Shown: positions 1 to 64,000 of the stretch, piece by piece
Layout of the letters: each line of letters opens with the position of its first letter
How positions within the stretch are numbered: position 1 is the first letter of the stretch
Sequence record: MH051915
Strand: one strand, 5' to 3'
DNA length: 64,000 bases
From: Enterobacteria phage vB_EcoM_IME339
The notes under the pieces: generated by a model
The model's database searches: none
Told to the model about the DNA's origin: nothing
The model's input: only the letters and a program-made list of their open reading frames with translations
Translations under genes and position numbers: made by a program

Positions 1-140
1 CCGAAAGGTTGGGGCTTTTTGGTATCTAGGCCTTTCTGGACCTCTCTAGTCATCATTTGGTTTATACCCTTTATAATATATTATCCTATCTTTTAATTGC
101 CCCTCCCTGCCCTAGAATTCCCTAAAACTTTTTAAAAAAT

Positions 141-229
141 TTTTCACAAAACGGTTTACATCTCTGTTCTTCCATGGTACTATACAACTATCAACTACTG
201 ATACAGAAAACAACTTGGAGAATGAAATG
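141..229 (+). promoter_or_regulatory. repeated promoter-leader cassette, copy 1
   Basis: GTTTAC (154-159), 18-nt spacer, TACTAT (178-183); conserved leader 'caactatcaactactgatacag'; GGAG SD; ATG 227. Same module recurs at five other sites. Confidence 0.6.
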
Positions 230-490
230 GATAATTACGGCGAACTGTTCAACTTCTTTATGAAATGCGTTTCAGAAGATTTCGGTCGTACAGTGAATGA
301 TATTAAAGTTATCGGTCCTGATCATCCGATGTTTGAAACTTACGCAGTAATGGGTAATGAAGATGGTCAGTGGTATACTGTAAAGGTTGTGATTAACATG
401 TTTACAGCAGAAGGTTATGTTAAACTGTCTTCTAAAGTTTACCACGATAACGACGAAATCGCAGAAGAATATTTCAATAATATGAAATAA
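227..490 (+). CDS. hypothetical protein (87 aa), first cargo gene behind cassette copy 1
   Basis: ORF track 215..490 (TTG); internal ATG at 227 follows GGAG SD. Confidence 0.5.
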   Translation: MDNYGELFNFFMKCVSEDFGRTVNDIKVIGPDHPMFETYAVMGNEDGQWYTVKVVINMFTAEGYVKLSSKVYHDNDEIAEEYFNNMK

Positions 491-545
491 GTTTACACAG
501 GCTCATGATTGAGATATTATGAGCCTGTAACTTGAGGAGAACATA

Positions 546-944
546 ATGAATATTGAAGATAAAGAAATGCGAGAGTTATATAATTCATTAACACCCGAAC
601 AACAAAAAGCTGCCAAAGAATTAGAGAAAGCTCTTAGTTTAAGCTTGACAAAAACTGATTGGGCCGCCGTGTATGAAGAAAAAATGAGGTCTGAAAATGA
701 AGCTATCGAGAGAAATGAATGGATTGTAAACACCAAGATTAGTTCTGATGGCTGCTCTGTTGAGGTGTCAGCTGTAGTTAAAGGTACTCATGGCGAAGAA
801 TCATGGGGCTGGCATAATGAGGCAAACAAATATATTGTTCTCTCAACGTCAAAAACTTATGGTCAAAAGGTTCCTGTATCCAAAGCTATTATTAAGCAAG
901 CTCAATGGGAAGCCAATGAAATCTGTCTCGCAAAAATGAAATAA
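546..944 (+). CDS. hypothetical protein (132 aa)
   Basis: ORF with GAGGAG SD; hairpin-embedded promoter-like GTTTACA upstream (491-526). Confidence 0.5.
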   Translation: MNIEDKEMRELYNSLTPEQQKAAKELEKALSLSLTKTDWAAVYEEKMRSENEAIERNEWIVNTKISSDGCSVEVSAVVKGTHGEESWGWHNEANKYIVLSTSKTYGQKVPVSKAIIKQAQWEANEICLAKMK

Positions 945-1018
945 CATGTTTACATTTCTCAAATAACAGGATATAATTCTACACGGATTTTAAATCTTAA
1001 TCAACCTAAGGAAATATT

Positions 1019-1612
1019 ATGAACACACTGAAGAAAATTGTTGAGTTTATTCGCACTAAACTTGGTTCTGCTATGGCTAAAAATCTATCTGTCGAAGAAC
1101 AGTATACTGCTGCAGCAGCAAAACTACTTGATAAAATTAAAGATCTAAAAACTGCTTCTGTTAAATCTATTAATGAAGAAAAACGTATTCGTGAACTTAT
1201 TGTCGAAAAGAATCGACAGGCTGAATCAAAAGAGCGTGAAATTCGTAAACTTCTTTCCGAAGGTCAAGATGTAACAATGCACGCTAAACTCGGCTTGCTA
1301 TATCGTCGAACGGCTGAGCAGTTGACTACTAAGGCTGACGGTTATGCTGAAATGCGAATTGAAATCGCTAAGAAAGTAGTTGAGTTAGATGATGCTCGTC
1401 AAGAACTTGCAGTTAAATTGGAATATATCCGTGAAACTCGTGCAGCAAATGCCCTTGGAATTAGTACTGCAGATGATGTAGTTGAAATCGCAGCGCTGAC
1501 TAAGGTTGATATTGAAGATACCCTTGCTCGAGTTGAAACCTTTAACGGTAATATTTCCGGGGTTGAAACTACCTCTGCCGATGTCCAGGAATATATTAAT
1601 TCTCTGAAATAA
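1019..1612 (+). CDS. coiled-coil protein (197 aa), possibly PspA/IM30-like
   Basis: Heptad-rich Lys/Glu sequence; followed by UUCG-hairpin terminator. PspA resemblance is by eye only. Confidence 0.5.
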
Positions 1613-1617
1613 TGATA

Positions 1618-1640
1618 AGGGGCTTCGGCCCCTATTACTT
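1618..1640 (+). terminator. intrinsic terminator-like hairpin (aggggCTTCGgcccct)
   Basis: GC stem with UUCG loop after ORF 1019..1612; weak T-run. Confidence 0.5.
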
Positions 1641-1653
1641 GGAGTAAATAGGA

Positions 1654-2259
1654 ATGAAAATGCAAAGTGATTTCAATTCAATGTTTGAAGAGTTCCAAAG
1701 ACAGGTTGATGTTCCAGACCAATTACTAAATGCTCTTAAACGTATGGCAGAAGGACGTAATTATTATTGGGGGTCTTCATATGAAACTGATGAAAGTCTT
1801 TCTGGATTTTATAAAGGTAAAAAGTCTTTAATACGTCCTGGAATACTTATTAAAAGTATTGAATCAATTCATTCATTGACATGTGATTTTGATGTTGAAT
1901 TTACTGATTTCATTTCTCCTGAATGGACAGTTTGTTATTTAAATGACGATTATGATTATCTTGGCGTTTATAGTTTAAGTGACGCATGGTTTAAACGTAA
2001 TTTACAAAAGTCAAATTTGTTCTATATTGATACTACGGTAAAATTTCAGGGAAAGAAATATTTCTTTACTCTTATAGTTGATTCTGAAACAAAGCATGAA
2101 AATAAACGTATTCTTAGCAAAAAGAATATCTTAACTATTGTTGATGATCTTTTTGATAAATTCGTGGAAAATCCTAATTTTGAAAGCGATTTATTATTAG
2201 AAAAATTTGTTAAGGAATGTAGAGAATATGTCAAAGCCATCACTATACCTTCCAAGTAA
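1654..2259 (+). CDS. hypothetical protein (201 aa) sharing C-terminal junction motif with the next three genes
   Basis: C-terminus ...EKFVKECRE resembles the ...ECRK(I/L)K tails of the following ORFs. Confidence 0.5.
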   Translation: MKMQSDFNSMFEEFQRQVDVPDQLLNALKRMAEGRNYYWGSSYETDESLSGFYKGKKSLIRPGILIKSIESIHSLTCDFDVEFTDFISPEWTVCYLNDDYDYLGVYSLSDAWFKRNLQKSNLFYIDTTVKFQGKKYFFTLIVDSETKHENKRILSKKNILTIVDDLFDKFVENPNFESDLLLEKFVKECREYVKAITIPSK

Positions 2260-2620
2260 ACCTGTGAAGTATGAATTAAAGCGCCAGCTAATTTCTACTG
2301 ATGTATTAATAGGTCCTGTTATACTCATATCATTTGTAATTCTATTGATTATTGGAGGTGTTTTAGATGTTATGACTGATATTGATTCTGGCGAAATACT
2401 TGTGTTAATGCTAATTCTTCCATTAATAGTTCCACTTTTATTAGTACCTGTAAATTGGATAGGATATTGGTATCAAGGAAGACATTATCGTAAACGTGTA
2501 CGTGATTGGAAAGCACAGTGTAAAAAGATTAAAAAGGAACACCAGCTTAAACTTGTTGAGTATGAATTTAATGAAATTATGAAATTTGTTAAGGAATCAC
2601 GATGCAAAAGCCAAAACTAA
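2228..2620 (+). CDS. small membrane protein (about 130 aa, two predicted TM helices), paralog family
   Basis: ORF track 2207..2620; internal ATG at 2228; hydrophobic segments; C-terminal ...FVKESRC. Confidence 0.45.
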   Translation: MSKPSLYLPSKPVKYELKRQLISTDVLIGPVILISFVILLIIGGVLDVMTDIDSGEILVLMLILPLIVPLLLVPVNWIGYWYQGRHYRKRVRDWKAQCKKIKKEHQLKLVEYEFNEIMKFVKESRCKSQN

Positions 2621-2964
2621 ATAAAGTCAAATATTCGTTCCCCGAGGCACTATTAATTCTTGCCGTGTCAGTATTTGCAGCTCTTGCTGGTAGTCTTATT
2701 GGATTGTTAATTGACTGTATTATTTTAAACATCGATGGTTCAGCAATTATAACAGAGGTTTGGAGTGAACTTCGTTTTACTATAGCGATTACATTATTTT
2801 CATTCTTTGGTACCATGCTATATTTTCATTATGATAATTTTAAAATAAATTGGCAAAGAAAAAAGGATTACAAAATACAATTAAAAGAATATAATAGCTA
2901 CATGTCTTATATTGAAAATGAATCAATGAAAGAGTTTGTGAGTGATTGCAGGAAAATCAAATGA
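2602..2964 (+). CDS. small membrane protein (120 aa), paralog family
   Basis: Two hydrophobic helices; C-terminus ...EFVSDCRKIK; stop overlaps next ATG (AAATGA). Confidence 0.5.
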   Translation: MQKPKLNKVKYSFPEALLILAVSVFAALAGSLIGLLIDCIILNIDGSAIITEVWSELRFTIAITLFSFFGTMLYFHYDNFKINWQRKKDYKIQLKEYNSYMSYIENESMKEFVSDCRKIK

Positions 2965-3449
2965 TTTTAAAAACTCGCTGGTATGATTTAGATGACGGGG
3001 ATGATGGCATTTCAGTTGATAGAGTTGACTGGAATGGCTGTTCCGAAGATATGAAAAATTTGCTGATTAGGGAGTTTAGAATGGGATATCAACCAGTTAA
3101 GCCATCTACTGCAACAGATGATAAATTCGTGTGTATTCATAATGGTCGCGCTAAATTAACGAACGCTGATTGGTTCACAGATAAGATTATGATTCTGTGG
3201 TATATTATTAGTTTTCCTGTGACATCATTTGTATTTTGCTTCTTTGGAGAAAGTCCAGTAGGCAGAACGGAAGATTGGATTCTTTTAATTATACTTGTTA
3301 ATATTTTTACAGCAGCAGTACTATCAGGAATATGGTGCGTGTTCATTGAAATGCCATGGCGGTTACGTAGGCAGCAAAAGATTTTTGATGAAAAGAAATA
3401 TACTCAAAATTTAAATAATTTTATCACTGAATGCAGGAAATTAAAATGA
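2961..3449 (+). CDS. small membrane protein (162 aa), paralog family
   Basis: ORF track 2946 (TTG); ATG at 2961; hydrophobic helices; C-terminus ...FITECRKLK overlapping nudE start. Confidence 0.5.
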   Translation: MILKTRWYDLDDGDDGISVDRVDWNGCSEDMKNLLIREFRMGYQPVKPSTATDDKFVCIHNGRAKLTNADWFTDKIMILWYIISFPVTSFVFCFFGESPVGRTEDWILLIILVNIFTAAVLSGIWCVFIEMPWRLRRQQKIFDEKKYTQNLNNFITECRKLK

Positions 3450-3886
3450 AAACATTATCAGCTGGTATTATCTTTATGACAGAAGATAAAGATTTATTTA
3501 TGGGACGAGTTACTGGTTCTCGTAAGCCTGGAATGATGGCACATCGTTGGGATATTCCAAAGGGGCGTGTAGAAAGTTCTGATTTGAATGCACTGGAAGC
3601 TGCAAAAAGAGAATGTTTAGAAGAGACTGGCTTTAGTAATTATAATCCAGACCTTCTAGAAGACCTAGGTGTATTTAAATATTCTAGTAATAAAGACTTA
3701 CAGTTGTTTTATTATACGATTCCAGTAGAGCATGAGATGTTTAGAAATTGCCATTGTGAGTCTTATTTTGAAAATAAAGATGGCGTTATGATTCCAGAGA
3801 TGGATGCTTTTGCTCTTATTCCTCGTACTCAGTGGCAATATGTGATGGCTCCTTCACTTTACCGAATAATGAACAGCCTCTTTTAA
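3446..3886 (+). CDS. nudE: Nudix hydrolase (T4 NudE / e.1-like)
   Basis: Nudix box GRVESSDLNALEAAKRECLEETGF; sits immediately upstream of lysozyme e as in T4. Confidence 0.8.
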   Translation: MKTLSAGIIFMTEDKDLFMGRVTGSRKPGMMAHRWDIPKGRVESSDLNALEAAKRECLEETGFSNYNPDLLEDLGVFKYSSNKDLQLFYYTIPVEHEMFRNCHCESYFENKDGVMIPEMDAFALIPRTQWQYVMAPSLYRIMNSLF

Positions 3887-4417
<531 letters not shown>

Positions 4418-4421
4418 AGTT

Positions 4422-4451
4422 GTTTACTTTCTCCTAGAATTGTGATAGTAT
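4422..4451 (+). promoter_or_regulatory. early promoter upstream of denV
   Basis: GTTTAC, 18-nt spacer, TAGTAT. Confidence 0.5.
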
Positions 4452-4476
4452 ATTCACAGTTACTTGGAGGGATAAA

Positions 4477-4893
4477 ATGACTCGTATTAATTTGACTTTA
4501 GTATCTGAACTTGCTGATCAACATTTAATCGCAGAATACCGTGAACTGCCGCGTGTTTTTGGTATAGTTCGTAAACATGTTGCAAATGGTAAACGGGTTA
4601 AAGATTTTAAAATATCTTCCGAGTTTATTTTAGGTTCTGGTCATGTTACGTTCTTTTATGATAAGTTAGAATTTTTGCGAAAGCGTCAATCAGACATTAT
4701 AACGGAATGCTTAAAACGTGGGTTTAGTATAAAAGATACTGAAGTTCCTGACATCAGCGATATTCCAGCAGAATGGAAAAATGATTATAATCCATGCAAA
4801 TCAGCTATTAAGTTGAGTCAACAACGACTCGATGAAAAAATTTTAATGAAGCCACACTGGTATAAATACTACGGTAAAAATATTTACATTTAA
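4477..4893 (+). CDS. denV: endonuclease V (pyrimidine dimer glycosylase)
   Basis: 138 aa, [28 protein letters not shown]; strong similarity to recalled T4 DenV. Confidence 0.93.
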
Positions 4894-4902
4894 AGGAAAC
4901 AC

Positions 4903-5376
4903 ATGAAAACATATCAAGAATTTATCACTGAAGCAGCTATTAATTCTCAAATTATTGCTGAATCTTTTACTGATCTTTTGAAATTTAAAAAAGGTCAAAA
5001 AATCACTGCTGTATTGGATGATGGTACAGAAGTTGAGATGGATGTACAGGGATATAATTATGCAGTAGATGGAAAACTGTATAATAAATCTCACGCTAAA
5101 TTTGATTCATTTGACGACTTTGTTAATACAGTTGAAGATGAAAAAACTCGTAGATCAATTTCAACTGGCGATGCTAAGGTTCTTATGGCGCACGGCCATG
5201 AACGTATCCGCGCCAAACAGAATAAAATGGGTGAAGATAATTTTGCATTAGTTGGTTATCAATCTGGTAAGCAAACTTATGGCTATCAGCGTACTGCTAC
5301 CATGTATAACAAAAATGGTAAAATCGCTTTCGTGAATAGCAAAGGCTCTATTCAGTACGTCAAATCATTCAAATAA
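4903..5376 (+). CDS. internal protein with capsid-targeting N-terminus (IPII/IPIII-like)
   Basis: Starts MKTYQEFITEA, the CTS motif of T4 internal proteins; basic 157-aa body. Lies after denV rather than between e and denV. Confidence 0.7.
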   Translation: MKTYQEFITEAAINSQIIAESFTDLLKFKKGQKITAVLDDGTEVEMDVQGYNYAVDGKLYNKSHAKFDSFDDFVNTVEDEKTRRSISTGDAKVLMAHGHERIRAKQNKMGEDNFALVGYQSGKQTYGYQRTATMYNKNGKIAFVNSKGSIQYVKSFK

Positions 5377-5529
5377 GCAAATAAGAAATATGGGAACAAG
5401 CTGGACCTCATGATTCTATGAGGGATTCCCGCCAACCTGTAATAAGGTCGAGCCTGAGTGCGGTAATGGGTAAATACAGAAATGGACAATTCATGCGCCA
5501 TGGAATGGCCCAAATTTAGAGAGAATAAA

Positions 5530-6069
5530 ATGAGAACATTTTTAACTGGTCCTTATCTATCCCTGATGAATGCTTTTACACACCATTCTGATGCTAGAGT
5601 AGAAGAAATTTGTAAAAACGATTATATCCCACCATTTGAAGACTTACTCAAACAGTATTGCACACTTCGACTAGATGGTGGACGTCAATCTGGTAAATCA
5701 ACTGCTGTGACTAACTTTGCTGCTAATTGGCTGTATGACGGTGGAACAGTTATTGTTCTTTCTAATACTTCAGCTTACGCTAAAATTTCTGCGGGCCACA
5801 TTAAAAAAGAATTTTCGCGTTATTCTAATGATGATATTCGATTCCGCTTATTTACTGATTCTGTGCGCAGTTTTATTGGCAATAAAGGAAGCAAGTTCAG
5901 GGGTTTATTGCTTTCGCGAATTTTGTATATAATTGATGAGCCTGTTAAAGCTCCCGATATGGATAAAATTTATGATATTCATATTGACACTGTACATTAC
6001 TGTTGCAATAGCAAGTGTTGCATTGGTGGTATTACTCGCCCGCAGTTTTTCGTAATTGGAATGCAATGA
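5530..6069 (+). CDS. small P-loop NTPase (about 180 aa)
   Basis: Walker A GGRQSGKST, Walker B-like ILYIIDEP; ORF track 5482..6069, ATG 5530 chosen. Confidence 0.5.
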   Translation: MRTFLTGPYLSLMNAFTHHSDARVEEICKNDYIPPFEDLLKQYCTLRLDGGRQSGKSTAVTNFAANWLYDGGTVIVLSNTSAYAKISAGHIKKEFSRYSNDDIRFRLFTDSVRSFIGNKGSKFRGLLLSRILYIIDEPVKAPDMDKIYDIHIDTVHYCCNSKCCIGGITRPQFFVIGMQ

Positions 6070-6395
6070 TGACAGATACGCAACTTTTCGAATATCTTTA
6101 TTTTTCGCCAAAAACTATTAAAAATAAATTGGTGAATCATTTTGAAATTTTGGCAAATAACAACGTCTTGAGCGAATTTTATCCTAAGCAATACAAATTA
6201 CAAAAAGGTGTATTCAAAGGATGCAGAGTTTTGTGTACTGCTCCTAATGCAAGATTAATGAATAAAATTCCATATTTTACCATGGAATTTATTGATGGAC
6301 CTTTTAAAGGACTAATCACCCAAAGTTTAATGGCATATGATTCTGAGCCATTTTTAATTAAAGAACAATCTTGGATAAATTTATTTTCTAATTGA
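6066..6395 (+). CDS. hypothetical protein (109 aa)
   Basis: ATG at 6066 overlaps upstream stop (ATGA); ORF track 6015..6395. Confidence 0.45.
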
Positions 6396-6403
6396 GAGGT
6401 TAT

Positions 6404-6766
6404 ATGAAAGCATATCAAATTCTTGAAGGCACGCATAAAGGTACTATTTATTTTGAAGATGGTATTCAAGCGCGAATTATTGTTTCTAAAACCTTTAAAG
6501 AGGACTCTTTTGTAGACCCAGAAATTTTCTATGGTTTGCATGCCCGTGAAATTGAAATTGAAACACAACCTACAGTTAAAATTGAAGGTGGTCAACACCT
6601 GAACGTTAACGTTCTGCGTCGTGAAACTCTGGAAGATGCAGTTAAGCATCCGGAAAAATATCCGCAGCTGACCATCCGTGTATCCGGTTATGCAGTTCGC
6701 TTTAACTCTCTGACTCCGGAACAGCAACGCGACGTTATTGCTCGTACCTTTACTGAGAGTTTGTAA
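6404..6766 (+). CDS. autonomous glycyl-radical cofactor (GrcA/YfiD-like; T4 Y06I-like)
   Basis: C-terminal RVSGYAVRF glycyl-radical motif; last ~60 aa recalled as matching E. coli GrcA; local GC/codon shift. Confidence 0.85.
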
Positions 6767-6987
6767 TGGCAAAGATAATTATTGAAGGTTCTGAAGATGT
6801 GTTAAATGCTTTCGCCGAATGGTTTAGTAATTCAGGCGAACAGCAATTTAATGAAGCGTGGAACATGGGTGATATTAGTGGAATTTATCCTACGACAGAA
6901 ATTTCTGTTCAAGGATATGGAATTCATGAACCTATTCGTTTAGTTGAATATGATTTATGTACTGGTGAGGAAGTCAAATATGATTGA
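6766..6987 (+). CDS. hypothetical protein (73 aa)
   Basis: ORF; start overlaps upstream stop (TAATG). Confidence 0.45.
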   Translation: MAKIIIEGSEDVLNAFAEWFSNSGEQQFNEAWNMGDISGIYPTTEISVQGYGIHEPIRLVEYDLCTGEEVKYD

Positions 6988-7246
6988 AGATATTAAGGGT
7001 TATAAGCCACATACTGAAGAGAAAATCGGTAAAGTGAATGCTATCAAAGATGCTGAAGTTCGTTTAGGACTTATCTTTGATGCTTTATATGATGAATTCT
7101 GGGAAGCACTAGATAATTGTGAAGACTGTGAATTCGCGAAGAATTATGCTGAAAGCCTTGATCAGTTAACTATTGCTAAAACTAAACTCAAAGAAGCCAG
7201 TATGTGGGCTTGTCGTGCTGTGTTCCAACCAGAGGAAAAATATTAA
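6980..7246 (+). CDS. hypothetical protein (88 aa)
   Basis: ORF track 6944..7246; ATG 6980 overlaps upstream stop. Confidence 0.4.
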
Positions 7247-7524
7247 TGGCTCAATTAAGCGCAGGGTTTGGTTATGAGTATTATACTGCCCCTCGTCGTG
7301 TATCTGTCGCTCCTAAGAAAATTCAAAGTCTTGATGACTTCCAAGAAGTAGTCCGTAAAGCTTTCCAGGACTACGCACGTTATCTTAAAGAAGATTCACA
7401 GGACTGTCTCGAAGAAGATGAAATTGCTTACTATGAGCAGCGTCTTGAACAGCTTAAAAACCTACATGAGGTTCGTGCAGAAGTTACAAAGTCTATGAAT
7501 AAATTGATTAGATTTAAAGAATAA
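7246..7524 (+). CDS. hypothetical protein (92 aa)
   Basis: ORF track 7204..7524; ATG 7246 overlaps upstream stop. Confidence 0.45.
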
Positions 7525-7526
7525 CT

Positions 7527-7556
7527 GTTTACTTTTCCTCTTGACTGTGGTATAAT
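7527..7556 (+). promoter_or_regulatory. early promoter upstream of regB
   Basis: GTTTAC, 18-nt spacer, TGTGGTATAAT. Confidence 0.6.
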
Positions 7557-7583
7557 TTTTCTATCAGTTAAGAGGAGAATAAC

Positions 7584-8045
7584 ATGACTATCAACACAGA
7601 AGTTTTTATCCGTCGAAATAAGCTCCGTCGTCACTTTGAGTCGGAGTTTCGTCAAATTAACAATGAGATTCGTGAGGCATCAAAAGCAGCAGGGGTCTCA
7701 TCGTTTCATCTAAAATATTCTCAACATCTTCTTGATCGTGCAATTCAACGGGAGATTGATGAGACATATGTTTTTGAATTATTCCACAAAATAAAAGACC
7801 ATGTTTTAGAAGTTAATGAATTCCTGAGTATGCCTCCACGCCCTGATATTGACGAAGATTTTATTGATGGTGTTGAATATCGTCCTGGGCGTTTAGAAAT
7901 CACAGATGGAAATCTTTGGCTTGGATTTACAGTTTGTAAACCTAATGCGAAGTTCAAAGACCCGTCGCTTCAATGCAGGATGGCAATTATCAACAGTCGT
8001 CGTTTACCGGGAAAGGCTTCTAAGGCAGTAATTAAAACTCAATGA
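7584..8045 (+). CDS. regB: RegB site-specific endoribonuclease
   Basis: 153 aa, MTINTEVFIRRNKLRRHFESEF...; length and sequence as recalled for T4 RegB. Confidence 0.9.
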   Translation: MTINTEVFIRRNKLRRHFESEFRQINNEIREASKAAGVSSFHLKYSQHLLDRAIQREIDETYVFELFHKIKDHVLEVNEFLSMPPRPDIDEDFIDGVEYRPGRLEITDGNLWLGFTVCKPNAKFKDPSLQCRMAIINSRRLPGKASKAVIKTQ

Positions 8046-8052
8046 GGTAAGC

Positions 8053-8598
8053 ATGAGAAAAGCACTACTCGCTGGTCTATTGGCCATTTCTATGATGGCA
8101 CATAGCTCCGAGCATACTTTCAGTAATGTCCAACTCGATAACATGCGTTACGCGTATCAATTCGGGGAACAATTTTCTAAGGATGGAAAATATAAAACAC
8201 ACAAAAATATCCACAAGAGCGGATTAGGCCATATAATGGCTGCTATTTTATGGCAAGAAAGCTCTGCCGGAGTTAATTTAAAATCTAAACCAAAGCATCA
8301 CGCTTATGGAATGTTCCAAAATTATTTGCCTACTATGCGAGCGAGAGTTAAGGAACTTGGTTATAATATGACCGATGCTGAAATAAAAAGAATGTTGAAT
8401 AAACGGTCCAATTCAGCTTCCTGGGCGTACATTGAACTTTCTTATTGGTTAAATATACATAAGGGCGATATAAGAAAGGCAATATCCTCTTATAATTCGG
8501 GATGGAATGTTAAAGCAGGTTCTAAATATGCTTCTGAAGTCCTAGAAAAGGCTAATTACCTTAAAAATAATAAACTTTTGGAAATAGTAAATGACTAA
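8053..8598 (+). CDS. secreted lytic transglycosylase-like protein (vs.1 position)
   Basis: N-terminal signal peptide; Slt-like core (...ESSAG...YGMFQ...). Confidence 0.65.
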   Translation: MRKALLAGLLAISMMAHSSEHTFSNVQLDNMRYAYQFGEQFSKDGKYKTHKNIHKSGLGHIMAAILWQESSAGVNLKSKPKHHAYGMFQNYLPTMRARVKELGYNMTDAEIKRMLNKRSNSASWAYIELSYWLNIHKGDIRKAISSYNSGWNVKAGSKYASEVLEKANYLKNNKLLEIVND

Positions 8599-8938
8599 AA
8601 TTTTGGTTTTATGTATAGGATTAATTTCATTTTCTGCTTCTGCGTTAGCAAATACATCATATACTGAAATTAGAGAGTATGTAAATCGCACTGCGGCAGA
8701 TTATTGTGGGAAAAATAAAGCATGCCAAGCTGAATTTGCGCAGAAATTAATATATGCATATAAAGACGGAGAAAGAGATAAATCAAGCAGATACAAAAAC
8801 GATACATTATTAAAACGATATGCTAAAAAGTGGAATACCTTAGAATGTTCAGTTGCGGAGGAGAAAGATAAAGCCGCTTGTCATTCAATGGTTGACCGTT
8901 TGGTAGATTCTTATAATCGAGGATTGAGTACTAGATGA
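8591..8938 (+). CDS. secreted Cys-containing protein (115 aa; vs position)
   Basis: Signal peptide MTKILVLCIGLISFSASALA; four Cys in mature part. Confidence 0.5.
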   Translation: MTKILVLCIGLISFSASALANTSYTEIREYVNRTAADYCGKNKACQAEFAQKLIYAYKDGERDKSSRYKNDTLLKRYAKKWNTLECSVAEEKDKAACHSMVDRLVDSYNRGLSTR

Positions 8939-9402
8939 TTGTAAAATATATCAAGGGCGATATTGTCGCCCTTTTCGCTGAAGGTAAAAATATTGCGCAT
9001 GGATGCAATTGTTTTCATACTATGGGTTCAGGCGTAGCGGGTCAATTAACCAAAGCTTTCCCTAAAATTTTGGAAGCTGATAAATTACAGACTGAATGGG
9101 GTGATGTAACTAAACTTGGTTCTTACTCAGTCTATGAAAAATACTTTAGGACTCATAAAGCGTATTGCTTCAACCTTTATACTCAATTTCAACCAGGGCC
9201 AAATTTTGAGTATTCCGCTTTAATGAATTGTATGTTAGAATTAAATGAGTTTGGTGAAAATAAACTGATTAAACCTACAATCTATATGCCTAGGATTGGT
9301 GCAGGCATAGGTAAAGGGAACTGGGATATTATTGAGGGGATTTTAGATACATATTCCTCTAAATTAGAAATTGTGATTGTTGATTGGGAACCATTATTAT
9401 GA
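8935..9402 (+). CDS. macro-domain-like protein (155 aa)
   Basis: KGDIV...IAHGCNCFHTMGSGVAGQL and PRIGAGIGKGNW resemble macro-domain ADP-ribose-binding motifs. Confidence 0.55.
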   Translation: MIVKYIKGDIVALFAEGKNIAHGCNCFHTMGSGVAGQLTKAFPKILEADKLQTEWGDVTKLGSYSVYEKYFRTHKAYCFNLYTQFQPGPNFEYSALMNCMLELNEFGENKLIKPTIYMPRIGAGIGKGNWDIIEGILDTYSSKLEIVIVDWEPLL

Positions 9403-9611
9403 ATATACATTATCCACATCCATATGACCCAAAGAATAAGGCAGTAATTATTCGTCAATGGGAACGCATTTGCCGTACTAAATGCCCAATTAATAGTCCA
9501 CATGACGTAGATAAAGACTACATTGGAACATTCGTTGAATATACCTTTATTGATAAGAAAGGTCGTAAACAGCATGTAGAAGAATACTGCTTAAAGGTTA
9601 CATGGTTATGA
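9399..9611 (+). CDS. hypothetical protein (70 aa)
   Basis: ORF track 9384..9611; ATG 9399 overlaps upstream stop. Confidence 0.45.
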   Translation: MNIHYPHPYDPKNKAVIIRQWERICRTKCPINSPHDVDKDYIGTFVEYTFIDKKGRKQHVEEYCLKVTWL

Positions 9612-9814
9612 GCCAAACTAGTATTCTTAAAAATGCCCATTGTGAAAAGTGTAAATGGCCAGTTGTTTTTGCTTTATGCAACGATGAAATGGCTTGTGAT
9701 TTCGATTATTGGTGCTATTGTTCTAATAAAGGATGCATCAATCATAAAGGTGAAGGATTTTATTCGGGATTTTATCCTTATCCAGATTTCGTTAAAGAAG
9801 GTAAACCGAAATGA
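9608..9814 (+). CDS. Cys-rich small protein (68 aa), possible zinc binder
   Basis: CEKCKW...CNDEMACDFDYWCYCSNKGC. Confidence 0.45.
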   Translation: MSQTSILKNAHCEKCKWPVVFALCNDEMACDFDYWCYCSNKGCINHKGEGFYSGFYPYPDFVKEGKPK

Positions 9815-9984
9815 ATAGTTCTGAGTTACAGTATGAAGTGTTACGTGAGCTTGATAATTTAATTGAACTCGCTGTCAATAAAGGTTTTGCCATTGGAATC
9901 GGTCAAAAAGATACTGGTCATTTAACTATGGAAATATTTAAGCAAAAGCGAATTATTTTAAAACTCCTGGAAATTAATATATGA
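9811..9984 (+). CDS. hypothetical protein (57 aa)
   Basis: Hand-translated ORF below ORF-track cutoff; overlapping junctions both ends. Confidence 0.35.
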   Translation: MNSSELQYEVLRELDNLIELAVNKGFAIGIGQKDTGHLTMEIFKQKRIILKLLEINI

Positions 9985-10166
9985 GTCTGAGTAAAGAACA
10001 AAAAGATAAATTGTTTGAGCTTATCCATGAACTTCTAGATGAGCATACAGAAGCAAACACCTTTTATGATGAATACGGCCCGCTATCTCCCGAACAGCAA
10101 GAAGAATTTGCTGATCGGTTTGATAAGAAAGAAAACGAATTAATAGCTTATGTGAATACGCTTTAA
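9981..10166 (+). CDS. hypothetical acidic protein (61 aa)
   Basis: ORF track; start overlaps upstream stop. Confidence 0.45.
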   Translation: MSLSKEQKDKLFELIHELLDEHTEANTFYDEYGPLSPEQQEEFADRFDKKENELIAYVNTL

Positions 10167-10175
10167 GAAGGTGAT

Positions 10176-10757
10176 ATGGCGAGTTTAATTTTTACTTATG
10201 CAGCAATGAATGCTGGAAAATCTGCTTCTCTTTTGACTGCTGCGCATAATTATAAAGAGCGCGGAATGAGTGTATTAGTTCTTAAGCCTGCTATTGATAC
10301 TCGCGATTCTGTCTGTGAAGTCGTTTCTCGCATTGGAATTAAGCAGGAAGCAAATATTATTACAGATGATATGGATATTTTCGAGTTCTATAAATGGGCT
10401 GAAGCACAAAAAGATATTCATTGCGTATTTGTAGATGAAGCCCAGTTTTTAAAAACTGAACAGGTGCATCAATTGAGCCGAATTGTTGATACATATAATG
10501 TTCCTGTTATGGCCTATGGTCTAAGGACTGATTTCGCCGGAAAATTATTTGAAGGTTCTAAAGAACTTTTGGCGATTGCAGATAAACTTATTGAACTAAA
10601 GGCAGTTTGTCATTGTGGTAAAAAAGCTATTATGACAGCTCGATTAATGGAAGATGGAACACCCGTTAAAGAAGGTAATCAAATCTGTATTGGTGATGAA
10701 ATTTATGTTTCTTTGTGTAGAAAACATTGGAATGAATTAACTAAAAAGCTCGGTTAG
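10176..10757 (+). CDS. tk: thymidine kinase
   Basis: 193 aa; P-loop AMNAGKS; C-terminal Cys cluster; matches T4 Tk length. Confidence 0.95.
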   Translation: MASLIFTYAAMNAGKSASLLTAAHNYKERGMSVLVLKPAIDTRDSVCEVVSRIGIKQEANIITDDMDIFEFYKWAEAQKDIHCVFVDEAQFLKTEQVHQLSRIVDTYNVPVMAYGLRTDFAGKLFEGSKELLAIADKLIELKAVCHCGKKAIMTARLMEDGTPVKEGNQICIGDEIYVSLCRKHWNELTKKLG

Positions 10758-10766
10758 TGCAAAAGT

Positions 10767-10774
10767 TATAAATA
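10767..10774 (+). promoter_or_regulatory. late-promoter motif TATAAATA
   Basis: Exact TATAAATA about 26 nt upstream of ORF 10800. Confidence 0.5.
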
Positions 10775-10799
10775 GGTTTATCTAACTAAAGGGGTATAT

Positions 10800-11012
10800 A
10801 TGCTACAATTAACTGAAAAGCAACTTCGCAATCTTACTGTTCTTCAATTAGATGAAATTCGTAGGGAAGTTGGAAATATCATTTCAGCTTTGCGTCGAGA
10901 AGTATCACTCAACCAATCTCCGGCAGACTATACTAGATTGCGAAATTTTGAAAAATACCTTGATAAAGTTAAGGCCGTGCATCGGCATAAAGTAAATACA
11001 GGACAAAAATGA
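10800..11012 (+). CDS. hypothetical protein (70 aa; rI.1 position)
   Basis: ORF downstream of late-promoter motif. Confidence 0.5.
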
Positions 11013-11024
11013 TAGGAGGCCTTT

Positions 11025-11318
11025 ATGGCCTTAAAAGCAACGGCACTATTTGCCATGCTAGGATTAGCGTTTGCTTTATCTCCACCGATTGAAGCGAATG
11101 TCGATCCTCATTTTGATAAATTTATGGAATCTGGTATTAGACACGTTTATATGCTTTTTGAAAACAAAAGCGTAGAATCATCTGAACAGTTCTATAGTTT
11201 TATGCGAACGACTTATAAAAATGACCCGTGCTCTTCCGATTTTGAATGTATAGAGCGAGGCGCGGAGATGGCACAATCATACGCTAGAATTATGAACATT
11301 AAATTGGAGACTGAATGA
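11025..11318 (+). CDS. rI: lysis-inhibition regulator rI-like protein
   Basis: 97 aa with N-terminal signal-anchor (MALKATALFAMLGLAFALS); matches T4 rI size and map position. Confidence 0.7.
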   Translation: MALKATALFAMLGLAFALSPPIEANVDPHFDKFMESGIRHVYMLFENKSVESSEQFYSFMRTTYKNDPCSSDFECIERGAEMAQSYARIMNIKLETE

Positions 11319-11701
11319 AATTCAGCGACTTTTCACAAAGTGGAAAACCTTCAAAGGCAGATGAATACTTAGGTTTATTAATGGCTGCACAAGCTTATTT
11401 TCATTCTGCGCATTTTGAAACTAAAAATTATGCTAGACACAAAGCATACGATTTTATTTTCTCCGAGTTGCCAGATTTGATTGATAAATTTGGTGAGCAA
11501 TATTTGGGGTATTCTGGTAGAAAATACACGCCGTCAATTCCGGATGCCAGTAAACTTCCTACCGACACAATTAAAATGATTGATCGTATACTAGACCAAT
11601 CTGACAGCATTTACAAAGAAATGCCTCCAGCCATTCAAAGCACGATAGATGATATTACTGGAATGTTTTACCAGAGTAAGTATCTTCTTTCCCTCGAATA
11701 A
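11315..11701 (+). CDS. hypothetical protein (128 aa; rI.-1 position)
   Basis: ORF overlapping rI stop; followed by terminator. Confidence 0.55.
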
Positions 11702-11705
11702 CATT

Positions 11706-11727
11706 AGTCTCCTTCGGGAGACTTTTT
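11706..11727 (+). terminator. intrinsic terminator (gtctccTTCGggagac + T6)
   Basis: Perfect hairpin and T-run. Confidence 0.7.
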
Positions 11728-11734
11728 TCATTTT

Positions 11735-11799
11735 ACCGGTTTACTTTCCATTTGAGCTGTGATACTATACAACCATCGGATAAAGAGGAGAACATCATG
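11735..11799 (+). promoter_or_regulatory. diverged copy of the promoter-leader cassette
   Basis: GTTTAC ... 'gatactatacaaccatcgg' ... GAGGAG ... ATG 11797; related to copies 1-5. Confidence 0.45.
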
Positions 11800-11985
11800 A
11801 AAATTGAAGCACTTAATCAAGAAGGAAATATCTACGTCATCATTAATGGTGATTTTTTCGTCGACATGGATGAAGTTACTAGTGAAGAACTTGTAGAACT
11901 TCTTAAGAAACGCTATGATATGTGTGATGAAGCTGCAACTCATATGGCGTGTGCAATATTCTCTCTTTCATATGTGGTGGAATAA
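11797..11985 (+). CDS. hypothetical protein (62 aa)
   Basis: ORF track 11752..11985; ATG 11797 behind SD. Confidence 0.4.
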
Positions 11986-12167
11986 TGATTAGTATCGAAC
12001 AAGCAGATAAAATTAAAGAATTGGTAGCTTTAATTCGCAAAGCAGATGAGGAACGCGTTAACTTTGCCTTATCAGGTATTGAAGAATTTGAAGCTAAAGT
12101 TGATAATGCTTTAGAAGCTTTAGATATGTTTCTTGATGAAATTATCGATCATAATACGAGAGTTTAA
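11985..12167 (+). CDS. hypothetical protein (60 aa)
   Basis: ORF track 11949..12167; ATG overlaps stop (TAATG). Confidence 0.4.
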   Translation: MISIEQADKIKELVALIRKADEERVNFALSGIEEFEAKVDNALEALDMFLDEIIDHNTRV

Positions 12168-12169
12168 GT

Positions 12170-12364
12170 ATGCTAACACGTGAACAGTTTGAAAAAATCA
12201 TTAAATTAGCACGTGATATTGAAATAGATTCATACCAATTGGCAGTTGAGCATTGTGAAGGATATTCATACGATGGTATAGAAGCAGCTAAAAAGGATTT
12301 GGATAAATCCAAAGCTAAGTTAGTTCAATATCTTGAAATGATTAGGTGGAATAATGAAAACTGA
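12170..12364 (+). CDS. hypothetical protein (64 aa)
   Basis: ORF track. Confidence 0.45.
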   Translation: MLTREQFEKIIKLARDIEIDSYQLAVEHCEGYSYDGIEAAKKDLDKSKAKLVQYLEMIRWNNEN

Positions 12365-12527
12365 AAAGCAGATGTTTTTAATGAAGCTAATTGAAGAATA
12401 TGCTAACGCAGTTTCTGACTATGAGTATTCTGCTCGGGAAAGAGGTACAGCTTTCGCAAAGGAAGAAATGAAAATCATGGTTGATGCTCACACAAAGCTT
12501 CAGAATTTTATTGAAAACGTCATTTAA
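12354..12527 (+). CDS. hypothetical protein (57 aa)
   Basis: Hand-translated, below cutoff; overlaps upstream gene end. Confidence 0.35.
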   Translation: MKTEKQMFLMKLIEEYANAVSDYEYSARERGTAFAKEEMKIMVDAHTKLQNFIENVI

Positions 12528-12529
12528 TA

Positions 12530-12559
12530 GTTTACAGGTTGGCAAGGTTATGGTATAGT
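12530..12559 (+). promoter_or_regulatory. early promoter
   Basis: GTTTAC, 18-nt spacer, TATAGT; inverted repeat just downstream. Confidence 0.5.
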
Positions 12560-12694
12560 AATCTTGTCAACTGTCAAGGAGAAGAGAATGAAAGTTTTGT
12601 TTGTTGTGTATGTGATGATTCAATATAATTACCCAATGTTTACTTATAATCTGGTGAACAACATTATTGATATTATTCAAAGGAGTATGTAATT

Positions 12695-13252
12695 GTGAGT
12701 GAGTCGAAGAGAATCAATATGAAACGATTGGTATTAGAAGTTAGTCCGCTTTTTGGCGAATTGGCTATAGAAAAAGTAAATAATATGTATCGTTTGACGC
12801 AAGAAGACGATATGCTATATTTTACGCCCAGTGAAATCATTCATTTAACCCAAATTGAAAATCCTTATACTGATAAAATTGTAAGCATTAATGATGAGCA
12901 TAAAATTCATTTTTATTCTTCATGCCCAGGATTTAATATTGAAAGCGAGTCAATATGCTTATCAGTTATCCATTGGGACAGTTTTATAGATAAGATTAAA
13001 TATTTTTATTATTCTAATGAAAGAAAACATAGTTTAAAATGGTTTAAAAATTGCAATGCTATTATTACTAACGCTTGCAATCAGAATGATGAAACTGTTT
13101 TAAACGTATCAAAATGTTATGAAGATGGAGACGTCTTAACTATTCGTCAAATTGACGATTTTCGATCGCATATTGTCACATTTACCAAAGACGAAGCTAT
13201 TGCGCTAAAGACTTATCTTGATTCTGTCATTCCAACTATGATTTCAAAGTGA
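12695..13252 (+). CDS. hypothetical protein (185 aa), paralog of next ORF
   Basis: GTG start behind AGGAG; C-terminus ...TKDEAIALKTYLDSVIPTM matches next ORF. Confidence 0.55.
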   Translation: MSESKRINMKRLVLEVSPLFGELAIEKVNNMYRLTQEDDMLYFTPSEIIHLTQIENPYTDKIVSINDEHKIHFYSSCPGFNIESESICLSVIHWDSFIDKIKYFYYSNERKHSLKWFKNCNAIITNACNQNDETVLNVSKCYEDGDVLTIRQIDDFRSHIVTFTKDEAIALKTYLDSVIPTMISK

Positions 13253-13258
13253 GGAAAT

Positions 13259-13780
13259 ATGTTTATTTCAAGTGGAAGTGGTTTAATTCGTGTTGAATTT
13301 AAAAATGACATCTTCCTTATTCAAGGAGACGATATTATTAAAATGAGTTATGATGAAATTAAGAAAATTTGTAATGCTCTTGAAAATCATGGAAAGGTGA
13401 ATGCTGTCATTGATATTGGCGATTTATGGGTGACACTTTATGAAGTATCCGAAGGATTTAACATTGAAGATGAAAACAACATCTTAGCTATTGATAAAAG
13501 AAGCGATTTGTTTGATGTGTTAAAAGTTTATGAACAGTCAAACGGTGGAAGAAAAGCTGCATTGATTTATCAAAAACCACATTCATGTGGAACTGCTTCA
13601 ATTATTTCAGATATTGAAGATGAAACTGATACTTATATGTGTATTTTAAAAGCTGGTGGTGACCGTCATCCGGATTTTATTTCTATTCGTCAAAACAATG
13701 GAGAAATTTCATTATCAAAATCAGAAGCTGAAGCTATGATTAAGTATTTAACAACTGTTACACCTTCAATGAAAGGATGA
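13259..13780 (+). CDS. hypothetical protein (173 aa), paralog of previous ORF
   Basis: C-terminus ...SKSEAEAMIKYLTTVTPSM. Confidence 0.55.
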   Translation: MFISSGSGLIRVEFKNDIFLIQGDDIIKMSYDEIKKICNALENHGKVNAVIDIGDLWVTLYEVSEGFNIEDENNILAIDKRSDLFDVLKVYEQSNGGRKAALIYQKPHSCGTASIISDIEDETDTYMCILKAGGDRHPDFISIRQNNGEISLSKSEAEAMIKYLTTVTPSMKG

Positions 13781-14250
13781 TTATAATTATGGTTATTAAT
13801 GAAAACTCTTGGCATTATAAATTATTCAAAATGTTTAACGACGAATGGAAACGACCTAAGACACTGTGCGCGTATTTTTGGTCTATTGTTATCCCTACAT
13901 TTTTCGTTTCTTTATTCGGATGTACTATGCTCGCAGGTCTAACTATTATCTGCGCAGAAATCATACAGAAATGGCTTATTTTTGGTAGTTTATGGACTCT
14001 TATTCCATCAGCATTTATACTTGCCATTTTGCTTGTTTTACTTATTATTGGTTCATTTGTTATTCCTGCACAACTGCATGAAAAATATAAAGATTATAAA
14101 TGGAAAAAGGATTATGCTTTACATGTAGAAAATATTGATAGGGCGTATAAAGGTTTACCTCCTATTCAACCCAAGAAATCTATTATCGTCGAATTTTTAA
14201 AAGCGCGCAAAGCTAAAGTATGTCCTGTTATTGAATATAAGGCTGAATGA
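13777..14250 (+). CDS. integral membrane protein (157 aa)
   Basis: Several hydrophobic helices; ATGA-coupled to neighbours. Confidence 0.55.
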   Translation: MIIIMVINENSWHYKLFKMFNDEWKRPKTLCAYFWSIVIPTFFVSLFGCTMLAGLTIICAEIIQKWLIFGSLWTLIPSAFILAILLVLLIIGSFVIPAQLHEKYKDYKWKKDYALHVENIDRAYKGLPPIQPKKSIIVEFLKARKAKVCPVIEYKAE

Positions 14251-15260
14251 TGAAAACAGTAATGAAAAGCTATTTTGGTAGTCATCTTTATGGAACTTCT
14301 ACTCCAGAATCTGATGTAGATTTTAAAGAAATCTTTGTTCCTCCTGCTCGCGATATTCTTATCGGAAATGTTAAAGAGCATATGAGTAAAAACACTAACA
14401 ACACATCATCTAAAAACACTAAAGATGATATTGACCACGAACTATACAGTCTTAAGTATTTCTTTAAATTAGCAGCAGATGGTGAAACTGTAGCATTGGA
14501 TATGCTCCACACTCCACCTGAACTTGTAGTTAAATCTGATTTGCCTGATGTATGGAAGTTTATTCAAGATAATCGTTCTCGTTTTTATACGACTAACATG
14601 AAATCCTATTTAGGGTATGTTCGCAAGCAAGCTTCTAAATACGGTGTTAAGGGTTCTCGTTTGGCCGCATTACGTGATGTATTGAAAGTAGTTAATCAAA
14701 TCCCTGAGCAATGGGTTGATTACCAAGAAGACGGCTCCATTAAGCAGCGTCGCACTAAAGTTGAAGATATTAAGCATCGTCTTCCAGAGAACGAATTCTG
14801 TGAATGGGTATTCCATAATCATGAGAAAACAGGTCCACAAACGTTCTACACTGTGTTGGGTCGTAAATATCAAACAACGCTTTCTCTTATTGAGCTTAAG
14901 CAGTCACTGAATAAATTAGATGCTGAATACGGCGAACGTGCTCGTAAGGCTGAAGCGAATGAGGGCATCGACTGGAAAGCTCTGAGTCATGCTTGTCGTG
15001 GTGGACTCCAACTATTGGAAATTTACAAAACTGGTGACTTAGTCTATCCACTTCAAGACGCTCCATTTATTCTCGACGTGAAGTTGGGTAAACATCCATT
15101 TAAAACTGTTCAAGAGTTTTTGGAAGATGTGGTCGATCAAGTAGAAGCAGCATCCATTGAAGCTTCTAAGAACGGTATGCAGCAAAAAGTAGACATGGGT
15201 TTCTGGGATGACTTCCTTGAGAGGGTTTATCTTGAAAACCATCGAAGTTATTATAAATGA
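14247..15260 (+). CDS. nucleotidyltransferase-fold protein (Pol-beta superfamily motif)
   Basis: GSHLYGTSTPESDVDF (GS-x9-DxD) and downstream ALDML acidic residue. Confidence 0.6.
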   Translation: MMKTVMKSYFGSHLYGTSTPESDVDFKEIFVPPARDILIGNVKEHMSKNTNNTSSKNTKDDIDHELYSLKYFFKLAADGETVALDMLHTPPELVVKSDLPDVWKFIQDNRSRFYTTNMKSYLGYVRKQASKYGVKGSRLAALRDVLKVVNQIPEQWVDYQEDGSIKQRRTKVEDIKHRLPENEFCEWVFHNHEKTGPQTFYTVLGRKYQTTLSLIELKQSLNKLDAEYGERARKAEANEGIDWKALSHACRGGLQLLEIYKTGDLVYPLQDAPFILDVKLGKHPFKTVQEFLEDVVDQVEAASIEASKNGMQQKVDMGFWDDFLERVYLENHRSYYK

Positions 15261-15262
15261 TA

Positions 15263-15286
15263 GGGAGCCTTCGGGCTCCCTTTTTT
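15263..15286 (+). terminator. intrinsic terminator (gggagcCTTCGggctccc + T6)
   Basis: Perfect UUCG hairpin and T-run. Confidence 0.75.
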
Positions 15287-15296
15287 ATTTCAAAAT

Positions 15297-15377
15297 TTTT
15301 TCACAAAACGGTTTACAAGCATAAAGCTTTATGGTACTATACAACTATCAACTGATACGGATTTGGAGAATAAAATG
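15297..15377 (+). promoter_or_regulatory. repeated promoter-leader cassette, copy 2
   Basis: 'ttttcacaaaacggtttaca...ggtactatacaactatcaact...ttggagaataaaATG'. Confidence 0.6.
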
Positions 15378-16343
15378 AAAACTGTAACTATCAATAAGGG
15401 TATCTACTTCGGTAAAGAAATCTCTGGAACTTTTGAGCTCTTAGGCGAATGGTTCCCAGATAATGCTCCGGTAGATGCACAAGGAGATGGTAAAGTTTTT
15501 GTTGAAATTGACGGTAAACGTCGCGGTGTTTGGGTTTACAAATCAGATATTTCATATGATGGTGTAAAGGTTGAAGAAGTTAAAGAATCGTATGAAGATA
15601 TGAAAACCCGCATTAATAAAAGATTTAATGTTATGGGAATGATGACGAATGGTATTATTAATGGAAATATTCGTTCATTAATTATCTCTGGCGCAGCAGG
15701 TATTGGTAAAACGTATTCTTTAGATAAAGCTTTGAATAAAGCAAATGATATTGGATACATTGAATATAAAAGCATTAATGGTAAAATCTCTGGTATTGGT
15801 CTTTATGAGCAGCTTTGGAATAATCGTGAAGAGAATTCTGTCCTTTTGATTGATGATGTGGATGTTTTCTCTGATATGGACATTCTTAATCTTCTAAAAG
15901 CCGCTCTGGACACCGGAGAGACCCGTAAAGTCTGCTGGAGCACTGCGTCTTCTTACTTAGAAGAAAAAGGCATTGAGCGTGAGTTTGAATTTAAAGGAAC
16001 GATTGTTTTTATCACAAACGTTGACATTGACCGCGAATTAGACCGTGGTACTAAACTTGCTCCACACTTACAAGCATTAGTGTCCCGCTCGGTTTATTTA
16101 GATTTGGGTGTTCACACTAATGAAGAAATTATGGTCAGGGTTGAAGATGTTATTCTTTCAACTGACATGATGCAAAAGCGCGGTCTTTCTGATGAAGAAA
16201 CTTATAAAGCATTATCATGGATGAAAGTTAATGTTAATCGTTTACGCAATGTTTCACTGCGTACTGCTCTTTATCTTGCTGACTTTATTATGACCGATAA
16301 AAACGGTTGGGAAGAAATCGCTGAGGTTACTCTTCTGAAATAA
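15375..16343 (+). CDS. AAA/P-loop ATPase (322 aa)
   Basis: Walker A GAAGIGKT, Walker B VLLIDDVD; ATG 15375 after cassette SD. Confidence 0.6.
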   Translation: MKTVTINKGIYFGKEISGTFELLGEWFPDNAPVDAQGDGKVFVEIDGKRRGVWVYKSDISYDGVKVEEVKESYEDMKTRINKRFNVMGMMTNGIINGNIRSLIISGAAGIGKTYSLDKALNKANDIGYIEYKSINGKISGIGLYEQLWNNREENSVLLIDDVDVFSDMDILNLLKAALDTGETRKVCWSTASSYLEEKGIEREFEFKGTIVFITNVDIDRELDRGTKLAPHLQALVSRSVYLDLGVHTNEEIMVRVEDVILSTDMMQKRGLSDEETYKALSWMKVNVNRLRNVSLRTALYLADFIMTDKNGWEEIAEVTLLK

Positions 16344-16444
16344 TTCATAAGAGGACTTCTATGACAAAAAGGCAGTTCAGAAATAGATTATATGGACTGC
16401 CATTAAAAAGATGACTAGAATTAAACTGGTGAATGGAGGTAGTG

Positions 16445-16747
16445 ATGTTATACTCAAAGGCTCGTGAAATTTACGAAACTAAAATTAAAGAAGCAGTATT
16501 TCAGTTCGCAACGACAATGCGATGGACAAATGACTGGGAGTATTCAAAAAATCATAAGAAGCCCATGGTGACAAGAAAGGCTCATATGTTAGTGTTAATA
16601 GACCGTGAGCAGATTAAAGCCCGAGAAGCCCTCCAGAATCATAAAAAGGCTGCCTTTGAATGGTTTATGGATAACACTGCTCCTGAGACCAAGAAAGCGG
16701 TAAGTGCATGGTTCAGTGGAAAAAATTGTGAAAGAAGTTTCTTTTAG
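16445..16747 (+). CDS. hypothetical protein (100 aa)
   Basis: ORF track 16433; ATG 16445 behind GGAGG. Confidence 0.45.
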   Translation: MLYSKAREIYETKIKEAVFQFATTMRWTNDWEYSKNHKKPMVTRKAHMLVLIDREQIKAREALQNHKKAAFEWFMDNTAPETKKAVSAWFSGKNCERSFF

Positions 16748-16810
16748 TGGTTTACAAGACTGTTCCTCTGTGGTACTATACAACTATCAACTACGGAGGA
16801 ACACAAAATG
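16748..16810 (+). promoter_or_regulatory. repeated promoter-leader cassette, copy 3 (shortened leader)
   Basis: GTTTACA ... 'tggtactatacaactatcaactacggagga' ... ATG 16808. Confidence 0.55.
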
Positions 16811-17335
16811 AACGCTAAAGATATTTTCAACTTGGTAAATTACAACGATGGTAAATTTAAATCTGAAGCGCAAAGCAAGTTCTTTAACGACATCTCAATC
16901 GGAGGTGAAATCACTGTTGATGGAGGACAAATTTACAAATCCCGTTGGAATTGGATCGTTATTATTGATGAGATCGGTATTGTAGAAATTTACAAAAATA
17001 CGAATAAAAATCGTACATTGCACTGGTCTCGTGATACTAACGAACAGTACAAAAAGGATAAAGCATCTAAATTATCTCGTGTAACTCAAGAAGATATTGA
17101 GTTCATCAAGAAAGATATTTTAATGTATGATAATTTAATTGCTGAAGAGCAAGCTGTTATTGATAAATTTGACGAGATTAAAGCTTCTCGTGAAATTCCT
17201 GATTTTATGAAAGAATCGGTAAATGAACGATACACTCTCATTTCAGAGCGTATTGAAACTTACAAAAAGCAAAGAGCTGAACGCCAAAATACTCTTCGGA
17301 AGTTTGAAGAACGGTTAAAGACGGTACTCGCATAA
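16808..17335 (+). CDS. hypothetical protein (175 aa)
   Basis: ORF immediately behind cassette copy 3. Confidence 0.5.
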   Translation: MNAKDIFNLVNYNDGKFKSEAQSKFFNDISIGGEITVDGGQIYKSRWNWIVIIDEIGIVEIYKNTNKNRTLHWSRDTNEQYKKDKASKLSRVTQEDIEFIKKDILMYDNLIAEEQAVIDKFDEIKASREIPDFMKESVNERYTLISERIETYKKQRAERQNTLRKFEERLKTVLA

Positions 17336-17390
17336 CCGCTTTATACCAAGGATGGTATAATGGTTCTAAGCCCTTTTAATTGAGATTATT

Positions 17391-17798
17391 ATGAAACAGT
17401 TGATAATTAAAAGATTGAATTTATTGATATGTTGTTTATGTGTAGTAGTTGCATATGGTTATTACGCAATTAATGATTATATGCATTATAAAGATTATGA
17501 TGTTACTGTAGTTAATACCATTACAGGAACACAAGGAAAAGGGTCTAGTTTATCGTTTATTGCCGTATATGAACTCAAAGATGGTTATAGATTTGGTGAA
17601 TATATTTCCCCAGAGATGTATTCTTCAATAGAAAAAGGTGATAATATTACTGTAAGTTTACGTCCTTTCGACGTAAAACAGACATGGTTTGATAATATTG
17701 TTTGGTTCTTTGGAATGGTATTAGTTCAATCTGTGTGTGGTGCTTATATAGTCTGTTCCATCTTATTCTGTATATTTAGTAAAATTGAAATTGAGTGA
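17391..17798 (+). CDS. membrane protein (135 aa)
   Basis: N- and C-terminal hydrophobic helices; -10-like TATAAT upstream. Confidence 0.5.
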   Translation: MKQLIIKRLNLLICCLCVVVAYGYYAINDYMHYKDYDVTVVNTITGTQGKGSSLSFIAVYELKDGYRFGEYISPEMYSSIEKGDNITVSLRPFDVKQTWFDNIVWFFGMVLVQSVCGAYIVCSILFCIFSKIEIE

Positions 17799-17863
17799 GG
17801 AAAATATGTCAGTAGTAATTAATAATGTCAATGCAGTAATTAAATCTTTAGTTAATAAAAAAA

Positions 17864-18697
17864 ATGATGAATGAATGGACTGTATTTCGTCGTGGAGAGC
17901 CAGATAAATTTTTTCATAGATTTAACCCAACTTTGGATTTGAATGTTATCGACAGAGATGTTCATGCTGAAATTTTAGATAAGTTTAAAGTTGATATTGG
18001 ATTTGGATTAGAAAAACATTTACAGCGAACAAATGGATCTGGAATGAGTTTATCTAATCGCATTATGAAAGCCCTTAATAAAATTGGAGCGTTGTCTCGT
18101 ATTAACGCGAGTGAAATTCTTCGTAATTATAATAAAGGATATGACCTTTATGGTCGACTAATGCCGAAGTTATCATTTGACCAAATGATTGCAGATTTGT
18201 GGGAAAATCAAAGACGATTATTAGCATTAGGCGCTCGATTAGCTAAAGGTCTAGATAAACAAATGATTTTTAAGACCAATAATACAGAAGACCTTAAATG
18301 CTTTAAATTTAGTATTCGTGGAGATGATTATTACATCAGAGCTCACTCTACAGATTATGTTAATATGGGTCATCATCTCTGTTTAGCTTTTGAAGTTTTA
18401 AAAGAAGCTGGAACATTAGAATATTCATCTGGGGCAAAATGTCCTATTGGTTCAAGTTGTATTTTAATTTATCGCCCGGATGAATCCAGTTCAACTACAT
18501 TGCCTACGAAACCTGTACCAGTTCGTAGTAACGAAAAACATTCTGAACAAATTGATTATTTTAATAAACAGATTGAAGAGCTGAATATTTCTATTCAACA
18601 ATATGACGATGAAATTTTCAGACTATCTGGATTGAGTAGTAAAGCTAAATCTGAGCGTGAAAAGTTAATTAAAATCGTTGATTTACTTAAATCTTAA
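17864..18697 (+). CDS. coiled-coil-tailed protein A (277 aa), tandem family member
   Basis: C-terminal heptad segment; first of four adjacent 280-350-aa ORFs of similar architecture. Confidence 0.55.
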   Translation: MMNEWTVFRRGEPDKFFHRFNPTLDLNVIDRDVHAEILDKFKVDIGFGLEKHLQRTNGSGMSLSNRIMKALNKIGALSRINASEILRNYNKGYDLYGRLMPKLSFDQMIADLWENQRRLLALGARLAKGLDKQMIFKTNNTEDLKCFKFSIRGDDYYIRAHSTDYVNMGHHLCLAFEVLKEAGTLEYSSGAKCPIGSSCILIYRPDESSSTTLPTKPVPVRSNEKHSEQIDYFNKQIEELNISIQQYDDEIFRLSGLSSKAKSEREKLIKIVDLLKS

Positions 18698-18705
18698 GGA
18701 ATACC

Positions 18706-19734
18706 ATGAAAACTCGTTCTCAAATTGAAGATATGGTTCGTAATGCCAGCTATACTCGTGATGTTATGACATTTTTGTGTGAAAATAATTTAGACCCTGA
18801 TAAAGTTAATCATGTTATTCATCACTTTAAGTATACAAATAGCAGTGAATGGATACGTAATTTTAGTAAAGCAGGGTATATTACACAAATGACGGCTCGT
18901 GAGCAGCTCACAGATTTCTGTAAAACTATTGATTATAAAAATCCTCTATTTGTTCAAGGCGTTGGTCAAAGTAAGGTCGATTTATCATCTGGATTTTTCA
19001 ATCCAAATCATTATCGTATTGAATGGAGATTTATTGCTCTGTTCCGTAGACAATTAAAGCAAATTTTATCAACTGCGAGTCGATTGAAAGGTTCTGATAT
19101 TAACTTAAAGAACCTGAAATTTGATGGTTATACTCTTCAGATGGAAGTAAGACCATTAAAAGAAAATAACAGAACTGCACGAATTAGCTTTAAACCTAAT
19201 ACAAAAAATTCTCTTTCAATTTGCGAATGCCTTAAATCGCAGTTGACAGAAGCATTTAAGTATATGGATGTTGTTGCTGCAGTTCATTCTAAGATTTTAC
19301 CTCGTTTTGAGCGAAATTGGGAACATACAACAACGTATGAACTTGATATGATCGTTTCATTTAAATATGAATTTTTGAGAAAGGACGAAGTTACACAAGA
19401 GAAAAAGCAAGAAGTGCAAGATAACTTAAATTTAAATTTATCCAATTACTCATCAAACGATCCTAAATGTTGGATGTACAGTTCAAGTAGTACAGATGCA
19501 TGGAAACTTAATAAAGTGAGTTTTCTTCCTACTGAAAATTCAAATTTTAAACCTGTAGAAAAATGGCACGCCGATGCGATTGAGAAGTCTCTTAAAGCAG
19601 TAGATGATGAACTTGTTAAAGCAACTAATGAAATGTTAGAAGCTGAAAAGGTGTTAGAACAAGCACAATCAAGAGTTCAAAATCTGACAAAGCAACGTTC
19701 TAAACTGAACAATGCACTAAATGCACTGAACTAG
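18706..19734 (+). CDS. coiled-coil-tailed protein B (342 aa), tandem family member
   Basis: N-terminus MKTR..; internal ...KYMDVVAAVH; coiled-coil tail ...LNNALNALN. Confidence 0.6.
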   Translation: MKTRSQIEDMVRNASYTRDVMTFLCENNLDPDKVNHVIHHFKYTNSSEWIRNFSKAGYITQMTAREQLTDFCKTIDYKNPLFVQGVGQSKVDLSSGFFNPNHYRIEWRFIALFRRQLKQILSTASRLKGSDINLKNLKFDGYTLQMEVRPLKENNRTARISFKPNTKNSLSICECLKSQLTEAFKYMDVVAAVHSKILPRFERNWEHTTTYELDMIVSFKYEFLRKDEVTQEKKQEVQDNLNLNLSNYSSNDPKCWMYSSSSTDAWKLNKVSFLPTENSNFKPVEKWHADAIEKSLKAVDDELVKATNEMLEAEKVLEQAQSRVQNLTKQRSKLNNALNALN

Positions 19735-19763
19735 TTTACTTTGCCACAAGGATGTGGTATAAT
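19734..19763 (+). promoter_or_regulatory. early promoter with inverted repeat over the -10
   Basis: GTTTAC, 18 nt, 'ccacaaggatgtggTATAAT'; near-identical promoter at 63946-63975. Confidence 0.55.
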
Positions 19764-19791
19764 GTTCTTACTTTCTACTGAGGAGATTATT

Positions 19792-20793
19792 ATGACTCGT
19801 AACGAATATATCAAATCATTCAATAGCGTTATTGATGATAAAGTTAAACCCATGTCTAGTCAGAATGCTGTTCTTTCTATTATCAATCAATGGCTCAGCA
19901 GTATTGATGCAAGTATTGTTTCTTCCAGTAAATTTATTCATGAAGTTCGTGAAATTTCTAGCCGCGTAGATAAAGATGATATTAAGATAACCTTTAAAGG
20001 GTCTCGTCTTCTTTCATATTTGGTTAATCGGGATATTCTTGGTAATTTTGGGAAAGAAATTAAACGAACTAAAGGTGTAATAGGATACAATTGGTTCGGT
20101 GATGTTAATTCTTATCATCTTAATATTAAAGAAGACCCTAAGAATATTTTTACTCGTCGTTGGATTAGTAATTTCAGACTTTTCAAGAAGCAACTTTTAA
20201 AATCAGCTTCTAAATTATGTTATGGTGATTATCGTCAAATTCATCCTTTGGCTTCTGATATGATTATCGTAAAAGAATATGAGCTTGATAAAAATAAAGT
20301 AGCTATTTTTGTGAATTATGAATTTTTTACACCAGAAGCTAACCAAAAGAATATTAATAAATTTTTCTCAATTGCTAGCACTATAACTCATCAATTAGAA
20401 ACGGCTTTGGATTGTATGGAAACTGTAAAAAGTATTCATACATATCCTTTCAAAAATATGGGTGGTTGGGAAGGATATAAAATTGTAATTAGTCTTCGTG
20501 AAGTGAAATGTGCGTACTCACCGACTGATAAAGAAATTTACCAACAAAAATGTGAAGAAATTGTGAATACTCCTAAAGAAGAAACTACCCTTGAGGAACT
20601 AATGGAATGTCTTGACGATTCACCTGAACCGGTAGAAATTCGTCCAGAAGTTATTGCACTAGAAAAAGCTTATAAAGAAGTTCTAGAAATTTCTAATAAA
20701 GCGCAGAAAGAATATGAGCAGGCTAAAAGGATTTGGGAAGAATCTGTTAATCGCCTGGATCGTCTTGAACAAGCTTTACAGTTAATTAAGTAA
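19792..20793 (+). CDS. coiled-coil-tailed protein C (333 aa), tandem family member
   Basis: ORF track 19741 (TTG); ATG 19792 behind GAGGAG; coiled-coil tail. Confidence 0.55.
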   Translation: MTRNEYIKSFNSVIDDKVKPMSSQNAVLSIINQWLSSIDASIVSSSKFIHEVREISSRVDKDDIKITFKGSRLLSYLVNRDILGNFGKEIKRTKGVIGYNWFGDVNSYHLNIKEDPKNIFTRRWISNFRLFKKQLLKSASKLCYGDYRQIHPLASDMIIVKEYELDKNKVAIFVNYEFFTPEANQKNINKFFSIASTITHQLETALDCMETVKSIHTYPFKNMGGWEGYKIVISLREVKCAYSPTDKEIYQQKCEEIVNTPKEETTLEELMECLDDSPEPVEIRPEVIALEKAYKEVLEISNKAQKEYEQAKRIWEESVNRLDRLEQALQLIK

Positions 20794-20845
20794 TTTAAAG
20801 CCAAGGATGGCTCGGAGTATAAATCATTAACCAAGTGAGAAGAAC

Positions 20846-21775
20846 ATGAAAACTCGTAAACATTATATTGATTATTTTGACAGTCTTATTACTAAACACC
20901 GTAATTATCAGATCGGACACAGAGCAGTAATCAATAATATTCTTCGTGATTTCCTTCAATATGTTGGCCAGGAAAATCATATCTGTAAAGATACTCAAAA
21001 CGCTTATTCTCATTCGTTAGGCAATTTGCTTGAATGGTTTAAACGTTCTCGTATGTTATCTTCTACTGTAGCTCGCGATAACATTAAAAACTTTATGAAG
21101 CCAAGCTTCATTAAATCTGCGACATCTATAACCGATTTGGTTGAATTTACTATTGTTAACGATGTTAAAAAGACCCATTTAGCCGATTGGTTATCTACCA
21201 TTCCTGAAACTAAATTTGCTGATAAATTTGCTTGTCAGTTCAATGACCAAGTGAATATGCTTTTTAAGCATGCTCGCAAACTATTTACCGCAGGCGATGA
21301 CCGTACAAATACAGTTCATGTTAAGGATTGGGTTATTGCTGATGAAGTAACACACAAGCCAGGTGGTTCATCAGTGGTAATTAATATCCAAGTTCCTTAT
21401 TATTACTCACGTAATCTTGGCACCATGAACTCTAAAGAAATTAATAAGCACAACAAAACTATTCGTTCGTTGTCTTATAAACTCCGCATGATGTTAAAAA
21501 TCATGGACGTAGTAGAAATGTATGACGAAATCGAAGATAATGGTTCAATGTTATACAGTTCACGTATTCTAATTAAACTGAAGAACCCTAATACATATAA
21601 GACAGTTGTAAAAGAGCCTAAAGTAGAAAAAATTGATAACTTGAGCGAAGAACGTGAATATCTCAATGCTCGTTTGATTGAAGTTGAAGCCCAGATTGCC
21701 GAACACACCAAATTGTTAAAAGCTCTTAATGCAAAAGCAAATGGTTTACGTAATGCTATTGAGGTATTGAAATGA
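20846..21775 (+). CDS. coiled-coil-tailed protein D (309 aa), tandem family member
   Basis: N-terminus MKTR..; ...KIMDVVEMYDE; coiled-coil tail. Confidence 0.6.
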   Translation: MKTRKHYIDYFDSLITKHRNYQIGHRAVINNILRDFLQYVGQENHICKDTQNAYSHSLGNLLEWFKRSRMLSSTVARDNIKNFMKPSFIKSATSITDLVEFTIVNDVKKTHLADWLSTIPETKFADKFACQFNDQVNMLFKHARKLFTAGDDRTNTVHVKDWVIADEVTHKPGGSSVVINIQVPYYYSRNLGTMNSKEINKHNKTIRSLSYKLRMMLKIMDVVEMYDEIEDNGSMLYSSRILIKLKNPNTYKTVVKEPKVEKIDNLSEEREYLNARLIEVEAQIAEHTKLLKALNAKANGLRNAIEVLK

Positions 21776-22140
21776 AAAAGCGTCTATTAGAAGATATTGC
21801 CGAAGCTTCAGATTTTCCTGAATGGACTCCATGCGCTGGGTTTGATAAAGGACTGTTAGTTACTGACGATTTAGATTTTAAACCTCCAGCCTGGGATGCT
21901 ATTATGGCTATGGTTGAACGTCGCGAAAGGGCTTCTAAAAACGTTCCTAATTGTCCTGAATGCGGTACTGAACAGGTTCAATTGATTAACTGGCGTAAAC
22001 CGGAACTTGAATATAAATGCCGTCATTGTAAACACAAATTTAGCAAGCATGCTCCGGAAATGGTTAAATTACCTGACTCTACTGAGTTCTTTAAAGAACT
22101 TGCGAGTGTTCAACCAATGCCTAATAATATTTTGGATTAA
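21772..22140 (+). CDS. zinc-ribbon protein (122 aa)
   Basis: CPECG...CRHCKHKF; ATGA junction. Confidence 0.5.
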
Positions 22141-22141
22141 A

Positions 22142-22384
22142 ATGACCAAGCGTAAAGAATATATGGAGACTGCTGAAAAAGCAGTCCGTGAATTAGCAAT
22201 AGCGTATTATAATGAACATGGTAAATTTCCTGATAGATACAGCGTGCTTAAATCTGCTTTAACTCGTTCATATAAAAATATGCTATCAGAAGTAAGTGAT
22301 ATTATATACAAACATAAAGAACAAACGGGCCAAAGTCTTGATTACGACGAGACTTTTAAACAAGTACTAGGAATTAAGGAATAA
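22142..22384 (+). CDS. hypothetical protein (80 aa)
   Basis: ORF track 22007; ATG 22142 just after upstream stop. Confidence 0.45.
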
Positions 22385-22385
22385 T

Positions 22386-22649
22386 ATGTTTAAAGTATAT
22401 GGTTATGATAGCAACATCCATAAATGTGTGTATTGCGATAATGCAAAACGTCTTTTGACCGTGAAGAAACAGCCGTTTGAATTTATCAACATTATGCCGG
22501 AAAAAGGTGTTTTTGATGATGAGAAAATCGCTGAGCTTCTGACGAAACTGGGTCGTGATACTCAAATTGGACTGACGATGCCACAAGTATTTGCTCCTGA
22601 TGGAAGTCATATTGGTGGATTTGACCAATTGCGGGAATACTTTAAATGA
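22386..22649 (+). CDS. nrdC: glutaredoxin/thioredoxin NrdC
   Basis: 87 aa; CVYC redox motif; T4 NrdC size and position. Confidence 0.85.
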   Translation: MFKVYGYDSNIHKCVYCDNAKRLLTVKKQPFEFINIMPEKGVFDDEKIAELLTKLGRDTQIGLTMPQVFAPDGSHIGGFDQLREYFK

Positions 22650-22861
22650 TGCTCGAAGGAACTGATTATATCCATGACTACCGCGGAAGCGCGGTATATG
22701 TAGGTGATGAGGTTGCAGTTTACTATGGGTATGGAACTTTGATGACAGCCAAGGTTATTCAAATTAAAAATAATCGTGCTAAACTCGAAGTTTATTATTC
22801 TAACGGTGAAAAGTCTATTTCTAAATGGAAATATGGCGATTGTATGGTCAAACTGGGGTAA
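22646..22861 (+). CDS. hypothetical protein (71 aa)
   Basis: ORF track; ATGA junction. Confidence 0.45.
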   Translation: MMLEGTDYIHDYRGSAVYVGDEVAVYYGYGTLMTAKVIQIKNNRAKLEVYYSNGEKSISKWKYGDCMVKLG

Positions 22862-22863
22862 AT

Positions 22864-23034
22864 ATGATTTACGATATTAATGTATCAAGAACTCCGTCAA
22901 TGGTTACTATTCCTGCTGAAGAATTAGATCGTCTTCAGAAAATTGAAGAACTTCTTTGGGAAATTGAATCTGATTTGCCATCAGGATTAGAATCCTGGAT
23001 TGATTATGAAGAACTTAATAAATTGCGAAATTAA
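22864..23034 (+). CDS. hypothetical protein (56 aa)
   Basis: ORF track 22825; ATG 22864 after upstream stop. Confidence 0.35.
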   Translation: MIYDINVSRTPSMVTIPAEELDRLQKIEELLWEIESDLPSGLESWIDYEELNKLRN

Positions 23035-23044
23035 TTGGTGAAAA

Positions 23045-23365
23045 ATGAATATTGAAAATAAATTAGATGTTGATGCAGTTCTGAGTGAAATCATCGAAGA
23101 CCATGATGCATTTTCAGAAAATTATGATTTCGATTTTTCGGATTATCTTAAACCTATCGAAATAGAAGACTGGGTGCAAGATGGTAAATGCCAATATCGC
23201 CAGTGTGTTTATTTTAGTCCAAAACACAATGTACATGTTTCCGTAAATGAAACTCGCTCAGGTTCTTATCATTCTGACTGGTATTATGCAGTTCCGACTG
23301 TTGAACTAGTCGAGCCCCGTGAACGTGTAGTAACTCAGACAGTACGAGAATGGATTACGCTATAA
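23045..23365 (+). CDS. hypothetical protein (106 aa)
   Basis: ORF track. Confidence 0.5.
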   Translation: MNIENKLDVDAVLSEIIEDHDAFSENYDFDFSDYLKPIEIEDWVQDGKCQYRQCVYFSPKHNVHVSVNETRSGSYHSDWYYAVPTVELVEPRERVVTQTVREWITL

Positions 23366-23505
23366 AACCTTGGTGGGCGGCTAGATGGGAAACTGTAGAG
23401 CCAGAGCCGGAAGAACCGGTTTACACTGATGAAGAAACAGTATATAATGAACCGACGATAAATGACATAATTGATATGGAGATGGGACATGATTACAGTA
23501 GATAA
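23350..23505 (+). CDS. possible small acidic protein (51 aa) in alternate frame
   Basis: Hand-translated MDYAIKPWWAARWETVEPEPEEPVYTDEETVYNEPT...; overlaps both neighbours; locally GC-richer. Confidence 0.3.
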   Translation: MDYAIKPWWAARWETVEPEPEEPVYTDEETVYNEPTINDIIDMEMGHDYSR

Positions 23506-23935
23506 GTGGTTTAGAATTAATCGTGCTGATAAAGGGTTGTGTAATTACTGGCCTGAACTTAGTGCAGGTACTGTCTTTAAAGTTCGTGAACTTGCAAAAG
23601 AATGTGAAGATGACATAGAACCTGATACTGGAATTATTGAAATTGAACTTTCTGATGGAAAGATTATTAACATCTATGATAAGCCAATTACGTATTGGTG
23701 CTTGTGGAATACTGAATCCGCAGAAAATGGCGAAATTGAAGAAGTTGTAGAACGAATTGATCAAGTTATTCGGAAGCCTGAAGCCGCTTTTCAAGGTGAA
23801 CGTATTTCATACGCATTATCTAAATTAGCTGCACAAGAAAATAACGATGGCTATGAAGGAAATTTAATGCAAGCCGCGGCAGAATATATTGAATGGCTTG
23901 AAACCCAAATTTCTTTTTCTGACCGAGCGTTTTAA
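23489..23935 (+). CDS. hypothetical protein (148 aa) at the T4 pin map position
   Basis: ORF track 23471 (TTG); ATG 23489; identity with Pin not verifiable here. Confidence 0.45.
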   Translation: MITVDKWFRINRADKGLCNYWPELSAGTVFKVRELAKECEDDIEPDTGIIEIELSDGKIINIYDKPITYWCLWNTESAENGEIEEVVERIDQVIRKPEAAFQGERISYALSKLAAQENNDGYEGNLMQAAAEYIEWLETQISFSDRAF

Positions 23936-23952
23936 TACTTGAAATAATAAAT

Positions 23953-23977
23953 ACCCTTATCTATTTAAGGTAAGGGT
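23953..23977 (+). promoter_or_regulatory. stem-loop just upstream of gene 49 start
   Basis: 'acccttatctatttaaggtaagggt', 7-bp stem, ends 6 nt before ATG 23984. Confidence 0.5.
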
Positions 23978-23983
23978 TTTATT

Positions 23984-24457
23984 ATGTTATTGACTGGCAA
24001 ATTATACAAAGAAGAAAAACAGAAATTTTATAATGCACAAAACGGTAAATGCTTAATTTGCCAACGAGAACTAAATCCTGATGTTCAAGCTAATCACCTC
24101 GACCATGACCACGAATTAAATGGACCAAAAGCAGGAAAGGTGCGTGGATTGCTCTGTAATCTTTGCAATGCAGCGGAAGGTCAAATGAAGCATAAATTTA
24201 ATCGTTCTGGCTTAAAGGGACAAGGTGTTGATTATCTTGAATGGTTAGAAAATTTACTTACTTATTTAAAATCCGATTACACCCAAAATAATATTCACCC
24301 TAACTTCGTTGGAGATAAATCAAAGGAATTTTCTCGTTTAGGAAAAGAGGAAATGATGGCTGAGATGCTTCAAAGAGGATTTGAATATAATGAATCTGAC
24401 ACTAAAACACAATTAATAGCTTCATTTAAGAAGCAGCTTAGAAAGAGTTTAAAATGA
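23984..24457 (+). CDS. 49: endonuclease VII (Holliday-junction resolvase), gene 49
   Basis: 157 aa; Zn-binding CLIC...HLDHDH...CNLCN; matches T4 gp49. Confidence 0.9.
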   Translation: MLLTGKLYKEEKQKFYNAQNGKCLICQRELNPDVQANHLDHDHELNGPKAGKVRGLLCNLCNAAEGQMKHKFNRSGLKGQGVDYLEWLENLLTYLKSDYTQNNIHPNFVGDKSKEFSRLGKEEMMAEMLQRGFEYNESDTKTQLIASFKKQLRKSLK

Positions 24458-26271
24458 CAATTGAAAAAGAAATTGAAGGATTGATTCATAAAACTAATAA
24501 AGACCTTTTGAACGAGAATGCTAATAAAGATTCTCGTGTTTTTCCAACTCAACGGGACCTTATGGCTGGTATTGTGTCTAAACACATTGCCAAAAATATG
24601 GTCCCGTCTTTTATTATGAAAGCGCATGAAAGCGGAATTATCCATTTCCATGATATTGATTATTCCCCTGCTCTTCCATTTACTAATTGCTGTTTAGTAG
24701 ATTTAAAAGGAATGCTTGAAAACGGATTTAAGCTCGGTAATGCGCAGATTGAAACTCCTAAATCAATCGGCGTTGCTACTGCAATTATGGCACAAATTAC
24801 TGCACAGGTTGCTTCCCATCAATATGGCGGAACGACTTTTGCGAATGTAGATAAAGTACTTTCTCCTTATGTTAAACGCACCTATGCAAAACATATTGAG
24901 GATGCAGAAAAATGGCAAATCGCTGATGCGTTGAATTATGCCCAATCTAAAACAGAAAAAGACGTATACGATGCATTCCAAGCTTATGAATATGAAGTAA
25001 ATACTCTCTTTAGTTCAAATGGACAAACGCCTTTTGTAACAATTACATTTGGTACGGGAACTGACTGGACTGAACGAATGATTCAGAAAGCAATTCTGAA
25101 AAATCGTATTAAAGGCCTTGGCCGTGATGGAATAACTCCTATTTTCCCTAAGCTTGTTATGTTCGTTGAAGAGGGTGTCAATCTTTATAAAGATGATCCG
25201 AACTATGATATTAAGCAGCTTGCGTTAGAATGTGCAAGCAAAAGAATGTATCCTGATATTATTTCAGCTAAGAACAATAAAGCTATCACCGGTTCATCTA
25301 TTCCTGTTTCTCCAATGGGTTGCCGTAGTTTCTTAAGCGTATGGAAAGATTCGACTGGTAATGAAATTCTTGATGGACGTAATAATCTCGGTGTTGTAAC
25401 ACTGAATCTTCCTCGCATTGCGTTAGATTCTTATATTGGAACACAATTCAATGAACAGAAATTTGCCGAATTGTTCAATGAACGAATGGATTTGTGTTTT
25501 GAAGCTTTGATGTGTAGAATTAGTTCCTTAAAAGGAGTTAAAGCGACCGTTGCTCCTATTCTTTACCAAGAAGGTGCATTCGGGGTTCGTCTTAAACCTG
25601 ATGACGACATAATTGAGTTATTTAAAAACGGTAGAAGTTCAGTGTCCCTAGGATACATTGGTATTCACGAATTGAATATTCTTGTCGGTCGTGATATTGG
25701 ACAGGAAATTTTGACTAAAATGAATGCTCGTCTTAAACGGTGGACTGAAAGAACCGGTTTTGCTTTTAGCTTGTATTCTACTCCTGCTGAAAACCTGTGC
25801 TATCGCTTCTGTAAACTTGATACTGAAAAATATGGAAGTGTAAAAGATGTTACTGATAAAGGCTGGTACACTAATAGTTTCCATGTTTCAGTAGAAGAAA
25901 ATATTACTCCGTTTGAAAAGATTTCTCGCGAAGCCCCATATCATTTCATTGCGACAGGTGGTCACATTTCTTATGTTGAACTTCCTGATATGAAAAATAA
26001 CTTAAAAGGTCTTGAGGCTGTATGGGATTATGCTGCACAACATTTAGATTATTTTGGTGTTAACATGCCAGTAGATAAATGTTTTACATGTGGAAGTACC
26101 CATGAAATGACTCCTACTGAAAACGGATTTGTTTGTTCTATTTGTGGAGAAACTGATCCTAAAAAGATGAATACGATAAGAAGAACTTGTGGTTATTTGG
26201 GAAATCCGAACGAACGCGGATTTAATCTCGGCAAAAATAAAGAAATCATGCATAGGGTTAAACACCAATGA
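24454..26271 (+). CDS. nrdD: anaerobic ribonucleoside-triphosphate reductase NrdD (uninterrupted)
   Basis: 605 aa contiguous ORF; C-terminal glycyl-radical region (...RRTCGYLG) and Cys cluster. Confidence 0.95.
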   Translation: MTIEKEIEGLIHKTNKDLLNENANKDSRVFPTQRDLMAGIVSKHIAKNMVPSFIMKAHESGIIHFHDIDYSPALPFTNCCLVDLKGMLENGFKLGNAQIETPKSIGVATAIMAQITAQVASHQYGGTTFANVDKVLSPYVKRTYAKHIEDAEKWQIADALNYAQSKTEKDVYDAFQAYEYEVNTLFSSNGQTPFVTITFGTGTDWTERMIQKAILKNRIKGLGRDGITPIFPKLVMFVEEGVNLYKDDPNYDIKQLALECASKRMYPDIISAKNNKAITGSSIPVSPMGCRSFLSVWKDSTGNEILDGRNNLGVVTLNLPRIALDSYIGTQFNEQKFAELFNERMDLCFEALMCRISSLKGVKATVAPILYQEGAFGVRLKPDDDIIELFKNGRSSVSLGYIGIHELNILVGRDIGQEILTKMNARLKRWTERTGFAFSLYSTPAENLCYRFCKLDTEKYGSVKDVTDKGWYTNSFHVSVEENITPFEKISREAPYHFIATGGHISYVELPDMKNNLKGLEAVWDYAAQHLDYFGVNMPVDKCFTCGSTHEMTPTENGFVCSICGETDPKKMNTIRRTCGYLGNPNERGFNLGKNKEIMHRVKHQ

Positions 26272-26738
26272 ATTATGATAGATTTTATCCTTGCGATTTT
26301 GTGAATGGCCCTGGATGCAGGGTCGTTCTTTTCGTTACAGGTTGTTTGCATAAATGCGAAGGGTGTTATAATAAATCAACATGGAATGCTAGAAATGGCG
26401 TTCCATTCACTGGTGAAACACTGGAACAATTAATTGAATGTTTGAATAATGATTATATAGAAGGATTAACTATAACTGGAGGAGACCCTCTCTATCCTGA
26501 TAACCGAGATGTTATTCACTCTGTGGTTCAAACAGTAAAAAATCTTTATCCAAATAAAAGCATTTGGTTGTGGACAGGATATAAATTTGAAGATATTAAA
26601 CAACTAGAAATGCTTAAATATGTTGATGTTATTATTGATGGGAAGTATGAGAAAAATCTTCCTACCAAAAAGCTGTGGCGAGGATCAGATAATCAGCGAC
26701 TTTGGTCAAATACCGATGGGGTGTGGAAACATGATTAA
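26268..26738 (+). CDS. nrdG: anaerobic RNR activating enzyme NrdG (radical SAM)
   Basis: 156 aa; Cys-rich motif CLHKCEGCYN; ATGA-coupled to nrdD. Confidence 0.9.
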   Translation: MNYDRFYPCDFVNGPGCRVVLFVTGCLHKCEGCYNKSTWNARNGVPFTGETLEQLIECLNNDYIEGLTITGGDPLYPDNRDVIHSVVQTVKNLYPNKSIWLWTGYKFEDIKQLEMLKYVDVIIDGKYEKNLPTKKLWRGSDNQRLWSNTDGVWKHD

Positions 26739-26853
26739 ATTGAATTATATTATGGACACTATAAATGATATGATTTTTCATTTTGGTCCAGAATTTTATT
26801 CGCAATATAGTTTAGTGCTTATCAATGCTTGGTTAATCAATTAAGGGTAAAAT

Positions 26854-27066
26854 ATGTATAAATTTCGTAAAGGTTTAGCTGATTTTCTTACAACCGTAAC
26901 ATTCTTTTTGTTTATGGCAGTTGGAGCTATTTTCCTTATTCCTTTTATTGTTATATTTTTCGTGATTAGTTTGATTTCTCCAGAAAAAGGACTGTCTTCT
27001 AGCGAGTTCAATGAGCGTTTGGATAAAATTACTAATAAGCTGAATGCTGCTCTTAGTAAGGAATAG
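26854..27066 (+). CDS. small membrane protein (70 aa)
   Basis: Hydrophobic core FLFMAVGAIFLIPFIVIFFVISLI. Confidence 0.45.
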   Translation: MYKFRKGLADFLTTVTFFLFMAVGAIFLIPFIVIFFVISLISPEKGLSSSEFNERLDKITNKLNAALSKE

Positions 27067-27068
27067 TT

Positions 27069-27377
27069 GTGAAACAAAACAAGATTGAAGTCTATGGAAT
27101 TCCAGATGAAGTAGGTCGTTGTCCTGGATGTCAATCAGTTACAAAACTTCTAAAGGAGCTCAATGCTCCTTTTACTTTCTATAAAGTTCTTACAAATAAT
27201 GGTAAGATCGAGTATGATCGTCCACTGATTGTATCTCTTGCTAAACGCGCTGGATTCACATCTCTTAACATTCGTTATCCAGTCATTTTCATCAATGATT
27301 CTAGACAAAAGAACATTAAACACTTCAAAGAAACTCTCATTTCACTTGGATATGATAGAGATATCATAGAAGACTAA
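27069..27377 (+). CDS. nrdH: glutaredoxin-like protein NrdH
   Basis: 102 aa, GTG start; CPGC redox motif. Confidence 0.7.
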   Translation: MKQNKIEVYGIPDEVGRCPGCQSVTKLLKELNAPFTFYKVLTNNGKIEYDRPLIVSLAKRAGFTSLNIRYPVIFINDSRQKNIKHFKETLISLGYDRDIIED

Positions 27378-27381
27378 GACG

Positions 27382-27403
27382 GGCCCTCTGGGCCTTTCTT
27401 TCT
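27382..27403 (+). terminator. intrinsic terminator-like hairpin after nrdH
   Basis: 'gggccctctgggcc' then T-rich run. Confidence 0.5.
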
Positions 27404-27703
27404 AACATTCTGTATATTACCATTCTAAGCTATCGTTCCCTTCTTATCATTCCCTAAAATAATTTTCACAAAGTTGTTTACAACAAGTTCAAACTGTGGT
27501 ATTATTAACATATGAATTGCCTTTGAGGAATTGATATGGTTGATAAAGAGATTAAAAAGATCAGTATTATCGTGTTAACGGACATATTGTTATTGTTACA
27601 GCAGTAGATGATTTTGAGGTTCACTATACTTTACTTAAATGGAATAAACGCTTGATTTGTGATCGTGCTGTATTTAGTTCAGTTGCTAAGGAAATTAAAC
27701 TCC

Positions 27704-27997
27704 ATGGGTAAAACGTATCGTCGTAAAGACTTGAAAGTTTGTGATTATGACTATTTTGGAAAGCGTAAAGCTCCTGATGGTGTAAGTCATAAAGATATGG
27801 TCGAAAACATTTTTCGCTCTGATAAATGGCGTAGAATGAAAGGCATTGATTCAGAAGTTAAAGATGAGCTAAATCGCCAATTACGTGGTGAAGTAAGAAA
27901 GTTGAAAAAATCAGTTTACATTGACGATGATTTTGATTACAATACTTCTCAACGAGTTGCTAAGCGTAAATCAAACGAGTGTTATCGTTATAACTGA
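27704..27997 (+). CDS. basic protein (97 aa)
   Basis: ORF track 27659; ATG 27704 chosen; Lys/Arg-rich. Confidence 0.4.
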   Translation: MGKTYRRKDLKVCDYDYFGKRKAPDGVSHKDMVENIFRSDKWRRMKGIDSEVKDELNRQLRGEVRKLKKSVYIDDDFDYNTSQRVAKRKSNECYRYN

Positions 27998-28004
27998 GGA
28001 AAAT

Positions 28005-28136
28005 ATGAATATCAAACGCATGCTTTTTAAACAAGGATTATACACTTTAAATGTTGCTCCAAAAGGCGATACGACCAAGTGGTCAGTAAATGACTGGATT
28101 AAATTTATTGATGAAAATGGTAACTGGAAAATTTAA
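28005..28136 (+). CDS. hypothetical small protein (43 aa)
   Basis: ATG behind GAGGA SD; below ORF-track cutoff. Confidence 0.3.
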   Translation: MNIKRMLFKQGLYTLNVAPKGDTTKWSVNDWIKFIDENGNWKI

Positions 28137-28337
28137 ATGAATCCTGAATCTAAATTATCGCAACGAATTGCTGAAGCTCGTCGTCAGTTCTTTGAAAATA
28201 TGATAGCCCAAGGTATTGATGACGAAGTTTTTCTAAACTGGTTTTGGAATCACAAATATTCAAAATGCGCAGGAGCAATATTAATATCAGCTGCAATGAT
28301 GTACGAAGGCTGGAAGGGTGCCAAAAAAATTAGCTAA
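28137..28337 (+). CDS. hypothetical protein (66 aa)
   Basis: ORF track; followed by UUCG terminator hairpin (28337-28353). Confidence 0.4.
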   Translation: MNPESKLSQRIAEARRQFFENMIAQGIDDEVFLNWFWNHKYSKCAGAILISAAMMYEGWKGAKKIS

Positions 28338-28388
28338 GGGCTTCGGCCCTTTTGGATAATAAAATTTTAATGTAATTGAGGATAATGT

Positions 28389-28715
28389 ATGACTATTCAA
28401 ATTAAAAACGCCATCAATTCTTATGCATATGATAAAGTAGTTTCTTTGCTAGAAAAAGGTGATATTGTAACTCCTCAAATTTTGGATAAATGGGAAAAAG
28501 AGCTTCATCAGACGATGAAACAGAATGATCAGAAGATTGGGCGCAATACTGTCCGTGAATTGTTGGTTCAATATATCTTGTCAGAATTTGATGTTAAAGC
28601 TTTTGGCGTAGAATCTAAAGCTTATCAAAAGCATGAAATTTCCGATAAAACTATTCGTCGTATGAAAAATCAACGCAAGAAAAAATTTGCTGACCTGAAA
28701 ATTGCTAAGGTATGA
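28389..28715 (+). CDS. hypothetical protein (108 aa)
   Basis: ORF track. Confidence 0.5.
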   Translation: MTIQIKNAINSYAYDKVVSLLEKGDIVTPQILDKWEKELHQTMKQNDQKIGRNTVRELLVQYILSEFDVKAFGVESKAYQKHEISDKTIRRMKNQRKKKFADLKIAKV

Positions 28716-28933
28716 ATATGAACGAAGCTCTTATTAACGATTTGCGTCTTGCCGGATATGAAGTAAATACAAATGGCATTGGTTTAACTCAAATTGAAGG
28801 AAATGGATTCATCCTTGAGTATGAATTTAGCCAATGGTGGTTATACGCTAATTATGGCGAATTGATTGAATACGTTGACCAGTTTGATTCACTAGATGCA
28901 GCTCTTGAAGCGGCTAAGTTGATGAATGTATGA
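28712..28933 (+). CDS. hypothetical protein (73 aa)
   Basis: ORF track; ATGA junction. Confidence 0.45.
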   Translation: MNMNEALINDLRLAGYEVNTNGIGLTQIEGNGFILEYEFSQWWLYANYGELIEYVDQFDSLDAALEAAKLMNV

Positions 28934-29199
28934 AATTAATTAATATTTCTATTACTATTGAAAATTATGGAATTTTCTACGTTGATCAATACATGAAAAT
29001 TTCATTTTTCCCAAATAAGACTGGTGTTGGATATTGGGAAAGCCATGTTTCTGAATTAAATGAAAGTGAATATGCTAGCACACATGAAAAGTTTTTAGAC
29101 TTTTTATATCATGCTGATTTAACTAGTCATTACATAGATATTCATGAATTTAAAAAGATGATGGAAAAAGTGTTCCAAGCATACTGCTTACTTAGATAA
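28930..29199 (+). CDS. hypothetical protein (89 aa)
   Basis: ORF track; ATGA junction. Confidence 0.45.
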   Translation: MKLINISITIENYGIFYVDQYMKISFFPNKTGVGYWESHVSELNESEYASTHEKFLDFLYHADLTSHYIDIHEFKKMMEKVFQAYCLLR

Positions 29200-29212
29200 C
29201 TGATATCCTCTA

Positions 29213-29240
29213 TGCTTTAAGATAGATCTTCAAATATTAT
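29213..29240 (+). promoter_or_regulatory. middle-promoter-like element (MotA box TGCTTTA + -10) upstream of gene 55
   Basis: TGCTTTA at 29213-29219; TATTAT 15 nt downstream; inverted repeat 'agatct...agatct' around -10. Confidence 0.45.
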
Positions 29241-29277
29241 GATATAATAGATCTATGAATTGAGCTAAGAGGTGAAA

Positions 29278-29835
29278 ATGTCAGAAACTAAGCCTAAATA
29301 TAATTACGTAAACAATAAAGAGCTTTTACAAGCTATTATTGATTGGAAAACAGAATTAGCAAATAATAAAGACCCAAATAAAGTAGTTCGTCAGAATGAT
29401 ACTATCGGATTAGCCATTATGCTTATCGCAGAAGGCTTATCTAAACGTTTCAACTTTTCAGGATACACCCAATCCTGGAAACAAGAAATGATTGCAGATG
29501 GTATAGAAGCTTCTATTAAGGGGCTTCATAATTTTGATGAAACGAAATATAAAAACCCACATGCATATATAACTCAAGCTTGTTTTAATGCATTCGTCCA
29601 ACGTATTAAAAAAGAACGTAAGGAAGTTGCAAAGAAATACAGTTACTTCGTTCACAATGTCTATGACAGTCGTGACGACGATATGGTTGCGTTAGTAGAT
29701 GAAACTTTTATTCAAGACATCTACGATAAAATGACGCATTACGAAGAATCAACCTATAGAACACCGGGGGCTGAAAAGAAAAGTGTTGTAGACGATTCTC
29801 CTAGTTTGGATTTTTTATATGAGGCTAACGATTAA
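29278..29835 (+). CDS. 55: late sigma factor gp55
   Basis: 185 aa, [23 protein letters not shown]...; recalled T4 gp55 sequence and length. Confidence 0.95.
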
Positions 29836-30037
29836 CCTCTCCGGATTCTTGGAAGAAATACCTGAAGTTGAAGCTATTCCCTATTTACTTAAAATGTATC
29901 TCAGGGAAGTTTTAGCTCTTGACATTGATATTGATCCAGAAAATCCGTATGATACCGCTTTTAAATCTAATGGTGTAGAATTAAACTATCGGTATCATTT
30001 AACAGATGATGATTTTTATTTTATATTAGAGAAATAA
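29819..30037 (+). CDS. hypothetical protein (72 aa)
   Basis: ORF track; overlaps end of gene 55. Confidence 0.45.
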
Positions 30038-30038
30038 T

Positions 30039-30356
30039 ATGACTGATAAACCCGAAATTAATGATGAAGTGGAAAAGCTTATTTCTTCTATTGAAGAAAA
30101 GAACCGTCTTGAAGCAGAAAGAAAAGCAAATAAGTTATTGTCTAAAAACAAACGCGAACTGAACCGTCTTTATAAGCACGCTCAGATTGCAGCTGAAAAC
30201 AATAATTTTGCTCAATACGAATATGCTATCAAGAAAAGTCGGGATATTCTAAAACAGCCATATAACGATGAACTCATTAGTATTCTTTGGAAGACTACTA
30301 GATCGCAGATTGAGGATATGATTGATGCTTACACGCGTAAAATTCAAGCGTCTTAA
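30039..30356 (+). CDS. hypothetical protein (105 aa)
   Basis: ORF track. Confidence 0.5.
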   Translation: MTDKPEINDEVEKLISSIEEKNRLEAERKANKLLSKNKRELNRLYKHAQIAAENNNFAQYEYAIKKSRDILKQPYNDELISILWKTTRSQIEDMIDAYTRKIQAS

Positions 30357-30528
30357 AATTAATGCAGGATTTACTGAATCTTTGAACGGTCATCTTTGTG
30401 TGAAAATTTCTGAAAAAGAATACCATGATAGTTCAATTAAAGAAGTTAATCCTCCTATTGTAAGAGCAGACCCTAATATGAAAGTGTGGGTTGATTCCTA
30501 TCAAGTCAAAAAATGGTGGCAGCTGTGA
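30322..30528 (+). CDS. hypothetical protein (68 aa)
   Basis: ORF track; overlaps upstream ORF. Confidence 0.4.
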   Translation: MMLTRVKFKRLKINAGFTESLNGHLCVKISEKEYHDSSIKEVNPPIVRADPNMKVWVDSYQVKKWWQL

Positions 30529-30723
30529 AAGATGAACGCCCAGACTTGTGAAATAGATTATAATAAAATTCGTTCCTCTAAAGTAGAAATGATGAGGCGC
30601 TTTAAAGAGTCTCATGATAAAGCTAAAGCAGAAGGAACTATAACACATAAACGTATAAAATTTAGAAGCTCTAATGAGCCTCTGTATGGTGTATTATGCG
30701 GATAGGAGCTTTGGCTCCTATAT

Positions 30724-30747
30724 TGCTTTATAAATTTTTGGTAAAAT
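30724..30747 (+). promoter_or_regulatory. middle-promoter-like element upstream of a-gt
   Basis: TGCTTTA 30724-30730, TAAAAT 11 nt downstream; hairpin 'aggagctttggctcct' just upstream. Confidence 0.45.
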
Positions 30748-30771
30748 AAACCAAAACAATGAGGATATTAA

Positions 30772-31974
30772 ATGAAAGTATGTATTTTTATGGCTCGAGG
30801 TCTTGAAGGTTGCGGTGTAACTAAATTTTCTCTTGAGCAACGTGATTGGTTTATTAAAAATGGTCATGAAGTAACTTTGGTTTATGCTAAAGATAAATCA
30901 TTTACACGTAATTGCGCGCATGATTATAAATCATTTTCAATTCCGGTTTTATTGGCAAAAGAATACGATAAAACACTTAAGCTGGTAAATGATTGTGATA
31001 TTCTAATTATCAATTCAGTTCCTGCTACTTCAGTCGAAGAAGACACTATTAATAACTATAAAAAAATTATTGATAACATTAAACCTTCAGTTCGTGTTGT
31101 AGTTTATCAACATGACCATTCTTCTCTTTCTTTGCGCCGAAATTTGGGATTAGAAGAAACTGTTCGTCGAGCTGATGTTATTTTTAGTCATTCTGATAAT
31201 GGTGATTTTAATAAAGTTCTGATGAAAGAATGGTATCCAGAAACAGTTTCTCTGTTTGATGATATTGAAGAAGCACCGACTGTATACAACTTTCAGCCTC
31301 CTATGGATATTGCGAAGGTTCGATCAACCTACTGGAAAGATGTTTCTGAAATTAACATGAATGTCAACCGTTGGATTGGTCGTACGACTACATGGAAAGG
31401 TTTTTATCAGATGTTTGATTTTCACGAAAAACATCTTAAACCTGCTGGACTAAGTACTATTATGGAAGGTCTGGAACGTTCTCCAGCGTTCATTCCTATT
31501 AAAGAAAAAGGAATTCCATACGAGTATTATCGTCTTCATCAAGTAGACCAAATTAAAATTGCTCCTAATTTGCCAACGCAAATTCTCGACCGTTATGTAA
31601 ATAGCGAAATGCTTGAACGCATGAGTAAATCCGGATTTGGTTATCAGTTGAGTAAGTTGGACAAAAAATATCTACAACGTTCTTTAGAATATACTCATCT
31701 CGAGCTTGGCGCGTGCGGAACAATTCCAGTATTTTGGAAATCTACTGGCGAAAATTTAAAATTCCGTGTTGATAATACTCCGTTAATTTCTCATGATAGT
31801 GGTATCGTTTGGTTTGATGAAAATGACATGGAATCAACATTTGAGCGTATTAAAGAACTGTCATCTGACCGAGCTCTTTATGACTGTGAACGCGAAAAAG
31901 CTTATGAATTTTTGTATCAGCATCAAGATTCAAGCTTCTGCTTTAAAGAACAGTTTGACATTATTACAAAATAA
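30772..31974 (+). CDS. a-gt: DNA alpha-glucosyltransferase
   Basis: 400 aa, MKVCIFMARGLEGCGVTKFSLEQRDWFIKNGHEVTLVYAKDK...; recalled T4 alpha-gt. Confidence 0.9.
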   Translation: MKVCIFMARGLEGCGVTKFSLEQRDWFIKNGHEVTLVYAKDKSFTRNCAHDYKSFSIPVLLAKEYDKTLKLVNDCDILIINSVPATSVEEDTINNYKKIIDNIKPSVRVVVYQHDHSSLSLRRNLGLEETVRRADVIFSHSDNGDFNKVLMKEWYPETVSLFDDIEEAPTVYNFQPPMDIAKVRSTYWKDVSEINMNVNRWIGRTTTWKGFYQMFDFHEKHLKPAGLSTIMEGLERSPAFIPIKEKGIPYEYYRLHQVDQIKIAPNLPTQILDRYVNSEMLERMSKSGFGYQLSKLDKKYLQRSLEYTHLELGACGTIPVFWKSTGENLKFRVDNTPLISHDSGIVWFDENDMESTFERIKELSSDRALYDCEREKAYEFLYQHQDSSFCFKEQFDIITK

Positions 31975-31996
31975 AGGGCTTCGGCCCTTTAGCTTT
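31975..31996 (+). terminator. UUCG-hairpin terminator (agggCTTCGgccct)
   Basis: Directly after a-gt stop; followed by 'ggagtttgatataat' promoter-like segment. Confidence 0.6.
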
Positions 31997-32013
31997 ATAC
32001 GGAGTTTGATATA

Positions 32014-32154
32014 ATGATATTTCTTGGATATGTGATACTTTTTCTCGCATTTTATCTATTCACTAGAGCATGTTGGATTGGGTTCTTTAGCACTCCAGAT
32101 GGATTTATTTCAATAATTTTATTTTGCATTTCAATGACGGTTCTTGATATATGA
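32014..32154 (+). CDS. possible hydrophobic peptide (46 aa)
   Basis: Hand-translated MIFLGYVILFLAFYLF...; ATGA-coupled to gene 47. Confidence 0.3.
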   Translation: MIFLGYVILFLAFYLFTRACWIGFFSTPDGFISIILFCISMTVLDI

Positions 32155-33170
32155 AAATTTTAAATTTAGGTGATTGGCATTTAGGTGTTAAAGCCGATGA
32201 TGAGTGGGTTCAATCCATTCAGTTGGATGGAATTAAACAAGCAATAGAATATTCTAAGAAAAACGGAATTACTACATGGATTCAATACGGCGATATTTTT
32301 GATGTGCGAAAAGCCATCACGCATAAAACTATGGAGTTCGCTCGTGAAATAGTTCAAATGCTTGATGATGCTGGTATTACCCTACATACTGTCGTAGGAA
32401 ACCATGATATGCACTTTAAAAATACTTTAACTCCAAATGCTTCTACCGAGCTTTTGGCTAAATATCCTAATGTTAAAGTATATGATAAGCCTACTACAGT
32501 AGATTTTGACGGATGTTTGATTGATTTAATTCCTTGGATGTGCGAAGAAAATACTGGTGAAATTCTTGAACATATTAAAACTTCATCTGCTTCTTTTTGT
32601 GTTGGTCACTGGGAACTGAATGGATTTTATTTTTATAAAGGAATGAAATCTCACGGTCTTGAACCTGATTTCCTTAAGACTTATAAAGAGGTATGGTCTG
32701 GTCACTTCCATACTATCTCTGAGGCTGCTAACGTCAGATATATTGGGACACCATGGACACTAACTGCAGGTGACGAGAATGACCCTCGCGGGTTCTGGAT
32801 GTTTGATACAGAAACAGAACGAATGGAATTTATTCCAAACAACACTACCTGGCATCGTCGAATTCAATATCCATTTAAGGGAAAAATTGACTATAAAGAT
32901 TTTACAAATCTATCAGTGCGTGTTATAGTAACTGAAGTAGACAAAAATCTAACGAAGTTCGAATCTGAACTAGAAAAAGTTGTGCATTCATTACGAGTTG
33001 TGTCAAAGATTGATAACTCAGTCGAGTCAGATGATAGTGAAGAAGTTGAAGTTCAATCTCTTCAGACGTTGATGGAAGAATACATTAATGCAATTCCAGA
33101 CATCACTGATTCTGACCGCGAAGCACTTATTCAATATGCAAATCAGTTATATGTAGAGGCAACACAATGA
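32151..33170 (+). CDS. 47: recombination endonuclease subunit gp47 (Mre11-like)
   Basis: 339 aa; phosphoesterase motifs (GDWHLG, GNHD); T4 gp47 length. Confidence 0.95.
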   Translation: MKILNLGDWHLGVKADDEWVQSIQLDGIKQAIEYSKKNGITTWIQYGDIFDVRKAITHKTMEFAREIVQMLDDAGITLHTVVGNHDMHFKNTLTPNASTELLAKYPNVKVYDKPTTVDFDGCLIDLIPWMCEENTGEILEHIKTSSASFCVGHWELNGFYFYKGMKSHGLEPDFLKTYKEVWSGHFHTISEAANVRYIGTPWTLTAGDENDPRGFWMFDTETERMEFIPNNTTWHRRIQYPFKGKIDYKDFTNLSVRVIVTEVDKNLTKFESELEKVVHSLRVVSKIDNSVESDDSEEVEVQSLQTLMEEYINAIPDITDSDREALIQYANQLYVEATQ

Positions 33171-33430
33171 CTTTTGATGAATTTAAAAATGTTATGATGA
33201 GTCAGCATTTTGAATGCGAAGTAAAAGATGATATTGGGCATAAAGAAATTATTGAATACTGGTTTGAACCGCTAGAGGTTGAAGATGATTGTATTAAAAA
33301 GGTTACGGTCTGCACTGACTGGGCTGTATCTTTTAACTTCAACATTTTAGATAATGACACACCTAAATCATTACAAGATATGGCTGTATCTTGTATTAAG
33401 GATGCATACTGTGAAGTTTTCGACATTTGA
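33167..33430 (+). CDS. hypothetical protein (87 aa)
   Basis: ORF track; ATGA junction. Confidence 0.5.
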   Translation: MTFDEFKNVMMSQHFECEVKDDIGHKEIIEYWFEPLEVEDDCIKKVTVCTDWAVSFNFNILDNDTPKSLQDMAVSCIKDAYCEVFDI

Positions 33431-33617
33431 CATTAACGATGAATTCGTAGCAAATATTGATTACACCGAAGAAGATTCTAGATATGTTGGAATAATTTAT
33501 ATCACATCAAAAGCAGCGCAAGGTGTTGTTTGCATGGCTGAATTTGATGAATACTTTTTAGATTATGATGATATGATAGAATGGTCTAAAAGATACATTA
33601 AAAGGAATCTTTTGTGA
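33402..33617 (+). CDS. hypothetical protein (about 71 aa)
   Basis: ORF track 33354; start uncertain. Confidence 0.35.
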   Translation: MHTVKFSTFDINDEFVANIDYTEEDSRYVGIIYITSKAAQGVVCMAEFDEYFLDYDDMIEWSKRYIKRNLL

Positions 33618-35296
33618 AGAATTTTAAACTAAACCGAGTTAGGTATCAAAATATAATGTCAGTAGGTGGAAATCCTATTGACATTCAACTAGATAAGGTT
33701 CAAAAAACTCTTATTACCGGGCGAAATGGCGGTGGTAAGTCTACTATGTTAGAAGCCATCACATTTGGGCTTTTTGGCAAGCCATTCCGTGATGTAAAGA
33801 AAGGTCAATTAATAAACAGCACGAATAAGAAAGAACTTTTAGTTGAACTGTGGATGGAATATGATGAGAAAAAGTACTATATCAAAAGAGGACAAAAACC
33901 AAACGTTTTCGAAATCACCGTTAACGGTACACGTCTTAATGAATCTGCCAGCAGTAAAGATTTCCAAGCAGAATTTGAACAGCTTATCGGAATGTCATAT
34001 GCCAGTTTCAAGCAGATTGTTGTACTTGGTACAGCAGGGTATACCCCTTTCATGGGTTTGTCGACCCCTGCACGAAGAAAGCTTGTGGAAGACCTGCTCG
34101 AGGTAGGAACATTAGCTGAAATGGATAAGCTTAATAAAGCACTAATACGTGAATTAAATTCACAAAACCAAGTGCTTGATGTTAAAAAAGATAGTATTAT
34201 CCAGCAAATTAAAATATATAATGATAACGTTGAACGCCAGAAAAAATTAACTGGTGATAACCTTACTCGTCTACAGAATATGTATGATGATTTGGCAAAA
34301 GAAGCTAGAACGTTAAAATCGGAAATAGAAGAAGCTAATGAAAGATTAGTTAATATTGTTTTGGATGAAGACCCGACTGATGCATTTAATAAAATCGGTC
34401 AAGAAGCATTTTTAATTAAATCAAAAATTGACTCGTATAATAAAGTCATTAATATGTATCACGAAGGTGGATTATGTCCAACCTGTTTGTCACAATTAAG
34501 TTCCGGTGATAAAGTTGTTTCTAAAATTAAAGATAAAGTTTCTGAATGCACGCATTCGTTTGAACAGCTTTCAACACATCGTGATAATTTAAAAGTTCTC
34601 GTTGATGAATACCGAGATAATATTAAAACCCAGCAGACGTTGGCGAATGATATTCGCAATAAAAAGCAATCTCTAATCACGACTGTAGATAAAGCTAAAA
34701 AAGTTAAAGCGGCTATAGAAAAAGCATCATCCGAGTTTATTGACCATGCTGATGAAATAGCACTGCTTCAAGAAGAACTTGATAAAATTGTTAAGACAAA
34801 AACTAATTTAGTAATGGAAAAATACCACAGAGGAATTTTGACTGATATGCTCAAAGATTCTGGTATTAAAGGTGCTATTATTAAAAAGTACATTCCATTA
34901 TTTAATAAGCAGATTAACCATTATCTTAAAATAATGGAAGCGGATTATGTGTTTACATTAGATGAAGAATTTAATGAGACAATTAAATCCCGTGGTCGTG
35001 AAGATTTTAGTTATGCTTCATTTAGTGAAGGTGAAAAAGCACGAATTGATATTGCTCTTTTATTTACTTGGCGTGATATTGCTTCTATTGTATCTGGTGT
35101 TAGTATTAGTACATTAATACTCGATGAAGTGTTTGATGGGTCATTTGATGCCGAAGGTATTAAAGGTGTAGCTAATATTATAAATTCAATGAAAAATACT
35201 AATGTTTTTATAATTTCACATAAAGACCATGACCCACAAGAATATGGTCAGCATCTTCAAATGAAGAAAGTTGGTCGATTTACTGTAATGGTTTAA
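33614..35296 (+). CDS. 46: recombination endonuclease subunit gp46 (Rad50/SbcC-like ATPase)
   Basis: 560 aa, GTG start; Walker A GRNGGGKST; central coiled coil with CPTC hook; Walker B LILDEVFD. Confidence 0.95.
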   Translation: MKNFKLNRVRYQNIMSVGGNPIDIQLDKVQKTLITGRNGGGKSTMLEAITFGLFGKPFRDVKKGQLINSTNKKELLVELWMEYDEKKYYIKRGQKPNVFEITVNGTRLNESASSKDFQAEFEQLIGMSYASFKQIVVLGTAGYTPFMGLSTPARRKLVEDLLEVGTLAEMDKLNKALIRELNSQNQVLDVKKDSIIQQIKIYNDNVERQKKLTGDNLTRLQNMYDDLAKEARTLKSEIEEANERLVNIVLDEDPTDAFNKIGQEAFLIKSKIDSYNKVINMYHEGGLCPTCLSQLSSGDKVVSKIKDKVSECTHSFEQLSTHRDNLKVLVDEYRDNIKTQQTLANDIRNKKQSLITTVDKAKKVKAAIEKASSEFIDHADEIALLQEELDKIVKTKTNLVMEKYHRGILTDMLKDSGIKGAIIKKYIPLFNKQINHYLKIMEADYVFTLDEEFNETIKSRGREDFSYASFSEGEKARIDIALLFTWRDIASIVSGVSISTLILDEVFDGSFDAEGIKGVANIINSMKNTNVFIISHKDHDPQEYGQHLQMKKVGRFTVMV

Positions 35297-35310
35297 TTTA
35301 TAAGAGATTA

Positions 35311-35334
35311 TGCTTTAATTTATTAGAGTATAAT
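35311..35334 (+). promoter_or_regulatory. middle-promoter-like element upstream of 45.2/rpbA/45
   Basis: TGCTTTA 35311-35317; TATAAT 35329-35334. Confidence 0.5.
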
Positions 35335-35351
35335 CTCTATGGAGGAAAAAT

Positions 35352-35540
35352 ATGGAATATTCAACTGGACAGCATCTATTAACTATTCCTGAAATAAAAC
35401 GATATATTCTGAGAAATAATTTTTCTAATGAAGAGCATATAGTTACTGAATCTATGCTTAAGAATGCATTTAAAGCAGAATATACGAAAATAATGTCCAA
35501 CAGAAATGAAGCTTGGACTGTTACTGATTATTATGACTAA
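35352..35540 (+). CDS. hypothetical protein (62 aa; 45.2 position)
   Basis: ORF track. Confidence 0.55.
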   Translation: MEYSTGQHLLTIPEIKRYILRNNFSNEEHIVTESMLKNAFKAEYTKIMSNRNEAWTVTDYYD

Positions 35541-35549
35541 AGGTGTATT

Positions 35550-35939
35550 ATGACTAAAATTACTGTGAATTATACTGTTGATGTAAAAGATATTCAGCCA
35601 AAACACGTGCGTTCTGATTCAAATCCACAAAACCAAAATAAAATTCGTCGAGCATGGGTTTTGTCTCTTTCTGATAACGCGATGGAAGTTATTCAGAGCA
35701 AAATTAAATCTGCACCTGCTCGTCATGCGTATTATGAAGCTATCGATCGTGAAGTAAGTAATAAATGGATTGAACTAATGCGCAAACATACGACAGAATC
35801 TCTAAATGCCGGTGCTAAATTTATTATGACTTCATGTGGTGAACGTCTTGAAGATGATTATTGTGGTAATGCAGATGAACGTCTAATTGTTGCTGCTCAA
35901 ATTGTTGCAGAAACAATTGCTGCTGATTTTAATCGTTAA
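35550..35939 (+). CDS. rpbA: RNA polymerase-binding protein RpbA
   Basis: 129 aa ORF between 46 and 45, as T4 rpbA. Confidence 0.75.
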
Positions 35940-35994
35940 TTGCTTTATTAAATTAGTTATAAAATTAAATCTCATTTGAATTGAAGGAAATTAC

Positions 35995-36681
35995 ATGAAA
36001 CTGTCTAAAGATACTACTGCTCTGCTTAAAAATTTCGCTACTATTAACTCTGGTATTATGCTTAAATCCGGTCAATTTATTATGACTCGCGCGGTTAATG
36101 GTACAACTTATGCAGAAGCAAATATTTCTGACACTATTGATTTTGATGTAGCAATTTACGATTTGAACGGTTTTCTCGGTATTCTGTCTCTAGTTAATGA
36201 CGATGCAGAAATTTCCCAATCAGAAGATGGAAATATTAAAATTGCTGATGCCCGTTCAACAATTTTTTGGCCAGCAGCTGATCCGAGTACAGTAGTTGCT
36301 CCTAATAAACCAATTCCATTCCCGGTAGCATCTGTTGTTACTGAAATTAAAGCTGAAGACCTTCAACAACTGTTGCGTGTATCTCGTGGTCTGCAGATTG
36401 ATACAATTGCTATCACAGTAAAAGAAGGTAAAATCGTAATTAACGGTTTTAATAAAGTAGAAGATTCTGCTTTGACTCGTGTTAAATATTCTTTGACTCT
36501 TGGTGATTATGATGGTGAAAATACATTTAATTTCATTATCAATATGGCAAATATGAAAATGCAACCAGGAAATTATAAACTTCTACTCTGGGCAAAAGGT
36601 AAACAAGGCGCTGCTAAATTTGAAGGTGAACACGCGAATTATGTAGTAGCTCTTGAAGCTGATTCTACCCACGATTTTTAA
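35995..36681 (+). CDS. 45: sliding clamp gp45
   Basis: 228 aa, MKLSKDTTALLKNFATINSGIMLKSG...; T4 gp45. Confidence 0.95.
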   Translation: MKLSKDTTALLKNFATINSGIMLKSGQFIMTRAVNGTTYAEANISDTIDFDVAIYDLNGFLGILSLVNDDAEISQSEDGNIKIADARSTIFWPAADPSTVVAPNKPIPFPVASVVTEIKAEDLQQLLRVSRGLQIDTIAITVKEGKIVINGFNKVEDSALTRVKYSLTLGDYDGENTFNFIINMANMKMQPGNYKLLLWAKGKQGAAKFEGEHANYVVALEADSTHDF

Positions 36682-36684
36682 TAA

Positions 36685-36701
36685 AGGGCTTCGGCCCTTT
36701 A
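36685..36701 (+). terminator. UUCG-hairpin terminator after gene 45
   Basis: 'agggCTTCGgccct' + TTT. Confidence 0.6.
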
Positions 36702-36732
36702 TAATTTACACTAAAACTTGAATGAGGAAATT

Positions 36733-37692
36733 ATGATTACTGTAAATGAAAAAGAACACATTCTTGAACAGAAATATCGTCCATCTACTATCGATGAATG
36801 TATTCTTCCCGCCTTTGATAAAGAAACCTTTAAATCTATTACAAGTAAAGGTAAGATTCCACATATTATTCTTCATTCTCCTTCTCCAGGAACAGGTAAA
36901 ACAACTGTAGCAAAAGCATTGTGTCATGATGTAAATGCTGATATGATGTTTGTGAATGGATCAGATTGTAAAATTGATTTCGTTCGTGGTCCTTTGACTA
37001 ATTTTGCCAGTGCAGCTTCATTTGATGGTCGTCAAAAAGTAATCGTTATTGATGAATTTGACCGTTCAGGGTTAGCAGAGTCTCAGCGACATCTTCGTTC
37101 CTTTATGGAAGCTTATAGTTCAAACTGCAGCATTATTATTACTGCTAACAATATTGATGGTATTATTAAACCGCTTCAGTCACGCTGCCGAGTTATTACG
37201 TTCGGTCAACCGACTGATGAAGATAAAATTGAAATGATGAAGCAGATGATTCGTCGATTGACTGAAATCTGTAAGCATGAAGGAATTGCTATAGCTGATA
37301 TGAAAGTTGTAGCAGCTTTGGTTAAAAAGAATTTTCCTGATTTTCGTAAAACTATTGGTGAGCTCGATAGTTATTCATCTAAAGGTGTTTTGGATGCTGG
37401 TATTTTATCACTGGTTACTAATGATCGTGGTGCTATTGATGATGTTCTTGAATCTCTCAAAAATAAAGATGTTAAACAGCTCAGAGCTTTAGCGCCAAAA
37501 TACGCAGCTGATTATTCGTGGTTCGTAGGTAAACTTGCCGAAGAAATTTATACACGCGTAACTCCGCAAAGTATTATTCGTATGTATGAAATTGTTGGTG
37601 AAAATAACCAGTATCATGGAATTGCGGCTAATACGGAATTACATTTAGCATATCTTTTCATTCAATTAGCATGCGAAATGCAGTGGAAGTGA
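36733..37692 (+). CDS. 44: clamp loader large subunit gp44
   Basis: 319 aa; Walker A SPGTGKTT; ORF track 36718, ATG 36733. Confidence 0.95.
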
Positions 37693-37693
37693 T

Positions 37694-38257
37694 ATGAGCT
37701 TATTTGAAGATGATATTCAATTAAACGAGCATCAAGTTGCTTGGTATTCAAAAGATTGGACAGCTGTCCAATCTGCTGCTGATTCTTTTAAGGAAAAAGC
37801 TGAAAATGAATTTTTTGAAATAATTGGAGCTATTAATAATAAAACTAAATGCTCTATTGCTCAAAAAGATTATTCAAAATACATGGTTGAGAATGCATTA
37901 TCACAATTTCCTGAATGCATGCCAGCTGTATATGCGATGAATTTAATTGGATCAGGTTTAAGCGATGAAGCCCATTTTAATTATCTGATGGCTGCTGTTC
38001 CTCGGGGTAAAAGATATGGTAAATGGGCAAAACTGGTCGAAGATTCTACTGAAGTATTGATTATTAAGTTACTTGCTAAGCGGTATCAAGTTAATACAAA
38101 TGATGCAATTAACTATAAATCAATTCTTACTAAAAATGGAAAACTTCCTTTAGTATTAAAAGAACTAAAAGGTTTAGTCACGGATGATTTTTTGAAAGAA
38201 GTGACTAAGAATGTAAAAGAACAGAAACAACTCAAAAAACTAGCATTGGAATGGTAA
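37694..38257 (+). CDS. 62: clamp loader small subunit gp62
   Basis: 187 aa directly after gene 44. Confidence 0.9.
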
Positions 38258-38258
38258 A

Positions 38259-38627
38259 ATGATTGAAATTACTCTTAAAAAACCTGAAGATTTTCTGAAA
38301 GTAAAAGAAACTTTGACTCGTATGGGAATTGCTAATAATAAAGATAAAGTTCTATATCAGTCCTGCCACATTCTTCAGAAAAAAGGACTATACTATATCG
38401 TTCATTTTAAAGAAATGCTTCGTATGGATGGCCGTCAGGTTGAAATGACAGAAGAAGATGAAGTTCGTCGTGATTCGATTGCGTGGCTGTTAGAAGATTG
38501 GGGATTGATTGAAATCGTTCCTGGTCAAAGAACTTTTATGAAAGATTTGACCAATAACTTCCGAGTTATTTCTTTTAAACAAAAACACGAATGGAAACTC
38601 GTTCCTAAATATACGATTGGTAATTAA
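38259..38627 (+). CDS. regA: translational repressor RegA
   Basis: 122 aa, MIEITLKKPEDFLKVKETLTRMGIANNK...; T4 RegA. Confidence 0.95.
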   Translation: MIEITLKKPEDFLKVKETLTRMGIANNKDKVLYQSCHILQKKGLYYIVHFKEMLRMDGRQVEMTEEDEVRRDSIAWLLEDWGLIEIVPGQRTFMKDLTNNFRVISFKQKHEWKLVPKYTIGN

Positions 38628-38629
38628 GC

Positions 38630-38647
38630 AAGGGGCTTCGGCCCCTT
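38630..38647 (+). terminator. UUCG-hairpin (aaggggCTTCGgcccctt) after regA
   Basis: Perfect stem; followed by 'ggagtataat'. Confidence 0.55.
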
Positions 38648-38705
38648 ATTTGGAGTATAATATATCAAGAGCCTAATAACTCGGGCTATAAACTAAGGAA
38701 TATCT

Positions 38706-41402
38706 ATGAAAGAATTTTATATCTCTATCGAAACAGTCGGAAATAACATTGTTGAGCGTTATATTGATGAAAATGGAAAGGAACGTACTCGTGAAGTAGA
38801 ATATCTTCCAACTATGTTTAGGCATTGTAAGGAAGAGTCAAAATACAAAGACATTTATGGTAAAAATTGTGCTCCTCAAAAATTTCCATCAATGAAAGAT
38901 GCACGAGATTGGATGAAACGAATGGAAGACATCGGTCTCGAAGCTCTCGGTATGAACGATTTTAAACTCGCTTATATCAGTGATACATATGGTTCAGAAA
39001 TTGTTTATGACCGAAAATTTGTTCGTGTAGCTAACTGTGACATTGAGGTTACTGGTGATAAATTTCCTGACCCAATGAAAGCAGAATATGAAATTGATGC
39101 TATCACTCATTATGATTCAATTGACGACCGTTTTTACGTCTTTGACTTGTTGAATTCAATGTACGGTTCAGTATCAAAATGGGATGCAAAGTTAGCTGCT
39201 AAGCTTGACTGTGAAGGTGGTGATGAAGTTCCTCAAGAAATTCTTGACCGAGTAATTTATATGCCATTCGATAATGAGCGTGATATGCTTATGGAATATA
39301 TTAATCTCTGGGAACAGAAACGACCGGCTATTTTTACCGGTTGGAATATTGAGGGATTTGACGTTCCGTATATCATGAATCGCGTTAAAATGGTTCTGGG
39401 TGAACGTAGTATGAAACGCTTCTCTCCAATCGGTCGAGTAAAATCTAAACTAATTCAAAATATGTACGGTAGCAAAGAAATTTATTCTATTGATGGCGTA
39501 TCTATTCTTGATTATTTAGATTTGTACAAGAAATTCGCATTTACTAATTTGCCATCGTTCTCTTTGGAATCAGTTGCTCAACATGAAACCAAAAAAGGTA
39601 AATTGCCGTACGATGGTCCTATTAATAAACTTCGTGAGACTAATCATCAACGATACATTAGTTATAACATTATTGACGTAGAATCAGTTCAAGCAATTGA
39701 TAAAATTCGTGGGTTTATCGATCTAGTTTTAAGTATGTCTTATTACGCTAAAATGCCTTTTTCTGGTGTAATGAGCCCTATTAAAACTTGGGATGCTATT
39801 ATTTTTAACTCACTGAAAGGTGAACATAAGGTTATTCCTCAACAAGGTTCGCACGTTAAACAGAGTTTTCCAGGTGCATTTGTGTTTGAACCTAAACCGA
39901 TTGCTCGTCGATACATTATGAGTTTTGACTTGACGTCTCTGTATCCTAGCATTATTCGTCAGGTTAACATTAGTCCTGAAACTATTCGTGGACAGTTTAA
40001 AGTTCATCCAATTCATGAATATATCGCAGGAACAGCTCCTAAGCCAAGTGATGAATATTCTTGCTCTCCGAATGGATGGATGTATGATAAGCACCAAGAA
40101 GGTATCATTCCAAAGGAAATCGCTAAAGTATTTTTCCAGCGTAAAGATTGGAAAAAGAAAATGTTCGCGGAAGAAATGAATGCCGAAGCTATTAAAAAGA
40201 TTATTATGAAAGGTGCAGGGTCTTGCTCAACTAAACCAGAAGTTGAACGATATGTTAAGTTCAATGATGATTTCTTAAACGAATTATCGAATTACACCGA
40301 ATCTGTTCTTAATAGTCTGATTGAAGAATGTGAAAAAGCTGCTACACTTGCTAACACAAATCAGCTGAACCGTAAAATTCTTATTAACAGTCTTTATGGT
40401 GCTCTTGGTAATATTCATTTCCGCTACTATGATTTGCGAAATGCTACTGCTATCACAATTTTCGGTCAAGTTGGTATTCAGTGGATTGCTCGCAAAATTA
40501 ATGAATATCTAAATAAAGTGTGTGGAACTAATGGTGAAGATTTCATCGCAGCAGGTGATACTGATTCGGTATATGTTTGTGTAGATAAAGTTATTGAAAA
40601 AGTAGGTCTTGATCGCTTTAAAGAACAAAATGATTTAGTTGAATTTATGAATCAGTTTGGTAAGAAAAAGATGGAACCTATGATTGATGTTGCATATCGT
40701 GAGTTATGTGATTATATGAATAACCGCGAGCATCTGATGCATATGGACCGTGAAGCTATTTCTTGCCCTCCGCTTGGTTCAAAGGGTGTCGGTGGATTTT
40801 GGAAAGCGAAAAAACGTTATGCTCTGAACGTTTATGACATGGAAGATAAGCGATTTGCCGAACCGCATCTAAAAATTATGGGTATGGAAACTCAACAGAG
40901 TTCAACACCAAAAGCAGTACAAGAAGCTCTCGAAGAAAGTATTCGTCGTATTCTTCAGGAAGGTGAAGAGTCTGTCCAAGAATATTACAAGAACTTTGAG
41001 AAAGAATATCGTCAACTTGATTATAAAGTTATTGCTGAAGTAAAAACTGCGAACGATATAGCGAAATATGATGATAAAGGTTGGCCAGGATTTAAATGCC
41101 CGTTCCACATTCGTGGGGTGCTAACTTATCGTCGAGCTGTTAGTGGTTTAGGTGTAGCTCCAATTTTGGATGGAAATAAGGTAATGGTTCTTCCATTACG
41201 TGAGGGAAATCCATTTGGTGACAAGTGTATTGCTTGGCCGTCGGGTACGGAACTTCCAAAAGAAATTCGTTCTGATGTACTGTCTTGGATTGACTACTCA
41301 ACTTTGTTCCAAAAATCGTTTGTTAAACCGCTTGCGGGTATGTGTGAATCGGCAGGTATGGACTATGAGGAAAAAGCTTCGTTAGACTTCCTGTTTGGCT
41401 GA
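38706..41402 (+). CDS. 43: DNA polymerase gp43 (family B)
   Basis: 898 aa; exonuclease and polymerase motifs (YGDTDS); T4 gp43 length. Confidence 0.97.
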   Translation: MKEFYISIETVGNNIVERYIDENGKERTREVEYLPTMFRHCKEESKYKDIYGKNCAPQKFPSMKDARDWMKRMEDIGLEALGMNDFKLAYISDTYGSEIVYDRKFVRVANCDIEVTGDKFPDPMKAEYEIDAITHYDSIDDRFYVFDLLNSMYGSVSKWDAKLAAKLDCEGGDEVPQEILDRVIYMPFDNERDMLMEYINLWEQKRPAIFTGWNIEGFDVPYIMNRVKMVLGERSMKRFSPIGRVKSKLIQNMYGSKEIYSIDGVSILDYLDLYKKFAFTNLPSFSLESVAQHETKKGKLPYDGPINKLRETNHQRYISYNIIDVESVQAIDKIRGFIDLVLSMSYYAKMPFSGVMSPIKTWDAIIFNSLKGEHKVIPQQGSHVKQSFPGAFVFEPKPIARRYIMSFDLTSLYPSIIRQVNISPETIRGQFKVHPIHEYIAGTAPKPSDEYSCSPNGWMYDKHQEGIIPKEIAKVFFQRKDWKKKMFAEEMNAEAIKKIIMKGAGSCSTKPEVERYVKFNDDFLNELSNYTESVLNSLIEECEKAATLANTNQLNRKILINSLYGALGNIHFRYYDLRNATAITIFGQVGIQWIARKINEYLNKVCGTNGEDFIAAGDTDSVYVCVDKVIEKVGLDRFKEQNDLVEFMNQFGKKKMEPMIDVAYRELCDYMNNREHLMHMDREAISCPPLGSKGVGGFWKAKKRYALNVYDMEDKRFAEPHLKIMGMETQQSSTPKAVQEALEESIRRILQEGEESVQEYYKNFEKEYRQLDYKVIAEVKTANDIAKYDDKGWPGFKCPFHIRGVLTYRRAVSGLGVAPILDGNKVMVLPLREGNPFGDKCIAWPSGTELPKEIRSDVLSWIDYSTLFQKSFVKPLAGMCESAGMDYEEKASLDFLFG

Positions 41403-41415
41403 TAGAATAAATCTA

Positions 41416-41436
41416 GGGACCTCCGGGTCCCTTTTT
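41416..41436 (+). terminator. intrinsic terminator (gggaccTCCGggtccc + T5)
   Basis: Perfect hairpin and T-run after gene 43. Confidence 0.7.
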
Positions 41437-41478
41437 CATACAAGTAATATAAATCTATACTTAGGAAAAATAGATGAT

Positions 41479-41590
41479 TCTGGACCTCTGGAATTCATTA
41501 AAAATTTTTTTCACAAAATGGTTTACATCCCGGTTCCTTTGTGGTACTATACAACTATCAACTACTGATACAGATTTGGAGAATGAAATG
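41479..41590 (+). promoter_or_regulatory. repeated promoter-leader cassette, copy 4
   Basis: Shares 'tctggacctct..gaattc..ttttcacaaaa(c/t)ggtttaca...ggtactatacaactatcaactactgatacag..ttggagaatgaaATG' with copy 1. Confidence 0.6.
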
Positions 41591-41968
41591 AAAATCGCTA
41601 TTTTGGTTATTGCATTGGGTCTTACTGGTTGTGTAGCTCAAGGACCAGTAGTAAATCAGTCTGATGCAGGAAAAATTGTAAACTGTTCAAGCAAATTTTA
41701 TAATCCTAACGTCAAGTGTTATAAAGAAGCTCCAAAACAGACAGTAGAACAAATGCAGGCGAATTTTGACGAAGCTATTCGTTCAGATGAATCTGCCCAA
41801 GCATATCGTAATTCAGATGTAATTACACGCGAAGAAAAAATTGAAAATTACTGCGCCGTTCTTTGGGCAAATTGGGCTAATAATTACCAATGGCGTACAG
41901 GTAAAAACGCTCCGATGGAGTATGTAGTGAATTCTTATAATTCATGTGTAAAAAATTTGACTAAGTGA
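41588..41968 (+). CDS. lipoprotein (126 aa) next to imm
   Basis: Signal peptide plus lipobox LTGC; ATG 41588 behind cassette SD. Confidence 0.6.
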   Translation: MKIAILVIALGLTGCVAQGPVVNQSDAGKIVNCSSKFYNPNVKCYKEAPKQTVEQMQANFDEAIRSDESAQAYRNSDVITREEKIENYCAVLWANWANNYQWRTGKNAPMEYVVNSYNSCVKNLTK

Positions 41969-41975
41969 GGAAAAC

Positions 41976-42227
41976 ATGGAAACTTTAGTAGCAGGTTCAA
42001 TTTTTATGGTTTTAGTTTCAGGCGTGTTGGCTATTATTATATACATGCTTCCGTGGTTCATCGCCTTGATGCGTGGGTCAAAATCGACAGTAGGAATCTT
42101 TTTCACATCTTTACTGTTTAACTGGTCAATCATTGGTTGGTTTATTACATTTATTTGGTCAATTGCGGGTGAAACTAAAAAATCTGTACAGCAAAATCAA
42201 GTAATTATCATCAGAGAGAAGGAATGA
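41976..42227 (+). CDS. imm: superinfection immunity membrane protein Imm
   Basis: 83 aa, two hydrophobic helices; T4 Imm size and position between 43 and 42. Confidence 0.8.
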   Translation: METLVAGSIFMVLVSGVLAIIIYMLPWFIALMRGSKSTVGIFFTSLLFNWSIIGWFITFIWSIAGETKKSVQQNQVIIIREKE

Positions 42228-42373
42228 AAAGCAAAATTTTAGCAGTATTGCTTTTAATCTTGATGATTATAATAAGTATATACTATAGCGTAACGGTTCC
42301 TTGCATGATTCCGACACTTATTATAGGTTGGGGTTTATTACTGTTACAAGTTAAATATGAATGTATCAATTGA
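42224..42373 (+). CDS. possible small membrane peptide (49 aa)
   Basis: Hand-translated MKSKILAVLLLILMIIISIYY...; ATGA-coupled to imm. Confidence 0.3.
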   Translation: MKSKILAVLLLILMIIISIYYSVTVPCMIPTLIIGWGLLLLQVKYECIN

Positions 42374-42380
42374 GGTTTAA

Positions 42381-43121
42381 ATGATTAATGACTCTATGAC
42401 AGTTGAAGAAATCCGTCTTCATTTGGGAATTGCATTAAAGGAAAAAGATTTCGTAGTTGATAAAACTGGTGTTAAAACTATTGAAATTATTGGTGCATCA
42501 TTTGTAGCAGATGAACCTTTTATTTTTGGCGCTCTTAATGATGAATACATTCAGCGTGAACTTGAATGGTATAAGTCTCAAAGTTTGTTTGTTAAAGATA
42601 TTCCAGGTGAAACACCAAAGATTTGGCAGCAGGTAGCATCTTCTAAAGGCGAAATTAACTCGAATTATGGTTGGGCTATCTGGTCAGAAGATAACTATGC
42701 TCAGTATGATATGTGTTTAGCTGAACTTGGTCAAAATCCTGATTCTCGGCGTGGTATCATGATTTATACTCGTCCATCCATGCAGTTTGACTACAACAAA
42801 GATGGTATGTCAGATTTCATGTGTACGAATACAGTACAGTACCTGATTCGTGATAAGAAAGTCAATGCAGTAGTAAGCATGCGTTCAAATGACGTGGTCT
42901 TCGGATTCCGTAATGATTATGCATGGCAAAAATACGTACTAGATAAATTAGTATCTGATTTGAATGCAGGTGATTCAACTCGCCAGTATAAAGCAGGTTC
43001 CATTATATGGAATGTCGGGAGCCTTCATGTGTATTCTCGTCATTTTTATTTGGTTGACCATTGGTGGAAAACCGGCGAAACTCATATTGCGAAAAAAGAT
43101 TATAATGGTGAGTGGAAATGA
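42381..43121 (+). CDS. 42: dCMP hydroxymethylase gp42
   Basis: 246 aa; thymidylate-synthase-like fold; T4 gp42 length. Confidence 0.95.
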   Translation: MINDSMTVEEIRLHLGIALKEKDFVVDKTGVKTIEIIGASFVADEPFIFGALNDEYIQRELEWYKSQSLFVKDIPGETPKIWQQVASSKGEINSNYGWAIWSEDNYAQYDMCLAELGQNPDSRRGIMIYTRPSMQFDYNKDGMSDFMCTNTVQYLIRDKKVNAVVSMRSNDVVFGFRNDYAWQKYVLDKLVSDLNAGDSTRQYKAGSIIWNVGSLHVYSRHFYLVDHWWKTGETHIAKKDYNGEWK

Positions 43122-43960
43122 TTCAATTTGTAATTCCAAGCTATCAACGCGTAGGGGCAGTTTCTGCCCTTGATATGTTTCCGACTGATTATGAACCTCA
43201 TATTGTAGTACGTGAACATGAAGAAAAAGCTTATTATGACGCTTACGGGTCTAGAGCTAAAATTATAACTATTCCTGATGATGTTAATGGAATTGCTGGA
43301 ACTCGTAAAGCAATTACTGATATGTATGCAGGTCAACGAATTTGGATGATTGATGATGATACTACTATTCGTATGAGTTCAATGCGAAAGAAAGATGATC
43401 GTCGCTGCGTAGATAAAATTAATCAATTAACTCGTGAACAGTTCTATGAATTGATTCAATACGTGGAAGATGCCATGGATTGCGGGTATTATCACGGTCA
43501 TGCTCGTCTACCTATTTTTAAAATTACTTCATCTTGGGGTAATTATCGTGAAAATTCATATGGATTCACGAATACATGGTATGACCTCGGAAAACTTACT
43601 ACAGAACAAATTGGGTATGGAAAAATTGATTTATGCGAAGATATGTATGCATTTCTCAATTTAATTAACCAAGGTTATCCGCATTTGGCTTTGTTCAAAT
43701 ATCTGGTTGTGTCTGGAAAAGCGCAGGCTCCTGGCGGATGTAGTTCAATTCGTAGTAATTCAAAACATAATAGAGCTCTTGAGCAAATCAATAGAGAGTT
43801 TCCAGAGCAAGCTCGTTGGAAAACTTCTAATATTGAAAAACGAAAATCATTAGGTGAAGAAGACGAGCCATTAAAGGTTCTTCGTATGTGTGTTTCGCGC
43901 AAAGAAAAATCAGAAGCGTTTCATAAGTTTAATGCTATTCATCCAATAGCAGTCGATTAA
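43118..43960 (+). CDS. putative glycosyltransferase (DxD motif) at the beta-gt position
   Basis: 280 aa, ...RIWMIDDDTT...; unlike recalled T4 beta-gt; may correspond to T2/T6-type beta-alpha-gt. Confidence 0.55.
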   Translation: MIQFVIPSYQRVGAVSALDMFPTDYEPHIVVREHEEKAYYDAYGSRAKIITIPDDVNGIAGTRKAITDMYAGQRIWMIDDDTTIRMSSMRKKDDRRCVDKINQLTREQFYELIQYVEDAMDCGYYHGHARLPIFKITSSWGNYRENSYGFTNTWYDLGKLTTEQIGYGKIDLCEDMYAFLNLINQGYPHLALFKYLVVSGKAQAPGGCSSIRSNSKHNRALEQINREFPEQARWKTSNIEKRKSLGEEDEPLKVLRMCVSRKEKSEAFHKFNAIHPIAVD

Positions 43961-43984
43961 TGCCTAAATTTATTGTGTTATAAT
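43961..43984 (+). promoter_or_regulatory. middle-promoter-like element upstream of uvsX
   Basis: TGCCTAA (near MotA box) 43961-43967; TATAAT 43979-43984. Confidence 0.4.
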
Positions 43985-44037
43985 TACCCTATCTTTAACC
44001 AGTGAGGAAAATATAATGATGCCTATGGAAAAAATGA

Positions 44038-45219
44038 ATGTCTATTGCAGATTTAAAATCCCGTTTGATTAAAGCTTCCACTTCTAAAATGACTGCTGAA
44101 CTGACTACATCTAAATTCTTTAATGAAAAGGATGTAATCCGTACAAAAATTCCAATGCTTAATATCGCTATTTCCGGCGCGATTGATGGTGGTATGCAGT
44201 CTGGTTTAACTATTTTTGCAGGTCCTTCTAAACACTTTAAATCAAATATGTCTTTGACTATGGTTGCGGCGTATTTGAACAAATATCCTGATGCGGTTTG
44301 TCTATTTTATGATAGCGAATTTGGTATTACTCCAGCTTATTTGCGATCCATGGGAGTTGACCCGGAACGAGTAATTCATACACCAATCCAGTCAGTTGAA
44401 CAACTGAAAATTGATATGGTGAATCAGCTTGAAGCTATTGAGCGCGGTGAAAAAGTTATTGTATTCATCGACTCAATCGGTAATATGGCTTCTAAGAAAG
44501 AAACGGAAGATGCCTTGAATGAAAAATCTGTGGCAGATATGACTCGTGCTAAATCACTGAAGTCATTATTCCGTATTGTTACTCCTTATTTTAGTATTAA
44601 AAACATTCCGTGCGTTGCGGTTAACCATACAATTGAAACAATTGAAATGTTTAGTAAAACCGTGATGACAGGTGGTACAGGCGTAATGTATTCGGCTGAT
44701 ACTGTATTCATTATCGGTAAGCGTCAGATTAAAGATGGTTCTGATCTTCAGGGGTATCAATTTGTTCTAAATGTAGAAAAATCTCGTACCGTTAAAGAAA
44801 AAAGTAAATTCTTTATTGATGTTAAATTTGACGGTGGTATCGATCCTTATTCTGGATTGTTAGATATGGCTCTTGAATTAGGATTTGTAGTAAAACCTAA
44901 AAATGGCTGGTATGCTCGTGAATTTCTTGATGAAGAAACCGGCGAGATGATTCGCGAAGAAAAATCTTGGCGTGCAAAAGATACCAACTGTACTACATTC
45001 TGGGGTCCTTTATTTAAGCATCAACCATTCCGAGATGCTATTAAACGCGCTTATCAGTTGGGTGCTATTGATAGTAATGAAATTGTTGAAGCTGAAGTTG
45101 ATGAATTGATTAACTCAAAGGTTGAAAAATTTAAATCTCCAGAAAGTAAAAGTAAATCAGCAGCTGATTTAGAAACTGACCTAGATCAGTTAAGTGATAT
45201 GGAAGAATTTAATGAATAA
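44038..45219 (+). CDS. uvsX: RecA-like recombinase UvsX
   Basis: 393 aa; Walker A GPSKHFKS; strong similarity to recalled T4 UvsX. Confidence 0.97.
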   Translation: MSIADLKSRLIKASTSKMTAELTTSKFFNEKDVIRTKIPMLNIAISGAIDGGMQSGLTIFAGPSKHFKSNMSLTMVAAYLNKYPDAVCLFYDSEFGITPAYLRSMGVDPERVIHTPIQSVEQLKIDMVNQLEAIERGEKVIVFIDSIGNMASKKETEDALNEKSVADMTRAKSLKSLFRIVTPYFSIKNIPCVAVNHTIETIEMFSKTVMTGGTGVMYSADTVFIIGKRQIKDGSDLQGYQFVLNVEKSRTVKEKSKFFIDVKFDGGIDPYSGLLDMALELGFVVKPKNGWYAREFLDEETGEMIREEKSWRAKDTNCTTFWGPLFKHQPFRDAIKRAYQLGAIDSNEIVEAEVDELINSKVEKFKSPESKSKSAADLETDLDQLSDMEEFNE

Positions 45220-45550
45220 AGATGATTTAGATCTAGAAATTATCGATGAATCCCCCTCTTCGGAGGGGGAAGAAGAAAGAAAAGAACGTCTTTTTAATGA
45301 ATCTCTTAAGATAATTAAATCTGCCATGGAAAATGTTATCCAGGAGATTGTCATTAAACTAGAAGATGGTTCTACACACATTGTGTATGTGACAAAATTA
45401 GATTGGGTTGATGGAAAAGTCGTAATGGACTTTGCTGTTCTTGACCAAGAAAGAAAAGCTGAGTTAGCTCCTCATGTAGAAAAATGTATTACAATGCAAC
45501 TACAAGATGCATTTAATAAAAGGTCAAAGAAAAAATTTAAATTCTTTTAA
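45212..45550 (+). CDS. 40: head vertex assembly chaperone gp40
   Basis: ORF overlapping uvsX end; acidic N-terminus; contains intragenic GC hairpin. Confidence 0.8.
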   Translation: MNKDDLDLEIIDESPSSEGEEERKERLFNESLKIIKSAMENVIQEIVIKLEDGSTHIVYVTKLDWVDGKVVMDFAVLDQERKAELAPHVEKCITMQLQDAFNKRSKKKFKFF

Positions 45551-45559
45551 GGAGTAAGT

Positions 45560-46987
45560 GTGGTAGAAATTATTCTTTCTCATCTCATATTTGATCAAGC
45601 TTATTTTTCAAAAGTTTGGCCATATATGGATTCAGAATATTTTGAAAGTGGTCCAGCTAAAAATACATTCAAATTAATTAAATCTCATGTCAATGAGTAC
45701 CATAGCGTTCCATCTATTAATGCGTTAAATGTTGCATTAGAAAATAGTTCATTTACTGAAACAGAATATTCTGGTGTAAAAACACTTATTTCAAAACTGG
45801 CTGATTCTCCGGAAGACCATAGCTGGTTAGTAAAAGAAACAGAAAAATATGTTCAGCAAAGGGCGATGTTTAATGCTACGTCTAAAATAATTGAAATTCA
45901 AACTAATGCTGAGCTTCCTCCGGAAAAACGAAATAAGAAAATGCCAGATGTAGGTGCTATTCCTGACATCATGCGTCAAGCATTATCAATTTCATTTGAT
46001 AGTTACGTTGGTCATGATTGGATGGATGACTACGAAGCGCGTTGGCTATCTTATATGAATAAAGCTCGTAAGGTTCCATTTAAACTCAAAATTCTAAATA
46101 AAATTACTAAAGGCGGAGCTGAAACTGGAACACTGAACGTTTTAATGGCTGGTGTTAACGTTGGTAAGTCATTAGGTCTGTGTTCATTGGCAGCAGATTA
46201 TTTACAGCTCGGTCATAATGTTCTTTACATTTCAATGGAAATGGCAGAAGAAGTCTGTGCTAAGCGTATTGACGCTAATATGCTCGATGTTTCTCTTGAT
46301 GACATTGATGATGGGCATATTTCTTACGCTGAATATAAAGGAAAAATGGAAAAATGGCGTGAGAAATCTACTCTTGGACGTTTAATCGTTAAACAGTATC
46401 CTACTGGTGGAGCAGACGCTAATACATTTCGATCGCTTTTAAATGAATTAAAGCTCAAGAAGAATTTTGTTCCAACAATCATTATTGTTGACTATCTGGG
46501 TATTTGTAAATCTTGCCGCATTAGAGTTTATTCAGAAAATAGTTACACAACTGTTAAAGCCATCGCAGAAGAATTGCGTGCTCTGGCTGTTGAAACCGAA
46601 ACTGTTCTTTGGACTGCAGCACAGGTTGGTAAGCAAGCTTGGGATTCTTCTGATGTTAACATGAGCGATATTGCAGAATCTGCCGGTCTTCCAGCAACAG
46701 CCGATTTTATGCTTGCGGTCATTGAAACCGAGGAGTTAGCAGCTGCTGAACAACAACTAATTAAGCAAATCAAATCACGATATGGTGATAAGAATAAATG
46801 GAATAAGTTTTTGATGGGTGTTCAAAAAGGAAATCAGAAATGGGTAGAAATTGAACAAGATTCTACTCCAACTGAAGTGAACGAAGTGGCAGGTTCACAG
46901 CAGATTCAAGCTGAGCAGAATCGCTATCAAAGAAATGAATCGGCTCGAGCTCAGTTAGATGCTTTGGCAAATGAATTAAAATTTTAG
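45560..46987 (+). CDS. 41: replicative DNA helicase gp41 (DnaB-like)
   Basis: 475 aa, GTG start; Walker A GVNVGKS. Confidence 0.97.
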   Translation: MVEIILSHLIFDQAYFSKVWPYMDSEYFESGPAKNTFKLIKSHVNEYHSVPSINALNVALENSSFTETEYSGVKTLISKLADSPEDHSWLVKETEKYVQQRAMFNATSKIIEIQTNAELPPEKRNKKMPDVGAIPDIMRQALSISFDSYVGHDWMDDYEARWLSYMNKARKVPFKLKILNKITKGGAETGTLNVLMAGVNVGKSLGLCSLAADYLQLGHNVLYISMEMAEEVCAKRIDANMLDVSLDDIDDGHISYAEYKGKMEKWREKSTLGRLIVKQYPTGGADANTFRSLLNELKLKKNFVPTIIIVDYLGICKSCRIRVYSENSYTTVKAIAEELRALAVETETVLWTAAQVGKQAWDSSDVNMSDIAESAGLPATADFMLAVIETEELAAAEQQLIKQIKSRYGDKNKWNKFLMGVQKGNQKWVEIEQDSTPTEVNEVAGSQQIQAEQNRYQRNESARAQLDALANELKF

Positions 46988-47016
46988 TTTACAAGCTGAC
47001 AAGACTATGGTATAGT
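46987..47016 (+). promoter_or_regulatory. early promoter with inverted repeat over -10
   Basis: GTTTAC, 18 nt, TATAGT inside 'gacaagactatggtatagtagtcttgt'. Confidence 0.55.
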
Positions 47017-47045
47017 AGTCTTGTTGGTTAAATGGGGAGATTGTT

Positions 47046-47228
47046 ATGGAATTGGTAAAGGTAGTTTTTATGGGGTGGTTTAAGAATGAAAGCATGTTTA
47101 CTAAAGAAATCACAATGATGAAAGATGACGTTCAATGGGCTACTACTCAATATGCTGAAGTTAATAAAGCATTAGTTAAAGCTTTCATTGATGACAAGAA
47201 AGTATGTGAAGTTGATTGTCGAGGATAA
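47046..47228 (+). CDS. dmd: Dmd antitoxin (discriminator of mRNA degradation)
   Basis: 60 aa, first ORF after gene 41 as in T4 (61.5); sequence recalled as Dmd-like. Confidence 0.7.
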   Translation: MELVKVVFMGWFKNESMFTKEITMMKDDVQWATTQYAEVNKALVKAFIDDKKVCEVDCRG

Positions 47229-47229
47229 T

Positions 47230-47472
47230 ATGCATATTGTTTTATTTAAACCTACTCCGTATAATGTCAGGAAAAATACTCAATTCAAAGCACTTGTTGC
47301 AGATACGTGGGAATTGGTGTTAGATATTCCAGCAGAAGAAAGTCCTCCATTTGGTCGAGTGGAATTTATTAAGTTTGCTGTGCGCCCTACGAAGCGACAG
47401 ATTCGCCAATGCAAAAGATACTTTCGTAAAATCGTCAAGTTAGAGAAACAGTTATTGATGCTAGTAAAATAG
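47230..47472 (+). CDS. hypothetical protein (80 aa; 61.4 position)
   Basis: ORF track 47188; ATG 47230 behind SD. Confidence 0.5.
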   Translation: MHIVLFKPTPYNVRKNTQFKALVADTWELVLDIPAEESPPFGRVEFIKFAVRPTKRQIRQCKRYFRKIVKLEKQLLMLVK

Positions 47473-47474
47473 TA

Positions 47475-47504
47475 GTTTACAAGCTGATAGAGTTGTGTTA
47501 TAGT
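47475..47504 (+). promoter_or_regulatory. early promoter with inverted repeat over -10
   Basis: GTTTAC, 18 nt, TATAGT; 'gctgatagag...ctatcagc'. Confidence 0.5.
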
Positions 47505-47535
47505 AATTCTATCAGCTAATCGCGGAGAAAAGAAA

Positions 47536-47790
47536 ATGATGCTAGTTAATAGAGAATATCAGTTTAAATCAGAAGAAGATTTGGAAAAATTCGCGAGTGG
47601 TTGTGAACTGAATAGACGCACAGCTAAAGTCATAGGATTAAAACCCTTTACAGTTCTAGATTGTGAAGTTTCTAAATTCCGCAGAGGGTGTTCTATTAGC
47701 GGTCATGCTCTGGTTGATGGGAACACATTTTTCTTTGTTTTTAGCGTCAGAGAACTTTTATTGATTAACGAACTTGAGGAAATAAAATAG
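47536..47790 (+). CDS. hypothetical protein (84 aa)
   Basis: ORF track. Confidence 0.5.
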   Translation: MMLVNREYQFKSEEDLEKFASGCELNRRTAKVIGLKPFTVLDCEVSKFRRGCSISGHALVDGNTFFFVFSVRELLLINELEEIK

Positions 47791-47854
47791 TTTACTTTTA
47801 TTTTAAACATGTTATTATAGACCTATCAAAACAAACGAGTAAATGGAGAACAAA

Positions 47855-48037
47855 ATGTCTAAAGTATCAGGTTATCAATTATTAACACAAGAACAACGTT
47901 CAGAGATGGATTCTTTACAAGAACGGTGTCAGCATAGAAATAACGCACTTGATTCATTTTTATTAGTTGAATATGAAAACTTGTGCTCTAGACTTGAAAA
48001 AGAATATGTTCATCAACATGAAGGAGGAGAAGAATGA
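47855..48037 (+). CDS. hypothetical protein (60 aa)
   Basis: ORF track 47843; ATG 47855 behind GGAG. Confidence 0.45.
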   Translation: MSKVSGYQLLTQEQRSEMDSLQERCQHRNNALDSFLLVEYENLCSRLEKEYVHQHEGGEE

Positions 48038-48140
48038 AACTGAAATCACCAATTATTGCAATTTGTCTGTTTGCTTCTACTAGTGTTTACTTTTGTTGAA
48101 AATTGAGATACTATAAACATAAACTACTGAGGAGATTATC

Positions 48141-48434
48141 ATGAAAAAATTTATCTTTGCTGCAATTTTTGCTTTATCTTCTTGCGCTGCTCAGCCTGCT
48201 ATGGCGGGTTATGACAAAGATTTGTGTGAATGGTCTATGACTGCAGATCAGACTGAAGTTGAAACTCAAATTGAAGCAGATATTATGAATATCGTTGAGC
48301 GTGATCGTCCTGAAATGAAAGCTGAAGTGCAAAAACAGCTTAAGTCTGGTGGTGTAATGCAGTATAATTATGTTCTATATTGCGATAAAAACTTTAATAA
48401 TAAAAATATCATCGCTGAAGTGGTAGGTGAGTAA
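48141..48434 (+). CDS. sp: periplasmic Spackle-like protein
   Basis: 97 aa; signal peptide MKKFIFAAIFALSSCAAQPAMA; T4 Sp (61.3) size and position. Confidence 0.65.
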   Translation: MKKFIFAAIFALSSCAAQPAMAGYDKDLCEWSMTADQTEVETQIEADIMNIVERDRPEMKAEVQKQLKSGGVMQYNYVLYCDKNFNNKNIIAEVVGE

Positions 48435-48446
48435 TTAGAGGTTAGT

Positions 48447-48803
48447 ATGTATAGTTCTGAATTTTCATATTTAAAAATGGAAAAAATTTCATACGATTTT
48501 ATAGATGAAAAGGTTTATTACAGTTTCCATGAACCATGTTTTAATAGTGAGGTCGGGTTTATTGTAGTAAAAGACAATTTCATTTTAAAAATATATTCGG
48601 CATTAAAGGATTTTCACTACGAAAATATTAACCTAAAATTTGACAAAGAAAACGTTCGTAATTGCGCAGTAACAATTACAGGAAATAAAGGTACATGCGT
48701 TATGCTATCTGATGAAATTAATGATTTGTTAAATGATGCCGAAAAGGTTGCTATTCCATCGATTGATGACCAAATTTTTAATGCTTTTATGAATAGAGGT
48801 TAA
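48447..48803 (+). CDS. hypothetical protein (118 aa; 61.2 position)
   Basis: ORF track. Confidence 0.5.
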   Translation: MYSSEFSYLKMEKISYDFIDEKVYYSFHEPCFNSEVGFIVVKDNFILKIYSALKDFHYENINLKFDKENVRNCAVTITGNKGTCVMLSDEINDLLNDAEKVAIPSIDDQIFNAFMNRG

Positions 48804-48804
48804 T

Positions 48805-48970
48805 GTGAAAACATATAAAGAATTTATCAAAGAAGATATGGTAGCTGGAGATTCGGGTGGTAATCCTGAAAATATCTCCACTGGAACAACATCAGGCGCT
48901 GTAGTAAATAAAGGTCCTGAACAGATTCCTAAAAAGAAAAAAGAGGAATCTAAAGAAAAAGAAGAGTAAA
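48805..48970 (+). CDS. small protein (54 aa) with capsid-targeting-like N-terminus
   Basis: Hand-translated, GTG start: (M)KTYKEFIKEDMVAGDSGGNPEN...KKKKEESKEKEE; N-terminus resembles MKTYQEFI CTS. Confidence 0.4.
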
Positions 48971-48971
48971 A

Positions 48972-50000
48972 ATGTCATCAATACCTTGGATTGATAATGA
49001 GTTTGCATATCGTGCATTAGCTCATTTACCTAAATTCACACAAGTAAATAATAGTTCAACTTTTAAATTACGGTTTAGATGCCCCGTTTGCGGAGATTCA
49101 AAAACCGACCAAAATAAAGCCCGTGGATGGTATTACGGCGATAATAATGAAGGAAATATTCATTGTTATAACTGTAACTATCATGCACCAATCGGAATAT
49201 ATTTAAAGGAGTTTGAACCCGATTTATATCGTGAGTATATCTTTGAAATAAGAAAAGAAAAAGGTAAAAGTCGTCCAGTAGAAAAACTTAAAGAACTTCC
49301 TAAACAACCTGAGAAGAAAATAATTAAATCTCTTCCGTCATGCGTTAGATTAGATAAACTGGCGGAAGACCATCCAATTATAAAATATGTAAAAGCTCGC
49401 TGTATTCCAAAGGATAAATGGAAATATCTTTGGTTTACAACCGAATGGCCTAAATTAGTTAATAGCATAGCACCAGGAACATACAAAAAGGAAATACCTG
49501 AGCCTCGTCTTGTTATTCCAATTTATAATGCTAATGGAAAAGCTGAGTCTTTTCAAGGACGTGCATTAAAGAAAGATGCTCCTCAAAAATATATCACCAT
49601 CAAAGCTTATCCTGAGGCAACAAAAATTTATGGAGTTGAACGAGTCAAAGATGGTGATGTATATGTTCTAGAAGGACCCATAGATTCACTTTTTATTGAA
49701 AATGGTATAGCTATTACGGGTGGTCAATTAGACCTAGAAATTGTTCCATTTAAAGATAGACGTGTGTGGGTTTTAGATAATGAACCTCGTCATCCTGACA
49801 CTATTAAACGAATGACTAAATTAGTTGATGCAGGAGAAAGGGTTATGTTTTGGGACAAATCTCCCTGGAAATCAAAAGATGTTAATGATATGATTAGAAA
49901 GGAAGGTGCAACCCCTGAACAAATTATGGAATATATGAAAAATAATATTGCTCAAGGGTTGATGGCTAAAATGCGGCTATCTAAATATGCTAAGATTTAA
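48972..50000 (+). CDS. 61: DNA primase gp61
   Basis: 342 aa; zinc-ribbon CPVCGDSK...CYNC; Toprim core. Confidence 0.95.
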   Translation: MSSIPWIDNEFAYRALAHLPKFTQVNNSSTFKLRFRCPVCGDSKTDQNKARGWYYGDNNEGNIHCYNCNYHAPIGIYLKEFEPDLYREYIFEIRKEKGKSRPVEKLKELPKQPEKKIIKSLPSCVRLDKLAEDHPIIKYVKARCIPKDKWKYLWFTTEWPKLVNSIAPGTYKKEIPEPRLVIPIYNANGKAESFQGRALKKDAPQKYITIKAYPEATKIYGVERVKDGDVYVLEGPIDSLFIENGIAITGGQLDLEIVPFKDRRVWVLDNEPRHPDTIKRMTKLVDAGERVMFWDKSPWKSKDVNDMIRKEGATPEQIMEYMKNNIAQGLMAKMRLSKYAKI

Positions 50001-50197
50001 ATTAACCCAACCAAAGCAAATGCTAAATCTACGAATGTATCAAGAGTAATTACTGGAATACTAACGCCATGAGCAATAGCAACTGGCGATAAAACAAAAT
50101 TCCAAAGTAAAATTCCTATCATAGCAGAAATAGTAAAAGCTATACGTTTTTTATTACCTTTTATGGCATTAACAAGTGCCATTAATTTTTGTACCAT
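49997..50197 (-). CDS. small hydrophobic membrane protein (66 aa), antisense-oriented
   Basis: Only ORF in the 61-56 intergenic gap; GGAGGA SD 5-10 nt upstream on minus strand. Confidence 0.45.
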   Translation of the reverse strand: MVQKLMALVNAIKGNKKRIAFTISAMIGILLWNFVLSPVAIAHGVSIPVITLDTFVDLAFALVGLI

Positions 50198-50268
50198 ATA
50201 TCCTCCTTATTGCTTTATATATTTATTGTATAATTAATCTACTAATCCATGAATTGAAAGGAAAAATA

Positions 50269-50787
50269 ATGGCATACTTTAATGAATGCGCTCATTTGAT
50301 CGAAGGTGTTGATAAAGCAAATCGTGCATATGCTGAGAATATTATGCACAATATTGACCCGCTGCAGGTTATGCTTGATATGCAGCGGCATTTACAAATT
50401 CGTTTGGCTAACGATAAACCAGAAACAAATCGTCATCCCGATTCACTTGAAACTGCGGGAGAAGTTCTTGCTTGGCTGCGAAACCAAGACGATTATATCG
50501 CAGACGAAACTCGCGAGCTATATACTTCTCTTGGTGGTATGAGCAATGGCGAAAAAGAAGCTTCTGCTGTATGGAAACCTTGGAAGAAACGTTATTCTGA
50601 AATGCAATCCAAGAAAATTCAAGATTTATCTCCTGAAGATCAACTTGAAATTAAATTTGAATTGATTGATCAATTTCACTTTTTCATGAATAAATTCATT
50701 GCTCTTGGAATGTCAGCTGAAGAAATCTTTAAACTTTATTATTTGAAAAATGCTGAAAACTTCGCTCGTCAAGATCGAGGTTATTAA
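50269..50787 (+). CDS. 56: dCTP pyrophosphatase gp56 (MazG-like)
   Basis: ORF track 50176 (extension rejected); ATG 50269. Confidence 0.85.
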   Translation: MAYFNECAHLIEGVDKANRAYAENIMHNIDPLQVMLDMQRHLQIRLANDKPETNRHPDSLETAGEVLAWLRNQDDYIADETRELYTSLGGMSNGEKEASAVWKPWKKRYSEMQSKKIQDLSPEDQLEIKFELIDQFHFFMNKFIALGMSAEEIFKLYYLKNAENFARQDRGY

Positions 50788-50987
50788 TGGCTCGTTTAAA
50801 TAAACGCCAGCTTAAGAAAGCCCACAAGAAACGTATTGACCAGCTATTTAAAAATTATGACAAAGAGCTCGTGTGTGAGCTCTTATCTAATCAGCTTCGT
50901 GCGGTTGATTGGGTTGTAGAAGAAGGTCCTGATGAAATTTTTGTCAGCGAAGAAGCCTTAAAATTAATTATAGAGCATTCAAAATGA
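50787..50987 (+). CDS. hypothetical basic protein (66 aa)
   Basis: ORF track; TAATG junction. Confidence 0.45.
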   Translation: MARLNKRQLKKAHKKRIDQLFKNYDKELVCELLSNQLRAVDWVVEEGPDEIFVSEEALKLIIEHSK

Positions 50988-51157
50988 AAATATCCAAAGA
51001 AGAATTTATTAGACGACAAAAAGCTTTAATTAATTTACACGAGTGGTATGCTTACCAGCTTAAAGTAGATAGCTCTAATATAAATGCTGTAATGGCTTTA
51101 TATAAACAAATTCAAGATGAACACGAATTCCTGGCACAAGTTTTCATTGAAGACTGA
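50984..51157 (+). CDS. hypothetical protein (57 aa)
   Basis: Hand-translated; ATGA junction. Confidence 0.35.
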   Translation: MKISKEEFIRRQKALINLHEWYAYQLKVDSSNINAVMALYKQIQDEHEFLAQVFIED

Positions 51158-51165
51158 TATAAATA
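51158..51165 (+). promoter_or_regulatory. late promoter motif TATAAATA upstream of soc
   Basis: Exact TATAAATA 32 nt before soc ATG. Confidence 0.6.
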
Positions 51166-51196
51166 CACCTGTAATTAAACAATAAAGGAGTTTATT

Positions 51197-51433
51197 ATGG
51201 GTGGTTTCGTTAACATCAAGACCTTTACTCATCCAGCGGGTGAAGGCAAAGAAGTTAAAGGTATGGAAGTTTCTGTTCCGTTTGAAATTTATTCTAACGA
51301 GCATCGTATCGCAGATTCTCATTATCAGATCTTTCCGTCAGAAAAGGCAGCATATTCTACTGTAGTTTCTGATGCAGCTGATTGGAAAACTAAGAATGCT
51401 GCAATGTTTACGCCTACACAAATAGGTGGTTAA
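51197..51433 (+). CDS. soc: small outer capsid protein Soc
   Basis: 78 aa; ...VNIKTF...HYQIFPSEKAAYSTV... recalled as Soc-like. Confidence 0.8.
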   Translation: MGGFVNIKTFTHPAGEGKEVKGMEVSVPFEIYSNEHRIADSHYQIFPSEKAAYSTVVSDAADWKTKNAAMFTPTQIGG

Positions 51434-51439
51434 TAATTC

Positions 51440-51465
51440 AAGGACTCCTCCGGGAGTCCTTTTTT
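51440..51465 (+). terminator. intrinsic terminator (aggactccTCCGggagtcct + T6)
   Basis: Perfect hairpin and T-run after soc; early promoter (GTTTAC...TATAAT) follows. Confidence 0.75.
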
Positions 51466-51531
51466 CATTTTACTGGTTTACTTTCCAAAATGAGTATGGT
51501 ATAATAAAATTATCTTATAGAGGAGAGCACT

Positions 51532-51738
51532 ATGTTAAATCGTTGGATTAAACCAAATGAAGATTTAGATATTATCATTTCACGGCATGTAATGAAGAAA
51601 TATGAACTGCAGCCATGGTCTACAGAAGTTGTTGTGCATTCATTTATGATGTACGCAGATGGTTCTGTCGAATTTAATGCAGAAATTCGATATGATTATG
51701 GCGAGAAGCAAGTCGAATTCAAGAGAGGCTTTTTGTAA
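51532..51738 (+). CDS. hypothetical protein (68 aa)
   Basis: ORF track. Confidence 0.45.
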   Translation: MLNRWIKPNEDLDIIISRHVMKKYELQPWSTEVVVHSFMMYADGSVEFNAEIRYDYGEKQVEFKRGFL

Positions 51739-52079
51739 TGTTTATCTTTAATTGGTTTAAAAGCTTCTTTACAGATTTTTTCTCTACAACTCCTGGAGAA
51801 GGTGTAGTTCCTATTTCAAATGACTACCTTCCTTTAACTGTAGTTGAATATGTTTATATGGGAGATGGAACAGTAGAAGCAGTTACTATGACTTATGAAG
51901 AAGCCCAAGAATATTATAAAAATCCTTGGCGCTGGTCAACACCTATTACATCATCTAATACACAGAATACACAGTCTAGTTCTGATTCATATGACACTAA
52001 TGTTCCTGTTCATGTATGGACGGGCGATTCGTGTGGAAGTTCTTGTGATTCTAGTTGTTCATCTACATCTTGTGATTGA
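51738..52079 (+). CDS. hypothetical protein (113 aa) with Ser/Cys-rich C-terminus
   Basis: C-terminal ...[18 protein letters not shown]. Confidence 0.5.
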
Positions 52080-52087
52080 GGAAAATT

Positions 52088-52573
52088 ATGGAAGCGATTT
52101 TGTTTGAAATGTATATTAGCAGTAAAAGTATGTCGTTTGCTAAAGACGTTCCAATTACCGTAGCAGTAATGATTGATAAGGGTTATTGTGACCCAATGTA
52201 TCTCGTAGAAAATTTCGTTTCAATGCCAGTTCCAGAAGATGCTGAAATAAAACTTAAAAAGATTGGTATTATTGAAACTGTACCAAATATTCCGTTTAGA
52301 GCAATTGAAGCATTTACTAAATCCGAATACATTAATGTTAGCGCAGAACAATATAATGATAATCCTCTATCTTTCTATTCGTATGATTCAGTATATAGCT
52401 GGAAAATAGATAAAGGAAATAAATTTATAATTGTGAGTGAAGATGCTTTATCATACTTTATTTCTTCTGTATGGAATAGTTTACATCCAAATTTGCTAAA
52501 AATTCATGAATTTGATGATGCTCCTACTGTTGTTTTAGGTAAAACAAATGAAAGTTCTGAAGAAAATGCTTGA
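52088..52573 (+). CDS. hypothetical protein (161 aa; mrh map position)
   Basis: ORF track 52076; ATG 52088 behind GAGG. Confidence 0.5.
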
Positions 52574-52751
52574 ATGGTTCAGTAGACCAAACCCAATGTA
52601 CATTGACGATGGTTGGGTTGAACAAGCAAATAAAGAAATGCAGAACGAATCAGAAGAATGGATGAAATCAATGATTAGCATTGAGAAAGAAAAGAAATTA
52701 GAACGCTCAGCGCTTAAATTGATGAGAGACATCTATGGGGATAAATCATGA
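52566..52751 (+). CDS. hypothetical protein (61 aa)
   Basis: ORF track 52548; ATG 52566 overlaps upstream stop. Confidence 0.4.
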
Positions 52752-52912
52752 ACAAAGATATGACGTTAGAAGAGGCCAAGGCTAAAGCAAATGAAGCTTT
52801 AGATTTGCTTCTTAAAATTGGCAGTAAAATGATGGAAGAAAATGAGAAATATATCCAGGAAAACAAAATTCCTGATGGTCCATTAGTAGGCAAAAGGAAA
52901 TCGCATGATTGA
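52748..52912 (+). CDS. hypothetical protein (54 aa)
   Basis: Hand-translated; ATGA junctions both sides. Confidence 0.35.
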
Positions 52913-53387
52913 AGTAGCAAAACATTATTCAATAGAATTTATGTCTAAAGAAGGTAAATCAGTAAATACACTTGATAAAAAGTGCTCATTAATTATTCCT
53001 TTAGCAGAAAATCCGGATATTTTAATTAAAGATATAAAAGAAAGAAAATATCCAGAAAATGTTATTCTAATTATAAAGCATACTGAAGATATTTTGCAGA
53101 ATACTGATTCACCGTTTTCTTCTTCTGAAGCTTTAACTATTAAAGGCTATAAAAGAGCTCATGAATATGGTCTTTTTGACCTGTTTGAAGACGATAAAGT
53201 TAAATTAGCACTTAATTTAGCAGGTCAATCTTCTAAAAGTAAAACATTCATTATTGAAGATATTAAAGATATAAATGCATTTGTTAAGATGGTCTGGGCT
53301 CATTTTGACGTTGGACTACGCTGGAGAATGTCCGAAGAAGAAAGAAAAATTATTGAAGCTAATCGTTATTTTGGTTTTTATCGCTAG
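52905..53387 (+). CDS. hypothetical protein (160 aa)
   Basis: ORF track. Confidence 0.5.
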
Positions 53388-53395
53388 GAATTAAT

Positions 53396-53578
53396 ATGGA
53401 TTTATTTGAGATGTTAGAAGATAATCATTCTACGAATATCCAGAATGATTCTAGTGATTATAAGAAAGAGTACCGTATAGTATTACAGAATTATGGAATT
53501 GAAGCCCCAGATGCTCTTCTAGAAGAACTAGCTTCATACCATCTTGACCCTCCGCCCTGGGCTCCCTGGGCAAAATAA
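53396..53578 (+). CDS. hypothetical acidic protein (60 aa)
   Basis: ORF track. Confidence 0.45.
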   Translation: MDLFEMLEDNHSTNIQNDSSDYKKEYRIVLQNYGIEAPDALLEELASYHLDPPPWAPWAK

Positions 53579-53589
53579 TTCAAAAAGTT

Positions 53590-53619
53590 GTTTACTTTCC
53601 TTCCTAACAATGATATGAT
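53590..53619 (+). promoter_or_regulatory. early promoter upstream of modB-like gene
   Basis: GTTTAC, 18 nt, TATGAT. Confidence 0.5.
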
Positions 53620-53645
53620 AGCTTCTGAAGTATATGGAGGCTATC

Positions 53646-54269
53646 ATGATTATTAATCTTGCAGATGTTGAACAGTTATCTATAAAAGCTGAAAGCGTTG
53701 ATTTTCAATATGATATGTATAAAAAGGTCTGTGAAAAATTTACTGACTTTGAACAGTCAGTTCTTTGGCAATGTATGGAAGCCAAAAAGAATGAAGCTCT
53801 TCATCGGCAGTTGAATAAAATCATTAAAAAGCATTTAACTAAATCACCTTATCAGCTATATCGTGGTATATCAAAATCGACAAAAGAACTCATTAAAGAT
53901 TTACAAGTTGGAGAAGTGTTTTCAACGAATAGAGTAGATTCATTTACTACTAGTTTGCACACAGCGTGCGGTTTTTCTTATGTTGAGTATTTCACTGAAA
54001 TAATATTTCGCTTAAAAACTGATAAAGCTTTTAATTATTCTGACCATATCAGCGATATTATACTTTCTTCTCCTAATACTGAGTTTAAGTATACATATGA
54101 AGATACTGACGGATTAGATTCAGAACGTACTGATAACTTAATGATGATTGTGCGTGAACAAGAATGGATGATTCCAATTGGAAAGTATAAAATAACTTCT
54201 ATTTCAAAAGAAAAATTACACGATTCATTTGGAACATTTAAAGTGTATGATATTGAGGTAGTTGAATGA
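53646..54269 (+). CDS. modB: ADP-ribosyltransferase (ModB-like)
   Basis: R-S-E triad: YRG, STN, EQEW. Confidence 0.7.
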   Translation: MIINLADVEQLSIKAESVDFQYDMYKKVCEKFTDFEQSVLWQCMEAKKNEALHRQLNKIIKKHLTKSPYQLYRGISKSTKELIKDLQVGEVFSTNRVDSFTTSLHTACGFSYVEYFTEIIFRLKTDKAFNYSDHISDIILSSPNTEFKYTYEDTDGLDSERTDNLMMIVREQEWMIPIGKYKITSISKEKLHDSFGTFKVYDIEVVE

Positions 54270-54868
54270 AATATTCAGCAATGCAATTAAAAGATTTTAA
54301 AATCAAATCAATGGATGCATCGGTGCGTGCTTCTATTCGTGAAGAATTACTTTCTGAAGGATTTAATTTATCTGAAATTGAACTTTTAATTCATTGTATT
54401 ACTAATAAGCCAGACGATCATTCTTGGTTAAATGAAATAATCAAATCTCGTTTGGTTCCAAACGATAAACCTCTTTGGAGAGGTGTTCCAGTTGAGACTA
54501 AGCAGGTGTTAAATCAAGGAATTGATATTATTACATTTGATAAAGTAGTATCAGCTTCATATGATAAAAATATAGCTCTACATTTTGCTTCTGGATTAGA
54601 ATACAACACGCAAGTTATTTTTGAATTCAAAGCTCCTATGGTATTTAATTTCCAGGAGTATGCTATAAAAGCTCTACGTTGTAAAGAATATAGTCCGAGT
54701 TTTAAGTTTCCAGATAGCCATCGTTATCGTAATATGGAATTAGTTTCAGATGAACAAGAAGTAATGATACCAGCTGGAAGTGTATTTAGAATTGCGGATA
54801 GATACGAGTATAAAAAGCATTCAACATACACTATCTATACTCTTGACTTTGAAGGATTTAATCTATAA
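54266..54868 (+). CDS. modA: ADP-ribosyltransferase (ModA-like)
   Basis: R-S-E triad: WRG, SAS, EQEV; paralog of previous gene. Confidence 0.7.
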   Translation: MKYSAMQLKDFKIKSMDASVRASIREELLSEGFNLSEIELLIHCITNKPDDHSWLNEIIKSRLVPNDKPLWRGVPVETKQVLNQGIDIITFDKVVSASYDKNIALHFASGLEYNTQVIFEFKAPMVFNFQEYAIKALRCKEYSPSFKFPDSHRYRNMELVSDEQEVMIPAGSVFRIADRYEYKKHSTYTIYTLDFEGFNL

Positions 54869-54984
54869 TGGAAGGACTTAGATTCATTATACCATGAAAG
54901 TTTTAAAGCATTTTTCATAAAGTTGTTTACAAGCTGAAGTAAAAATGTTATAGTATAAGTAGTTAACCCGTCCGTGAGAAAAAT

Positions 54985-55731
54985 ATGAAACTGTCTAATA
55001 ATCAAATTCGTAAAATTACACGTCGCTTAGAGCATACTCAGGCATCTGCCAAAAGACGTTCTAAAGATTTTAACTTAGACTTCAATTACATTAAGAACAT
55101 TTTAGATCAGAAAGTTTGCGCTTACTCGGGAGAACCTTTTGATAATCGTATTGAAGGAGAGAAATTATCATTAGAACGTTTTGATAATAACGTTGGATAC
55201 ATTAAAGGGAATGTTATTGCAGTAAAGAAAAAGTATAATACATTTCGTTCTGATTATACTTTAGAAGAGTTGATTGAAAAGCGTGATTTATTTGCTTTGC
55301 GAATTGGTCGTTCATCTGCGAAAAAAGTTCATAAACTAAATTTAGATGAAAAGAAATGGGCTAAAATCAAAAAGACTTATAATCAAATTAAAGCTATACA
55401 GAAAAAACGTGAAAACCGAATTGAGCACATTTCTCAGCTTTCTAAATCAAAACAAACTTCTGACGTTAAGCTAACGATTATAGCACTTAAAGCTCGTATT
55501 GATGGTTCTCGTATAGCAGAAGGCGCTGAAGTTGTTAAATTGAACGTTCTTCTTAAAGGCTCGGATTGGAAAACTGTGAAAAAGCTGTCAGAAGCAGAAA
55601 TGCAATATGATATGTGTGATAAAATTATTCAAGGTGTAGAGCGGTATCAAAACTTGTCTTTTATTGATAAACTTAAACTGAAAAGAGGATACCCGCTAAA
55701 TTGTTCAATTTTTAAACTTATCCGAGGATAA
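54985..55731 (+). CDS. 248-aa protein at the srd map position with degenerate HNH-like motif
   Basis: CAYSGEPF...SLERFDNNVGYIKGNVIAV resembles phage HNH motif but lacks C-terminal Zn cysteines. Confidence 0.5.
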   Translation: MKLSNNQIRKITRRLEHTQASAKRRSKDFNLDFNYIKNILDQKVCAYSGEPFDNRIEGEKLSLERFDNNVGYIKGNVIAVKKKYNTFRSDYTLEELIEKRDLFALRIGRSSAKKVHKLNLDEKKWAKIKKTYNQIKAIQKKRENRIEHISQLSKSKQTSDVKLTIIALKARIDGSRIAEGAEVVKLNVLLKGSDWKTVKKLSEAEMQYDMCDKIIQGVERYQNLSFIDKLKLKRGYPLNCSIFKLIRG

Positions 55732-55732
55732 T

Positions 55733-56044
55733 ATGTTTTATGTATATGCGATAGTGTATAGAGATAAAGATGGATTTGCGGTGCCTGTTCCTCTTGATGA
55801 ACATCGCCCTGCTGTATTTTTTGAAAGGGAGATTGCTGATAAAGTATTTACAACTCTTAAAGAGCAGTATCAACTAGCTTTAGGTATGGGAATTCCGAGA
55901 TTAGTTGAGACTCCACGCAAGTTTTGGTTTAATAAAATAGAAGTTAAACATGTTAAGCCTGATGTAGACACGCAAAGATTATATCGGCGAATTTTAGATA
56001 CTGGGCGTATTGTTAGTATACCAATTGCAGGGAATTTACGATGA
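55733..56044 (+). CDS. hypothetical protein (103 aa; dda.1 position)
   Basis: ORF track; ATGA-coupled to dda. Confidence 0.5.
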   Translation: MFYVYAIVYRDKDGFAVPVPLDEHRPAVFFEREIADKVFTTLKEQYQLALGMGIPRLVETPRKFWFNKIEVKHVKPDVDTQRLYRRILDTGRIVSIPIAGNLR

Positions 56045-57360
56045 CATTTGATGATTTGACAGAAGGCCAGAAAAATGCCTTTAACATCGTTATGAGGGCT
56101 ATCAAAGAAAAGAAACATCATGTAACTATTAATGGACCTGCCGGTACTGGTAAAACTACTCTTACTAAGTTCATCATTGAAGCTTTAATATCTACGGGCG
56201 AAACTGGCATTATTTTAGCAGCTCCTACACATGCAGCTAAAAAGATTCTTTCAAAACTGTCAGGGAAAGAAGCGAGTACTATTCATAGTATTCTTAAAAT
56301 TAACCCCGTAACATACGAAGAAAACGTTCTTTTTGAACAAAAAGAAGTACCGGATTTAGCCAAATGTAGAGTATTAATCTGCGACGAAGTGTCAATGTAT
56401 GATAGAAAGCTATTTAAAATTCTGCTTTCAACTATCCCGCCATGGTGTACTATAATTGGAATAGGCGATAATAAGCAAATTAGACCTGTTGACCCAGGGG
56501 AAAACACTGCTTATATCAGTCCATTCTTTACACATAAAGATTTTTATCAGTGTGAACTCACTGAAGTTAAACGCAGTAATGCTCCTATTATTGATGTAGC
56601 TACTGATGTTCGCAACGGTAAGTGGATTTATGATAAAGTTGTTGACGGACATGGAGTACGTGGATTTACTGGTGATACCGCTTTACGCGATTTTATGGTA
56701 AATTATTTTTCAATCGTTAAATCACTAGATGATTTGTTTGAAAATCGCGTAATGGCATTTACGAATAAATCTGTTGATAAGTTAAATAGCATTATTCGTA
56801 AAAAGATTTTTGAAACTGATAAAGATTTTATTGTCGGTGAAATTATTGTAATGCAGGAACCGTTAATTAAAACATATAAAATTGATGGAAAGCCTGTGTC
56901 AGAAATTATTTTTAATAACGGACAATTAGTTCGTATTATAGAAGCAGAATATACATCAACATTTGTTAAAGCTCGTGGCGTTCCTGGAGAATATCTAATT
57001 CGTCATTGGGATTTAACAGTAGAAACTTACGGTGATGATGAATATTATCGTGAAAAGATTAAAATAATTTCATCTGATGAAGAGCTGTATAAGTTTAACT
57101 TATTTTTAGGTAAAACTGCAGAAACTTACAAAAATTGGAATAAAGGTGGAAAAGCTCCATGGAGCGATTTTTGGGATGCTAAATCACAGTTTAGTAAAGT
57201 GAAAGCACTTCCTGCATCAACATTCCATAAAGCTCAGGGCATGTCTGTAGACCGTGCTTTTATCTATACGCCTTGTATCCATTATGCAGATGCTGAACTA
57301 GCTCAGCAGCTTCTTTATGTTGGTGTAACACGTGGTCGTTATGATGTATTTTATGTATGA
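56041..57360 (+). CDS. dda: DNA helicase Dda (SF1)
   Basis: 439 aa; Walker A GPAGTGKTT; T4 Dda length. Confidence 0.95.
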   Translation: MTFDDLTEGQKNAFNIVMRAIKEKKHHVTINGPAGTGKTTLTKFIIEALISTGETGIILAAPTHAAKKILSKLSGKEASTIHSILKINPVTYEENVLFEQKEVPDLAKCRVLICDEVSMYDRKLFKILLSTIPPWCTIIGIGDNKQIRPVDPGENTAYISPFFTHKDFYQCELTEVKRSNAPIIDVATDVRNGKWIYDKVVDGHGVRGFTGDTALRDFMVNYFSIVKSLDDLFENRVMAFTNKSVDKLNSIIRKKIFETDKDFIVGEIIVMQEPLIKTYKIDGKPVSEIIFNNGQLVRIIEAEYTSTFVKARGVPGEYLIRHWDLTVETYGDDEYYREKIKIISSDEELYKFNLFLGKTAETYKNWNKGGKAPWSDFWDAKSQFSKVKALPASTFHKAQGMSVDRAFIYTPCIHYADAELAQQLLYVGVTRGRYDVFYV

Positions 57361-57381
57361 TTAAATTTGAGGAAGCTATTC

Positions 57382-57627
57382 GTGGAAATAACTAAAGACC
57401 AGTTTTATCTACTTCAAGATAAAGTGAGCGAAATTTATGAAATAGCTTATAGTAAAAATCGCAGAAATGTAAAAATTGAATCAGGCAAGTTAATGCTTCA
57501 ATTGGAAGAAATTGAACGAGATTTGATTGCGTTAGAATTCTTTTGTGGTGAAGTGAAAACTGTTACAATTAGTGATTATGTTTTAGGTGAAATTAGCCAT
57601 CTTTATAAGGCGGTTATTAATGATTGA
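57382..57627 (+). CDS. hypothetical protein (about 81 aa), tandem paralog 1
   Basis: GTG start behind GAGGAAG; ...LQLEEIERDLIALEFF...ISDYVLGEI similar to next ORF. Confidence 0.45.
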   Translation: MEITKDQFYLLQDKVSEIYEIAYSKNRRNVKIESGKLMLQLEEIERDLIALEFFCGEVKTVTISDYVLGEISHLYKAVIND

Positions 57628-57862
57628 ATTAAGTTTGCATCAGTTTAAATCTCTTATGACAAATGTTAAAGCTGTCATTGAGGAAAATCAAGGACCTGAT
57701 AATGTTACTATTCGCGAAAAAGCTTCAAAGATAGTATACAGTCTTGAAGAGATACAAAAAGATATTGAATCTATGGCAAAATTTATTGATGAGCCTATTA
57801 ATAAAGTTTATATCCAAGATTATACTGTAGGTCAAATTCGCGATTTAGCGAGGAAAATTTAA
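57620..57862 (+). CDS. hypothetical protein (80 aa), tandem paralog 2
   Basis: ...YSLEEIQKDIESMAKF...IQDYTVGQI. Confidence 0.45.
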   Translation: MIELSLHQFKSLMTNVKAVIEENQGPDNVTIREKASKIVYSLEEIQKDIESMAKFIDEPINKVYIQDYTVGQIRDLARKI

Positions 57863-58545
57863 TGTTTGATTTTATTATAGATTTTGAAACAATGGGAAGC
57901 GGTGAAAAGGCAGCTGTTATTGATTTGGCTGTTATTGCCTTTGACCCTAATCCAGAAGTAGTTGAAACGTTTGATGAATTAGTTTCACGTGGCATCAAAA
58001 TCAAATTTGATTTAAAAAGCCAAAAAGGACATCGTCTTTTTACTAAAAGCACTATCGAATGGTGGAAAAATCAGTCTCCTGAAGCTCGAAAAAATATTGC
58101 ACCATCAGATGAAGATGTAAGCACTATCGATGGTATTGTAAAATTTAATGATTACATCAATGCGCATAACATCGATCCTTGGAAATCTCAAGGCTGGTGC
58201 CGTGGAATGTCGTTTGATTTTCCAATTTTAGTCGATCTCATTCGCGATATTCAACGTCTTAATGGCGTTTCTGAGAATGAACTTGACACATTTAAGTTAG
58301 AACCATGTAAATTCTGGAATCAGCGTGATATTCGTACCAGAATTGAAGCACTTCTCCTTGTTCGTGATATGACCACGTGTCCTCTTCCAAAAGGAACTTT
58401 GGATGGATTCGTTGCACATGATTCTATTCATGACTGTGCGAAAGACATCCTGATGATGAAGTATGCTTTGCGATATGCTATGGGTCTTGAAGATGCCCCG
58501 TCAGAGGAAGAGTGCGATCCTCTGTCTCTTCCAACAAAACGATAA
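57862..58545 (+). CDS. dexA: exonuclease A (DexA, DEDD family)
   Basis: 227 aa; N-terminal DFETMG motif; T4 DexA length. Confidence 0.9.
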   Translation: MFDFIIDFETMGSGEKAAVIDLAVIAFDPNPEVVETFDELVSRGIKIKFDLKSQKGHRLFTKSTIEWWKNQSPEARKNIAPSDEDVSTIDGIVKFNDYINAHNIDPWKSQGWCRGMSFDFPILVDLIRDIQRLNGVSENELDTFKLEPCKFWNQRDIRTRIEALLLVRDMTTCPLPKGTLDGFVAHDSIHDCAKDILMMKYALRYAMGLEDAPSEEECDPLSLPTKR

Positions 58546-58551
58546 AAAGTT

Positions 58552-58581
58552 GTTTACTTCCTCGGTTAGTTGTGGTATTAT
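58552..58581 (+). promoter_or_regulatory. early promoter
   Basis: GTTTAC, 18 nt, TATTAT. Confidence 0.5.
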
Positions 58582-58608
58582 AACACCATAGCTGCTGAGG
58601 ATAATAAA

Positions 58609-59112
58609 ATGAAAATTTATCGTGTTGAATCATCATTTAGTATTCTTAATTGTGAAGATGCTATAACAATACGTCGAAATCTTTGTGTTCAAATAACGCC
58701 GTACAGGAGTATAATAGATTCATGGAGCGAAGAGTGGTTATTACACGTAGGTTATGATAGACCTAATTTTACGCATCATAGTAATGATAACAAAAGAATT
58801 CCTCTTCCGCGCGAAGACAAATTATTAGTTAAAAATGCTAATATAGCAATTAATACTAACTTTGAGAAAGAAGAATATGTAGGCGTAGATCATTATATTC
58901 CCGGATGGTTTATAGCTCTTTATCATTTTGCTTTCGCTAGTGAATATGATATGATGAGATGGTTCACACGAGAAGAGCGTGAAGAATTATCTTCTAAAGG
59001 ATTTTATCTTGCTGTATACGAAGTGCCAGATGACCAAGTTATCATTGGCGGGCACCAAGTAATGTTCCGCAAATCCCATGCTGAACTTGTAGATTTTATT
59101 GAAATGAGATAA
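58609..59112 (+). CDS. hypothetical protein (167 aa)
   Basis: ORF track 58570; ATG 58609 behind GAGGA. Confidence 0.5.
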   Translation: MKIYRVESSFSILNCEDAITIRRNLCVQITPYRSIIDSWSEEWLLHVGYDRPNFTHHSNDNKRIPLPREDKLLVKNANIAINTNFEKEEYVGVDHYIPGWFIALYHFAFASEYDMMRWFTREEREELSSKGFYLAVYEVPDDQVIIGGHQVMFRKSHAELVDFIEMR

Positions 59113-59114
59113 TT

Positions 59115-59657
59115 ATGAAATTTAATTATAATCCTGAATACACCCCAAATCCTATAGATAAAATATTTGATATGGATATAGCAAGCATGTACGGCACTCT
59201 TGTTAAACCATTAGAAATTAAGGAAACTTTTATGACTGCTCGGACCATCGAAATTGGCAAAATCTACAAACTGGTTGAAACTGAAATTAAAACTACTGAA
59301 CTAAGTTTGGGTTATAAAGCATTGACTAGTGTTTTTGGTGAAGGCGAGTTTGTGGTTAAAAGTTTTTCAAAAAGTAACTGGCACGATAAGAATAAAGCTT
59401 ACGTGATTCGAGCACAACGCTTAGATAATGATGAAGTAATTAAAACTATAGTCTTTGAAGCAGAGCTTATCCTCTTTCAAGAATGCGATCCTACTGACCT
59501 TCTAACTCGTGCAGTAGCTATTAAGACCCCATTTATTTCGGTCTGTGGTTGGGTAACAGACCAGTGGATTGAAGATGGTGTTGAACTTCTGAATGTTGTT
59601 CATGCAGGTGATTTTAGTGTAGTACCTCGTAGTGCGGTGGTAGCTATTTTGAATTAA
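59115..59657 (+). CDS. hypothetical protein (180 aa), paralog of next ORF
   Basis: C-terminus ...VTDQWIEDGVELLNVVHAGDFSVVP matches next ORF. Confidence 0.5.
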   Translation: MKFNYNPEYTPNPIDKIFDMDIASMYGTLVKPLEIKETFMTARTIEIGKIYKLVETEIKTTELSLGYKALTSVFGEGEFVVKSFSKSNWHDKNKAYVIRAQRLDNDEVIKTIVFEAELILFQECDPTDLLTRAVAIKTPFISVCGWVTDQWIEDGVELLNVVHAGDFSVVPRSAVVAILN

Positions 59658-59659
59658 TA

Positions 59660-59689
59660 GTTTACAAACTCTTGGGACCAGAGTATAAT
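59660..59689 (+). promoter_or_regulatory. early promoter with inverted repeat over -10
   Basis: GTTTAC, 18 nt, 'gggaccagagTATAATggtccc'. Confidence 0.55.
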
Positions 59690-59733
59690 GGTCCCGCGGA
59701 GTATAAAATCTTTTTAACAAGTGAGAGATAACT

Positions 59734-60225
59734 ATGATTATTAATATTGGTGAAATTGCTCGTGTATCTGATAAATCCCGTTCTAAAGCAGCAGGAAAAT
59801 TGGTCGAAATTGTAAGCATTCAGCTTAAACATGGTGTTAAAGATGAAGATTCTGAAGTAAAAGTGCGTATCATTCCTAAAGATGGAAAGTCTAAACCTCA
59901 GTTTGGCTATGTTCGTGCGAAATTTCTTGAATCTGCGTTTTTGAAAGCTGTTCCTGCTAAAGGAATTGAAACAATTGATACTTCGCATGTAGGTGTAGAC
60001 TTTAAGTGGAAACTCGGTCAGGCTATTAAGTTCGTTGCTCCTTGTGAATTCGAATTTACCGAAGGTGAGGAAGGGGTTGTTCACCGTACCCGCGCTATGT
60101 GTGCATACATTACCGATCAATGGGTAGAAGATGGCGTTAAGTTGTACAACGCAGTATTTTTAGGAACATACAAAGTCATTCCCGAAAGTTGGATTAAACA
60201 CTATAGCAAAGCCCGCTATGCATAA
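59734..60225 (+). CDS. MotB-like protein (163 aa)
   Basis: Size and map position of T4 motB; identity not verifiable here. Confidence 0.5.
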   Translation: MIINIGEIARVSDKSRSKAAGKLVEIVSIQLKHGVKDEDSEVKVRIIPKDGKSKPQFGYVRAKFLESAFLKAVPAKGIETIDTSHVGVDFKWKLGQAIKFVAPCEFEFTEGEEGVVHRTRAMCAYITDQWVEDGVKLYNAVFLGTYKVIPESWIKHYSKARYA

Positions 60226-60236
60226 AATTTAAAATT

Positions 60237-60326
60237 TTTTCATAAAACTATATACATCAGTAGTTGATTATGGTACTATATCAATATCAACTACTGATAC
60301 AGAAAAACAACTTGGAGAATAAAATG
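60237..60326 (+). promoter_or_regulatory. repeated promoter-leader cassette, copy 5
   Basis: '...atcagtagttgattatggtactatatcaatatcaactactgatacag...cttggagaataaaATG'; -35 region replaced by inverted repeat of the leader. Confidence 0.55.
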
Positions 60327-60593
60327 GAAAACTTAATTATCATCGAACAATCTTTCAACGATTATGGTATGGCTTATGGTTATCGTGCGATAATGGAAGA
60401 TTCTCGTGGATGTGTTATCGATATTGCAGAATGTAAAGATTTACTGCAGCTTTTGAAGATTGTTCGTAAAAATTGGGATTGTGAAAACATTAAAGTTCGT
60501 GTTGTAACGGAAGAAGAAACTGTTTTTCATGATGTAAAATTTGCCAAAGGTGCTGCTACTCTTCTGAAACGCATCGCTCCACTGTTCAATTAA
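60324..60593 (+). CDS. hypothetical protein (89 aa) behind cassette copy 5
   Basis: ORF track 60264 (extension rejected); ATG 60324. Confidence 0.5.
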   Translation: MENLIIIEQSFNDYGMAYGYRAIMEDSRGCVIDIAECKDLLQLLKIVRKNWDCENIKVRVVTEEETVFHDVKFAKGAATLLKRIAPLFN

Positions 60594-60606
60594 TGAGGAA
60601 ATTGTA

Positions 60607-60822
60607 ATGAAACGTAAAATTGTTCAGAACTGCACTAATGACGAATTTGAAGATGTATTATTTGATCCAGATTTGGTAGTGGTTCAAAAAGAACATACCG
60701 TTAAGTTTACTCACTTGACTTCGGTTTATGTGTATGAAAAGGTTGGTGATAAACAGCCAATTTACGGTGTATTTCGTGAAATTACTGAAGATGGCACAAC
60801 TTACTGGAAGGAAATTTATTAA
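60607..60822 (+). CDS. hypothetical protein (71 aa; cef map position)
   Basis: ORF track; same length as T4 Cef. Confidence 0.45.
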
Positions 60823-61241
60823 TGGCTATTAGATTTGAAGTTAATAAATGGTATCAATTTAAAAATAAACAAGCTCAAGAAAATTTTATTAAAGACCATA
60901 CTGATAACGGAATCTATGCACGACGTTTAGGTATGAAACCTTTTAAAATTTTAGATGCTGATTATCTTGGGCGTCCTACTAAAATTATGTTATCTACTGG
61001 CACAATTGGATATGCAAAACATGGCGATATCCTTGACGAAAACTTTATCTGGCTTTCTACTAACGAAGCTGGGTTCTTTGATGAAGTGGAAAATCCATAT
61101 CAGGCTGCTGAAGAACAAGAGCAGGAAGAGCAAGAACAAATAGAAGATTTCACAGAATTCCCTGTCATGAAAGTTACTATTGAAAATAATGAACAGGCAT
61201 GGTCTTTGTATCAGATGTTGAAAGCACACTTTAAGGAATAA
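60822..61241 (+). CDS. hypothetical protein (139 aa) with acidic [10 protein letters not shown] tract
   Basis: ORF track; goF map position. Confidence 0.5.
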
Positions 61242-61243
61242 TT

Positions 61244-61420
61244 ATGCCAATGTATGATTATAAATGCCAATCCGAAGATTGTGGGCATGAATATGAAAAA
61301 ATTAAAAAGATTTCTGAACGAGAAAATGATGTTTGCCCTAAATGTCATCGTTTGTCTACTCGTCGGCCTTCTGCTCCTAAGCATGTGAATGGTGGATTTT
61401 ACGACTTACTTAAAGGGTAA
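61244..61420 (+). CDS. zinc-ribbon small protein (58 aa)
   Basis: Hand-translated MPMYDYKCQSEDCGHEY...CPKCH (FmdB-like CxxC pairs). Confidence 0.4.
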   Translation: MPMYDYKCQSEDCGHEYEKIKKISERENDVCPKCHRLSTRRPSAPKHVNGGFYDLLKG

Positions 61421-61422
61421 TT

Positions 61423-61794
61423 ATGTTTAAAATTGGTAAGAAATATCGTGTTCGCGAAGGTGAAGAAAAGAAATATCTACTTTCTTCTATTTATAGGAAT
61501 GGTTCTATTAATGCCGTAATATCTACAAGTGAATTTATCGTTGAAGATATGAAAGGTAATAATGTTACAATGATTAGTACAGCATCTGGAAATGATGGAA
61601 AAATTCTTCACAGTTTTCAGAGTAATGTTCTAATTTATGATGAAGAATTTGACTTCTTCGAAGAAGTTACAGAAGATTTTGATTTTGAATGCACTATCAC
61701 TATGAAATCTGGCGACCCTATTTCTTTTACAGTTAAAGATGAAAGAAGTCGCTTGAGAATTATTAGTCTCCTTCAAGCCATTAAATTTGAGTGA
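61423..61794 (+). CDS. hypothetical protein (123 aa)
   Basis: ORF track. Confidence 0.5.
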   Translation: MFKIGKKYRVREGEEKKYLLSSIYRNGSINAVISTSEFIVEDMKGNNVTMISTASGNDGKILHSFQSNVLIYDEEFDFFEEVTEDFDFECTITMKSGDPISFTVKDERSRLRIISLLQAIKFE

Positions 61795-61798
61795 AATT

Positions 61799-62059
61799 AT
61801 GAAATATGTTAATCGTTCTATCGCGGCATTAGTATTAGCAGTATCTTTAGTAGGATGTACTGATGCTGACAATGCAACCAAAGTTTTGTCTTCAAGTGGT
61901 TTTACTAATATTGAAATCACTGGATATAATTGGTTTGGTTGCTCTGAAAATGATTTCCAACATACTGGATTTCGTGCTATTGGACCTACCGGGCAGAAAG
62001 TAGAAGGAACAGTATGTTCTGGTCTTTTCTTCAAGGATTCGACTATCCGTTTTAAATAA
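61799..62059 (+). CDS. lipoprotein (86 aa)
   Basis: Signal peptide plus lipobox LVGC; followed by terminator. Confidence 0.55.
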   Translation: MKYVNRSIAALVLAVSLVGCTDADNATKVLSSSGFTNIEITGYNWFGCSENDFQHTGFRAIGPTGQKVEGTVCSGLFFKDSTIRFK

Positions 62060-62078
62060 AAGGCCTTCGGGCCTTTAG
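62060..62078 (+). terminator. UUCG-hairpin terminator (aaggcCTTCGggcctt)
   Basis: Followed by 'ggagtataat' promoter-like segment before gene 39. Confidence 0.6.
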
Positions 62079-62128
62079 CTTTATGATTACCGGAGTATAA
62101 TATTCCCGAAACCAAACGAGGATAAGTG

Positions 62129-63946
62129 ATGATTAAGAATGAAATTAAAATTCTGAGCGATATTGAACATATCAAAAAGCGTAGCGGCATGTATATTGGC
62201 TCTTCTGCTAATGAAATGCATGAGCGCTTTCTGTTTGGTAAATGGGAAAGTGTTCAGTATGTACCTGGTCTTGTTAAGCTTATTGATGAAATTATCGATA
62301 ACTCAGTAGATGAAGGTATTCGTACTAAGTTTAAATTCGCAAATAAAATTAATGTTACTATCAAAAACAATCAAGTAACAGTTGAAGATAACGGTCGTGG
62401 TATTCCACAAGCGATGGTTAAAACACCTACCGGTGAAGAAATTCCTGGTCCAGTTGCTGCATGGACTATTCCAAAAGCAGGTGGTAACTTTGGTGATGAT
62501 AAAGAACGCGTCACCGGCGGTATGAACGGCGTTGGTTCTAGTTTAACTAACATTTTTTCTGTGATGTTTGTCGGTGAAACTGGCGACGGTCAAAATAATA
62601 TTGTAGTTCGTTGTTCAAACGGCATGGAAAATAAATCATGGGAAGATATTCCTGGAAAATGGAAAGGAACTCGCGTTACTTTCATTCCCGATTTTATGTC
62701 ATTTGAAACTAATGAGCTATCTCAGGTTTATCTTGACATTACACTGGATCGTCTCCAGACACTTGCAGTAGTTTATCCTGATATTCAATTTACCTTTAAT
62801 GGTAAAAAGGTTCAGGGTAATTTTAAGAAATATGCACGTCAATATGATGAACATGCTATCGTTCAAGAACAAGAAAACTGTTCTATTGCGGTTGGTCGTT
62901 CACCGGATGGTTTTCGTCAATTAACATACGTCAATAACATTCATACTAAGAATGGCGGCCATCACATTGACTGCGTTATGGATGATATTTGTGAAGACCT
63001 TATTCCGCAAATCAAACGTAAATTCAAAATTGATGTAACTAAAGCACGTGTTAAAGAATGTTTGACTATCGTTATGTTTGTTCGTGATATGAAAAACATG
63101 CGATTTGATTCTCAAACTAAAGAGCGTTTGACTTCTCCTTTTGGTGAAATTCGTAGTCATATTCAGCTTGATGCTAAAAAGATTTCACGCGCTATTTTAA
63201 ATAATGAAGCAATTTTAATGCCAATCATTGAAGCTGCCTTGGCTCGTAAATTGGCGGCAGAAAAAGCAGCAGAAACTAAAGCAGCTAAAAAGGCTTCTAA
63301 AGCTAAGGTTCATAAACATATTAAAGCGAATCTTTGTGGTAAAGATGCTGACACTACTCTTTTCTTGACTGAGGGTGATTCTGCTATCGGATATCTTATT
63401 GATGTTCGTGATAAAGAACTTCATGGTGGTTATCCATTACGTGGTAAAGTTCTCAACAGTTGGGGTATGTCATATGCTGATATGCTTAAAAATAAAGAAC
63501 TGTTTGATATTTGCGCAATCACTGGATTAGTTCTTGGTGAAAAGGCTGAAAACTTAAATTATCATAATATTGCCATTATGACTGACGCTGACCATGATGG
63601 TCTAGGAAGCATTTATCCTTCTCTGCTCGGATTTTTTAGTAATTGGCCAGAACTGTTTGAACAAGGAAGAATTCGCTTTGTCAAAACTCCTGTAATCATC
63701 GCTCAGGTCGGTAAAAAACAAGAATGGTTTTATACAGTCGCTGAATATGAGAGTGCCAAAGATGCTCTACCTAAACATAGCATCCGTTATATTAAAGGAC
63801 TTGGCTCTTTGGAAAAATCTGAATATCGTGAGATGATTCAAAATCCAGTATATGATGTTGTTAAACTTCCTGAGAACTGGAAAGAGCTTTTTGAAATGCT
63901 CATGGGAGATAATGCTGACCTTCGTAAAGAATGGATGAGCCAATAG
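62129..63946 (+). CDS. 39: DNA topoisomerase II large subunit, uninterrupted
   Basis: 605 aa; GyrB-like ATPase motifs; extends through the region T4 splits into gene 60. Confidence 0.95.
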   Translation: MIKNEIKILSDIEHIKKRSGMYIGSSANEMHERFLFGKWESVQYVPGLVKLIDEIIDNSVDEGIRTKFKFANKINVTIKNNQVTVEDNGRGIPQAMVKTPTGEEIPGPVAAWTIPKAGGNFGDDKERVTGGMNGVGSSLTNIFSVMFVGETGDGQNNIVVRCSNGMENKSWEDIPGKWKGTRVTFIPDFMSFETNELSQVYLDITLDRLQTLAVVYPDIQFTFNGKKVQGNFKKYARQYDEHAIVQEQENCSIAVGRSPDGFRQLTYVNNIHTKNGGHHIDCVMDDICEDLIPQIKRKFKIDVTKARVKECLTIVMFVRDMKNMRFDSQTKERLTSPFGEIRSHIQLDAKKISRAILNNEAILMPIIEAALARKLAAEKAAETKAAKKASKAKVHKHIKANLCGKDADTTLFLTEGDSAIGYLIDVRDKELHGGYPLRGKVLNSWGMSYADMLKNKELFDICAITGLVLGEKAENLNYHNIAIMTDADHDGLGSIYPSLLGFFSNWPELFEQGRIRFVKTPVIIAQVGKKQEWFYTVAEYESAKDALPKHSIRYIKGLGSLEKSEYREMIQNPVYDVVKLPENWKELFEMLMGDNADLRKEWMSQ

Positions 63947-63975
63947 TTTACTTTACCACAAGGATGTGGTATAAT
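63946..63975 (+). promoter_or_regulatory. early promoter, near-duplicate of the one at 19734-19763
   Basis: GTTTAC, 18 nt, 'ccacaaggatgtggTATAAT'. Confidence 0.55.
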
Positions 63976-64000
63976 TAATTGGGTAAATGAGGATATTGAA

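Follow-up and report, generated by a model that had tools for sequence, protein, structure and literature searches.

The early promoters (Pe) of phage T4 have reportedly been compiled by Liebig and Rüger (1989), by Wilkens and Rüger and by Miller et al. (2003). They are regarded as 'uber' promoters that combine UP, -35, TGn and -10 elements with extra consensus regions (Hinton 2010, PMC2988021), and have the sequence GTTTAC at -36 to -31 (PMC1524935). In T4 and PST, the PeSLs (promoter-early stem-loops) consist of TTTACW-N17-TAYWAT promoters with an upstream A/T-rich region, a stem-loop and a 3' Shine-Dalgarno sequence with ATG (Comeau et al. 2014, PMC4122927), and for RB49 and phi1 the formation of mini-circles between PeSLs was shown experimentally (Arbiol et al. 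2010, PMC2839356). The latter paper draws an analogy to integron gene cassettes and phage 'morons', and conserved flanking sequences are known from the internal-protein loci of T-even phages (Repoila et al. 1994, as cited in PMC2839356 and PMC4122927). Early Shine-Dalgarno sequences are also the main location of the target of the nuclease RegB, GGAGAAUAAAA or GGAGRAYARAA in single-stranded RNA (PMC1702504). Early-promoter activity, RegB specificity and the PeSL model are taken here from this T4 literature and, by analogy, the promoters described below would be active in the immediate-early phase with unmodified host polymerase.

We analysed a window of 64,000 nucleotides of Enterobacteria phage vB_EcoM_IME339 (MH051915), which is the early region of a Tequatrovirus with at least 94% identity to many Tequatrovirus genomes. 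It contains a repeated module of ~90 bp that is real and belongs to the already known family of T4-like early promoters. Very probably, the repeats are paralogues within one Tequatrovirus early-promoter subfamily that is fused to a leader and a translation start, and constitute a PeSL-type immediate-early cassette. The repeat family itself was known before and its current understanding is unchanged; recognising it keeps e.8, nrdC.10, nrdC.8 and imm.1 from being wrongly annotated as newly acquired.

Inventory and anatomy of the cassette copies

The family has five near-identical members (copies 1 to 5) and one diverged member (copy 6), each at a place where the initial annotation had reported it. 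The 21-mer GGTACTATACAACTATCAACT is present without mismatch at positions 176, 15333, 16772 and 41543 of the window and with three mismatches at 60272, always on the plus strand, and was not found in any of 100 shuffled sequences. Direct reading and alignment give the same order of elements at each site: an A/T tract, the -35 element, a spacer of 17-18 nt, TGG-TACTAT, 'acaactatcaact', the leader, GGAG and ATG; the anatomy that had been proposed is thus complete at every position, with a short leader in copy 3. The A/T region, early promoter, Shine-Dalgarno sequence and ATG align as a single conserved unit.

Promoter elements were located by a regex scan of the window. GTTTAC starts at 154, 11739, 15311, 16750 and 41521; the exception is copy 5, with ATATAC at 60250 (three of six positions match). 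TGG-TACTAT is found in all five copies and TGA-TACTAT in the diverged one, which also retains GTTTAC and 'acaac' (11739-11799). For copy 1, the consensus scan returned 155-183 as TTTACA-17-TACTAT with TG: a TAnnAT -10 element at a spacing of 17 nt, counted from TTTACA, with TGn directly 5'. The spacing in the copies is one base tighter than in the pattern GTTTACA-N16-GGTACTAT. An A/T-rich, UP-like tract at about -40 to -60 ('aaaatttttcacaaaac') aligns 5' of copies 1, 2, 4 and 5, while the corresponding region of copy 3 is the 3' end of the preceding gene (nrdC.9 in T4) and matches only in part. Stem-loops are clear at copy 2 (15262-15281), copy 6 (11706-11723) and copy 5 (60256-60298), for copies 4 and 1 a terminator lies 90-115 nt 5', and upstream of copy 3 just a 5-bp A/T-rich stem can be seen by eye, weak at best.

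All features of the individual loci are on the plus strand. The window opens at ccgaaaggttggggcttttt, the 3' half and T-run of an intrinsic terminator (1-20) that is truncated by the window start and lies ~115 nt 5' of the copy 1 -35; the complete T4 hairpin is agccccgaccgaaaggttggggcttttt, 3' of rnaC. The upstream homology of copy 1 (34-153) comprises 'ttctggacctct' (34-45), an extra segment (46-114), 'gaattccctaaaa' with 'gaattc' at 115-120, and the UP-like tract (~126-153). In copy 4 the shared upstream string is contiguous ('ttctggacctctggaattc', 41478-41496) and copy 1 has 69 extra bases, which agrees with the initial annotation; this 69-nt segment holds the degraded promoter-like sequence GTTTAT-N16-TATCCT and may be a degraded cassette. 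The e.8 early promoter of copy 1 (154-229) has its -35 at 154-159, TGG at 175-177 and its -10 at 178-183, followed by a predicted start at ~A190, a leader (190-226), a RegB-type GGAGAATGAAA (217-227) and the ATG (227-229); its T4 orthologue is at 70674. It precedes e.8 (227-490, 87 aa; phrog_2678, 2.6e-56), a name carried in the annotation of RB14, JS98 and T4.

Copy 6 is the mobD.5 early promoter (11706-11799), with a terminator (11706-11723) plus T-run, the -35 at 11739-11744, the -10 at 11763-11768, then GGAGAACATCA and an ATG at 11797-11799. Copy 2, in front of nrdC.10, extends from 15262 to 15377: a hairpin (15262-15281) with T-run, the UP tract, the -35 (15311-15316), the -10 (15335-15340), a strict RegB/S1 site GGAGAATAAAA (15365-15375) and the ATG (15375-15377), with the T4 orthologue at 55362. 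The nrdC.10 product (15375-16343, 322 aa) matches AAA/STAND-type NTPases, always under the Pfam cut-offs. Copy 3, the nrdC.8 early promoter (16750-16810), begins 2 nt past the stop codon of the preceding gene, with the -35 at 16750-16755, the -10 at 16774-16779, a short leader, GGAGG at 16795-16799 and the ATG (16808-16810) of nrdC.8 (16808-17335, 175 aa; phrog_2274). Copy 4, the imm.1 early promoter (41416-41590), follows the gene 43 terminator (41416-41431 plus T-run; -13.9 kcal/mol, z -2.2) and has, after the shared upstream string and the UP tract, the -35 at 41521-41526, the -10 at 41545-41550, GGAGAATGAAA at 41578-41588 and the ATG at 41588-41590; its T4 orthologue is at 27058. Imm.1 (41588-41968, 126 aa) is a DUF5481 protein (Pfam, 4.5e-69) with a lipoprotein-like N-terminus.

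Copy 5, in the motB/cef gap (60226-60326; T4 orthologue at 6608), consists of an A/T tract, ATATAC at the -35 position (60250-60255), the -10 TACTAT (60274-60279), a strict RegB/S1 site GGAGAATAAAA (60314-60324) and an ATG (60324-60326). It had been described as having its -35 region replaced by an inverted repeat of the leader. The inverted repeat is there, with 20-nt arms (60256-60275 and 60279-60298) that are 85% complementary and hold the -10 at the tip (-20.2 kcal/mol, z -4.5), but it occupies the spacer and not the -35. With its poor -35 and the strong hairpin over the -10, copy 5 may not necessarily be a strong promoter. The 89-aa ORF that follows (60324-60593, phrog_3720) is intact in the window; its T4 version has ~208 nt deleted. 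As already proposed, the downstream proteins are mutually unrelated, each belonging to a different PHROG family of unknown function.

The copies share with T4 Pe promoters the GTTTAC, the 17-nt spacing, TGn with TAnnAT, the UP tract, the start-region consensus and the position before early genes, and are orthologues of the T4 promoters of e.8, nrdC.10, nrdC.8, imm.1 and mobD.5. Nothing essential separates the two; the subfamily is marked by TACTAT, the invariant 'acaactatcaact' and the shared leader, and copy 5 deviates by its ATATAC. The PeSL assignment of the initial annotation fits the published description (PMC4122927) too: the copies match TTTACW-N17-TAYWAT, combine an A/T-rich region and early promoter with a 3' Shine-Dalgarno sequence and ATG, mostly have a stem-loop or terminator in the vicinity, and lie in plastic regions before small genes without known function, where close relatives differ by gene indels; moreover, the published T4 ndd.4/.5 exchange example is flanked by two T4 members of the family. 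Unlike in typical PeSLs, the stem-loop lies at a distance from copies 1 and 4 and is no more than weak in copy 3, and behind the window copies there are conserved genes and not ORFans by which sister phages differ. Mini-circles are demonstrated for RB49/phi1 only.

Probable common descent of the copies

A further 18 early-promoter-like sites on the plus strand of the window served as comparison for the five copies. Over the 16 nt 3' of the -10, the mean pairwise identity was 0.85 within the family, 0.40 between the family and these sites and 0.33 among the sites; of 20,000 random groups of five, none came up to 0.85. By this measure the copies are far more alike among themselves than they are to other early promoters, in line with the initial annotation. 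The -10 is TACTAT in all five, and the consensus of the other early sites is TATAAT.

Such similarity might in principle be reached by pure convergence, if every copy was independently selected towards an optimal promoter, start and RegB-ribosome site, without common ancestry and without exchange. It is true that the UP tract, GTTTAC, TGn, the -10 and GGAGAAUAAAA each belong to a functional consensus, that the other early promoters of the window show a weak C-TAT-A pattern 3' of the -10, and that Mosigvirus orthologues have 'cctatc' after the -10, the nrdC.10 one with GGAGAATAAAATG. However, family identity spans the spacer and leader, including positions with no described promoter or RegB role; spacers are common to, or mosaic among, e.8, imm.1 and nrdC.8; and between the terminator tail and +9 the promoters of nrdC.10 and frd.3 do not differ. 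In addition, copies 1 and 4 have 12 + 7 nt of their upstream flanks in common, the T4 copy upstream of ndd.6 is followed by the opening 12 nt of the imm.1 coding sequence, and in the alignment the leader differences among copies are indels inside an otherwise identical string. Because identity covers spacer, leader, upstream flanks and the imm.1 coding start, the copies very probably share descent beyond a mere consensus, and we regard convergence as highly improbable.

Leader and predicted RegB sites

The RegB consensus is strictly matched over its 11 nt by copies 2 and 5, which account for two of the three such matches in the 64 kb. Copies 1 and 4 have a G at position 8 and agree at 10 of 11 positions. 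The site of copy 3, GGAGGAACACA, is a poorer match, in agreement with the moderate cleavage reported for T4 nrdC.8 in Durand 2006 (PMC1702504); the same paper describes motA as a good substrate, the mobD.5 transcript as RegB-insensitive and primer-extension stops at the mobD.5 promoter. In the window, the mobD.5 copy has the consensus broken at positions 9-10 of GGAGAACATCA, which agrees with that insensitivity. Like the RegB/S1 sites of T4 (PMC1702504; Uzan & Miller 2010, PMC3014915), the cassettes of copies 2 and 5 end 3' in GGAGAATAAAA and those of copies 1 and 4 in GGAGAATGAAA, the site overlaps an early-gene Shine-Dalgarno sequence in unstructured RNA, and regB is in the same genome. Among members of the family, the available text names just nrdC.8, motA and mobD.5, and the window sites are predictions: cleavage of copies 1, 2, 4 and 5 by RegB is likely from their match to the consensus. 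The regB gene lies at 7584-8045 (plus strand; Pfam REGB_T4, 1.4e-68), outside the repeat itself, and encodes the predicted trans-acting nuclease for the GGAG site.

The leaders have minimum free energies of 0 to -2.9 kcal/mol (z +0.4 to +1.2) and fold no better than shuffles, with the GGAG site in a predicted single-stranded stretch. That the leader is a structured cis-regulatory RNA or a small RNA (riboswitch, attenuator, sRNA) is hardly credible on these data, even if the sequence that follows the -10 does not vary, copies 1, 4 and 5 allow a 4-bp AUCA/UGAU stem and the hairpin of copy 5 would be strong in a transcript from upstream: the leaders are less structured than their shuffles, the small stem is absent from copy 3, no Rfam family was matched across the whole window, and RegB/S1 sites need single-stranded RNA.

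The block from the -10 to ~+13 (TACTATACAACTATCAACT) is invariant across paralogues and genomes, in a sample partly chosen by matching this very block, and spacers and distal leaders vary. It is conceivable, but very doubtful, that this block together with the C/A-rich leader is the recognition element of a co-regulated immediate-early subset, which could comprise motA, imm.1, e.8, nrdC.10, nrdC.8, frd.3 and the ndd-region ORFs. The promoter determinant of the response to Alt and the factor that ends early promoters at about 3 minutes are open questions in T4 (PMC2988021), and the block could serve in the response of early promoters to Alt-modified RNA polymerase or as target of an early shut-off factor at ~3 minutes.

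As a PeSL-type cassette of the early-promoter subfamily, the unit would work as follows. The stem-loop or terminator would insulate it from upstream transcription, from a place directly 5' (copies 2 and 6), ~90-115 nt 5' (copies 4 and 1) or around the -10 (copy 5). Unmodified host sigma-70 RNA polymerase would bind the unusually complete promoter (UP tract, GTTTAC, TGn, TACTAT) and transcription would start ~7 nt past the -10, at the A of CTATCA, this exact start site being read from the sequence. The C/A-rich leader of 25-40 nt, being single-stranded, would leave the GGAG Shine-Dalgarno sequence open to ribosomes at once. GGAG and its A-rich 3' flank would double as the 11-nt RegB/S1 target, so that the build-up of RegB would cause the message to be cut in the ribosome-binding site, turning translation off after a brief burst. 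In this reading a unit of ~90 bp is insulated, has a very strong promoter for the host polymerase, exposes its ribosome site and carries its own RegB off-switch, which makes a compact and checkable picture of the burst expression of T-even accessory genes.

Orthology with T4 and spread among T-even phages

T4 carries cassettes before the same genes or positions (e.8, nrdC.10, nrdC.8, imm.1, the motB/cef gap and mobD.5), with cassette and gene order conserved inside syntenic alignment blocks of 91-96% identity. In T4 outside 85-120 kb, further members of the family precede motA, frd.3 and ndd.4 and one lies upstream of ndd.6, and both ndd-region copies carry a promoter annotation in GenBank X75802. 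The cassette is matched by 541 phage records at ~5-9 places each. The nrdC.10-nrdC.8 block is present at a coverage of at least 80% in 473 records and the imm.1 block, at the same coverage, in 495 of 530; orthologues of e.8, nrdC.10 and nrdC.8 also occur in Dhakavirus and/or Mosigvirus. Statements on the population are based on evenly spaced samples of BLAST hit lists and are not full counts; a scan of IMG/VR returned about seven T-even genomes. A literature search for texts that name these small genes or map T4 starts by RNA-seq returned nothing usable.

Across genomes the cassettes cluster by locus: of 71 positions, 8.8 on average differ between orthologues and 24 between paralogues. The grouping by locus and not by genome indicates that the family is old. 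Genome-wide concerted evolution was considered and rejected, the paralogue distance being 24.1 within a genome and 24.0 between genomes.

The initial annotation had taken the cassettes as marks of recently shuffled genes, and this is contradicted by T4, which has the same genes, order and cassettes at ordinary divergence. A mobile cassette with recently acquired or shuffled cargo directly behind it in the window would be in line with several observations from other genomes, namely the gain and loss of cassette-bounded gene units at the nrdC.10 site, the extra ORF behind the imm.1 cassette, the truncated ORF behind copy 5, and ndd.4 of phage G8, which is fronted by a duplicated nrdC.8-type cassette. 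But e.8, nrdC.10, nrdC.8 and imm.1 keep their places in T4 and in almost every Tequatrovirus record, the orthologues in other genera and the clustering by locus speak for long residence, and the gene that truly varies in the neighbourhood of copy 1 is not e.8 but its downstream neighbour at the e.7 position, which follows a different promoter. For the window, recent cargo is therefore largely refuted and, as an overall reading, improbable. The comparison among T-evens that had been suggested thus leaves a divided result: the genes behind the copies are conserved and are not cargo, whereas the slot at the cassette boundary is variable.

Variable gene slots at cassette boundaries

At three of the five sites (nrdC.10, imm.1 and motB/cef), the cassette boundary is a population hot spot of gene gain or loss; no boundary indels were seen at the e.8 and nrdC.8 copies themselves. 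In many other T-evens, extra genes sit between the cassette and nrdC.10 or imm.1, for instance a 78-aa ORF before imm.1 in about half of those sampled, and a truncated form of the 89-aa ORF behind copy 5 occurs in T4 and in roughly 45% of the records sampled. Slots at cassettes are thus places of small-gene gain and loss across the T-even population. The nrdC.11/nrdC.10 gap of phage ACG-C40 contains a 621-bp ModB-like unit and a 479-bp unit (a 49-aa ORF plus DUF4031), each bounded by cassette repeats of 52-54 nt that include 37 identical nt. In public genomes this gap has size classes of about +0, +480, +621 and +1100 bp, and all four presence/absence combinations of the two units are found. 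Mosigvirus was tried as a guide to the ancestral state of the gap and discarded, its 88-aa gene being unrelated to the DUF4031 gene of ACG-C40.

Of 40 alignment edges between the window and T4, seven fall into early-promoter cassettes, which make up 4% of the window (P ~0.001); one of these seven belongs to the family described here. The enrichment could reflect survivorship, with only those indels viable that end in intergenic regulatory DNA. Along this line, the cassettes would be real promoters but passive markers of tolerated sites, intragenic indel ends being lethal. We consider this unlikely. In its favour, there is little room between the closely packed genes, promoters and terminators make up most of the early intergenic DNA, and several boundary events use microhomologies of 5-8 nt, such as the deletion that follows copy 5 in T4 and the indel of the 78-aa ORF at imm.1, which end at GAAAA/TAAAA and ATGAAAAT and not at a second cassette. 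A deletion between copies 2 and 3, which are direct repeats 1.44 kb apart, was seen in none of 45 sampled records, drawn from 721 matches; these two copies are therefore not visibly active as recombination partners. Against mere marking stand the nrdC.10 site, whose two units each have long direct cassette repeats at their ends and are found in all combinations, the RB49/phi1 PeSL mini-circles demonstrated experimentally (PMC2839356), and patch-like exchanges between distant copies. The ndd.4 promoter of G8 is the nrdC.8 cassette, identical from the -35 through the Shine-Dalgarno sequence (~55 nt), the spacer of T4 imm.1 combines the nrdC.8 and e.8 types, and the nrdC.10 leader of RB5 is of the same type as the imm.1 leader of the window; occasional ectopic exchange between copies is visible in these alleles. 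A simple deletion between the two promoters of ASO78A was rejected as the origin of the window's nrdC.10 leader, which it does not reproduce; that leader is of the family type.

Together with the anatomy, the T4 orthology, the leaders without structure and the RegB consensus match, the population polymorphisms and mosaic alleles come from the present analysis, and they point again to paralogous cassettes of one early-promoter subfamily. The copies would stem from old duplications that were fixed at their loci before the T-even diversification. With tens of identical bases, these and other early-promoter cassettes may occasionally be used by the T4 recombination system as portable homology, and such recombination, the presumed cause of the indels, would add, remove or swap small genes at the cassette boundary and patch one copy with another.

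Comparable arrangements are the internal-protein loci, where T4-type early-promoter elements also act as linkers around small interchangeable genes, at a separate locus. The window is without ipII and ipIII between e and denV. With integron cassettes and morons, the copies share that a small gene moves with, or lands behind, a ready expression signal; they differ from integron cassettes in having no integrase or attC-like site, and exchange would need general homologous recombination over tens of bases. The nrdC.11/nrdC.10 gap provides a clean natural illustration of the shuffling model published for PeSLs, and can be used to ask whether the cassettes cause exchanges or just mark tolerated sites.

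A repeated early-promoter cassette

The same ordered module, read directly from the sequence, is present at all six places for which it had been claimed in the initial annotation: an A/T-rich tract ending in '...ttttcacaaaacg', GTTTAC, a spacer of 17-18 nt ending in TGG, TACTAT, 'acaactatcaact', a short leader, GGAG and ATG. Copies 1 to 5 precede e.8, nrdC.10, nrdC.8, imm.1 and an 89-aa ORF in the gap between motB and cef, respectively; the sixth copy (11739-11799), in front of mobD.5, is diverged but still recognisable. The 21-mer GGTACTATACAACTATCAACT matches exactly at 176, 15333, 16772 and 41543 and with three mismatches at 60272 of the window, always on the plus strand, with no matches in 100 shuffles.

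The plus strand of the window has about 23 early-promoter-like sites, the five focal copies included. Within the 16 nt 3' of the -10, the copies align better with each other than with other early promoters (85% identity within the family, 40% between the family and the others, 33% among the others); when groups of five were drawn at random 20,000 times, not one matched the family value. The -10 is TACTAT in all five copies; the remaining early promoters of the window favour TATAAT. Copies 1 and 4 do share the upstream sequences 'ttctggacctct' and 'gaattc', with 69 extra bases between the two in copy 1. This 69-base segment (46-114) is kept in T4 and reads GTTTAT-N16-TATCCT followed by 'atc'; going by these motifs, it could be a degraded second promoter cassette. 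Copy 5 was thought to have an inverted repeat of the leader in place of its -35: the repeat is there (60256-60275 and 60279-60298, arms of 20 nt, 85% complementary), but the partner of the leader is the spacer rather than the -35, with the -10 at the tip, and the -35 position reads ATATAC.

The first 6 kb of the window have 94-97% identity to hundreds of Tequatrovirus (T4-like) genomes. Read along its plus strand, the window corresponds to the T4 map in minus-strand direction, between T4 coordinates of about 70.8 kb (e.8) and about 2.4 kb, and T4 has every copy of the window, each before the same gene: at 70674 (e.8), 58758 (mobD.5, the diverged copy), 55362 (nrdC.10), 53921 (nrdC.8), 27058 (imm.1) and 6608 (motB/cef gap). 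Additional T4 family members beyond the range of the window are found before motA, frd.3 and ndd.4 and upstream of ndd.6. A 116-nt query across copy 1 matched 541 phage records; complete genomes have about 5-9 such places each. The cassette is already known and belongs to three overlapping, well-described categories: T4 early promoters, promoter-early stem-loop (PeSL) cassettes and target sites of the T4 endoribonuclease RegB with S1; all findings here are within this published picture. A GenBank entry from the 1990s (X75802) has promoter annotations, with -35 and -10 signals, for both ndd-region copies, and in several recent T-even records these sites bear the label 'similar to phage T4 early promoter'. 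The proposed classing as PeSL-type is correct: the published T4/PST example, ndd.4/.5 (PMC4122927), has two family members as its flanks.

Probable promoter function and insulation

T4 early promoters have the same anatomy as the cassettes of the window. They are 'uber' promoters of the UP/-35/TGn/-10 type with extra consensus regions and are used by the unmodified host polymerase immediately after infection (Hinton review, PMC2988021); a T4 hallmark is GTTTAC at -36 to -31 (PMC1524935). The cassette probably acts as a T4-type early promoter, with transcription predicted to start about 7 nt 3' of TACTAT, on the A of CTATCA; the other early promoters of the window likewise show a C-TAT-A pattern, in weak form. 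It is very improbable that the invariant block from -10 to +13 sets apart a group of early promoters under special control, for instance through Alt response or early shut-off. The invariance of the core is a biased observation, because part of the cassette sample was gathered by exact core match.

Insulation of the cassette would be provided by an upstream terminator or stem-loop. Copy 2 and the mobD.5 copy directly follow an intrinsic terminator (15262-15281 and 11706-11723, respectively). The terminator upstream of copy 4 (41416-41431; -13.9 kcal/mol) is about 90 nt away and that upstream of copy 1 about 115 nt; the hairpin of the latter is cut by the window start and is complete in T4. Copy 5 has instead a hairpin over its -10 (-20.2 kcal/mol, z -4.5). 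An adjacent stem-loop, one of the PeSL features, is clear in three copies, distant in two and weak in one. In one IMG/VR contig (167,948 bp), the terminator hairpin is joined straight to the spacer at two different family copies, with UP tract and -35 deleted; these fusions may reflect either a true loss of the promoter or faulty assembly.

Predicted RegB sites in the leaders

The cassette leaders are essentially unstructured (MFE 0 to -2.9 kcal/mol, positive z-scores). At its 3' end the cassette has GGAGAATAAAATG in copies 2 and 5 and GGAGAATGAAATG in copies 1 and 4. According to Durand et al. 2006 (PMC1702504), GGAGRAYARAA in single-stranded form is cut by T4 RegB together with ribosomal protein S1, and the T4 optimum is GGAGAAUAAAA; the sites described there and in PMC3014915 are mainly Shine-Dalgarno sequences of early messages, which are inactivated by the cut. 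Only three strict consensus matches exist in the 64 kb, copies 2 and 5 among them, and regB itself is encoded in the window (7584-8045). Thus, the likeness of the cassette 3' ends is largely explained by known function. The copy 3 (nrdC.8) site, GGAGGAACACA, is a poorer match and the mobD.5 site is mismatched at positions 9-10 of the consensus; the same source lists the T4 nrdC.8 site as 'moderately cleaved', motA as a good substrate and the mobD.5 transcript as insensitive (PMC1702504). RegB would shut off expression by a cut in the Shine-Dalgarno site of the cassette, with copies 1, 2, 4 and 5 as predicted substrates.

Shared ancestry of the copies

Convergence and ancestry both contribute to the likeness of the copies, but the case for ancestry is clear. 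Identity spans positions without a described part in promoter recognition or RegB cutting, the upstream flanks of copies 1 and 4 are common to both, and e.8, imm.1 and nrdC.8 have related spacers, which in some genomes are mosaic. The T4 frd.3 promoter (146853) is the nrdC.10 cassette, identical from the terminator tail via the spacer to +9. The T4 copy upstream of ndd.6 (X75802, 1017-1110) runs on into ATGAAAATCGCT, which is codons 1-4 of imm.1, and the reading frame stops after eight codons. Other T-evens have an ORF of 80 or 87 aa (MKFKFYY...) at this place.

When copies from eleven genome sources were compared over 71 positions, they clustered by locus: the mean number of differing positions was 8.8 for orthologues and 24 for paralogues. 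Within-genome homogenisation of paralogues was not detectable in these eleven sources (distance of 24.1 within versus 24.0 between genomes). The locus-wise grouping and the equal paralogue distances indicate an old family that is fixed at its loci and does not undergo homogenisation. Occasional ectopic exchange between copies is suggested by patches: in phage G8 the ndd.4 promoter is the nrdC.8 cassette from the -35 through the Shine-Dalgarno sequence, in T4 one half of the imm.1 spacer is of the nrdC.8 type and the other of the e.8 type, and in RB5 the nrdC.10 leader is of the imm.1 type.

Conserved genes and variable slots

The genes behind the cassettes had been regarded as recently shuffled cargo, which is wrong for the window: e.8, nrdC.10, nrdC.8 and imm.1 are at the same places in T4, inside alignment blocks of 91-96% identity, and almost every Tequatrovirus record has them (473 with coverage of at least 80% for the nrdC.10-nrdC.8 block, 495 of 530 for the imm.1 block). 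Orthologues of e.8, nrdC.10 and nrdC.8 are present in Dhakavirus and/or Mosigvirus, where their promoters are separate ones that differ in sequence.

The slots at the cassettes are hot spots in the T-even population. Between nrdC.11 and nrdC.10, ASO78A has a 49-aa ORF and a DUF4031 gene, and ACG-C40 has these two and a ModB-like gene. The 49-aa ORF and DUF4031 form a unit of 479 bp and the ModB-like gene one of 621 bp, both flanked by cassette repeats of 52-54 nt (with 37 identical nt in those of the ModB-like unit), and the size classes of the gap in the sampled genomes (about +0, +480, +621 and +1100 bp) correspond to all four combinations; T4 and the window have neither unit. At the imm.1 site, about half of the sampled T-evens have a 78-aa ORF between cassette and imm.1, with junctions at ATGAAAAT. 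The 89-aa ORF behind copy 5 is intact in the window, T2 and AR1; in T4 and about 45% of the sampled records, a deletion of some 208 nt starts right after ATGGAAAA and leaves an 11-codon stub. In a few genomes, the 5' edge of the copy 5 cassette is the exact point of homology loss. Of 40 window-versus-T4 alignment edges, seven are inside early-promoter cassettes, which make up 4% of the sequence (P ~0.001, for edges that are not independent and with only one of the seven in the focal family).

These slots fit the PeSL model, in which conserved promoter/stem-loop units are linkers for homologous recombination (Arbiol et al. 2010, PMC2839356; Comeau et al. 2014, PMC4122927). Survivorship, with only those indels viable that end in regulatory intergenic DNA, is a credible alternative but less likely as the main cause. 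The repeat-bounded units of the nrdC.10 site point to real recombination; the microhomology junctions and the lack of a copy 2/copy 3 deletion in the sampled records speak against very active copies. T4 promoter 146143, a paralogue of the second nrdC.10 promoter of ASO78A and ACG-C40, has a stem (agggta/taccct) around its -10.

Further differences from T4

The gene at the e.7 position (491-1021) is replaced relative to T4; only 45 of 587 matching records have the greater part of this stretch, including Dhakavirus JS98 and IME08 at about 85%. The stretch is flanked by two early promoters, the first of which (491-520), with a stem-loop (caggctcat/atgagcctg) around its -10, is a textbook PeSL example. 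Between e and denV (4466-5388) there is no ipII or ipIII, leaving T4 66454-65359 without counterpart; the 5' part of denV has only 78% identity to T4 and its promoter (4422) differs from that of T4 denV. A 630-bp insertion between 61.4 and sp (47453-48084) has two small ORFs (47536-47790 and 47843-48037) with their own early promoters at 47475 and 47790, and the third strict RegB consensus site of the window (47845-47855) belongs to the second ORF. The dam region, the nrdD intron with I-TevII, mobC and mobB are absent, and the beta-gt/segA, mobD and segF regions have other sequence instead of that of T4 (50208-50229, 24989-24992, 26268-26288, 30756-30781, 43103-44050, 13277-14246 and 50787-51252 for these losses and replacements). 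Two further pairs of early promoters are paralogous: 11706-11768 and 51460-51505 have a common terminator and 'ttttcattttacYgGTTTACtttcca', and 19734-19763 and 63946-63975 share 17 of 18 spacer bases ('tttRccacaaggatgtgg'), a spacer that also resembles that of the T4 copy upstream of ndd.6.

What the first reader, a model, noticed from the sequence alone, without database searches (positions are those of the whole stretch)
1019..1612. PspA/IM30-like coiled-coil protein upstream of the membrane-protein array
The 197-aa ORF is an all-helical Lys/Glu-rich coiled coil whose pattern resembles the PspA/Vipp1 (ESCRT-III-like) membrane-stress family. It is followed by a terminator and then the small membrane-protein paralogs, a context where a membrane-remodelling protein would make sense. 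The similarity is by eye only.
Basis: inference. Interest (0 to 1): 0.4.

Follow-up and report, generated by a model that had tools for sequence, protein, structure and literature searches.

The report
T4 e.6: phage-encoded PspA-like protein
The ORF is phage T4 gene e.6, and it is a real but very divergent relative of the bacterial membrane-repair protein PspA/Vipp1; two earlier papers already noted this in passing, and nobody has tested what it does.

Summary
The 197-aa ORF at 1019-1612 (+) is real. It is 196/197 identical to phage T4 e.6 (annotated "conserved hypothetical protein") and lies in the e.8...e.6-e.5-e.4-e.3-e.2-nudE-e-denV block of a Tequatrovirus. It is about 82% helical and 22% Lys+Glu.

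The protein alone has no Pfam hit, and a shallow profile fails. A 49-sequence family profile hits only Vipp1/PspA at the top of PDB (E 8.8e-5, co-linear from residue 1). hhalign against PspA/Vipp1 gives 91-93% probability (score 46 against 33 or less in reversed and shuffled controls). Two Ackermannviridae-type family members pass Pfam's own PF04012 threshold, and one of them matches the window protein at BLASTP 1e-13. Two AlphaFold models give a short N-terminal helix plus a long hairpin, and their top 8-10 Foldseek PDB hits are all Vipp1/PspA, then archaeal ESCRT-III.

Homology is supported for alpha0-alpha3. The C-terminal third is not significant alone.

The membrane-protein context argument is weak: e.5, with no membrane segment, intervenes, and the neighbourhood is not conserved in other phages.

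The homology is already published (PMC7862958, 2021; PMC9409062, 2022). Function is untested. The most likely role is an early phage-made membrane and PMF stabiliser.

The parts
949..977 (+). Sigma-70-type promoter TTTACA-17 nt-TATAAT, about 40 nt upstream of the start codon. It probably acts as a T4 early promoter.
   Evidence: It is the best match (11 of 12) among all promoter-like sites in 400-3600, and the sequence is read. Function is inferred and no transcript data were examined.
1008..1012 (+). Shine-Dalgarno-like AAGGA, 6 nt before the ATG.
   Evidence: Read directly from the sequence.
1019..1612 (+). CDS of 197 aa plus the TAA stop. It is the ortholog of T4 e.6 and a divergent PspA/IM30 (ESCRT-III superfamily) protein.
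   Evidence: 196/197 identical to T4 e.6. phrog_1203 at E 1e-87. PspA homology.
1022..1084 (+). Codons 2-22: N-terminal cationic amphipathic helix, equivalent to PspA/Vipp1 alpha0. It is the predicted membrane-binding element.
   Evidence: Helix in both models, at low pLDDT. muH is 0.45 and net charge +3, against PspA 0.42 and Vipp1 0.57. Family mean muH is 0.42 and mean charge +2.9. It aligns to PspA residues 1-22.
1091..1453 (+). Codons 25-145: long antiparallel helical hairpin (helix 25-80, turn 81-85 'EGQDV', helix 86-145), equivalent to PspA alpha1 and alpha2/3. The most conserved block, [10 protein letters not shown] (88-97), aligns with the PspA 'LARaAL' block.
   Evidence: pLDDT is about 88-98 in the second model. 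Alignments. Conservation.
1454..1609 (+). Codons 146-197: flexible C-terminal region with short helices (151-159, 166-170, 186-196). It may be the counterpart of PspA alpha4/alpha5.
   Evidence: Helices. The global hhalign is co-linear to PspA residue 214, but this region tested alone is not significant (E 0.15).
1618..1633 (.). GC-rich hairpin AGGGGC-UUCG-GCCCCU between e.6 and e.5. It is a possible weak or partial terminator, or an RNA-stabilising hairpin.
   Evidence: Sequence read. The scan flags it only on the - strand because the + strand T tail is weak.

Best explanation
The ORF is T4 gene e.6. It encodes a small cytoplasmic protein that is a highly divergent, phage-borne member of the PspA/IM30/Vipp1 branch of the ESCRT-III superfamily.

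Shown here: homology over alpha0-alpha3, the predicted alpha0-plus-hairpin fold, a strong sigma-70-type promoter directly upstream, and restriction of the family to T4-like (Straboviridae) and Ackermannviridae phages.

Inferred: it is made early in infection and binds the inner membrane through its cationic amphipathic N-terminal helix. Like PspA/Vipp1, it would then self-assemble through the helical hairpin into a membrane-coating polymer. That polymer would seal or stabilise stressed inner membrane and preserve the proton-motive force for the rest of the infection cycle.

The rationale rests on established knowledge rather than tests here. E. coli induces pspA through sigma-54/PspF only by new host transcription, and T4 shuts host transcription off within minutes. 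The phage therefore has to bring its own effector if it wants Psp-type protection against damage from DNA injection, superinfection, holin accumulation or membrane-targeting abortive-infection effectors.

No PspF, PspB or PspC counterpart accompanies the gene, so an effector-only role, without the regulatory role of PspA, is the simplest reading.
For: Identity with T4 e.6.

Sequence homology to PspA/Vipp1: PDB profile search with the top 8 hits all Vipp1/PspA and best E 8.8e-5, co-linear from residue 1. hhalign probability 91.5%, 92.6% and 92.9%, with controls far lower. Family members pass the PF04012 gathering score, and the collection's precomputed Pfam label for P0186 is PF04012. The window protein matches P0186 at BLASTP 1e-13 over 194 residues. 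P0186 hits annotated e.6 genes by tblastn at 1e-18 to 2e-9.

Fold: for the models, for Foldseek against PDB, and for BFVD, where Snf7 (7.5e-4) and a phage PspA/IM30 protein (3.4e-3) follow the family's own members.

Amphipathic cationic alpha0. Promoter. No transmembrane segment in e.6.

Independent HHpred reports: 99.9% to 4WHE_A for the e.6 homolog of phage Metamorpho (PMC7862958), and phrog_1203 reported as a PspA homolog (PMC9409062).
Against: The window protein alone gives no PF04012 hit at E up to 1 and no PDB hit. The shallow 29-sequence profile gives only E 2-4 against Vipp1 and 8% hhalign probability.

Foldseek E-values are modest (3e-4 to 5e-3), with TM about 0.45-0.53 and large RMSD, and long helical hairpins are easy to match.

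The C-terminal third is not significantly similar on its own. The family-typical KAEDPxK junction motif is absent.

Amphipathicity of alpha0 is only moderate across the family: mean z is 1.4 against own shuffles, and 34% of members exceed z 1.64.

The gene neighbourhood is not conserved, so context says nothing about function.

No experimental data on e.6 were found in any search. Everything beyond homology and fold is inference.
Confidence: 0.55

Rival explanations
1. Dedicated anti-abortive-infection factor. e.6 uses the same PspA-like membrane-sealing chemistry, but its selected function is specifically to neutralise host defence effectors that kill by depolarising or permeabilising the inner membrane, such as Rex-type or transmembrane CBASS-type effectors. 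This is the hypothesis Gendre et al. proposed for the Kuttervirus homolog.
For: The hypothesis is published for phrog_1203 (PMC9409062). The gene behaves like an accessory gene: it sits in variable regions and in different neighbourhoods in T4, RB43 and Kuttervirus. According to that paper it is present in only 4 of 15 Kuttervirus genomes in PHROGs. It has a likely early promoter.
Against: No defence system has been shown to be countered. The gene is very widely and stably conserved in Tequatrovirus and relatives, with 1098 phage records and most at 60% identity or more. That pattern fits a general housekeeping benefit at least as well as an arms-race gene. Nothing here distinguishes this reading from the general membrane-maintenance model.
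Confidence: 0.2
2. PspA mimic that manipulates the host Psp system instead of replacing it. e.6 would use its PspA-like hairpin to bind PspF (as PspA does when it represses it), to bind PspB/PspC, or to co-polymerise with and poison host PspA. Any of these would alter the host envelope-stress response or lysis behaviour.
For: Homology covers exactly the alpha0-alpha3 part of PspA. From established knowledge of E. coli PspA, that part carries both the membrane-binding and the PspF-interacting determinants. The divergent C-terminus could reflect loss of normal polymer contacts.
Against: T4 shuts off host transcription anyway (established knowledge), so blocking PspF would add little. The family also occurs in phages of Aeromonas, Klebsiella, Serratia and other hosts, which would require conserved host interfaces. 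Identity to E. coli PspA is only about 13-16% in the aligned region. No interaction data exist.
Confidence: 0.12
3. Lysis-timing accessory. The PspA-like protein buffers the inner membrane against premature triggering by the T holin, for example during lysis inhibition. It would therefore set the length of the latent period and would not repair damage.
For: The PspA-like fold and membrane-binding helix. The locus lies a few genes upstream of the endolysin gene e. From general knowledge, holin triggering is PMF-dependent.
Against: The promoter looks early, not late. Linkage to e is not conserved: e.6 is near nrdD/nrdG in RB43 and near the ligase and helicase genes in Kuttervirus. No genetic link between e.6 and the r genes or t is known to me or was found in the searches.
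Confidence: 0.08
4. A generic coiled-coil protein with an unrelated role, for example the 'host specificity protein' label carried by some database records. On this reading the resemblance to PspA is convergent or compositional.
For: The single sequence has no significant family hit. It gives many weak coiled-coil Pfam matches. Some GenBank and UniRef records call it 'host specificity protein'.
Against: Reversed and shuffled controls score far lower. The alignment is co-linear from residue 1. Family members pass the curated PF04012 threshold. The specific ranking of Vipp1/PspA, then CdvB2 and Snf7, ahead of other helical bundles is reproduced with two models and two libraries. The gene has no receptor-binding or tail-fibre domain and appears to be driven by an early promoter. 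I found no experimental source for the 'host specificity' label.
Confidence: 0.05

Closest known systems
E. coli PspA (phage shock protein A; PDB 4WHE; Pfam PF04012)
   Same: The order of elements is the same: N-terminal amphipathic helix, long alpha1/alpha2-3 hairpin, then C-terminal helices. hhalign is co-linear from residue 1 (probability 91-93%). The most conserved block follows the hairpin tip in both proteins ([10 protein letters not shown] against DLARAAL). Size is similar, at 197 against 222 aa.
   Different: Identity is only about 13-16%. The KAEDPxK motif is absent. e.6 is about 25 residues shorter, and its C-terminal third is not significantly similar. It is phage-encoded, appears to be driven by a sigma-70-type early promoter instead of sigma-54/PspF, and has no pspBCDE or pspF partners nearby.
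Cyanobacterial Vipp1/IM30 (Synechocystis sll0617; PDB 7O3W, 8QFV, 6ZVR and others)
   Same: It is the best sequence-profile hit in PDB (E 8.8e-5, 1-146 against 1-147) and the best Foldseek hit for both models. Both have a cationic amphipathic alpha0.
   Different: e.6 lacks the Vipp1-specific C-terminal extension (alpha6). Polymer formation by e.6 has not been demonstrated.
Ackermannviridae PspA-like proteins (Kuttervirus FEC14 gp042, Salmonella phage SeF3a Gp_125; P0185 and P0186)
   Same: They belong to the same family (phrog_1203). They are full-length homologs of e.6, at BLASTP 1e-13 and family-profile E about 1e-20. They are also encoded near replication genes of T4-type.
   Different: They are only about 25% identical to e.6 and are less diverged from cellular PspA, since they pass the PF04012 gathering score. 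Their neighbourhood differs, and a membrane protein follows directly.
Canonical PspA genes carried by large phages (IMG/VR contigs L087-L094; Acinetobacter phage ME3 'PspA/IM30 family protein')
   Same: They are phage-borne members of the same superfamily. ME3 appears among the BFVD Foldseek hits (3.4e-3).
   Different: They retain the KAEDPxK motif and are 23-33% identical to E. coli PspA. They look like recent captures of cellular genes, whereas the e.6 family is an old, strongly diverged phage lineage.
Archaeal and eukaryotic ESCRT-III (CdvB2, CdvB, Snf7, CHMP1B)
   Same: They share the helical-hairpin core. They rank directly after Vipp1/PspA in the Foldseek lists.
   Different: The similarity is at fold level only (E 0.03-0.5). 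No sequence signal was detected, and no Vps4 or MIM-type elements were identified.

Membership tests
PspA/IM30 family (Pfam PF04012) | The protein itself scores above the curated gathering threshold of PF04012 (33.9 bits). | tested here: not met
   The window protein has no PF04012 hit at E up to 1. No member of the 29-sequence close set shows it among the listed families.
PspA/IM30 family (Pfam PF04012) | Transitive homology: full-length homologs of the protein pass the PF04012 threshold. | tested here: met
   P0186 scores 39.0 bits and P0185 scores 35.1 bits against a gathering score of 33.9, covering profile positions 2-143. The window protein matches P0186 at BLASTP 1e-13 over 194 aa, and the family profile matches them at E about 1e-20.
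PspA/IM30 family (Pfam PF04012) | Significant profile-level similarity to bona fide PspA/Vipp1, co-linear from the N-terminus. | tested here: met
   hmmsearch against PDB gives E 8.8e-5 with the top 8 hits all Vipp1/PspA. hhalign probability is 91.5-92.9%. Controls score 19 or less when reversed or shuffled, and 33 or less with 21-column blocks, against 46 for the real comparison.
PspA/IM30 family (Pfam PF04012) | N-terminal amphipathic helix alpha0 (membrane binding). | tested here: met
   Helix 2/3-22 appears in both models. muH is 0.45 and charge +3, comparable with PspA and Vipp1. Family mean muH is 0.42 and mean charge +2.9, but only 34% of members exceed z 1.64 against shuffles, so the feature is moderate.
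PspA/IM30 family (Pfam PF04012) | Long alpha1/alpha2-3 coiled-coil hairpin. | tested here: met
   Helices 25-80 and 86-145 with pLDDT about 88-98. 6zvs_A aligns with TM 0.71 and rmsd 2.9 A over 123 columns.
PspA/IM30 family (Pfam PF04012) | C-terminal helices alpha4/alpha5 that mediate polymer contacts. | tested here: inconclusive
   Short helices are predicted at 151-159, 166-170 and 186-196. The global alignment is co-linear, and the e.6 C-terminus YlxSLK falls on PspA LAaLK. The region tested alone gives E 0.15.
PspA/IM30 family (Pfam PF04012) | Conserved KAEDPxK motif at the alpha0/alpha1 junction. | tested here: not met
   The motif is invariant in all cellular and viral canonical PspA sequences collected. 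The e.6 family has kNxSxEDqY at the aligned position, with no Pro.
PspA/IM30 family (Pfam PF04012) | Assembly into rings, rods or carpets, and binding and protection of membranes. | not testable with these tools
   This needs purified protein, electron microscopy and liposome assays. No multimer prediction was available.
Psp/Lia-type stress operon | Linked partner genes (PspB/PspC, PspF, LiaI or similar). | tested here: not met
   The six neighbouring ORFs have no Pfam hit to any Psp component and belong to PHROGs of unknown function. Neighbours differ in RB43 and Kuttervirus.
ESCRT-III superfamily (fold level) | ESCRT-III-type helical-hairpin core recognised by structure comparison. | tested here: met
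   After Vipp1/PspA, the next hits are CdvB2, CdvB, Snf7 and CHMP1B. A giant-virus Snf7 hits at 7.5e-4 in BFVD. E-values are modest.

The most novel reading that the evidence does not exclude
T4 e.6 and its relatives in more than 1000 sequenced T4-like and Ackermannviridae phages form an ancient, phage-specific lineage of ESCRT-III-superfamily polymers. The phage would deploy them early to take over inner-membrane repair and PMF maintenance after it has silenced the host's own Psp response. They could also act as a broad counter-measure to membrane-depolarising abortive-infection effectors. That would be the first functionally defined viral PspA, and it would give a molecular explanation for the classical 'resealing' of T-even-infected cells.
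Probability: 0.4. Interest if true: 0.6.

Novelty: already known. Interest (0 to 1): 0.3.

Why it matters
T4 is the best-studied lytic phage, yet e.6 is still labelled 'conserved hypothetical' in RefSeq, 'unknown function' in PHROGs and 'host specificity protein' in some records. Recognising it as a PspA/ESCRT-III-superfamily protein turns an orphan early gene into a directly testable one. The question is whether a lytic phage brings its own membrane-repair polymer because it has switched off the host's inducible one.

A positive answer would bear on how infected cells keep their proton-motive force, on lysis timing, and on phage escape from membrane-targeting defence systems. The inference itself is not new: PMC7862958 and PMC9409062 made it by HHpred.

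This analysis adds four things:
- statistical controls on the profile match;
- the one-step sequence bridge through Ackermannviridae homologs that pass Pfam's own threshold;
- the finding that only alpha0-alpha3 is demonstrably homologous;
- evidence that the neighbouring membrane-protein genes give no conserved contextual support.

Tried and rejected
**Single-sequence searches.** Pfam, PDB and NCBIfam gave no PspA signal.

**Shallow profile.** The 29-sequence close-homolog profile gave only E 2-4 against Vipp1 and 8% hhalign probability. It had to be replaced by a deeper alignment that includes distant representatives from the 1.84-billion-protein search.

**Attempts to get a diverse PspA profile.** The search for homologous proteins with E. 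coli PspA and a genome-contig scan both returned only near-identical enterobacterial PspA. A viral-contig scan supplied the needed diversity.

**Conserved-neighbour hypothesis.** I tested whether e.6 works with e.5 or with the downstream membrane proteins. The gene after the Kuttervirus homolog is unrelated to e.5 (BLASTP E 0.25). RB43 e.6 sits between nrdD and nrdG. The idea is rejected as unsupported, although a non-homologous membrane protein does follow the gene in Kuttervirus.

**C-terminal alpha4/alpha5 homology tested alone.** Not significant.

**'Host specificity protein' annotation.** No supporting domain or paper was found.

**Literature searches for experimental work on e.6.** Nothing beyond the two bioinformatic remarks. 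One search failed because one search term was too short.

**The - strand ORF at 1399-1665 (88 aa).** It overlaps e.6 and was treated as spurious, with no further support sought.

Full report
**What is there.** The window is from a Tequatrovirus (T4-type) phage. Its first 4.5 kb are 94-96% identical to many E. coli and Shigella T4-like phages. The gene order matches T4: e.8, a non-T4 ORF, e.6, e.5, e.4, e.3, e.2, nudE, e (lysozyme), denV.

The finding's ORF, 1019-1612 on the + strand, is an ATG-to-TAA frame of 197 codons. An AAGGA ribosome-binding site lies 6 nt upstream, and a second in-frame stop follows. The product is 196/197 identical to T4 e.6, NP_049742.1, annotated 'e.6 conserved hypothetical protein'. 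It matches phrog_1203 ('unknown function') at E 1e-87. tblastn finds it in 1098 of 50,697 phage records, mostly from phages of Escherichia, Klebsiella, Shigella, Aeromonas and Enterobacter.

Across 1.84 billion representative proteins, the family has only 45 representatives, and the full-length ones are all about 195-209 aa.

The best sigma-70-type promoter match in the region, TTTACA-17-TATAAT at 949-977 (11 of 12), lies directly upstream. That fits a T4 early gene, though this is an inference and no transcript data were seen.

A GC-rich UUCG-loop hairpin follows at 1618-1633. Its + strand T tail is weak, and the scan flags it only on the - strand.

**The observation.** The protein is about 82% helical in the AlphaFold models and contains 21.8% Lys+Glu and 34% charged residues, so the description is correct. 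The context statement is imprecise. The next gene is e.5 (201 aa), which has no hydrophobic segment. The membrane proteins e.4, e.3 and e.2 come after it.

**Is it PspA-like?** Direct searches fail. There is no Pfam family above noise and no PF04012 hit, and no PDB sequence hit.

A profile of 29 close homologs (47% identity or more) placed Synechocystis Vipp1 among sub-threshold PDB hits, at E 2-4. The alignment was strikingly co-linear, 4-142 against 4-144. hhalign against a small PspA/Vipp1 alignment gave only 8% probability.

I then added the distant family representatives from the exhaustive profile search, giving a 49-sequence alignment (A3). Several of these begin MGILSRIKEF or MSIFQRLKSIF, much like PspA MGIFSRFADIV. 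With A3:
- hmmsearch against all PDB sequences returns eight Vipp1/PspA entries as the eight best hits. The best is E 8.8e-5, aligning 1-146 to 1-147. The first unrelated protein appears at 2.9e-3.
- hhalign against PspA/Vipp1 gives 91.5% probability over 155 columns.
- With a more diverse PspA profile, which includes eight canonical PspA genes recovered from IMG/VR viral contigs, hhalign gives 92.6% locally (1-138 against 1-133) and 92.9% in global mode. The global alignment is co-linear over 1-197 against 1-214.

Coiled coils can produce spurious profile matches, so I ran controls. The real score is 46.2. Reversed profiles give 19.0 and 19.4. Thirty column shuffles reach at most 17.2, 7-column block shuffles at most 18.4, and 21-column block shuffles at most 32.7.

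**A one-step sequence bridge.** Scanning family members individually against Pfam, P0186 (39.0 bits, E 8.9e-10) and P0185 (35.1 bits) exceed the PF04012 PspA_IM30 gathering score of 33.9 bits, covering profile positions 2-143. P0187 scores 22.3 bits, below the threshold.

P0186 is encoded next to uvsX- and gp41-type genes. Its close relatives are in phages such as Kuttervirus FEC14 (Ackermannviridae). It aligns with the window protein over 194 residues at BLASTP E 1e-13. It also hits annotated e.6 genes of T4-like phages by tblastn: RB43 at 1e-18 and 44RR2.8t at 2e-9.

**Structure.** Two AlphaFold2 models were made, from the 29- and 49-sequence alignments, with mean pLDDT 73 and 81. They agree on an N-terminal helix at 2/3-22 (low confidence, as expected for a free amphipathic helix), a long hairpin of helices 25-80 and 86-145 (pLDDT about 88-98 in the second model), and a flexible tail with short helices.

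Foldseek against 350,542 PDB chains puts Vipp1/PspA structures in the top 8 for model 1 (best E 2.8e-4) and the top 10 for model 2 (best E 1e-3). Archaeal ESCRT-III CdvB2 comes next. 6zvs_A superposes with TM 0.71 and rmsd 2.9 A over 123 columns.

In the viral BFVD library, the hits after the family's own members are a giant-virus Snf7 protein (7.5e-4) and an Acinetobacter phage 'PspA/IM30 family protein' (3.4e-3).

Residues 2-19 form a cationic amphipathic helix, with muH 0.45 and charge +3, against 0.42 for PspA and 0.57 for Vipp1. Across the family, muH averages 0.42 and charge +2.9, but only a third of members are clearly above their own shuffles.

**Limits of the homology claim.** Statistical support covers alpha0-alpha3. 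The C-terminal third tested alone is not significant (E 0.15), although the global alignment places the e.6 C-terminus EYINSLK on PspA EQLAQLK.

The KAEDPxK motif is invariant in every canonical PspA collected. In e.6 it is replaced by KNxSxEDQY. The window protein itself does not pass PF04012.

It is therefore best described as a strongly diverged, phage-specific branch of the PspA/IM30 family within the ESCRT-III superfamily.

**Context.** In RB43, e.6 lies between nrdD and nrdG. In Kuttervirus it lies between replication genes and the DNA ligase gene. The Kuttervirus downstream gene is unrelated to e.5.

A non-homologous membrane protein does follow the gene in Kuttervirus. Small membrane proteins are common in these regions, however, so I give this little weight.

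No PspB, PspC or PspF-like gene is nearby.

**Prior knowledge.** The link is already in print. The genome announcement of Klebsiella phage Metamorpho states that gp163 is a homolog of T4 e.6 and that HHpred aligns it at 99.9% with E. coli PspA 4WHE_A (PMC7862958). Gendre et al. 2022 state that phrog_1203 (Gp_125 of Kuttervirus SeF3a) is homologous to PspA, and they propose an anti-abortive-infection role (PMC9409062).

Neither the 2024 PSP evolutionary survey nor the 2025 ESCRT-III review describes phage-encoded PspA in the passages that match 'phage', 'virus' or 'viral'. I found no experimental study of e.6.

**Mechanism (inferred).** I think the most likely role is an effector-only PspA. It would be made early, bind the inner membrane through alpha0, and polymerise through the hairpin to stabilise the membrane and preserve PMF.

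The logic rests on established biology rather than on tests here. Host pspA induction needs sigma-54/PspF-dependent transcription, and T4 abolishes host transcription. T4 infection also imposes membrane insults through DNA injection, superinfection, holin accumulation and membrane-acting Abi effectors.

The rivals are:
- a dedicated anti-Abi factor, with the same chemistry but a narrower selected function;
- a PspA mimic that targets PspF, PspB/PspC or host PspA;
- a lysis-timing buffer;
- an unrelated coiled coil, which I now consider unlikely.

**Verdict.** Interest is modest. The open and worthwhile part is the untested function.

Noticed in passing
window 1654-3449 (e.5, e.4, e.3, e.2): Four consecutive genes end in a similar C-terminal peptide: e.5 ...EKFVKECREYV..., e.4 ...MKFVKESRCKSQN, e.3 ...KEFVSDCRKIK and e.2 ...NNFITECRKLK. 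F, R and K are invariant in the alignment. The e.4/e.3, e.3/e.2 and e.2/nudE junctions each overlap by exactly 19 nt. DNA repeats lie at the junctions: 2935-2964 against 3420-3449 (80% identical), and 2203-2218 identical to 2582-2597. e.4, e.3 and e.2 have predicted membrane segments and e.5 has none. This looks like a tandem array sharing a C-terminal module or a translational-coupling junction.
   Followed up: partly
window 546-944 (+): A 132-aa ORF (phrog_8232, unknown function) occupies the slot where T4 has e.7 (111 aa). It is not homologous to e.7 (BLASTP E 3.9), so this slot immediately upstream of the e.6 promoter holds a different gene. A second promoter-like site, TTTACA-17-TATTAT, lies at 492-520.
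   Followed up: partly
window 3923-5376: Lysozyme gene e (3923-4417) is followed directly by denV (4477-4893). The internal-protein genes ipIII and ipII, which separate e from the denV side in T4, are absent. A 157-aa ORF at 4903-5376 sits where phage ime09 is annotated with Ip4.
   Followed up: no
IMG/VR contigs L087-L094: Eight viral contigs of 7-360 kb, several of jumbo-phage size, carry canonical PspA genes with an intact KAEDPxK motif. Some have a 14-residue insertion at the hairpin tip. Phages have therefore acquired PspA at least twice: the old e.6 lineage and more recent captures.
   Followed up: no
L086 4147-4725 (Kuttervirus FEC14 gp041) and L083 6650-7210: In Ackermannviridae the PspA-like gene is followed directly by a gene of about 190 aa with an N-terminal transmembrane segment, annotated 'membrane protein'. 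It is unrelated to T4 e.5. It could be a membrane anchor or partner, by analogy with LiaI and LiaH, but this was not tested.
   Followed up: partly
window 1399-1665 (-): An 88-aa TTG-initiated ORF lies antisense to the 3' end of e.6 and spans the intergenic hairpin. No evidence that it is a gene was sought, and it is probably spurious.
   Followed up: no
database annotations of e.6 homologs: Several GenBank and UniRef records call this protein 'host specificity protein', and one BFVD homolog is named 'Tail completion protein'. I found nothing in the sequence, the fold or the literature to support either label, so they appear to be propagated mis-annotations.
   Followed up: partly

Follow-up and report, generated by a model that had tools for sequence, protein, structure and literature searches.

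A conserved C-terminal peptide shared by four adjacent genes, e.5 to e.2, of a T4-like phage

T4 is the best-studied phage, and roughly half of its genes are without known function. The genes e.5, e.4, e.3 and e.2 raise a particular question, namely whether four small adjacent genes that the databases keep apart belong together, and by what they are joined. A sequence-only reading of the stretch analysed here (64,000 nt of Enterobacteria phage vB_EcoM_IME339, record MH051915; referred to as the window) had described them as paralogs, apparently arisen by iterative duplication of a small membrane-protein gene with its junction intact. We favor a modified reading, to which we assign a probability of about 60%. 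In this reading, e.4, e.3 and e.2 would be diverged members of one membrane-protein family and e.5 an unrelated soluble protein, and the four would share one tail, selected as a peptide and doubling as the next ribosome-binding site, within an early block that has no gaps.

The window belongs to a Tequatrovirus (T4-like phage), and the region is 92–97% identical in nucleotides to Tequatroviruses in which e.5, e.4, e.3, e.2, nudE and e are annotated. RB51 and T4 have the order e.6-e.5-e.4-e.3-e.2-nudE-e as well, as do many further records. All four ORFs are present with the starts proposed earlier (Table 1), and the array ends as proposed, at nudE (Pfam NUDIX, E = 3e-13) followed by lysozyme e. 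Their orthologs are T4 genes with 72–98% identity, lying in the same order beside nudE and e. Each protein matches one PHROG profile over its full length, with E = 4e-108 for e.5, 6e-70 for e.4, 3e-57 for e.3 and 2e-79 for e.2. In UniProt, the T4 proteins are named Y06P (e.5), Y06O (e.4), Y06N (e.3) and Y06M (e.2), and the Pfam families of the T4 e genes are Phage_T4_Y06P, Phage_T4_Y06O and Phage_T4_Y06M. PHROGs and Pfam thus place e.5, e.4, e.3 and e.2 in four separate families, and annotations describe the orthologs as conserved hypothetical proteins or as predicted membrane proteins.

Searching e.5, e.4, e.3, e.2 and e.6 against Pfam, NCBIfam and PADLOC gave no match above cut-off, PDB sequence searches with e.5 and e.6 gave no match, and literature searches turned up no account of what e.2 to e.6 do. 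The label 'sulfurtransferase', which some records attach to e.3 or e.4, has no supporting model, and a PspA-like identity of e.6 found no support. All genes here fall into the early RNA class, and T4 proteomics gives every product a protein timing class (PMC9697503 supplement). In CRISPRi-ART, knocking down e.2 to e.6 was scored 'Not Fit', meaning no fitness effect (PMC11879866 supplement). The e.5–e.2 genes are non-essential and dispensable in the laboratory, and their role would be an accessory one that laboratory E. coli does not call for.

Table 1. Features of the e.5-to-nudE block and its 5' boundary (window positions; SD, Shine-Dalgarno sequence).
Feature	Position	Strand	Remarks
GC-rich UUCG hairpin, core GGGGCTTCGGCCCC	1618..1633	+	between e.6 and e.5; 5' boundary of gap-free block
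e.5	1654..2259	+	201 aa, soluble; PHROG 2607; Pfam Phage_T4_Y06P (matched by near-identical proteins)
16-nt exact direct repeat AAATTTGTTAAGGAAT (D12)	2203..2218 (e.5/e.4), 2582-2597 (e.4/e.3)	+	
e.5 tail FVKECR, codons TTT GTT AAG GAA TGT AGA (F-V-K-E-C-R)	2206..2223	+	11 residues before stop; e.5 ORF overlaps e.4 by 32 nt
SD AAGGAA in e.5 tail	2212-2217	+	serves e.4 ATG at 2228
e.4	2228..2620	+	130 aa; PHROG 2604; TM helices aa 26-47, 57-79; predicted N-in/C-in
e.4 tail FVKESR, codons TTT GTT AAG GAA TCA CGA	2585..2602	+	5 residues before stop; e.4 ORF overlaps e.3 by 19 nt
SD AAGGAA in e.4 tail	2591-2596	+	serves e.3 ATG at 2602
e.3	2602..2964	+	120 aa; PHROG 2330; TM helices aa 16-41, 58-76; predicted N-in/C-in; C-terminus FVSDCRKIK*
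e.3 tail and junction TTTGTGAGTGATTGCAGGAAAATCAAATGA (repeat D2)	2935..2964	+	e.2 ATG at 2961 overlaps e.3 TGA
SD AGGAA in e.3 Arg-Lys codons	2950-2954	+	
e.2	2961..3449	+	162 aa; PHROG 2203; Pfam Phage_T4_Y06M; C-terminus FITECRKLK*
e.2 domains			N-terminal domain of 75 aa, followed by TM helices aa 76-96, 106-128
e.2 tail and junction TTTATCACTGAATGCAGGAAATTAAAATGA	3420..3449	+	80% identical to 2935-2964; nudE ATG at 3446 overlaps e.2 TGA
SD AGGAA in e.2 tail	3435-3439	+	
nudE (e.1), Nudix hydrolase	3446..3886	+	last cistron of gap-free e.5-to-nudE block

The four proteins have a C-terminal tail in common, as the earlier reading had noticed. We describe it by the motif Φ-x-x-[F/W]-[I/V]-x-x-C-R, located 1–15 residues from the C-terminus of e.5, e.4, e.3 and e.2. 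The regular expression F[VIL]x[ED][CS]R has six matches in the six-frame translation of the window, and four of them are the C-terminal regions of these genes, standing 11, 5, 3 and 3 residues ahead of the stop in e.5, e.4, e.3 and e.2, respectively. When a 12-column tail HMM was run against the six-frame translation of a complete Tequatrovirus genome, ES21 (166,790 bp), the top four matches were e.2, e.5, e.4 and e.3, with no comparable match elsewhere in that genome. The motif recurs in 16 subfamilies that together represent several T4-like lineages, among them Tequatrovirus, Mosigvirus and Gaprivervirus. Scanning IMG/VR for DNA that encodes FIKECRK returned 13 places, which look real only in T4-like e.2/e.3 genes; the others are non-coding frames or internal positions. 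The tail is only moderately more amphipathic than its shuffles (mean moment 0.55 vs 0.35; 12% of shuffles reach 0.55). In annotations and searchable papers the shared tail goes unmentioned, as do its second role as a ribosome-binding site and the family link of e.2, e.3 and e.4. The tail common to the four genes is real and conserved, and it appears not to have been described.

Conservation acts on the amino acids of the tail. Among 24 orthologs of e.5, the only invariant columns are M1, N97, F185, C189 and R190, three of which are the F, C and R of the tail. Across loci, the motif Arg is encoded by AGG (13), AGA (23), CGT (20), CGC (6), CGA (9) and CGG (1), and the motif Cys by TGT (36) or TGC (24), while the motif F is TTT or TTC or gives way to W. 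In the e.5 lineages E5b and E5c, the motif lies 28–49 nt upstream of the next start, yet it is conserved. Because synonymous codons vary freely and the motif persists at such a distance, selection would act on the peptide and not only on the junction RNA; judging from its codons, the tail is selected as a peptide. The scenario that the earlier reading had named as its own refutation, in which merely junction nucleotides are shared, fails on the same evidence, the peptide being kept across synonymous codons and away from the next ribosome-binding site. In the e.4 family the motif Cys is replaced by S, I, V or M; therefore, Cys is not universally required. The Cys that follows Arg in the e.4 tail of the window (CGA TGC) is imposed by the ATG of e.3.

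At the nucleotide level, a single junction element, ga(a/t)tgcaggaaa(a/t)t(a/c)aaATGA, had been proposed to place each start codon on the preceding stop. Both the string and the stop/start overlap occur at e.3/e.2 and e.2/nudE, as part of a 30-nt repeat, but not at e.5/e.4 and e.4/e.3, where the next start lies within the upstream ORF (Table 1) and a different 16-nt exact repeat, AAATTTGTTAAGGAAT, marks the junction. The + strand of the window has 28 candidate ATGA start/stop overlaps. Since such overlaps are common in the genome, the special feature is the tail and not the ATGA.

At all four junctions of the window, start overlap is combined with a Shine-Dalgarno sequence (SD) inside the upstream ORF. 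Across loci, 63 of the 74 junctions with a scored SD carry it within the tail codons, and the AGG Arg codon is chosen where the SD depends on it. The next start forms an ATGA overlap at 34 junctions, lies inside the upstream ORF at 41 and follows the stop by 2–13 nt at 4, so that it overlaps the stop or lies inside the upstream ORF at 75 of the 79 junctions with an assigned start. The block from e.5 to nudE has no intergenic gaps. From this anatomy, the cistrons are probably translationally coupled.

The claim that three of the four genes encode two-helix membrane proteins is borne out by hydropathy and charge: e.4, e.3 and e.2 each have two strong hydrophobic helices, and the sequence of e.5 has no hydrophobic helix. 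The loops of the three membrane proteins contain 0–1 K/R and 3 D/E, and their termini are rich in K/R; the predicted topology is N-in/C-in. The three share one architecture, which runs from a basic N-terminus through TM1, an acidic loop, TM2 and a basic helix to the tail. The AlphaFold models are poor (pLDDT 54–55).

Whether these proteins descend from one gene was addressed by sequence and profile comparison. Jackhmmer unites e.2, e.3, e.4, RB69 ORF133c and further copies in other genera, but never e.5. By HHalign with the tail included, E3 and E2 align with 91% probability over 48 C-terminal columns and E3 and E4 with 73% over 41; overall, the similarity of e.2, e.3 and e.4 spans 20–48 C-terminal columns. 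Once the tail is removed, the HHalign probability of the bodies drops to 0.3–10%, the level of reversed decoys, and phmmer likewise gives nothing better than reversed decoys, the best of which reaches E = 5e-4. Intermediates such as the copies in locus L022 provide pairwise links at E = 1e-6 to 3e-4. Because the tailless bodies stay at decoy level, whole-gene duplication is inferred from the architecture and the intermediate sequences. In profile comparison, e.5 aligns with the others over only 10–16 tail columns, and its body is unrelated; with no TM helix and never merged by jackhmmer, e.5 is rejected as a paralog. The duplication claimed earlier is therefore consistent with the evidence for e.4, e.3 and e.2, apart from their tailless bodies, and does not extend to e.5. 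A mixed e.3/e.4/e.2 profile searched against 1.84 billion representatives found 8 clusters at E ≤ 1e-3, in which every identified match is a T-even-type e.2, e.3 or chimera (4 new ids aside). The e.2/e.3/e.4 family looks very small.

Comparison of copy number among related phages, which the earlier reading had suggested, revealed that the size of the array varies. The gene e.3 is found at >=60% identity in 497 records and e.2 in 446. In T2, e.3 ends in CRKLK and is directly followed by nudE, a natural deletion that joins both junction repeats exactly; T2, RB32 and a further locus (L006) all lack e.2 and have the hybrid junction. An e.4::e.2 chimera is an in-register fusion within TM1 at a TCCTGT microhomology, and Shigella phage A2 carries an e.5::e.4 chimera. 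Extra tandem copies are present in loci L021–L025 and in RB69 (ORF133c), with three plus two in L022. In RB69 and VR26, about 3 kb is inserted straight after the e.3 tail. At the level of genome comparison, natural variants show an array that grows and shrinks in frame.

Three other explanations deserve consideration. That short C-terminal sequences in small AT-rich genes resemble each other by chance would suit a motif with just six defined positions in a compositionally biased genome. Against the six regular-expression matches seen, four of them at consecutive gene ends, only about 0.5 are expected by a rough estimate from amino-acid frequencies; with its exclusivity to the array across a whole genome and its conservation across genera, this explanation is already refuted, and we give it practically no weight. 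The tail might instead be an RNA or translation element only (a ribosome-binding site, a coupling signal or an operator, such as that of the translational repressor RegA), the peptide being a by-product of nucleotide constraint. The position of the next SD within the tail codons at most junctions, the 16-nt and 30-nt DNA repeats that fall on the junctions, and the AAG-GAA and AGG-AAA codon choices, which suit an SD, all agree with it. We nevertheless consider it improbable, since an SD has no need of F/W, I/V, C or R, the wide synonymous variation at F, C and R largely refutes it, and the e.5 lineages described above keep the motif far from the next SD and ATG. No junction forms a stable RNA structure compared with shuffles (z −0.07 to +1.08), and an Rfam scan of the window found no family. 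As for a RegA operator, two junctions match the SELEX-like RegA consensus, AAAAUUGUUAUGUAA, with 3 mismatches, and the window has 12 such matches against 14 expected by chance; this candidate was rejected.

A stronger competitor, although still an unlikely one, is that the tail DNA serves as a recombination linker within the operon, comparable to the intergenic PeSL cassettes but lying in coding sequence, and that unrelated incoming genes acquire the tail by crossing over in it, so that common descent would be confined to the last 10–20 residues. It accounts well for e.5, which has the tail on an unrelated body, and for the decoy-level similarity of the tailless e.2, e.3 and e.4. The T2-type deletion also agrees with it, as a crossover inside TGCAGGAAA gives e.3 the final two residues (LK) of the e.2 tail. 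Moreover, past both ATGA junctions a colinear 20-nt similarity (D8, in register with D2; taken by itself, p is about 0.017) runs through different reading frames, and thus looks like a footprint at the DNA level and not at the protein level. Modular shuffling mediated by PeSL is documented in T4-type phages (PMC2839356, PMC4122927). On the other hand, the genes that lie directly past the e.3 tail in RB69 (ORF139c–134c) and VR26 (gp136–gp132) have no tail, and within each family the tail is ancient and orthologously stable. The membrane proteins share their full architecture and the extended C-terminal similarity. The tandem copies of L022 are similar even without the tail (E = 1e-6), so true duplication does happen here.

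Returning to the reading that we favor, e.4, e.3 and e.2 would be small hairpin proteins of the inner membrane that belong to one family but have diverged strongly, and all four proteins would display the same short helical motif in the cytoplasm. In the membrane genes, the two variable motif codons (K-E, K-G or E-E) spell the SD of the next cistron; where the tail is two residues longer, the Arg-Lys codons supply it instead. As the tail codons spell the next SD and the next ATG overlaps or adjoins the stop, the tail would be protein motif and ribosome-binding site at once. Recombination would take place at junctions or at equivalent helices, and because the junction DNA is similar and the proteins are built alike, copies could be added, lost and fused in frame with the operon intact.

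We speculate that all four proteins use the tail as their docking or assembly determinant, which would gather them at one partner or at each other on the inner membrane. A tentative and more specific form, which we regard as doubtful, is that in T-even-type phages Φxx[F/W][I/V]xxCR is a portable docking tag, through which three membrane hairpins and one soluble protein would plug into a single inner-membrane partner or complex. If so, the operon would be a self-contained cassette system in which the codons of the tag are also the next ribosome-binding site and an in-frame crossover site. New effector bodies could then be exchanged, joined or lost with expression and targeting kept, as a coding counterpart of PeSL-mediated shuffling. 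For the field, four database orphans, adjacent and early, are now linked by a peptide motif and by a common design of expression and recombination, and the tail offers a concrete experimental handle on them. The locus also illustrates, as a worked case, how arrays of small accessory genes in phage hyperplastic regions can expand, contract and fuse in frame while still being expressed. Practical impact will stay limited unless a function emerges; host takeover, exclusion and anti-defence are examples of where it could lie.

Databases treat the T4 orthologs of e.5–e.2 as four unrelated families; here they are tied by the tail and, for e.2, e.3 and e.4, by a family link. Several known systems resemble parts of this design. 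MinD and FtsA have C-terminal amphipathic helices for membrane targeting or docking. The tail would similarly form a short helix at the C-terminus, with aromatic/aliphatic residues on one face and K/R on another, but it is shorter and less hydrophobic, and three of its four carriers are already anchored in the membrane. Moreover, its almost invariant Cys-Arg pair would not be needed for generic membrane binding of the MinD/FtsA type. As in coupled overlapping cistrons (ATGA/TGATG), which are common in T4 and in bacteria, stop and start overlap and the SD lies in the upstream ORF. Unlike in ordinary coupled cistrons, the codons that bear the SD here also encode a conserved protein motif, which recurs at each of four junctions in a row. 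A further parallel is offered by the promoter-early stem-loop (PeSL) cassettes, which drive modular shuffling in T4-type phages (PMC2839356, PMC4122927). Like PeSL, the e junctions are short repeats at gene boundaries in hyperplastic regions that end in an SD and a start codon, and they serve as crossover points at which small accessory genes are gained or lost, as in the T2-type Δe.2 hybrid and the RB69/VR26 inserts. The junctions have no promoter above chance, promoter-like sites being as frequent as expected (24 vs 22), and their folding z is −0.07 or higher. Each PeSL is intergenic and contains an early sigma-70 promoter together with a stem-loop, whereas the e junctions are coding and encode a conserved peptide.

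The sequence identifies the source of the window as a Tequatrovirus (T4-like phage), and about 500 T4-like phage genomes match the region 1600-3500 at 92-97% nucleotide identity in a sequence search. The genes e.5, e.4, e.3 and e.2 run into nudE with zero intergenic bases from e.5 through nudE. PHROGs places the four in distinct families of unknown function. Pfam also splits them, into Phage_T4_Y06P (e.5), Phage_T4_Y06O (e.4) and Phage_T4_Y06M (e.2), assignments precomputed on near-identical proteins. Public records label some e.3 and e.4 homologs 'sulfurtransferase', and one labels e.3 'DNA primase'. These names look like propagated mis-annotations, because no NCBIfam or Pfam model supports them. 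We notice that no other neighbourhood gene is as well conserved as e.6, which keeps 60-99% identity between genera; Pfam and PDB sequence searches do not recognize it.

Features of the array and its surroundings in the window (SD, Shine-Dalgarno sequence)
Feature	Position (nt)	Strand	Description
e.6	1019-1612		ORF
e.5	1654-2259	+	ORF, 201 aa
e.4	2228-2620	+	ORF, 130 aa
e.3	2602-2964	+	ORF, 120 aa
e.2	2961-3449	+	ORF, 162 aa
nudE	3446-3886	+	ORF
lysozyme e	3923-4417		ORF
denV	downstream of lysozyme e		ORF
Early-type promoter	949-977		5' of e.6
GC hairpin	1618-1633		GGGGCTTCGGCCCC, UUCG loop; between e.6 and e.5, directly 5' of e.5 SD
Example ATGA overlaps	6066, 8935, 9399, 9608, 9811, 9981	+	Candidates

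The shared-tail array is a real, specific feature and, as far as we found, undescribed in the literature and annotations. It combines a conserved peptide motif, SD sequences within the motif codons, and gap-free overlapping cistrons. The C-terminal tails of the four genes read as reported in the sequence-only reading. When the 64 kb window is translated in all six frames, the expression F[VIL]x[ED][CS]R has six matches, and four of them fall close to the stops of the consecutive e.5, e.4, e.3 and e.2, at 11, 5, 3 and 3 residues ahead of the stop, respectively. A tail HMM applied to the complete Tequatrovirus genome ES21 ranks e.2, e.5, e.4 and e.3 on top, with a clear gap below. Deep searches returned only a handful of clusters, the identifiable matches being T-even-type phage proteins, and structure prediction was uninformative.

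Related loci (21) were collected via the conserved neighbour e.6 (60-99% identity), and RB51, T2, RB69, T4 and VR26 served as further comparison genomes. The motif is present near the C-terminus of every e.5, e.4, e.3 and e.2 relative examined, in 16 subfamilies, with the general form Φ-x-x-[F/W]-[I/V/L]-x-x-C-R, to which a K or R is frequently added just ahead of the stop. Among 24 e.5 orthologs, invariance is limited to columns M1, N97, F185, C189 and R190. The alternative that the shared tail is nothing but junction nucleotides is countered by its codons and its spacing. The tail Arg is encoded by AGG (13), AGA (23), CGT (20), CGC (6), CGA (9) or CGG (1), the Cys by TGT (36) or TGC (24), and the Phe by TTT or TTC, or it is swapped for Trp. 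The motif is also kept in lineages E5b and E5c, where the next gene's SD and ATG follow it only after 28-49 nt. Nucleotide constraint alone is therefore insufficient to account for the conservation of the tail. The e.4 family is an exception, with S, I, V or M at the Cys position, and three of its five subfamilies have a second, upstream W-x-x-x-C element. In the window, e.4 residues 94-100 (WKAQCKK, 2507-2527) form such an internal tail-like element, W-x-x-x-C-K-K, which also occurs in e.4-type proteins of RB69, VR26 and the comparison locus L022 (copy L022c); the terminal e.4 tail lacks Cys.

The proposed placement of each start codon on the preceding stop stands at e.3/e.2 and e.2/nudE (ATGA) but not at e.5/e.4 and e.4/e.3, where the starts of e.4 and e.3 sit 32 nt and 19 nt within the upstream ORF, respectively. 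The AAATTTGTTAAGGAAT repeat is identical at 16/16 positions between the latter two junctions, and a 30-mer repeat is 80% identical between the former two. A 20-nt similarity runs on past both ATGA junctions in differing reading frames (p about 0.017), which hints at a DNA-level footprint. ATGA overlap by itself is ordinary: among ORFs of at least 50 aa, the window has 28 candidates on the + strand and 5 on the - strand, and tight cistron overlap is a genome-wide habit here.

For 79 of the 80 non-redundant junctions, a start of the following gene was assigned, and an SD match was scored at 74 of these. The SD lies within the tail codons at 63 of these 74, usually at the two variable tail positions (AAG GAA, AAA GGA or GAG GAA), or in AGG AAA in tails with two extra residues, as in Tequatrovirus e.3 and e.2. 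Start and stop overlap as ATGA at 34/79 junctions, the next start lies within the upstream ORF at 41/79, and it follows the stop by 2-13 nt at 4/79. The junction RNAs are unstructured. From this anatomy of embedded SDs and overlapping starts and stops, we infer that the array cistrons would be translationally coupled. The nudE start is annotated in two ways, at an upstream ATG in T4 (151 aa; 4704 in the T4 reference locus) and at the ATG on the e.2 stop in RB51 (146 aa). In the window, ATG 3446 has an SD, AGGAA, 6 nt upstream and the T4-type ATG 3431 has none; the RB51-type start fits the sequence better.

Hydropathy and charge analysis agrees that three of the four products, e.4, e.3 and e.2, are two-helix membrane proteins. 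In each, an acidic loop of 9-16 residues joins two strongly hydrophobic helices and the termini are K/R-rich, from which an N-in/C-in topology and a cytoplasmic tail are predicted. An extra 75-residue N-terminal domain is present in e.2. The proposal that all four genes are paralogs probably holds for these three but fails for e.5. In iterative search, e.2, e.3, e.4, RB69 ORF133c and further copies merge, and profile-profile comparison finds 41-48 alignable C-terminal columns (probability 91% for E3-E2, 73% for E3-E4). Because e.5 never joins and aligns with any of them over 10-16 columns only, its body is unrelated. When the tail is cut off, the profile-profile signal among e.2, e.3 and e.4 falls to 0.3-10%, and tail-less pairwise searches are no better than reversed decoys (best decoy E = 5e-4). 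Body sequence is no proof of common origin; the best reading, from architecture, C-terminal segment and bridging sequences, is that e.4, e.3 and e.2 share an origin, and the three genes would have arisen by duplication. It may be that e.4 combines a hairpin that has its own tail with the C-terminal segment of a different paralog.

Copy-number comparison in related phages, in line with the suggested iterative duplication, revealed copies lost, fused or added, with units joined in frame. Phage records at >=60% identity number 497 for e.3 and 446 for e.2. In T2, RB32 and the locus L006, e.2 is absent and e.3 runs directly into nudE, ending in CRKLK, where the final LK comes from e.2; this junction arose by crossover within TGCAGGAAA. 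The e.2 gene is intact (162 aa) in the window and most relatives. In the T4 reference (L004 4234-4542) it is truncated to 102 aa without a stop-on-start junction to nudE, and T4T is annotated with e.2a/e.2b. A natural e.4::e.2 chimera (106 aa, fused in frame) occurs in Escherichia phage vB_EcoM-UFV05 (L043 2501-2821), its two parts meeting at a 6-nt TCCTGT microhomology in TM1; the array of this phage is cut down to e.5, chimera and nudE, and the chimera protein occurs on 5 contigs. In Shigella phage A2, gp132 (L044 361-1098; 245 aa) is a natural e.5::e.4 fusion, in which the first ~120 residues of e.5 lead in frame into e.4 from residue 6; its layout resembles that of e.2, a soluble N-terminal domain preceding two TM helices and the tail. 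Extra copies are found in L022 (three plus two), L021, L023 and L024 (two e.2-like each) and RB69 (ORF133c).

In RB69 and VR26, ~3 kb of other genes lie right behind the e.3 tail. We notice there a second, distinct tandem array (RB69 ORF139c-136c, L003 4231-5026; VR26 gp136-gp132, L005 4691-5959) of small soluble proteins ending G-W-V-S-S-S-x-x-C*, then TAAGGAA and the next ATG; the window has no ORF with this ending. In the T2 record LC348380 (L002 3866-4837), nudE reads into lysozyme e as a single 323-aa ORF, which may be a genuine NudE-lysozyme fusion or an artefact of sequencing or annotation.

In T4, e.2 to e.6 and nudE all belong to the early RNA class, and proteomics assigned timing classes to their proteins (PMC9697503 supplement). 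CRISPRi-ART knockdowns of e.2-e.6 had no fitness effect (PMC11879866 supplement). The tail may serve a common docking or assembly role. Among known systems, the array comes closest to ordinary coupled cistrons that overlap and to the PeSL cassettes behind shuffling in T4-type phages (PMC2839356, PMC4122927); unlike these cassettes, the array junctions are coding and contain neither promoter nor stem-loop. Rather than a new type of system, the array is a variation on known themes: tandem small-membrane-protein genes, overlap coupling and junction-mediated shuffling.
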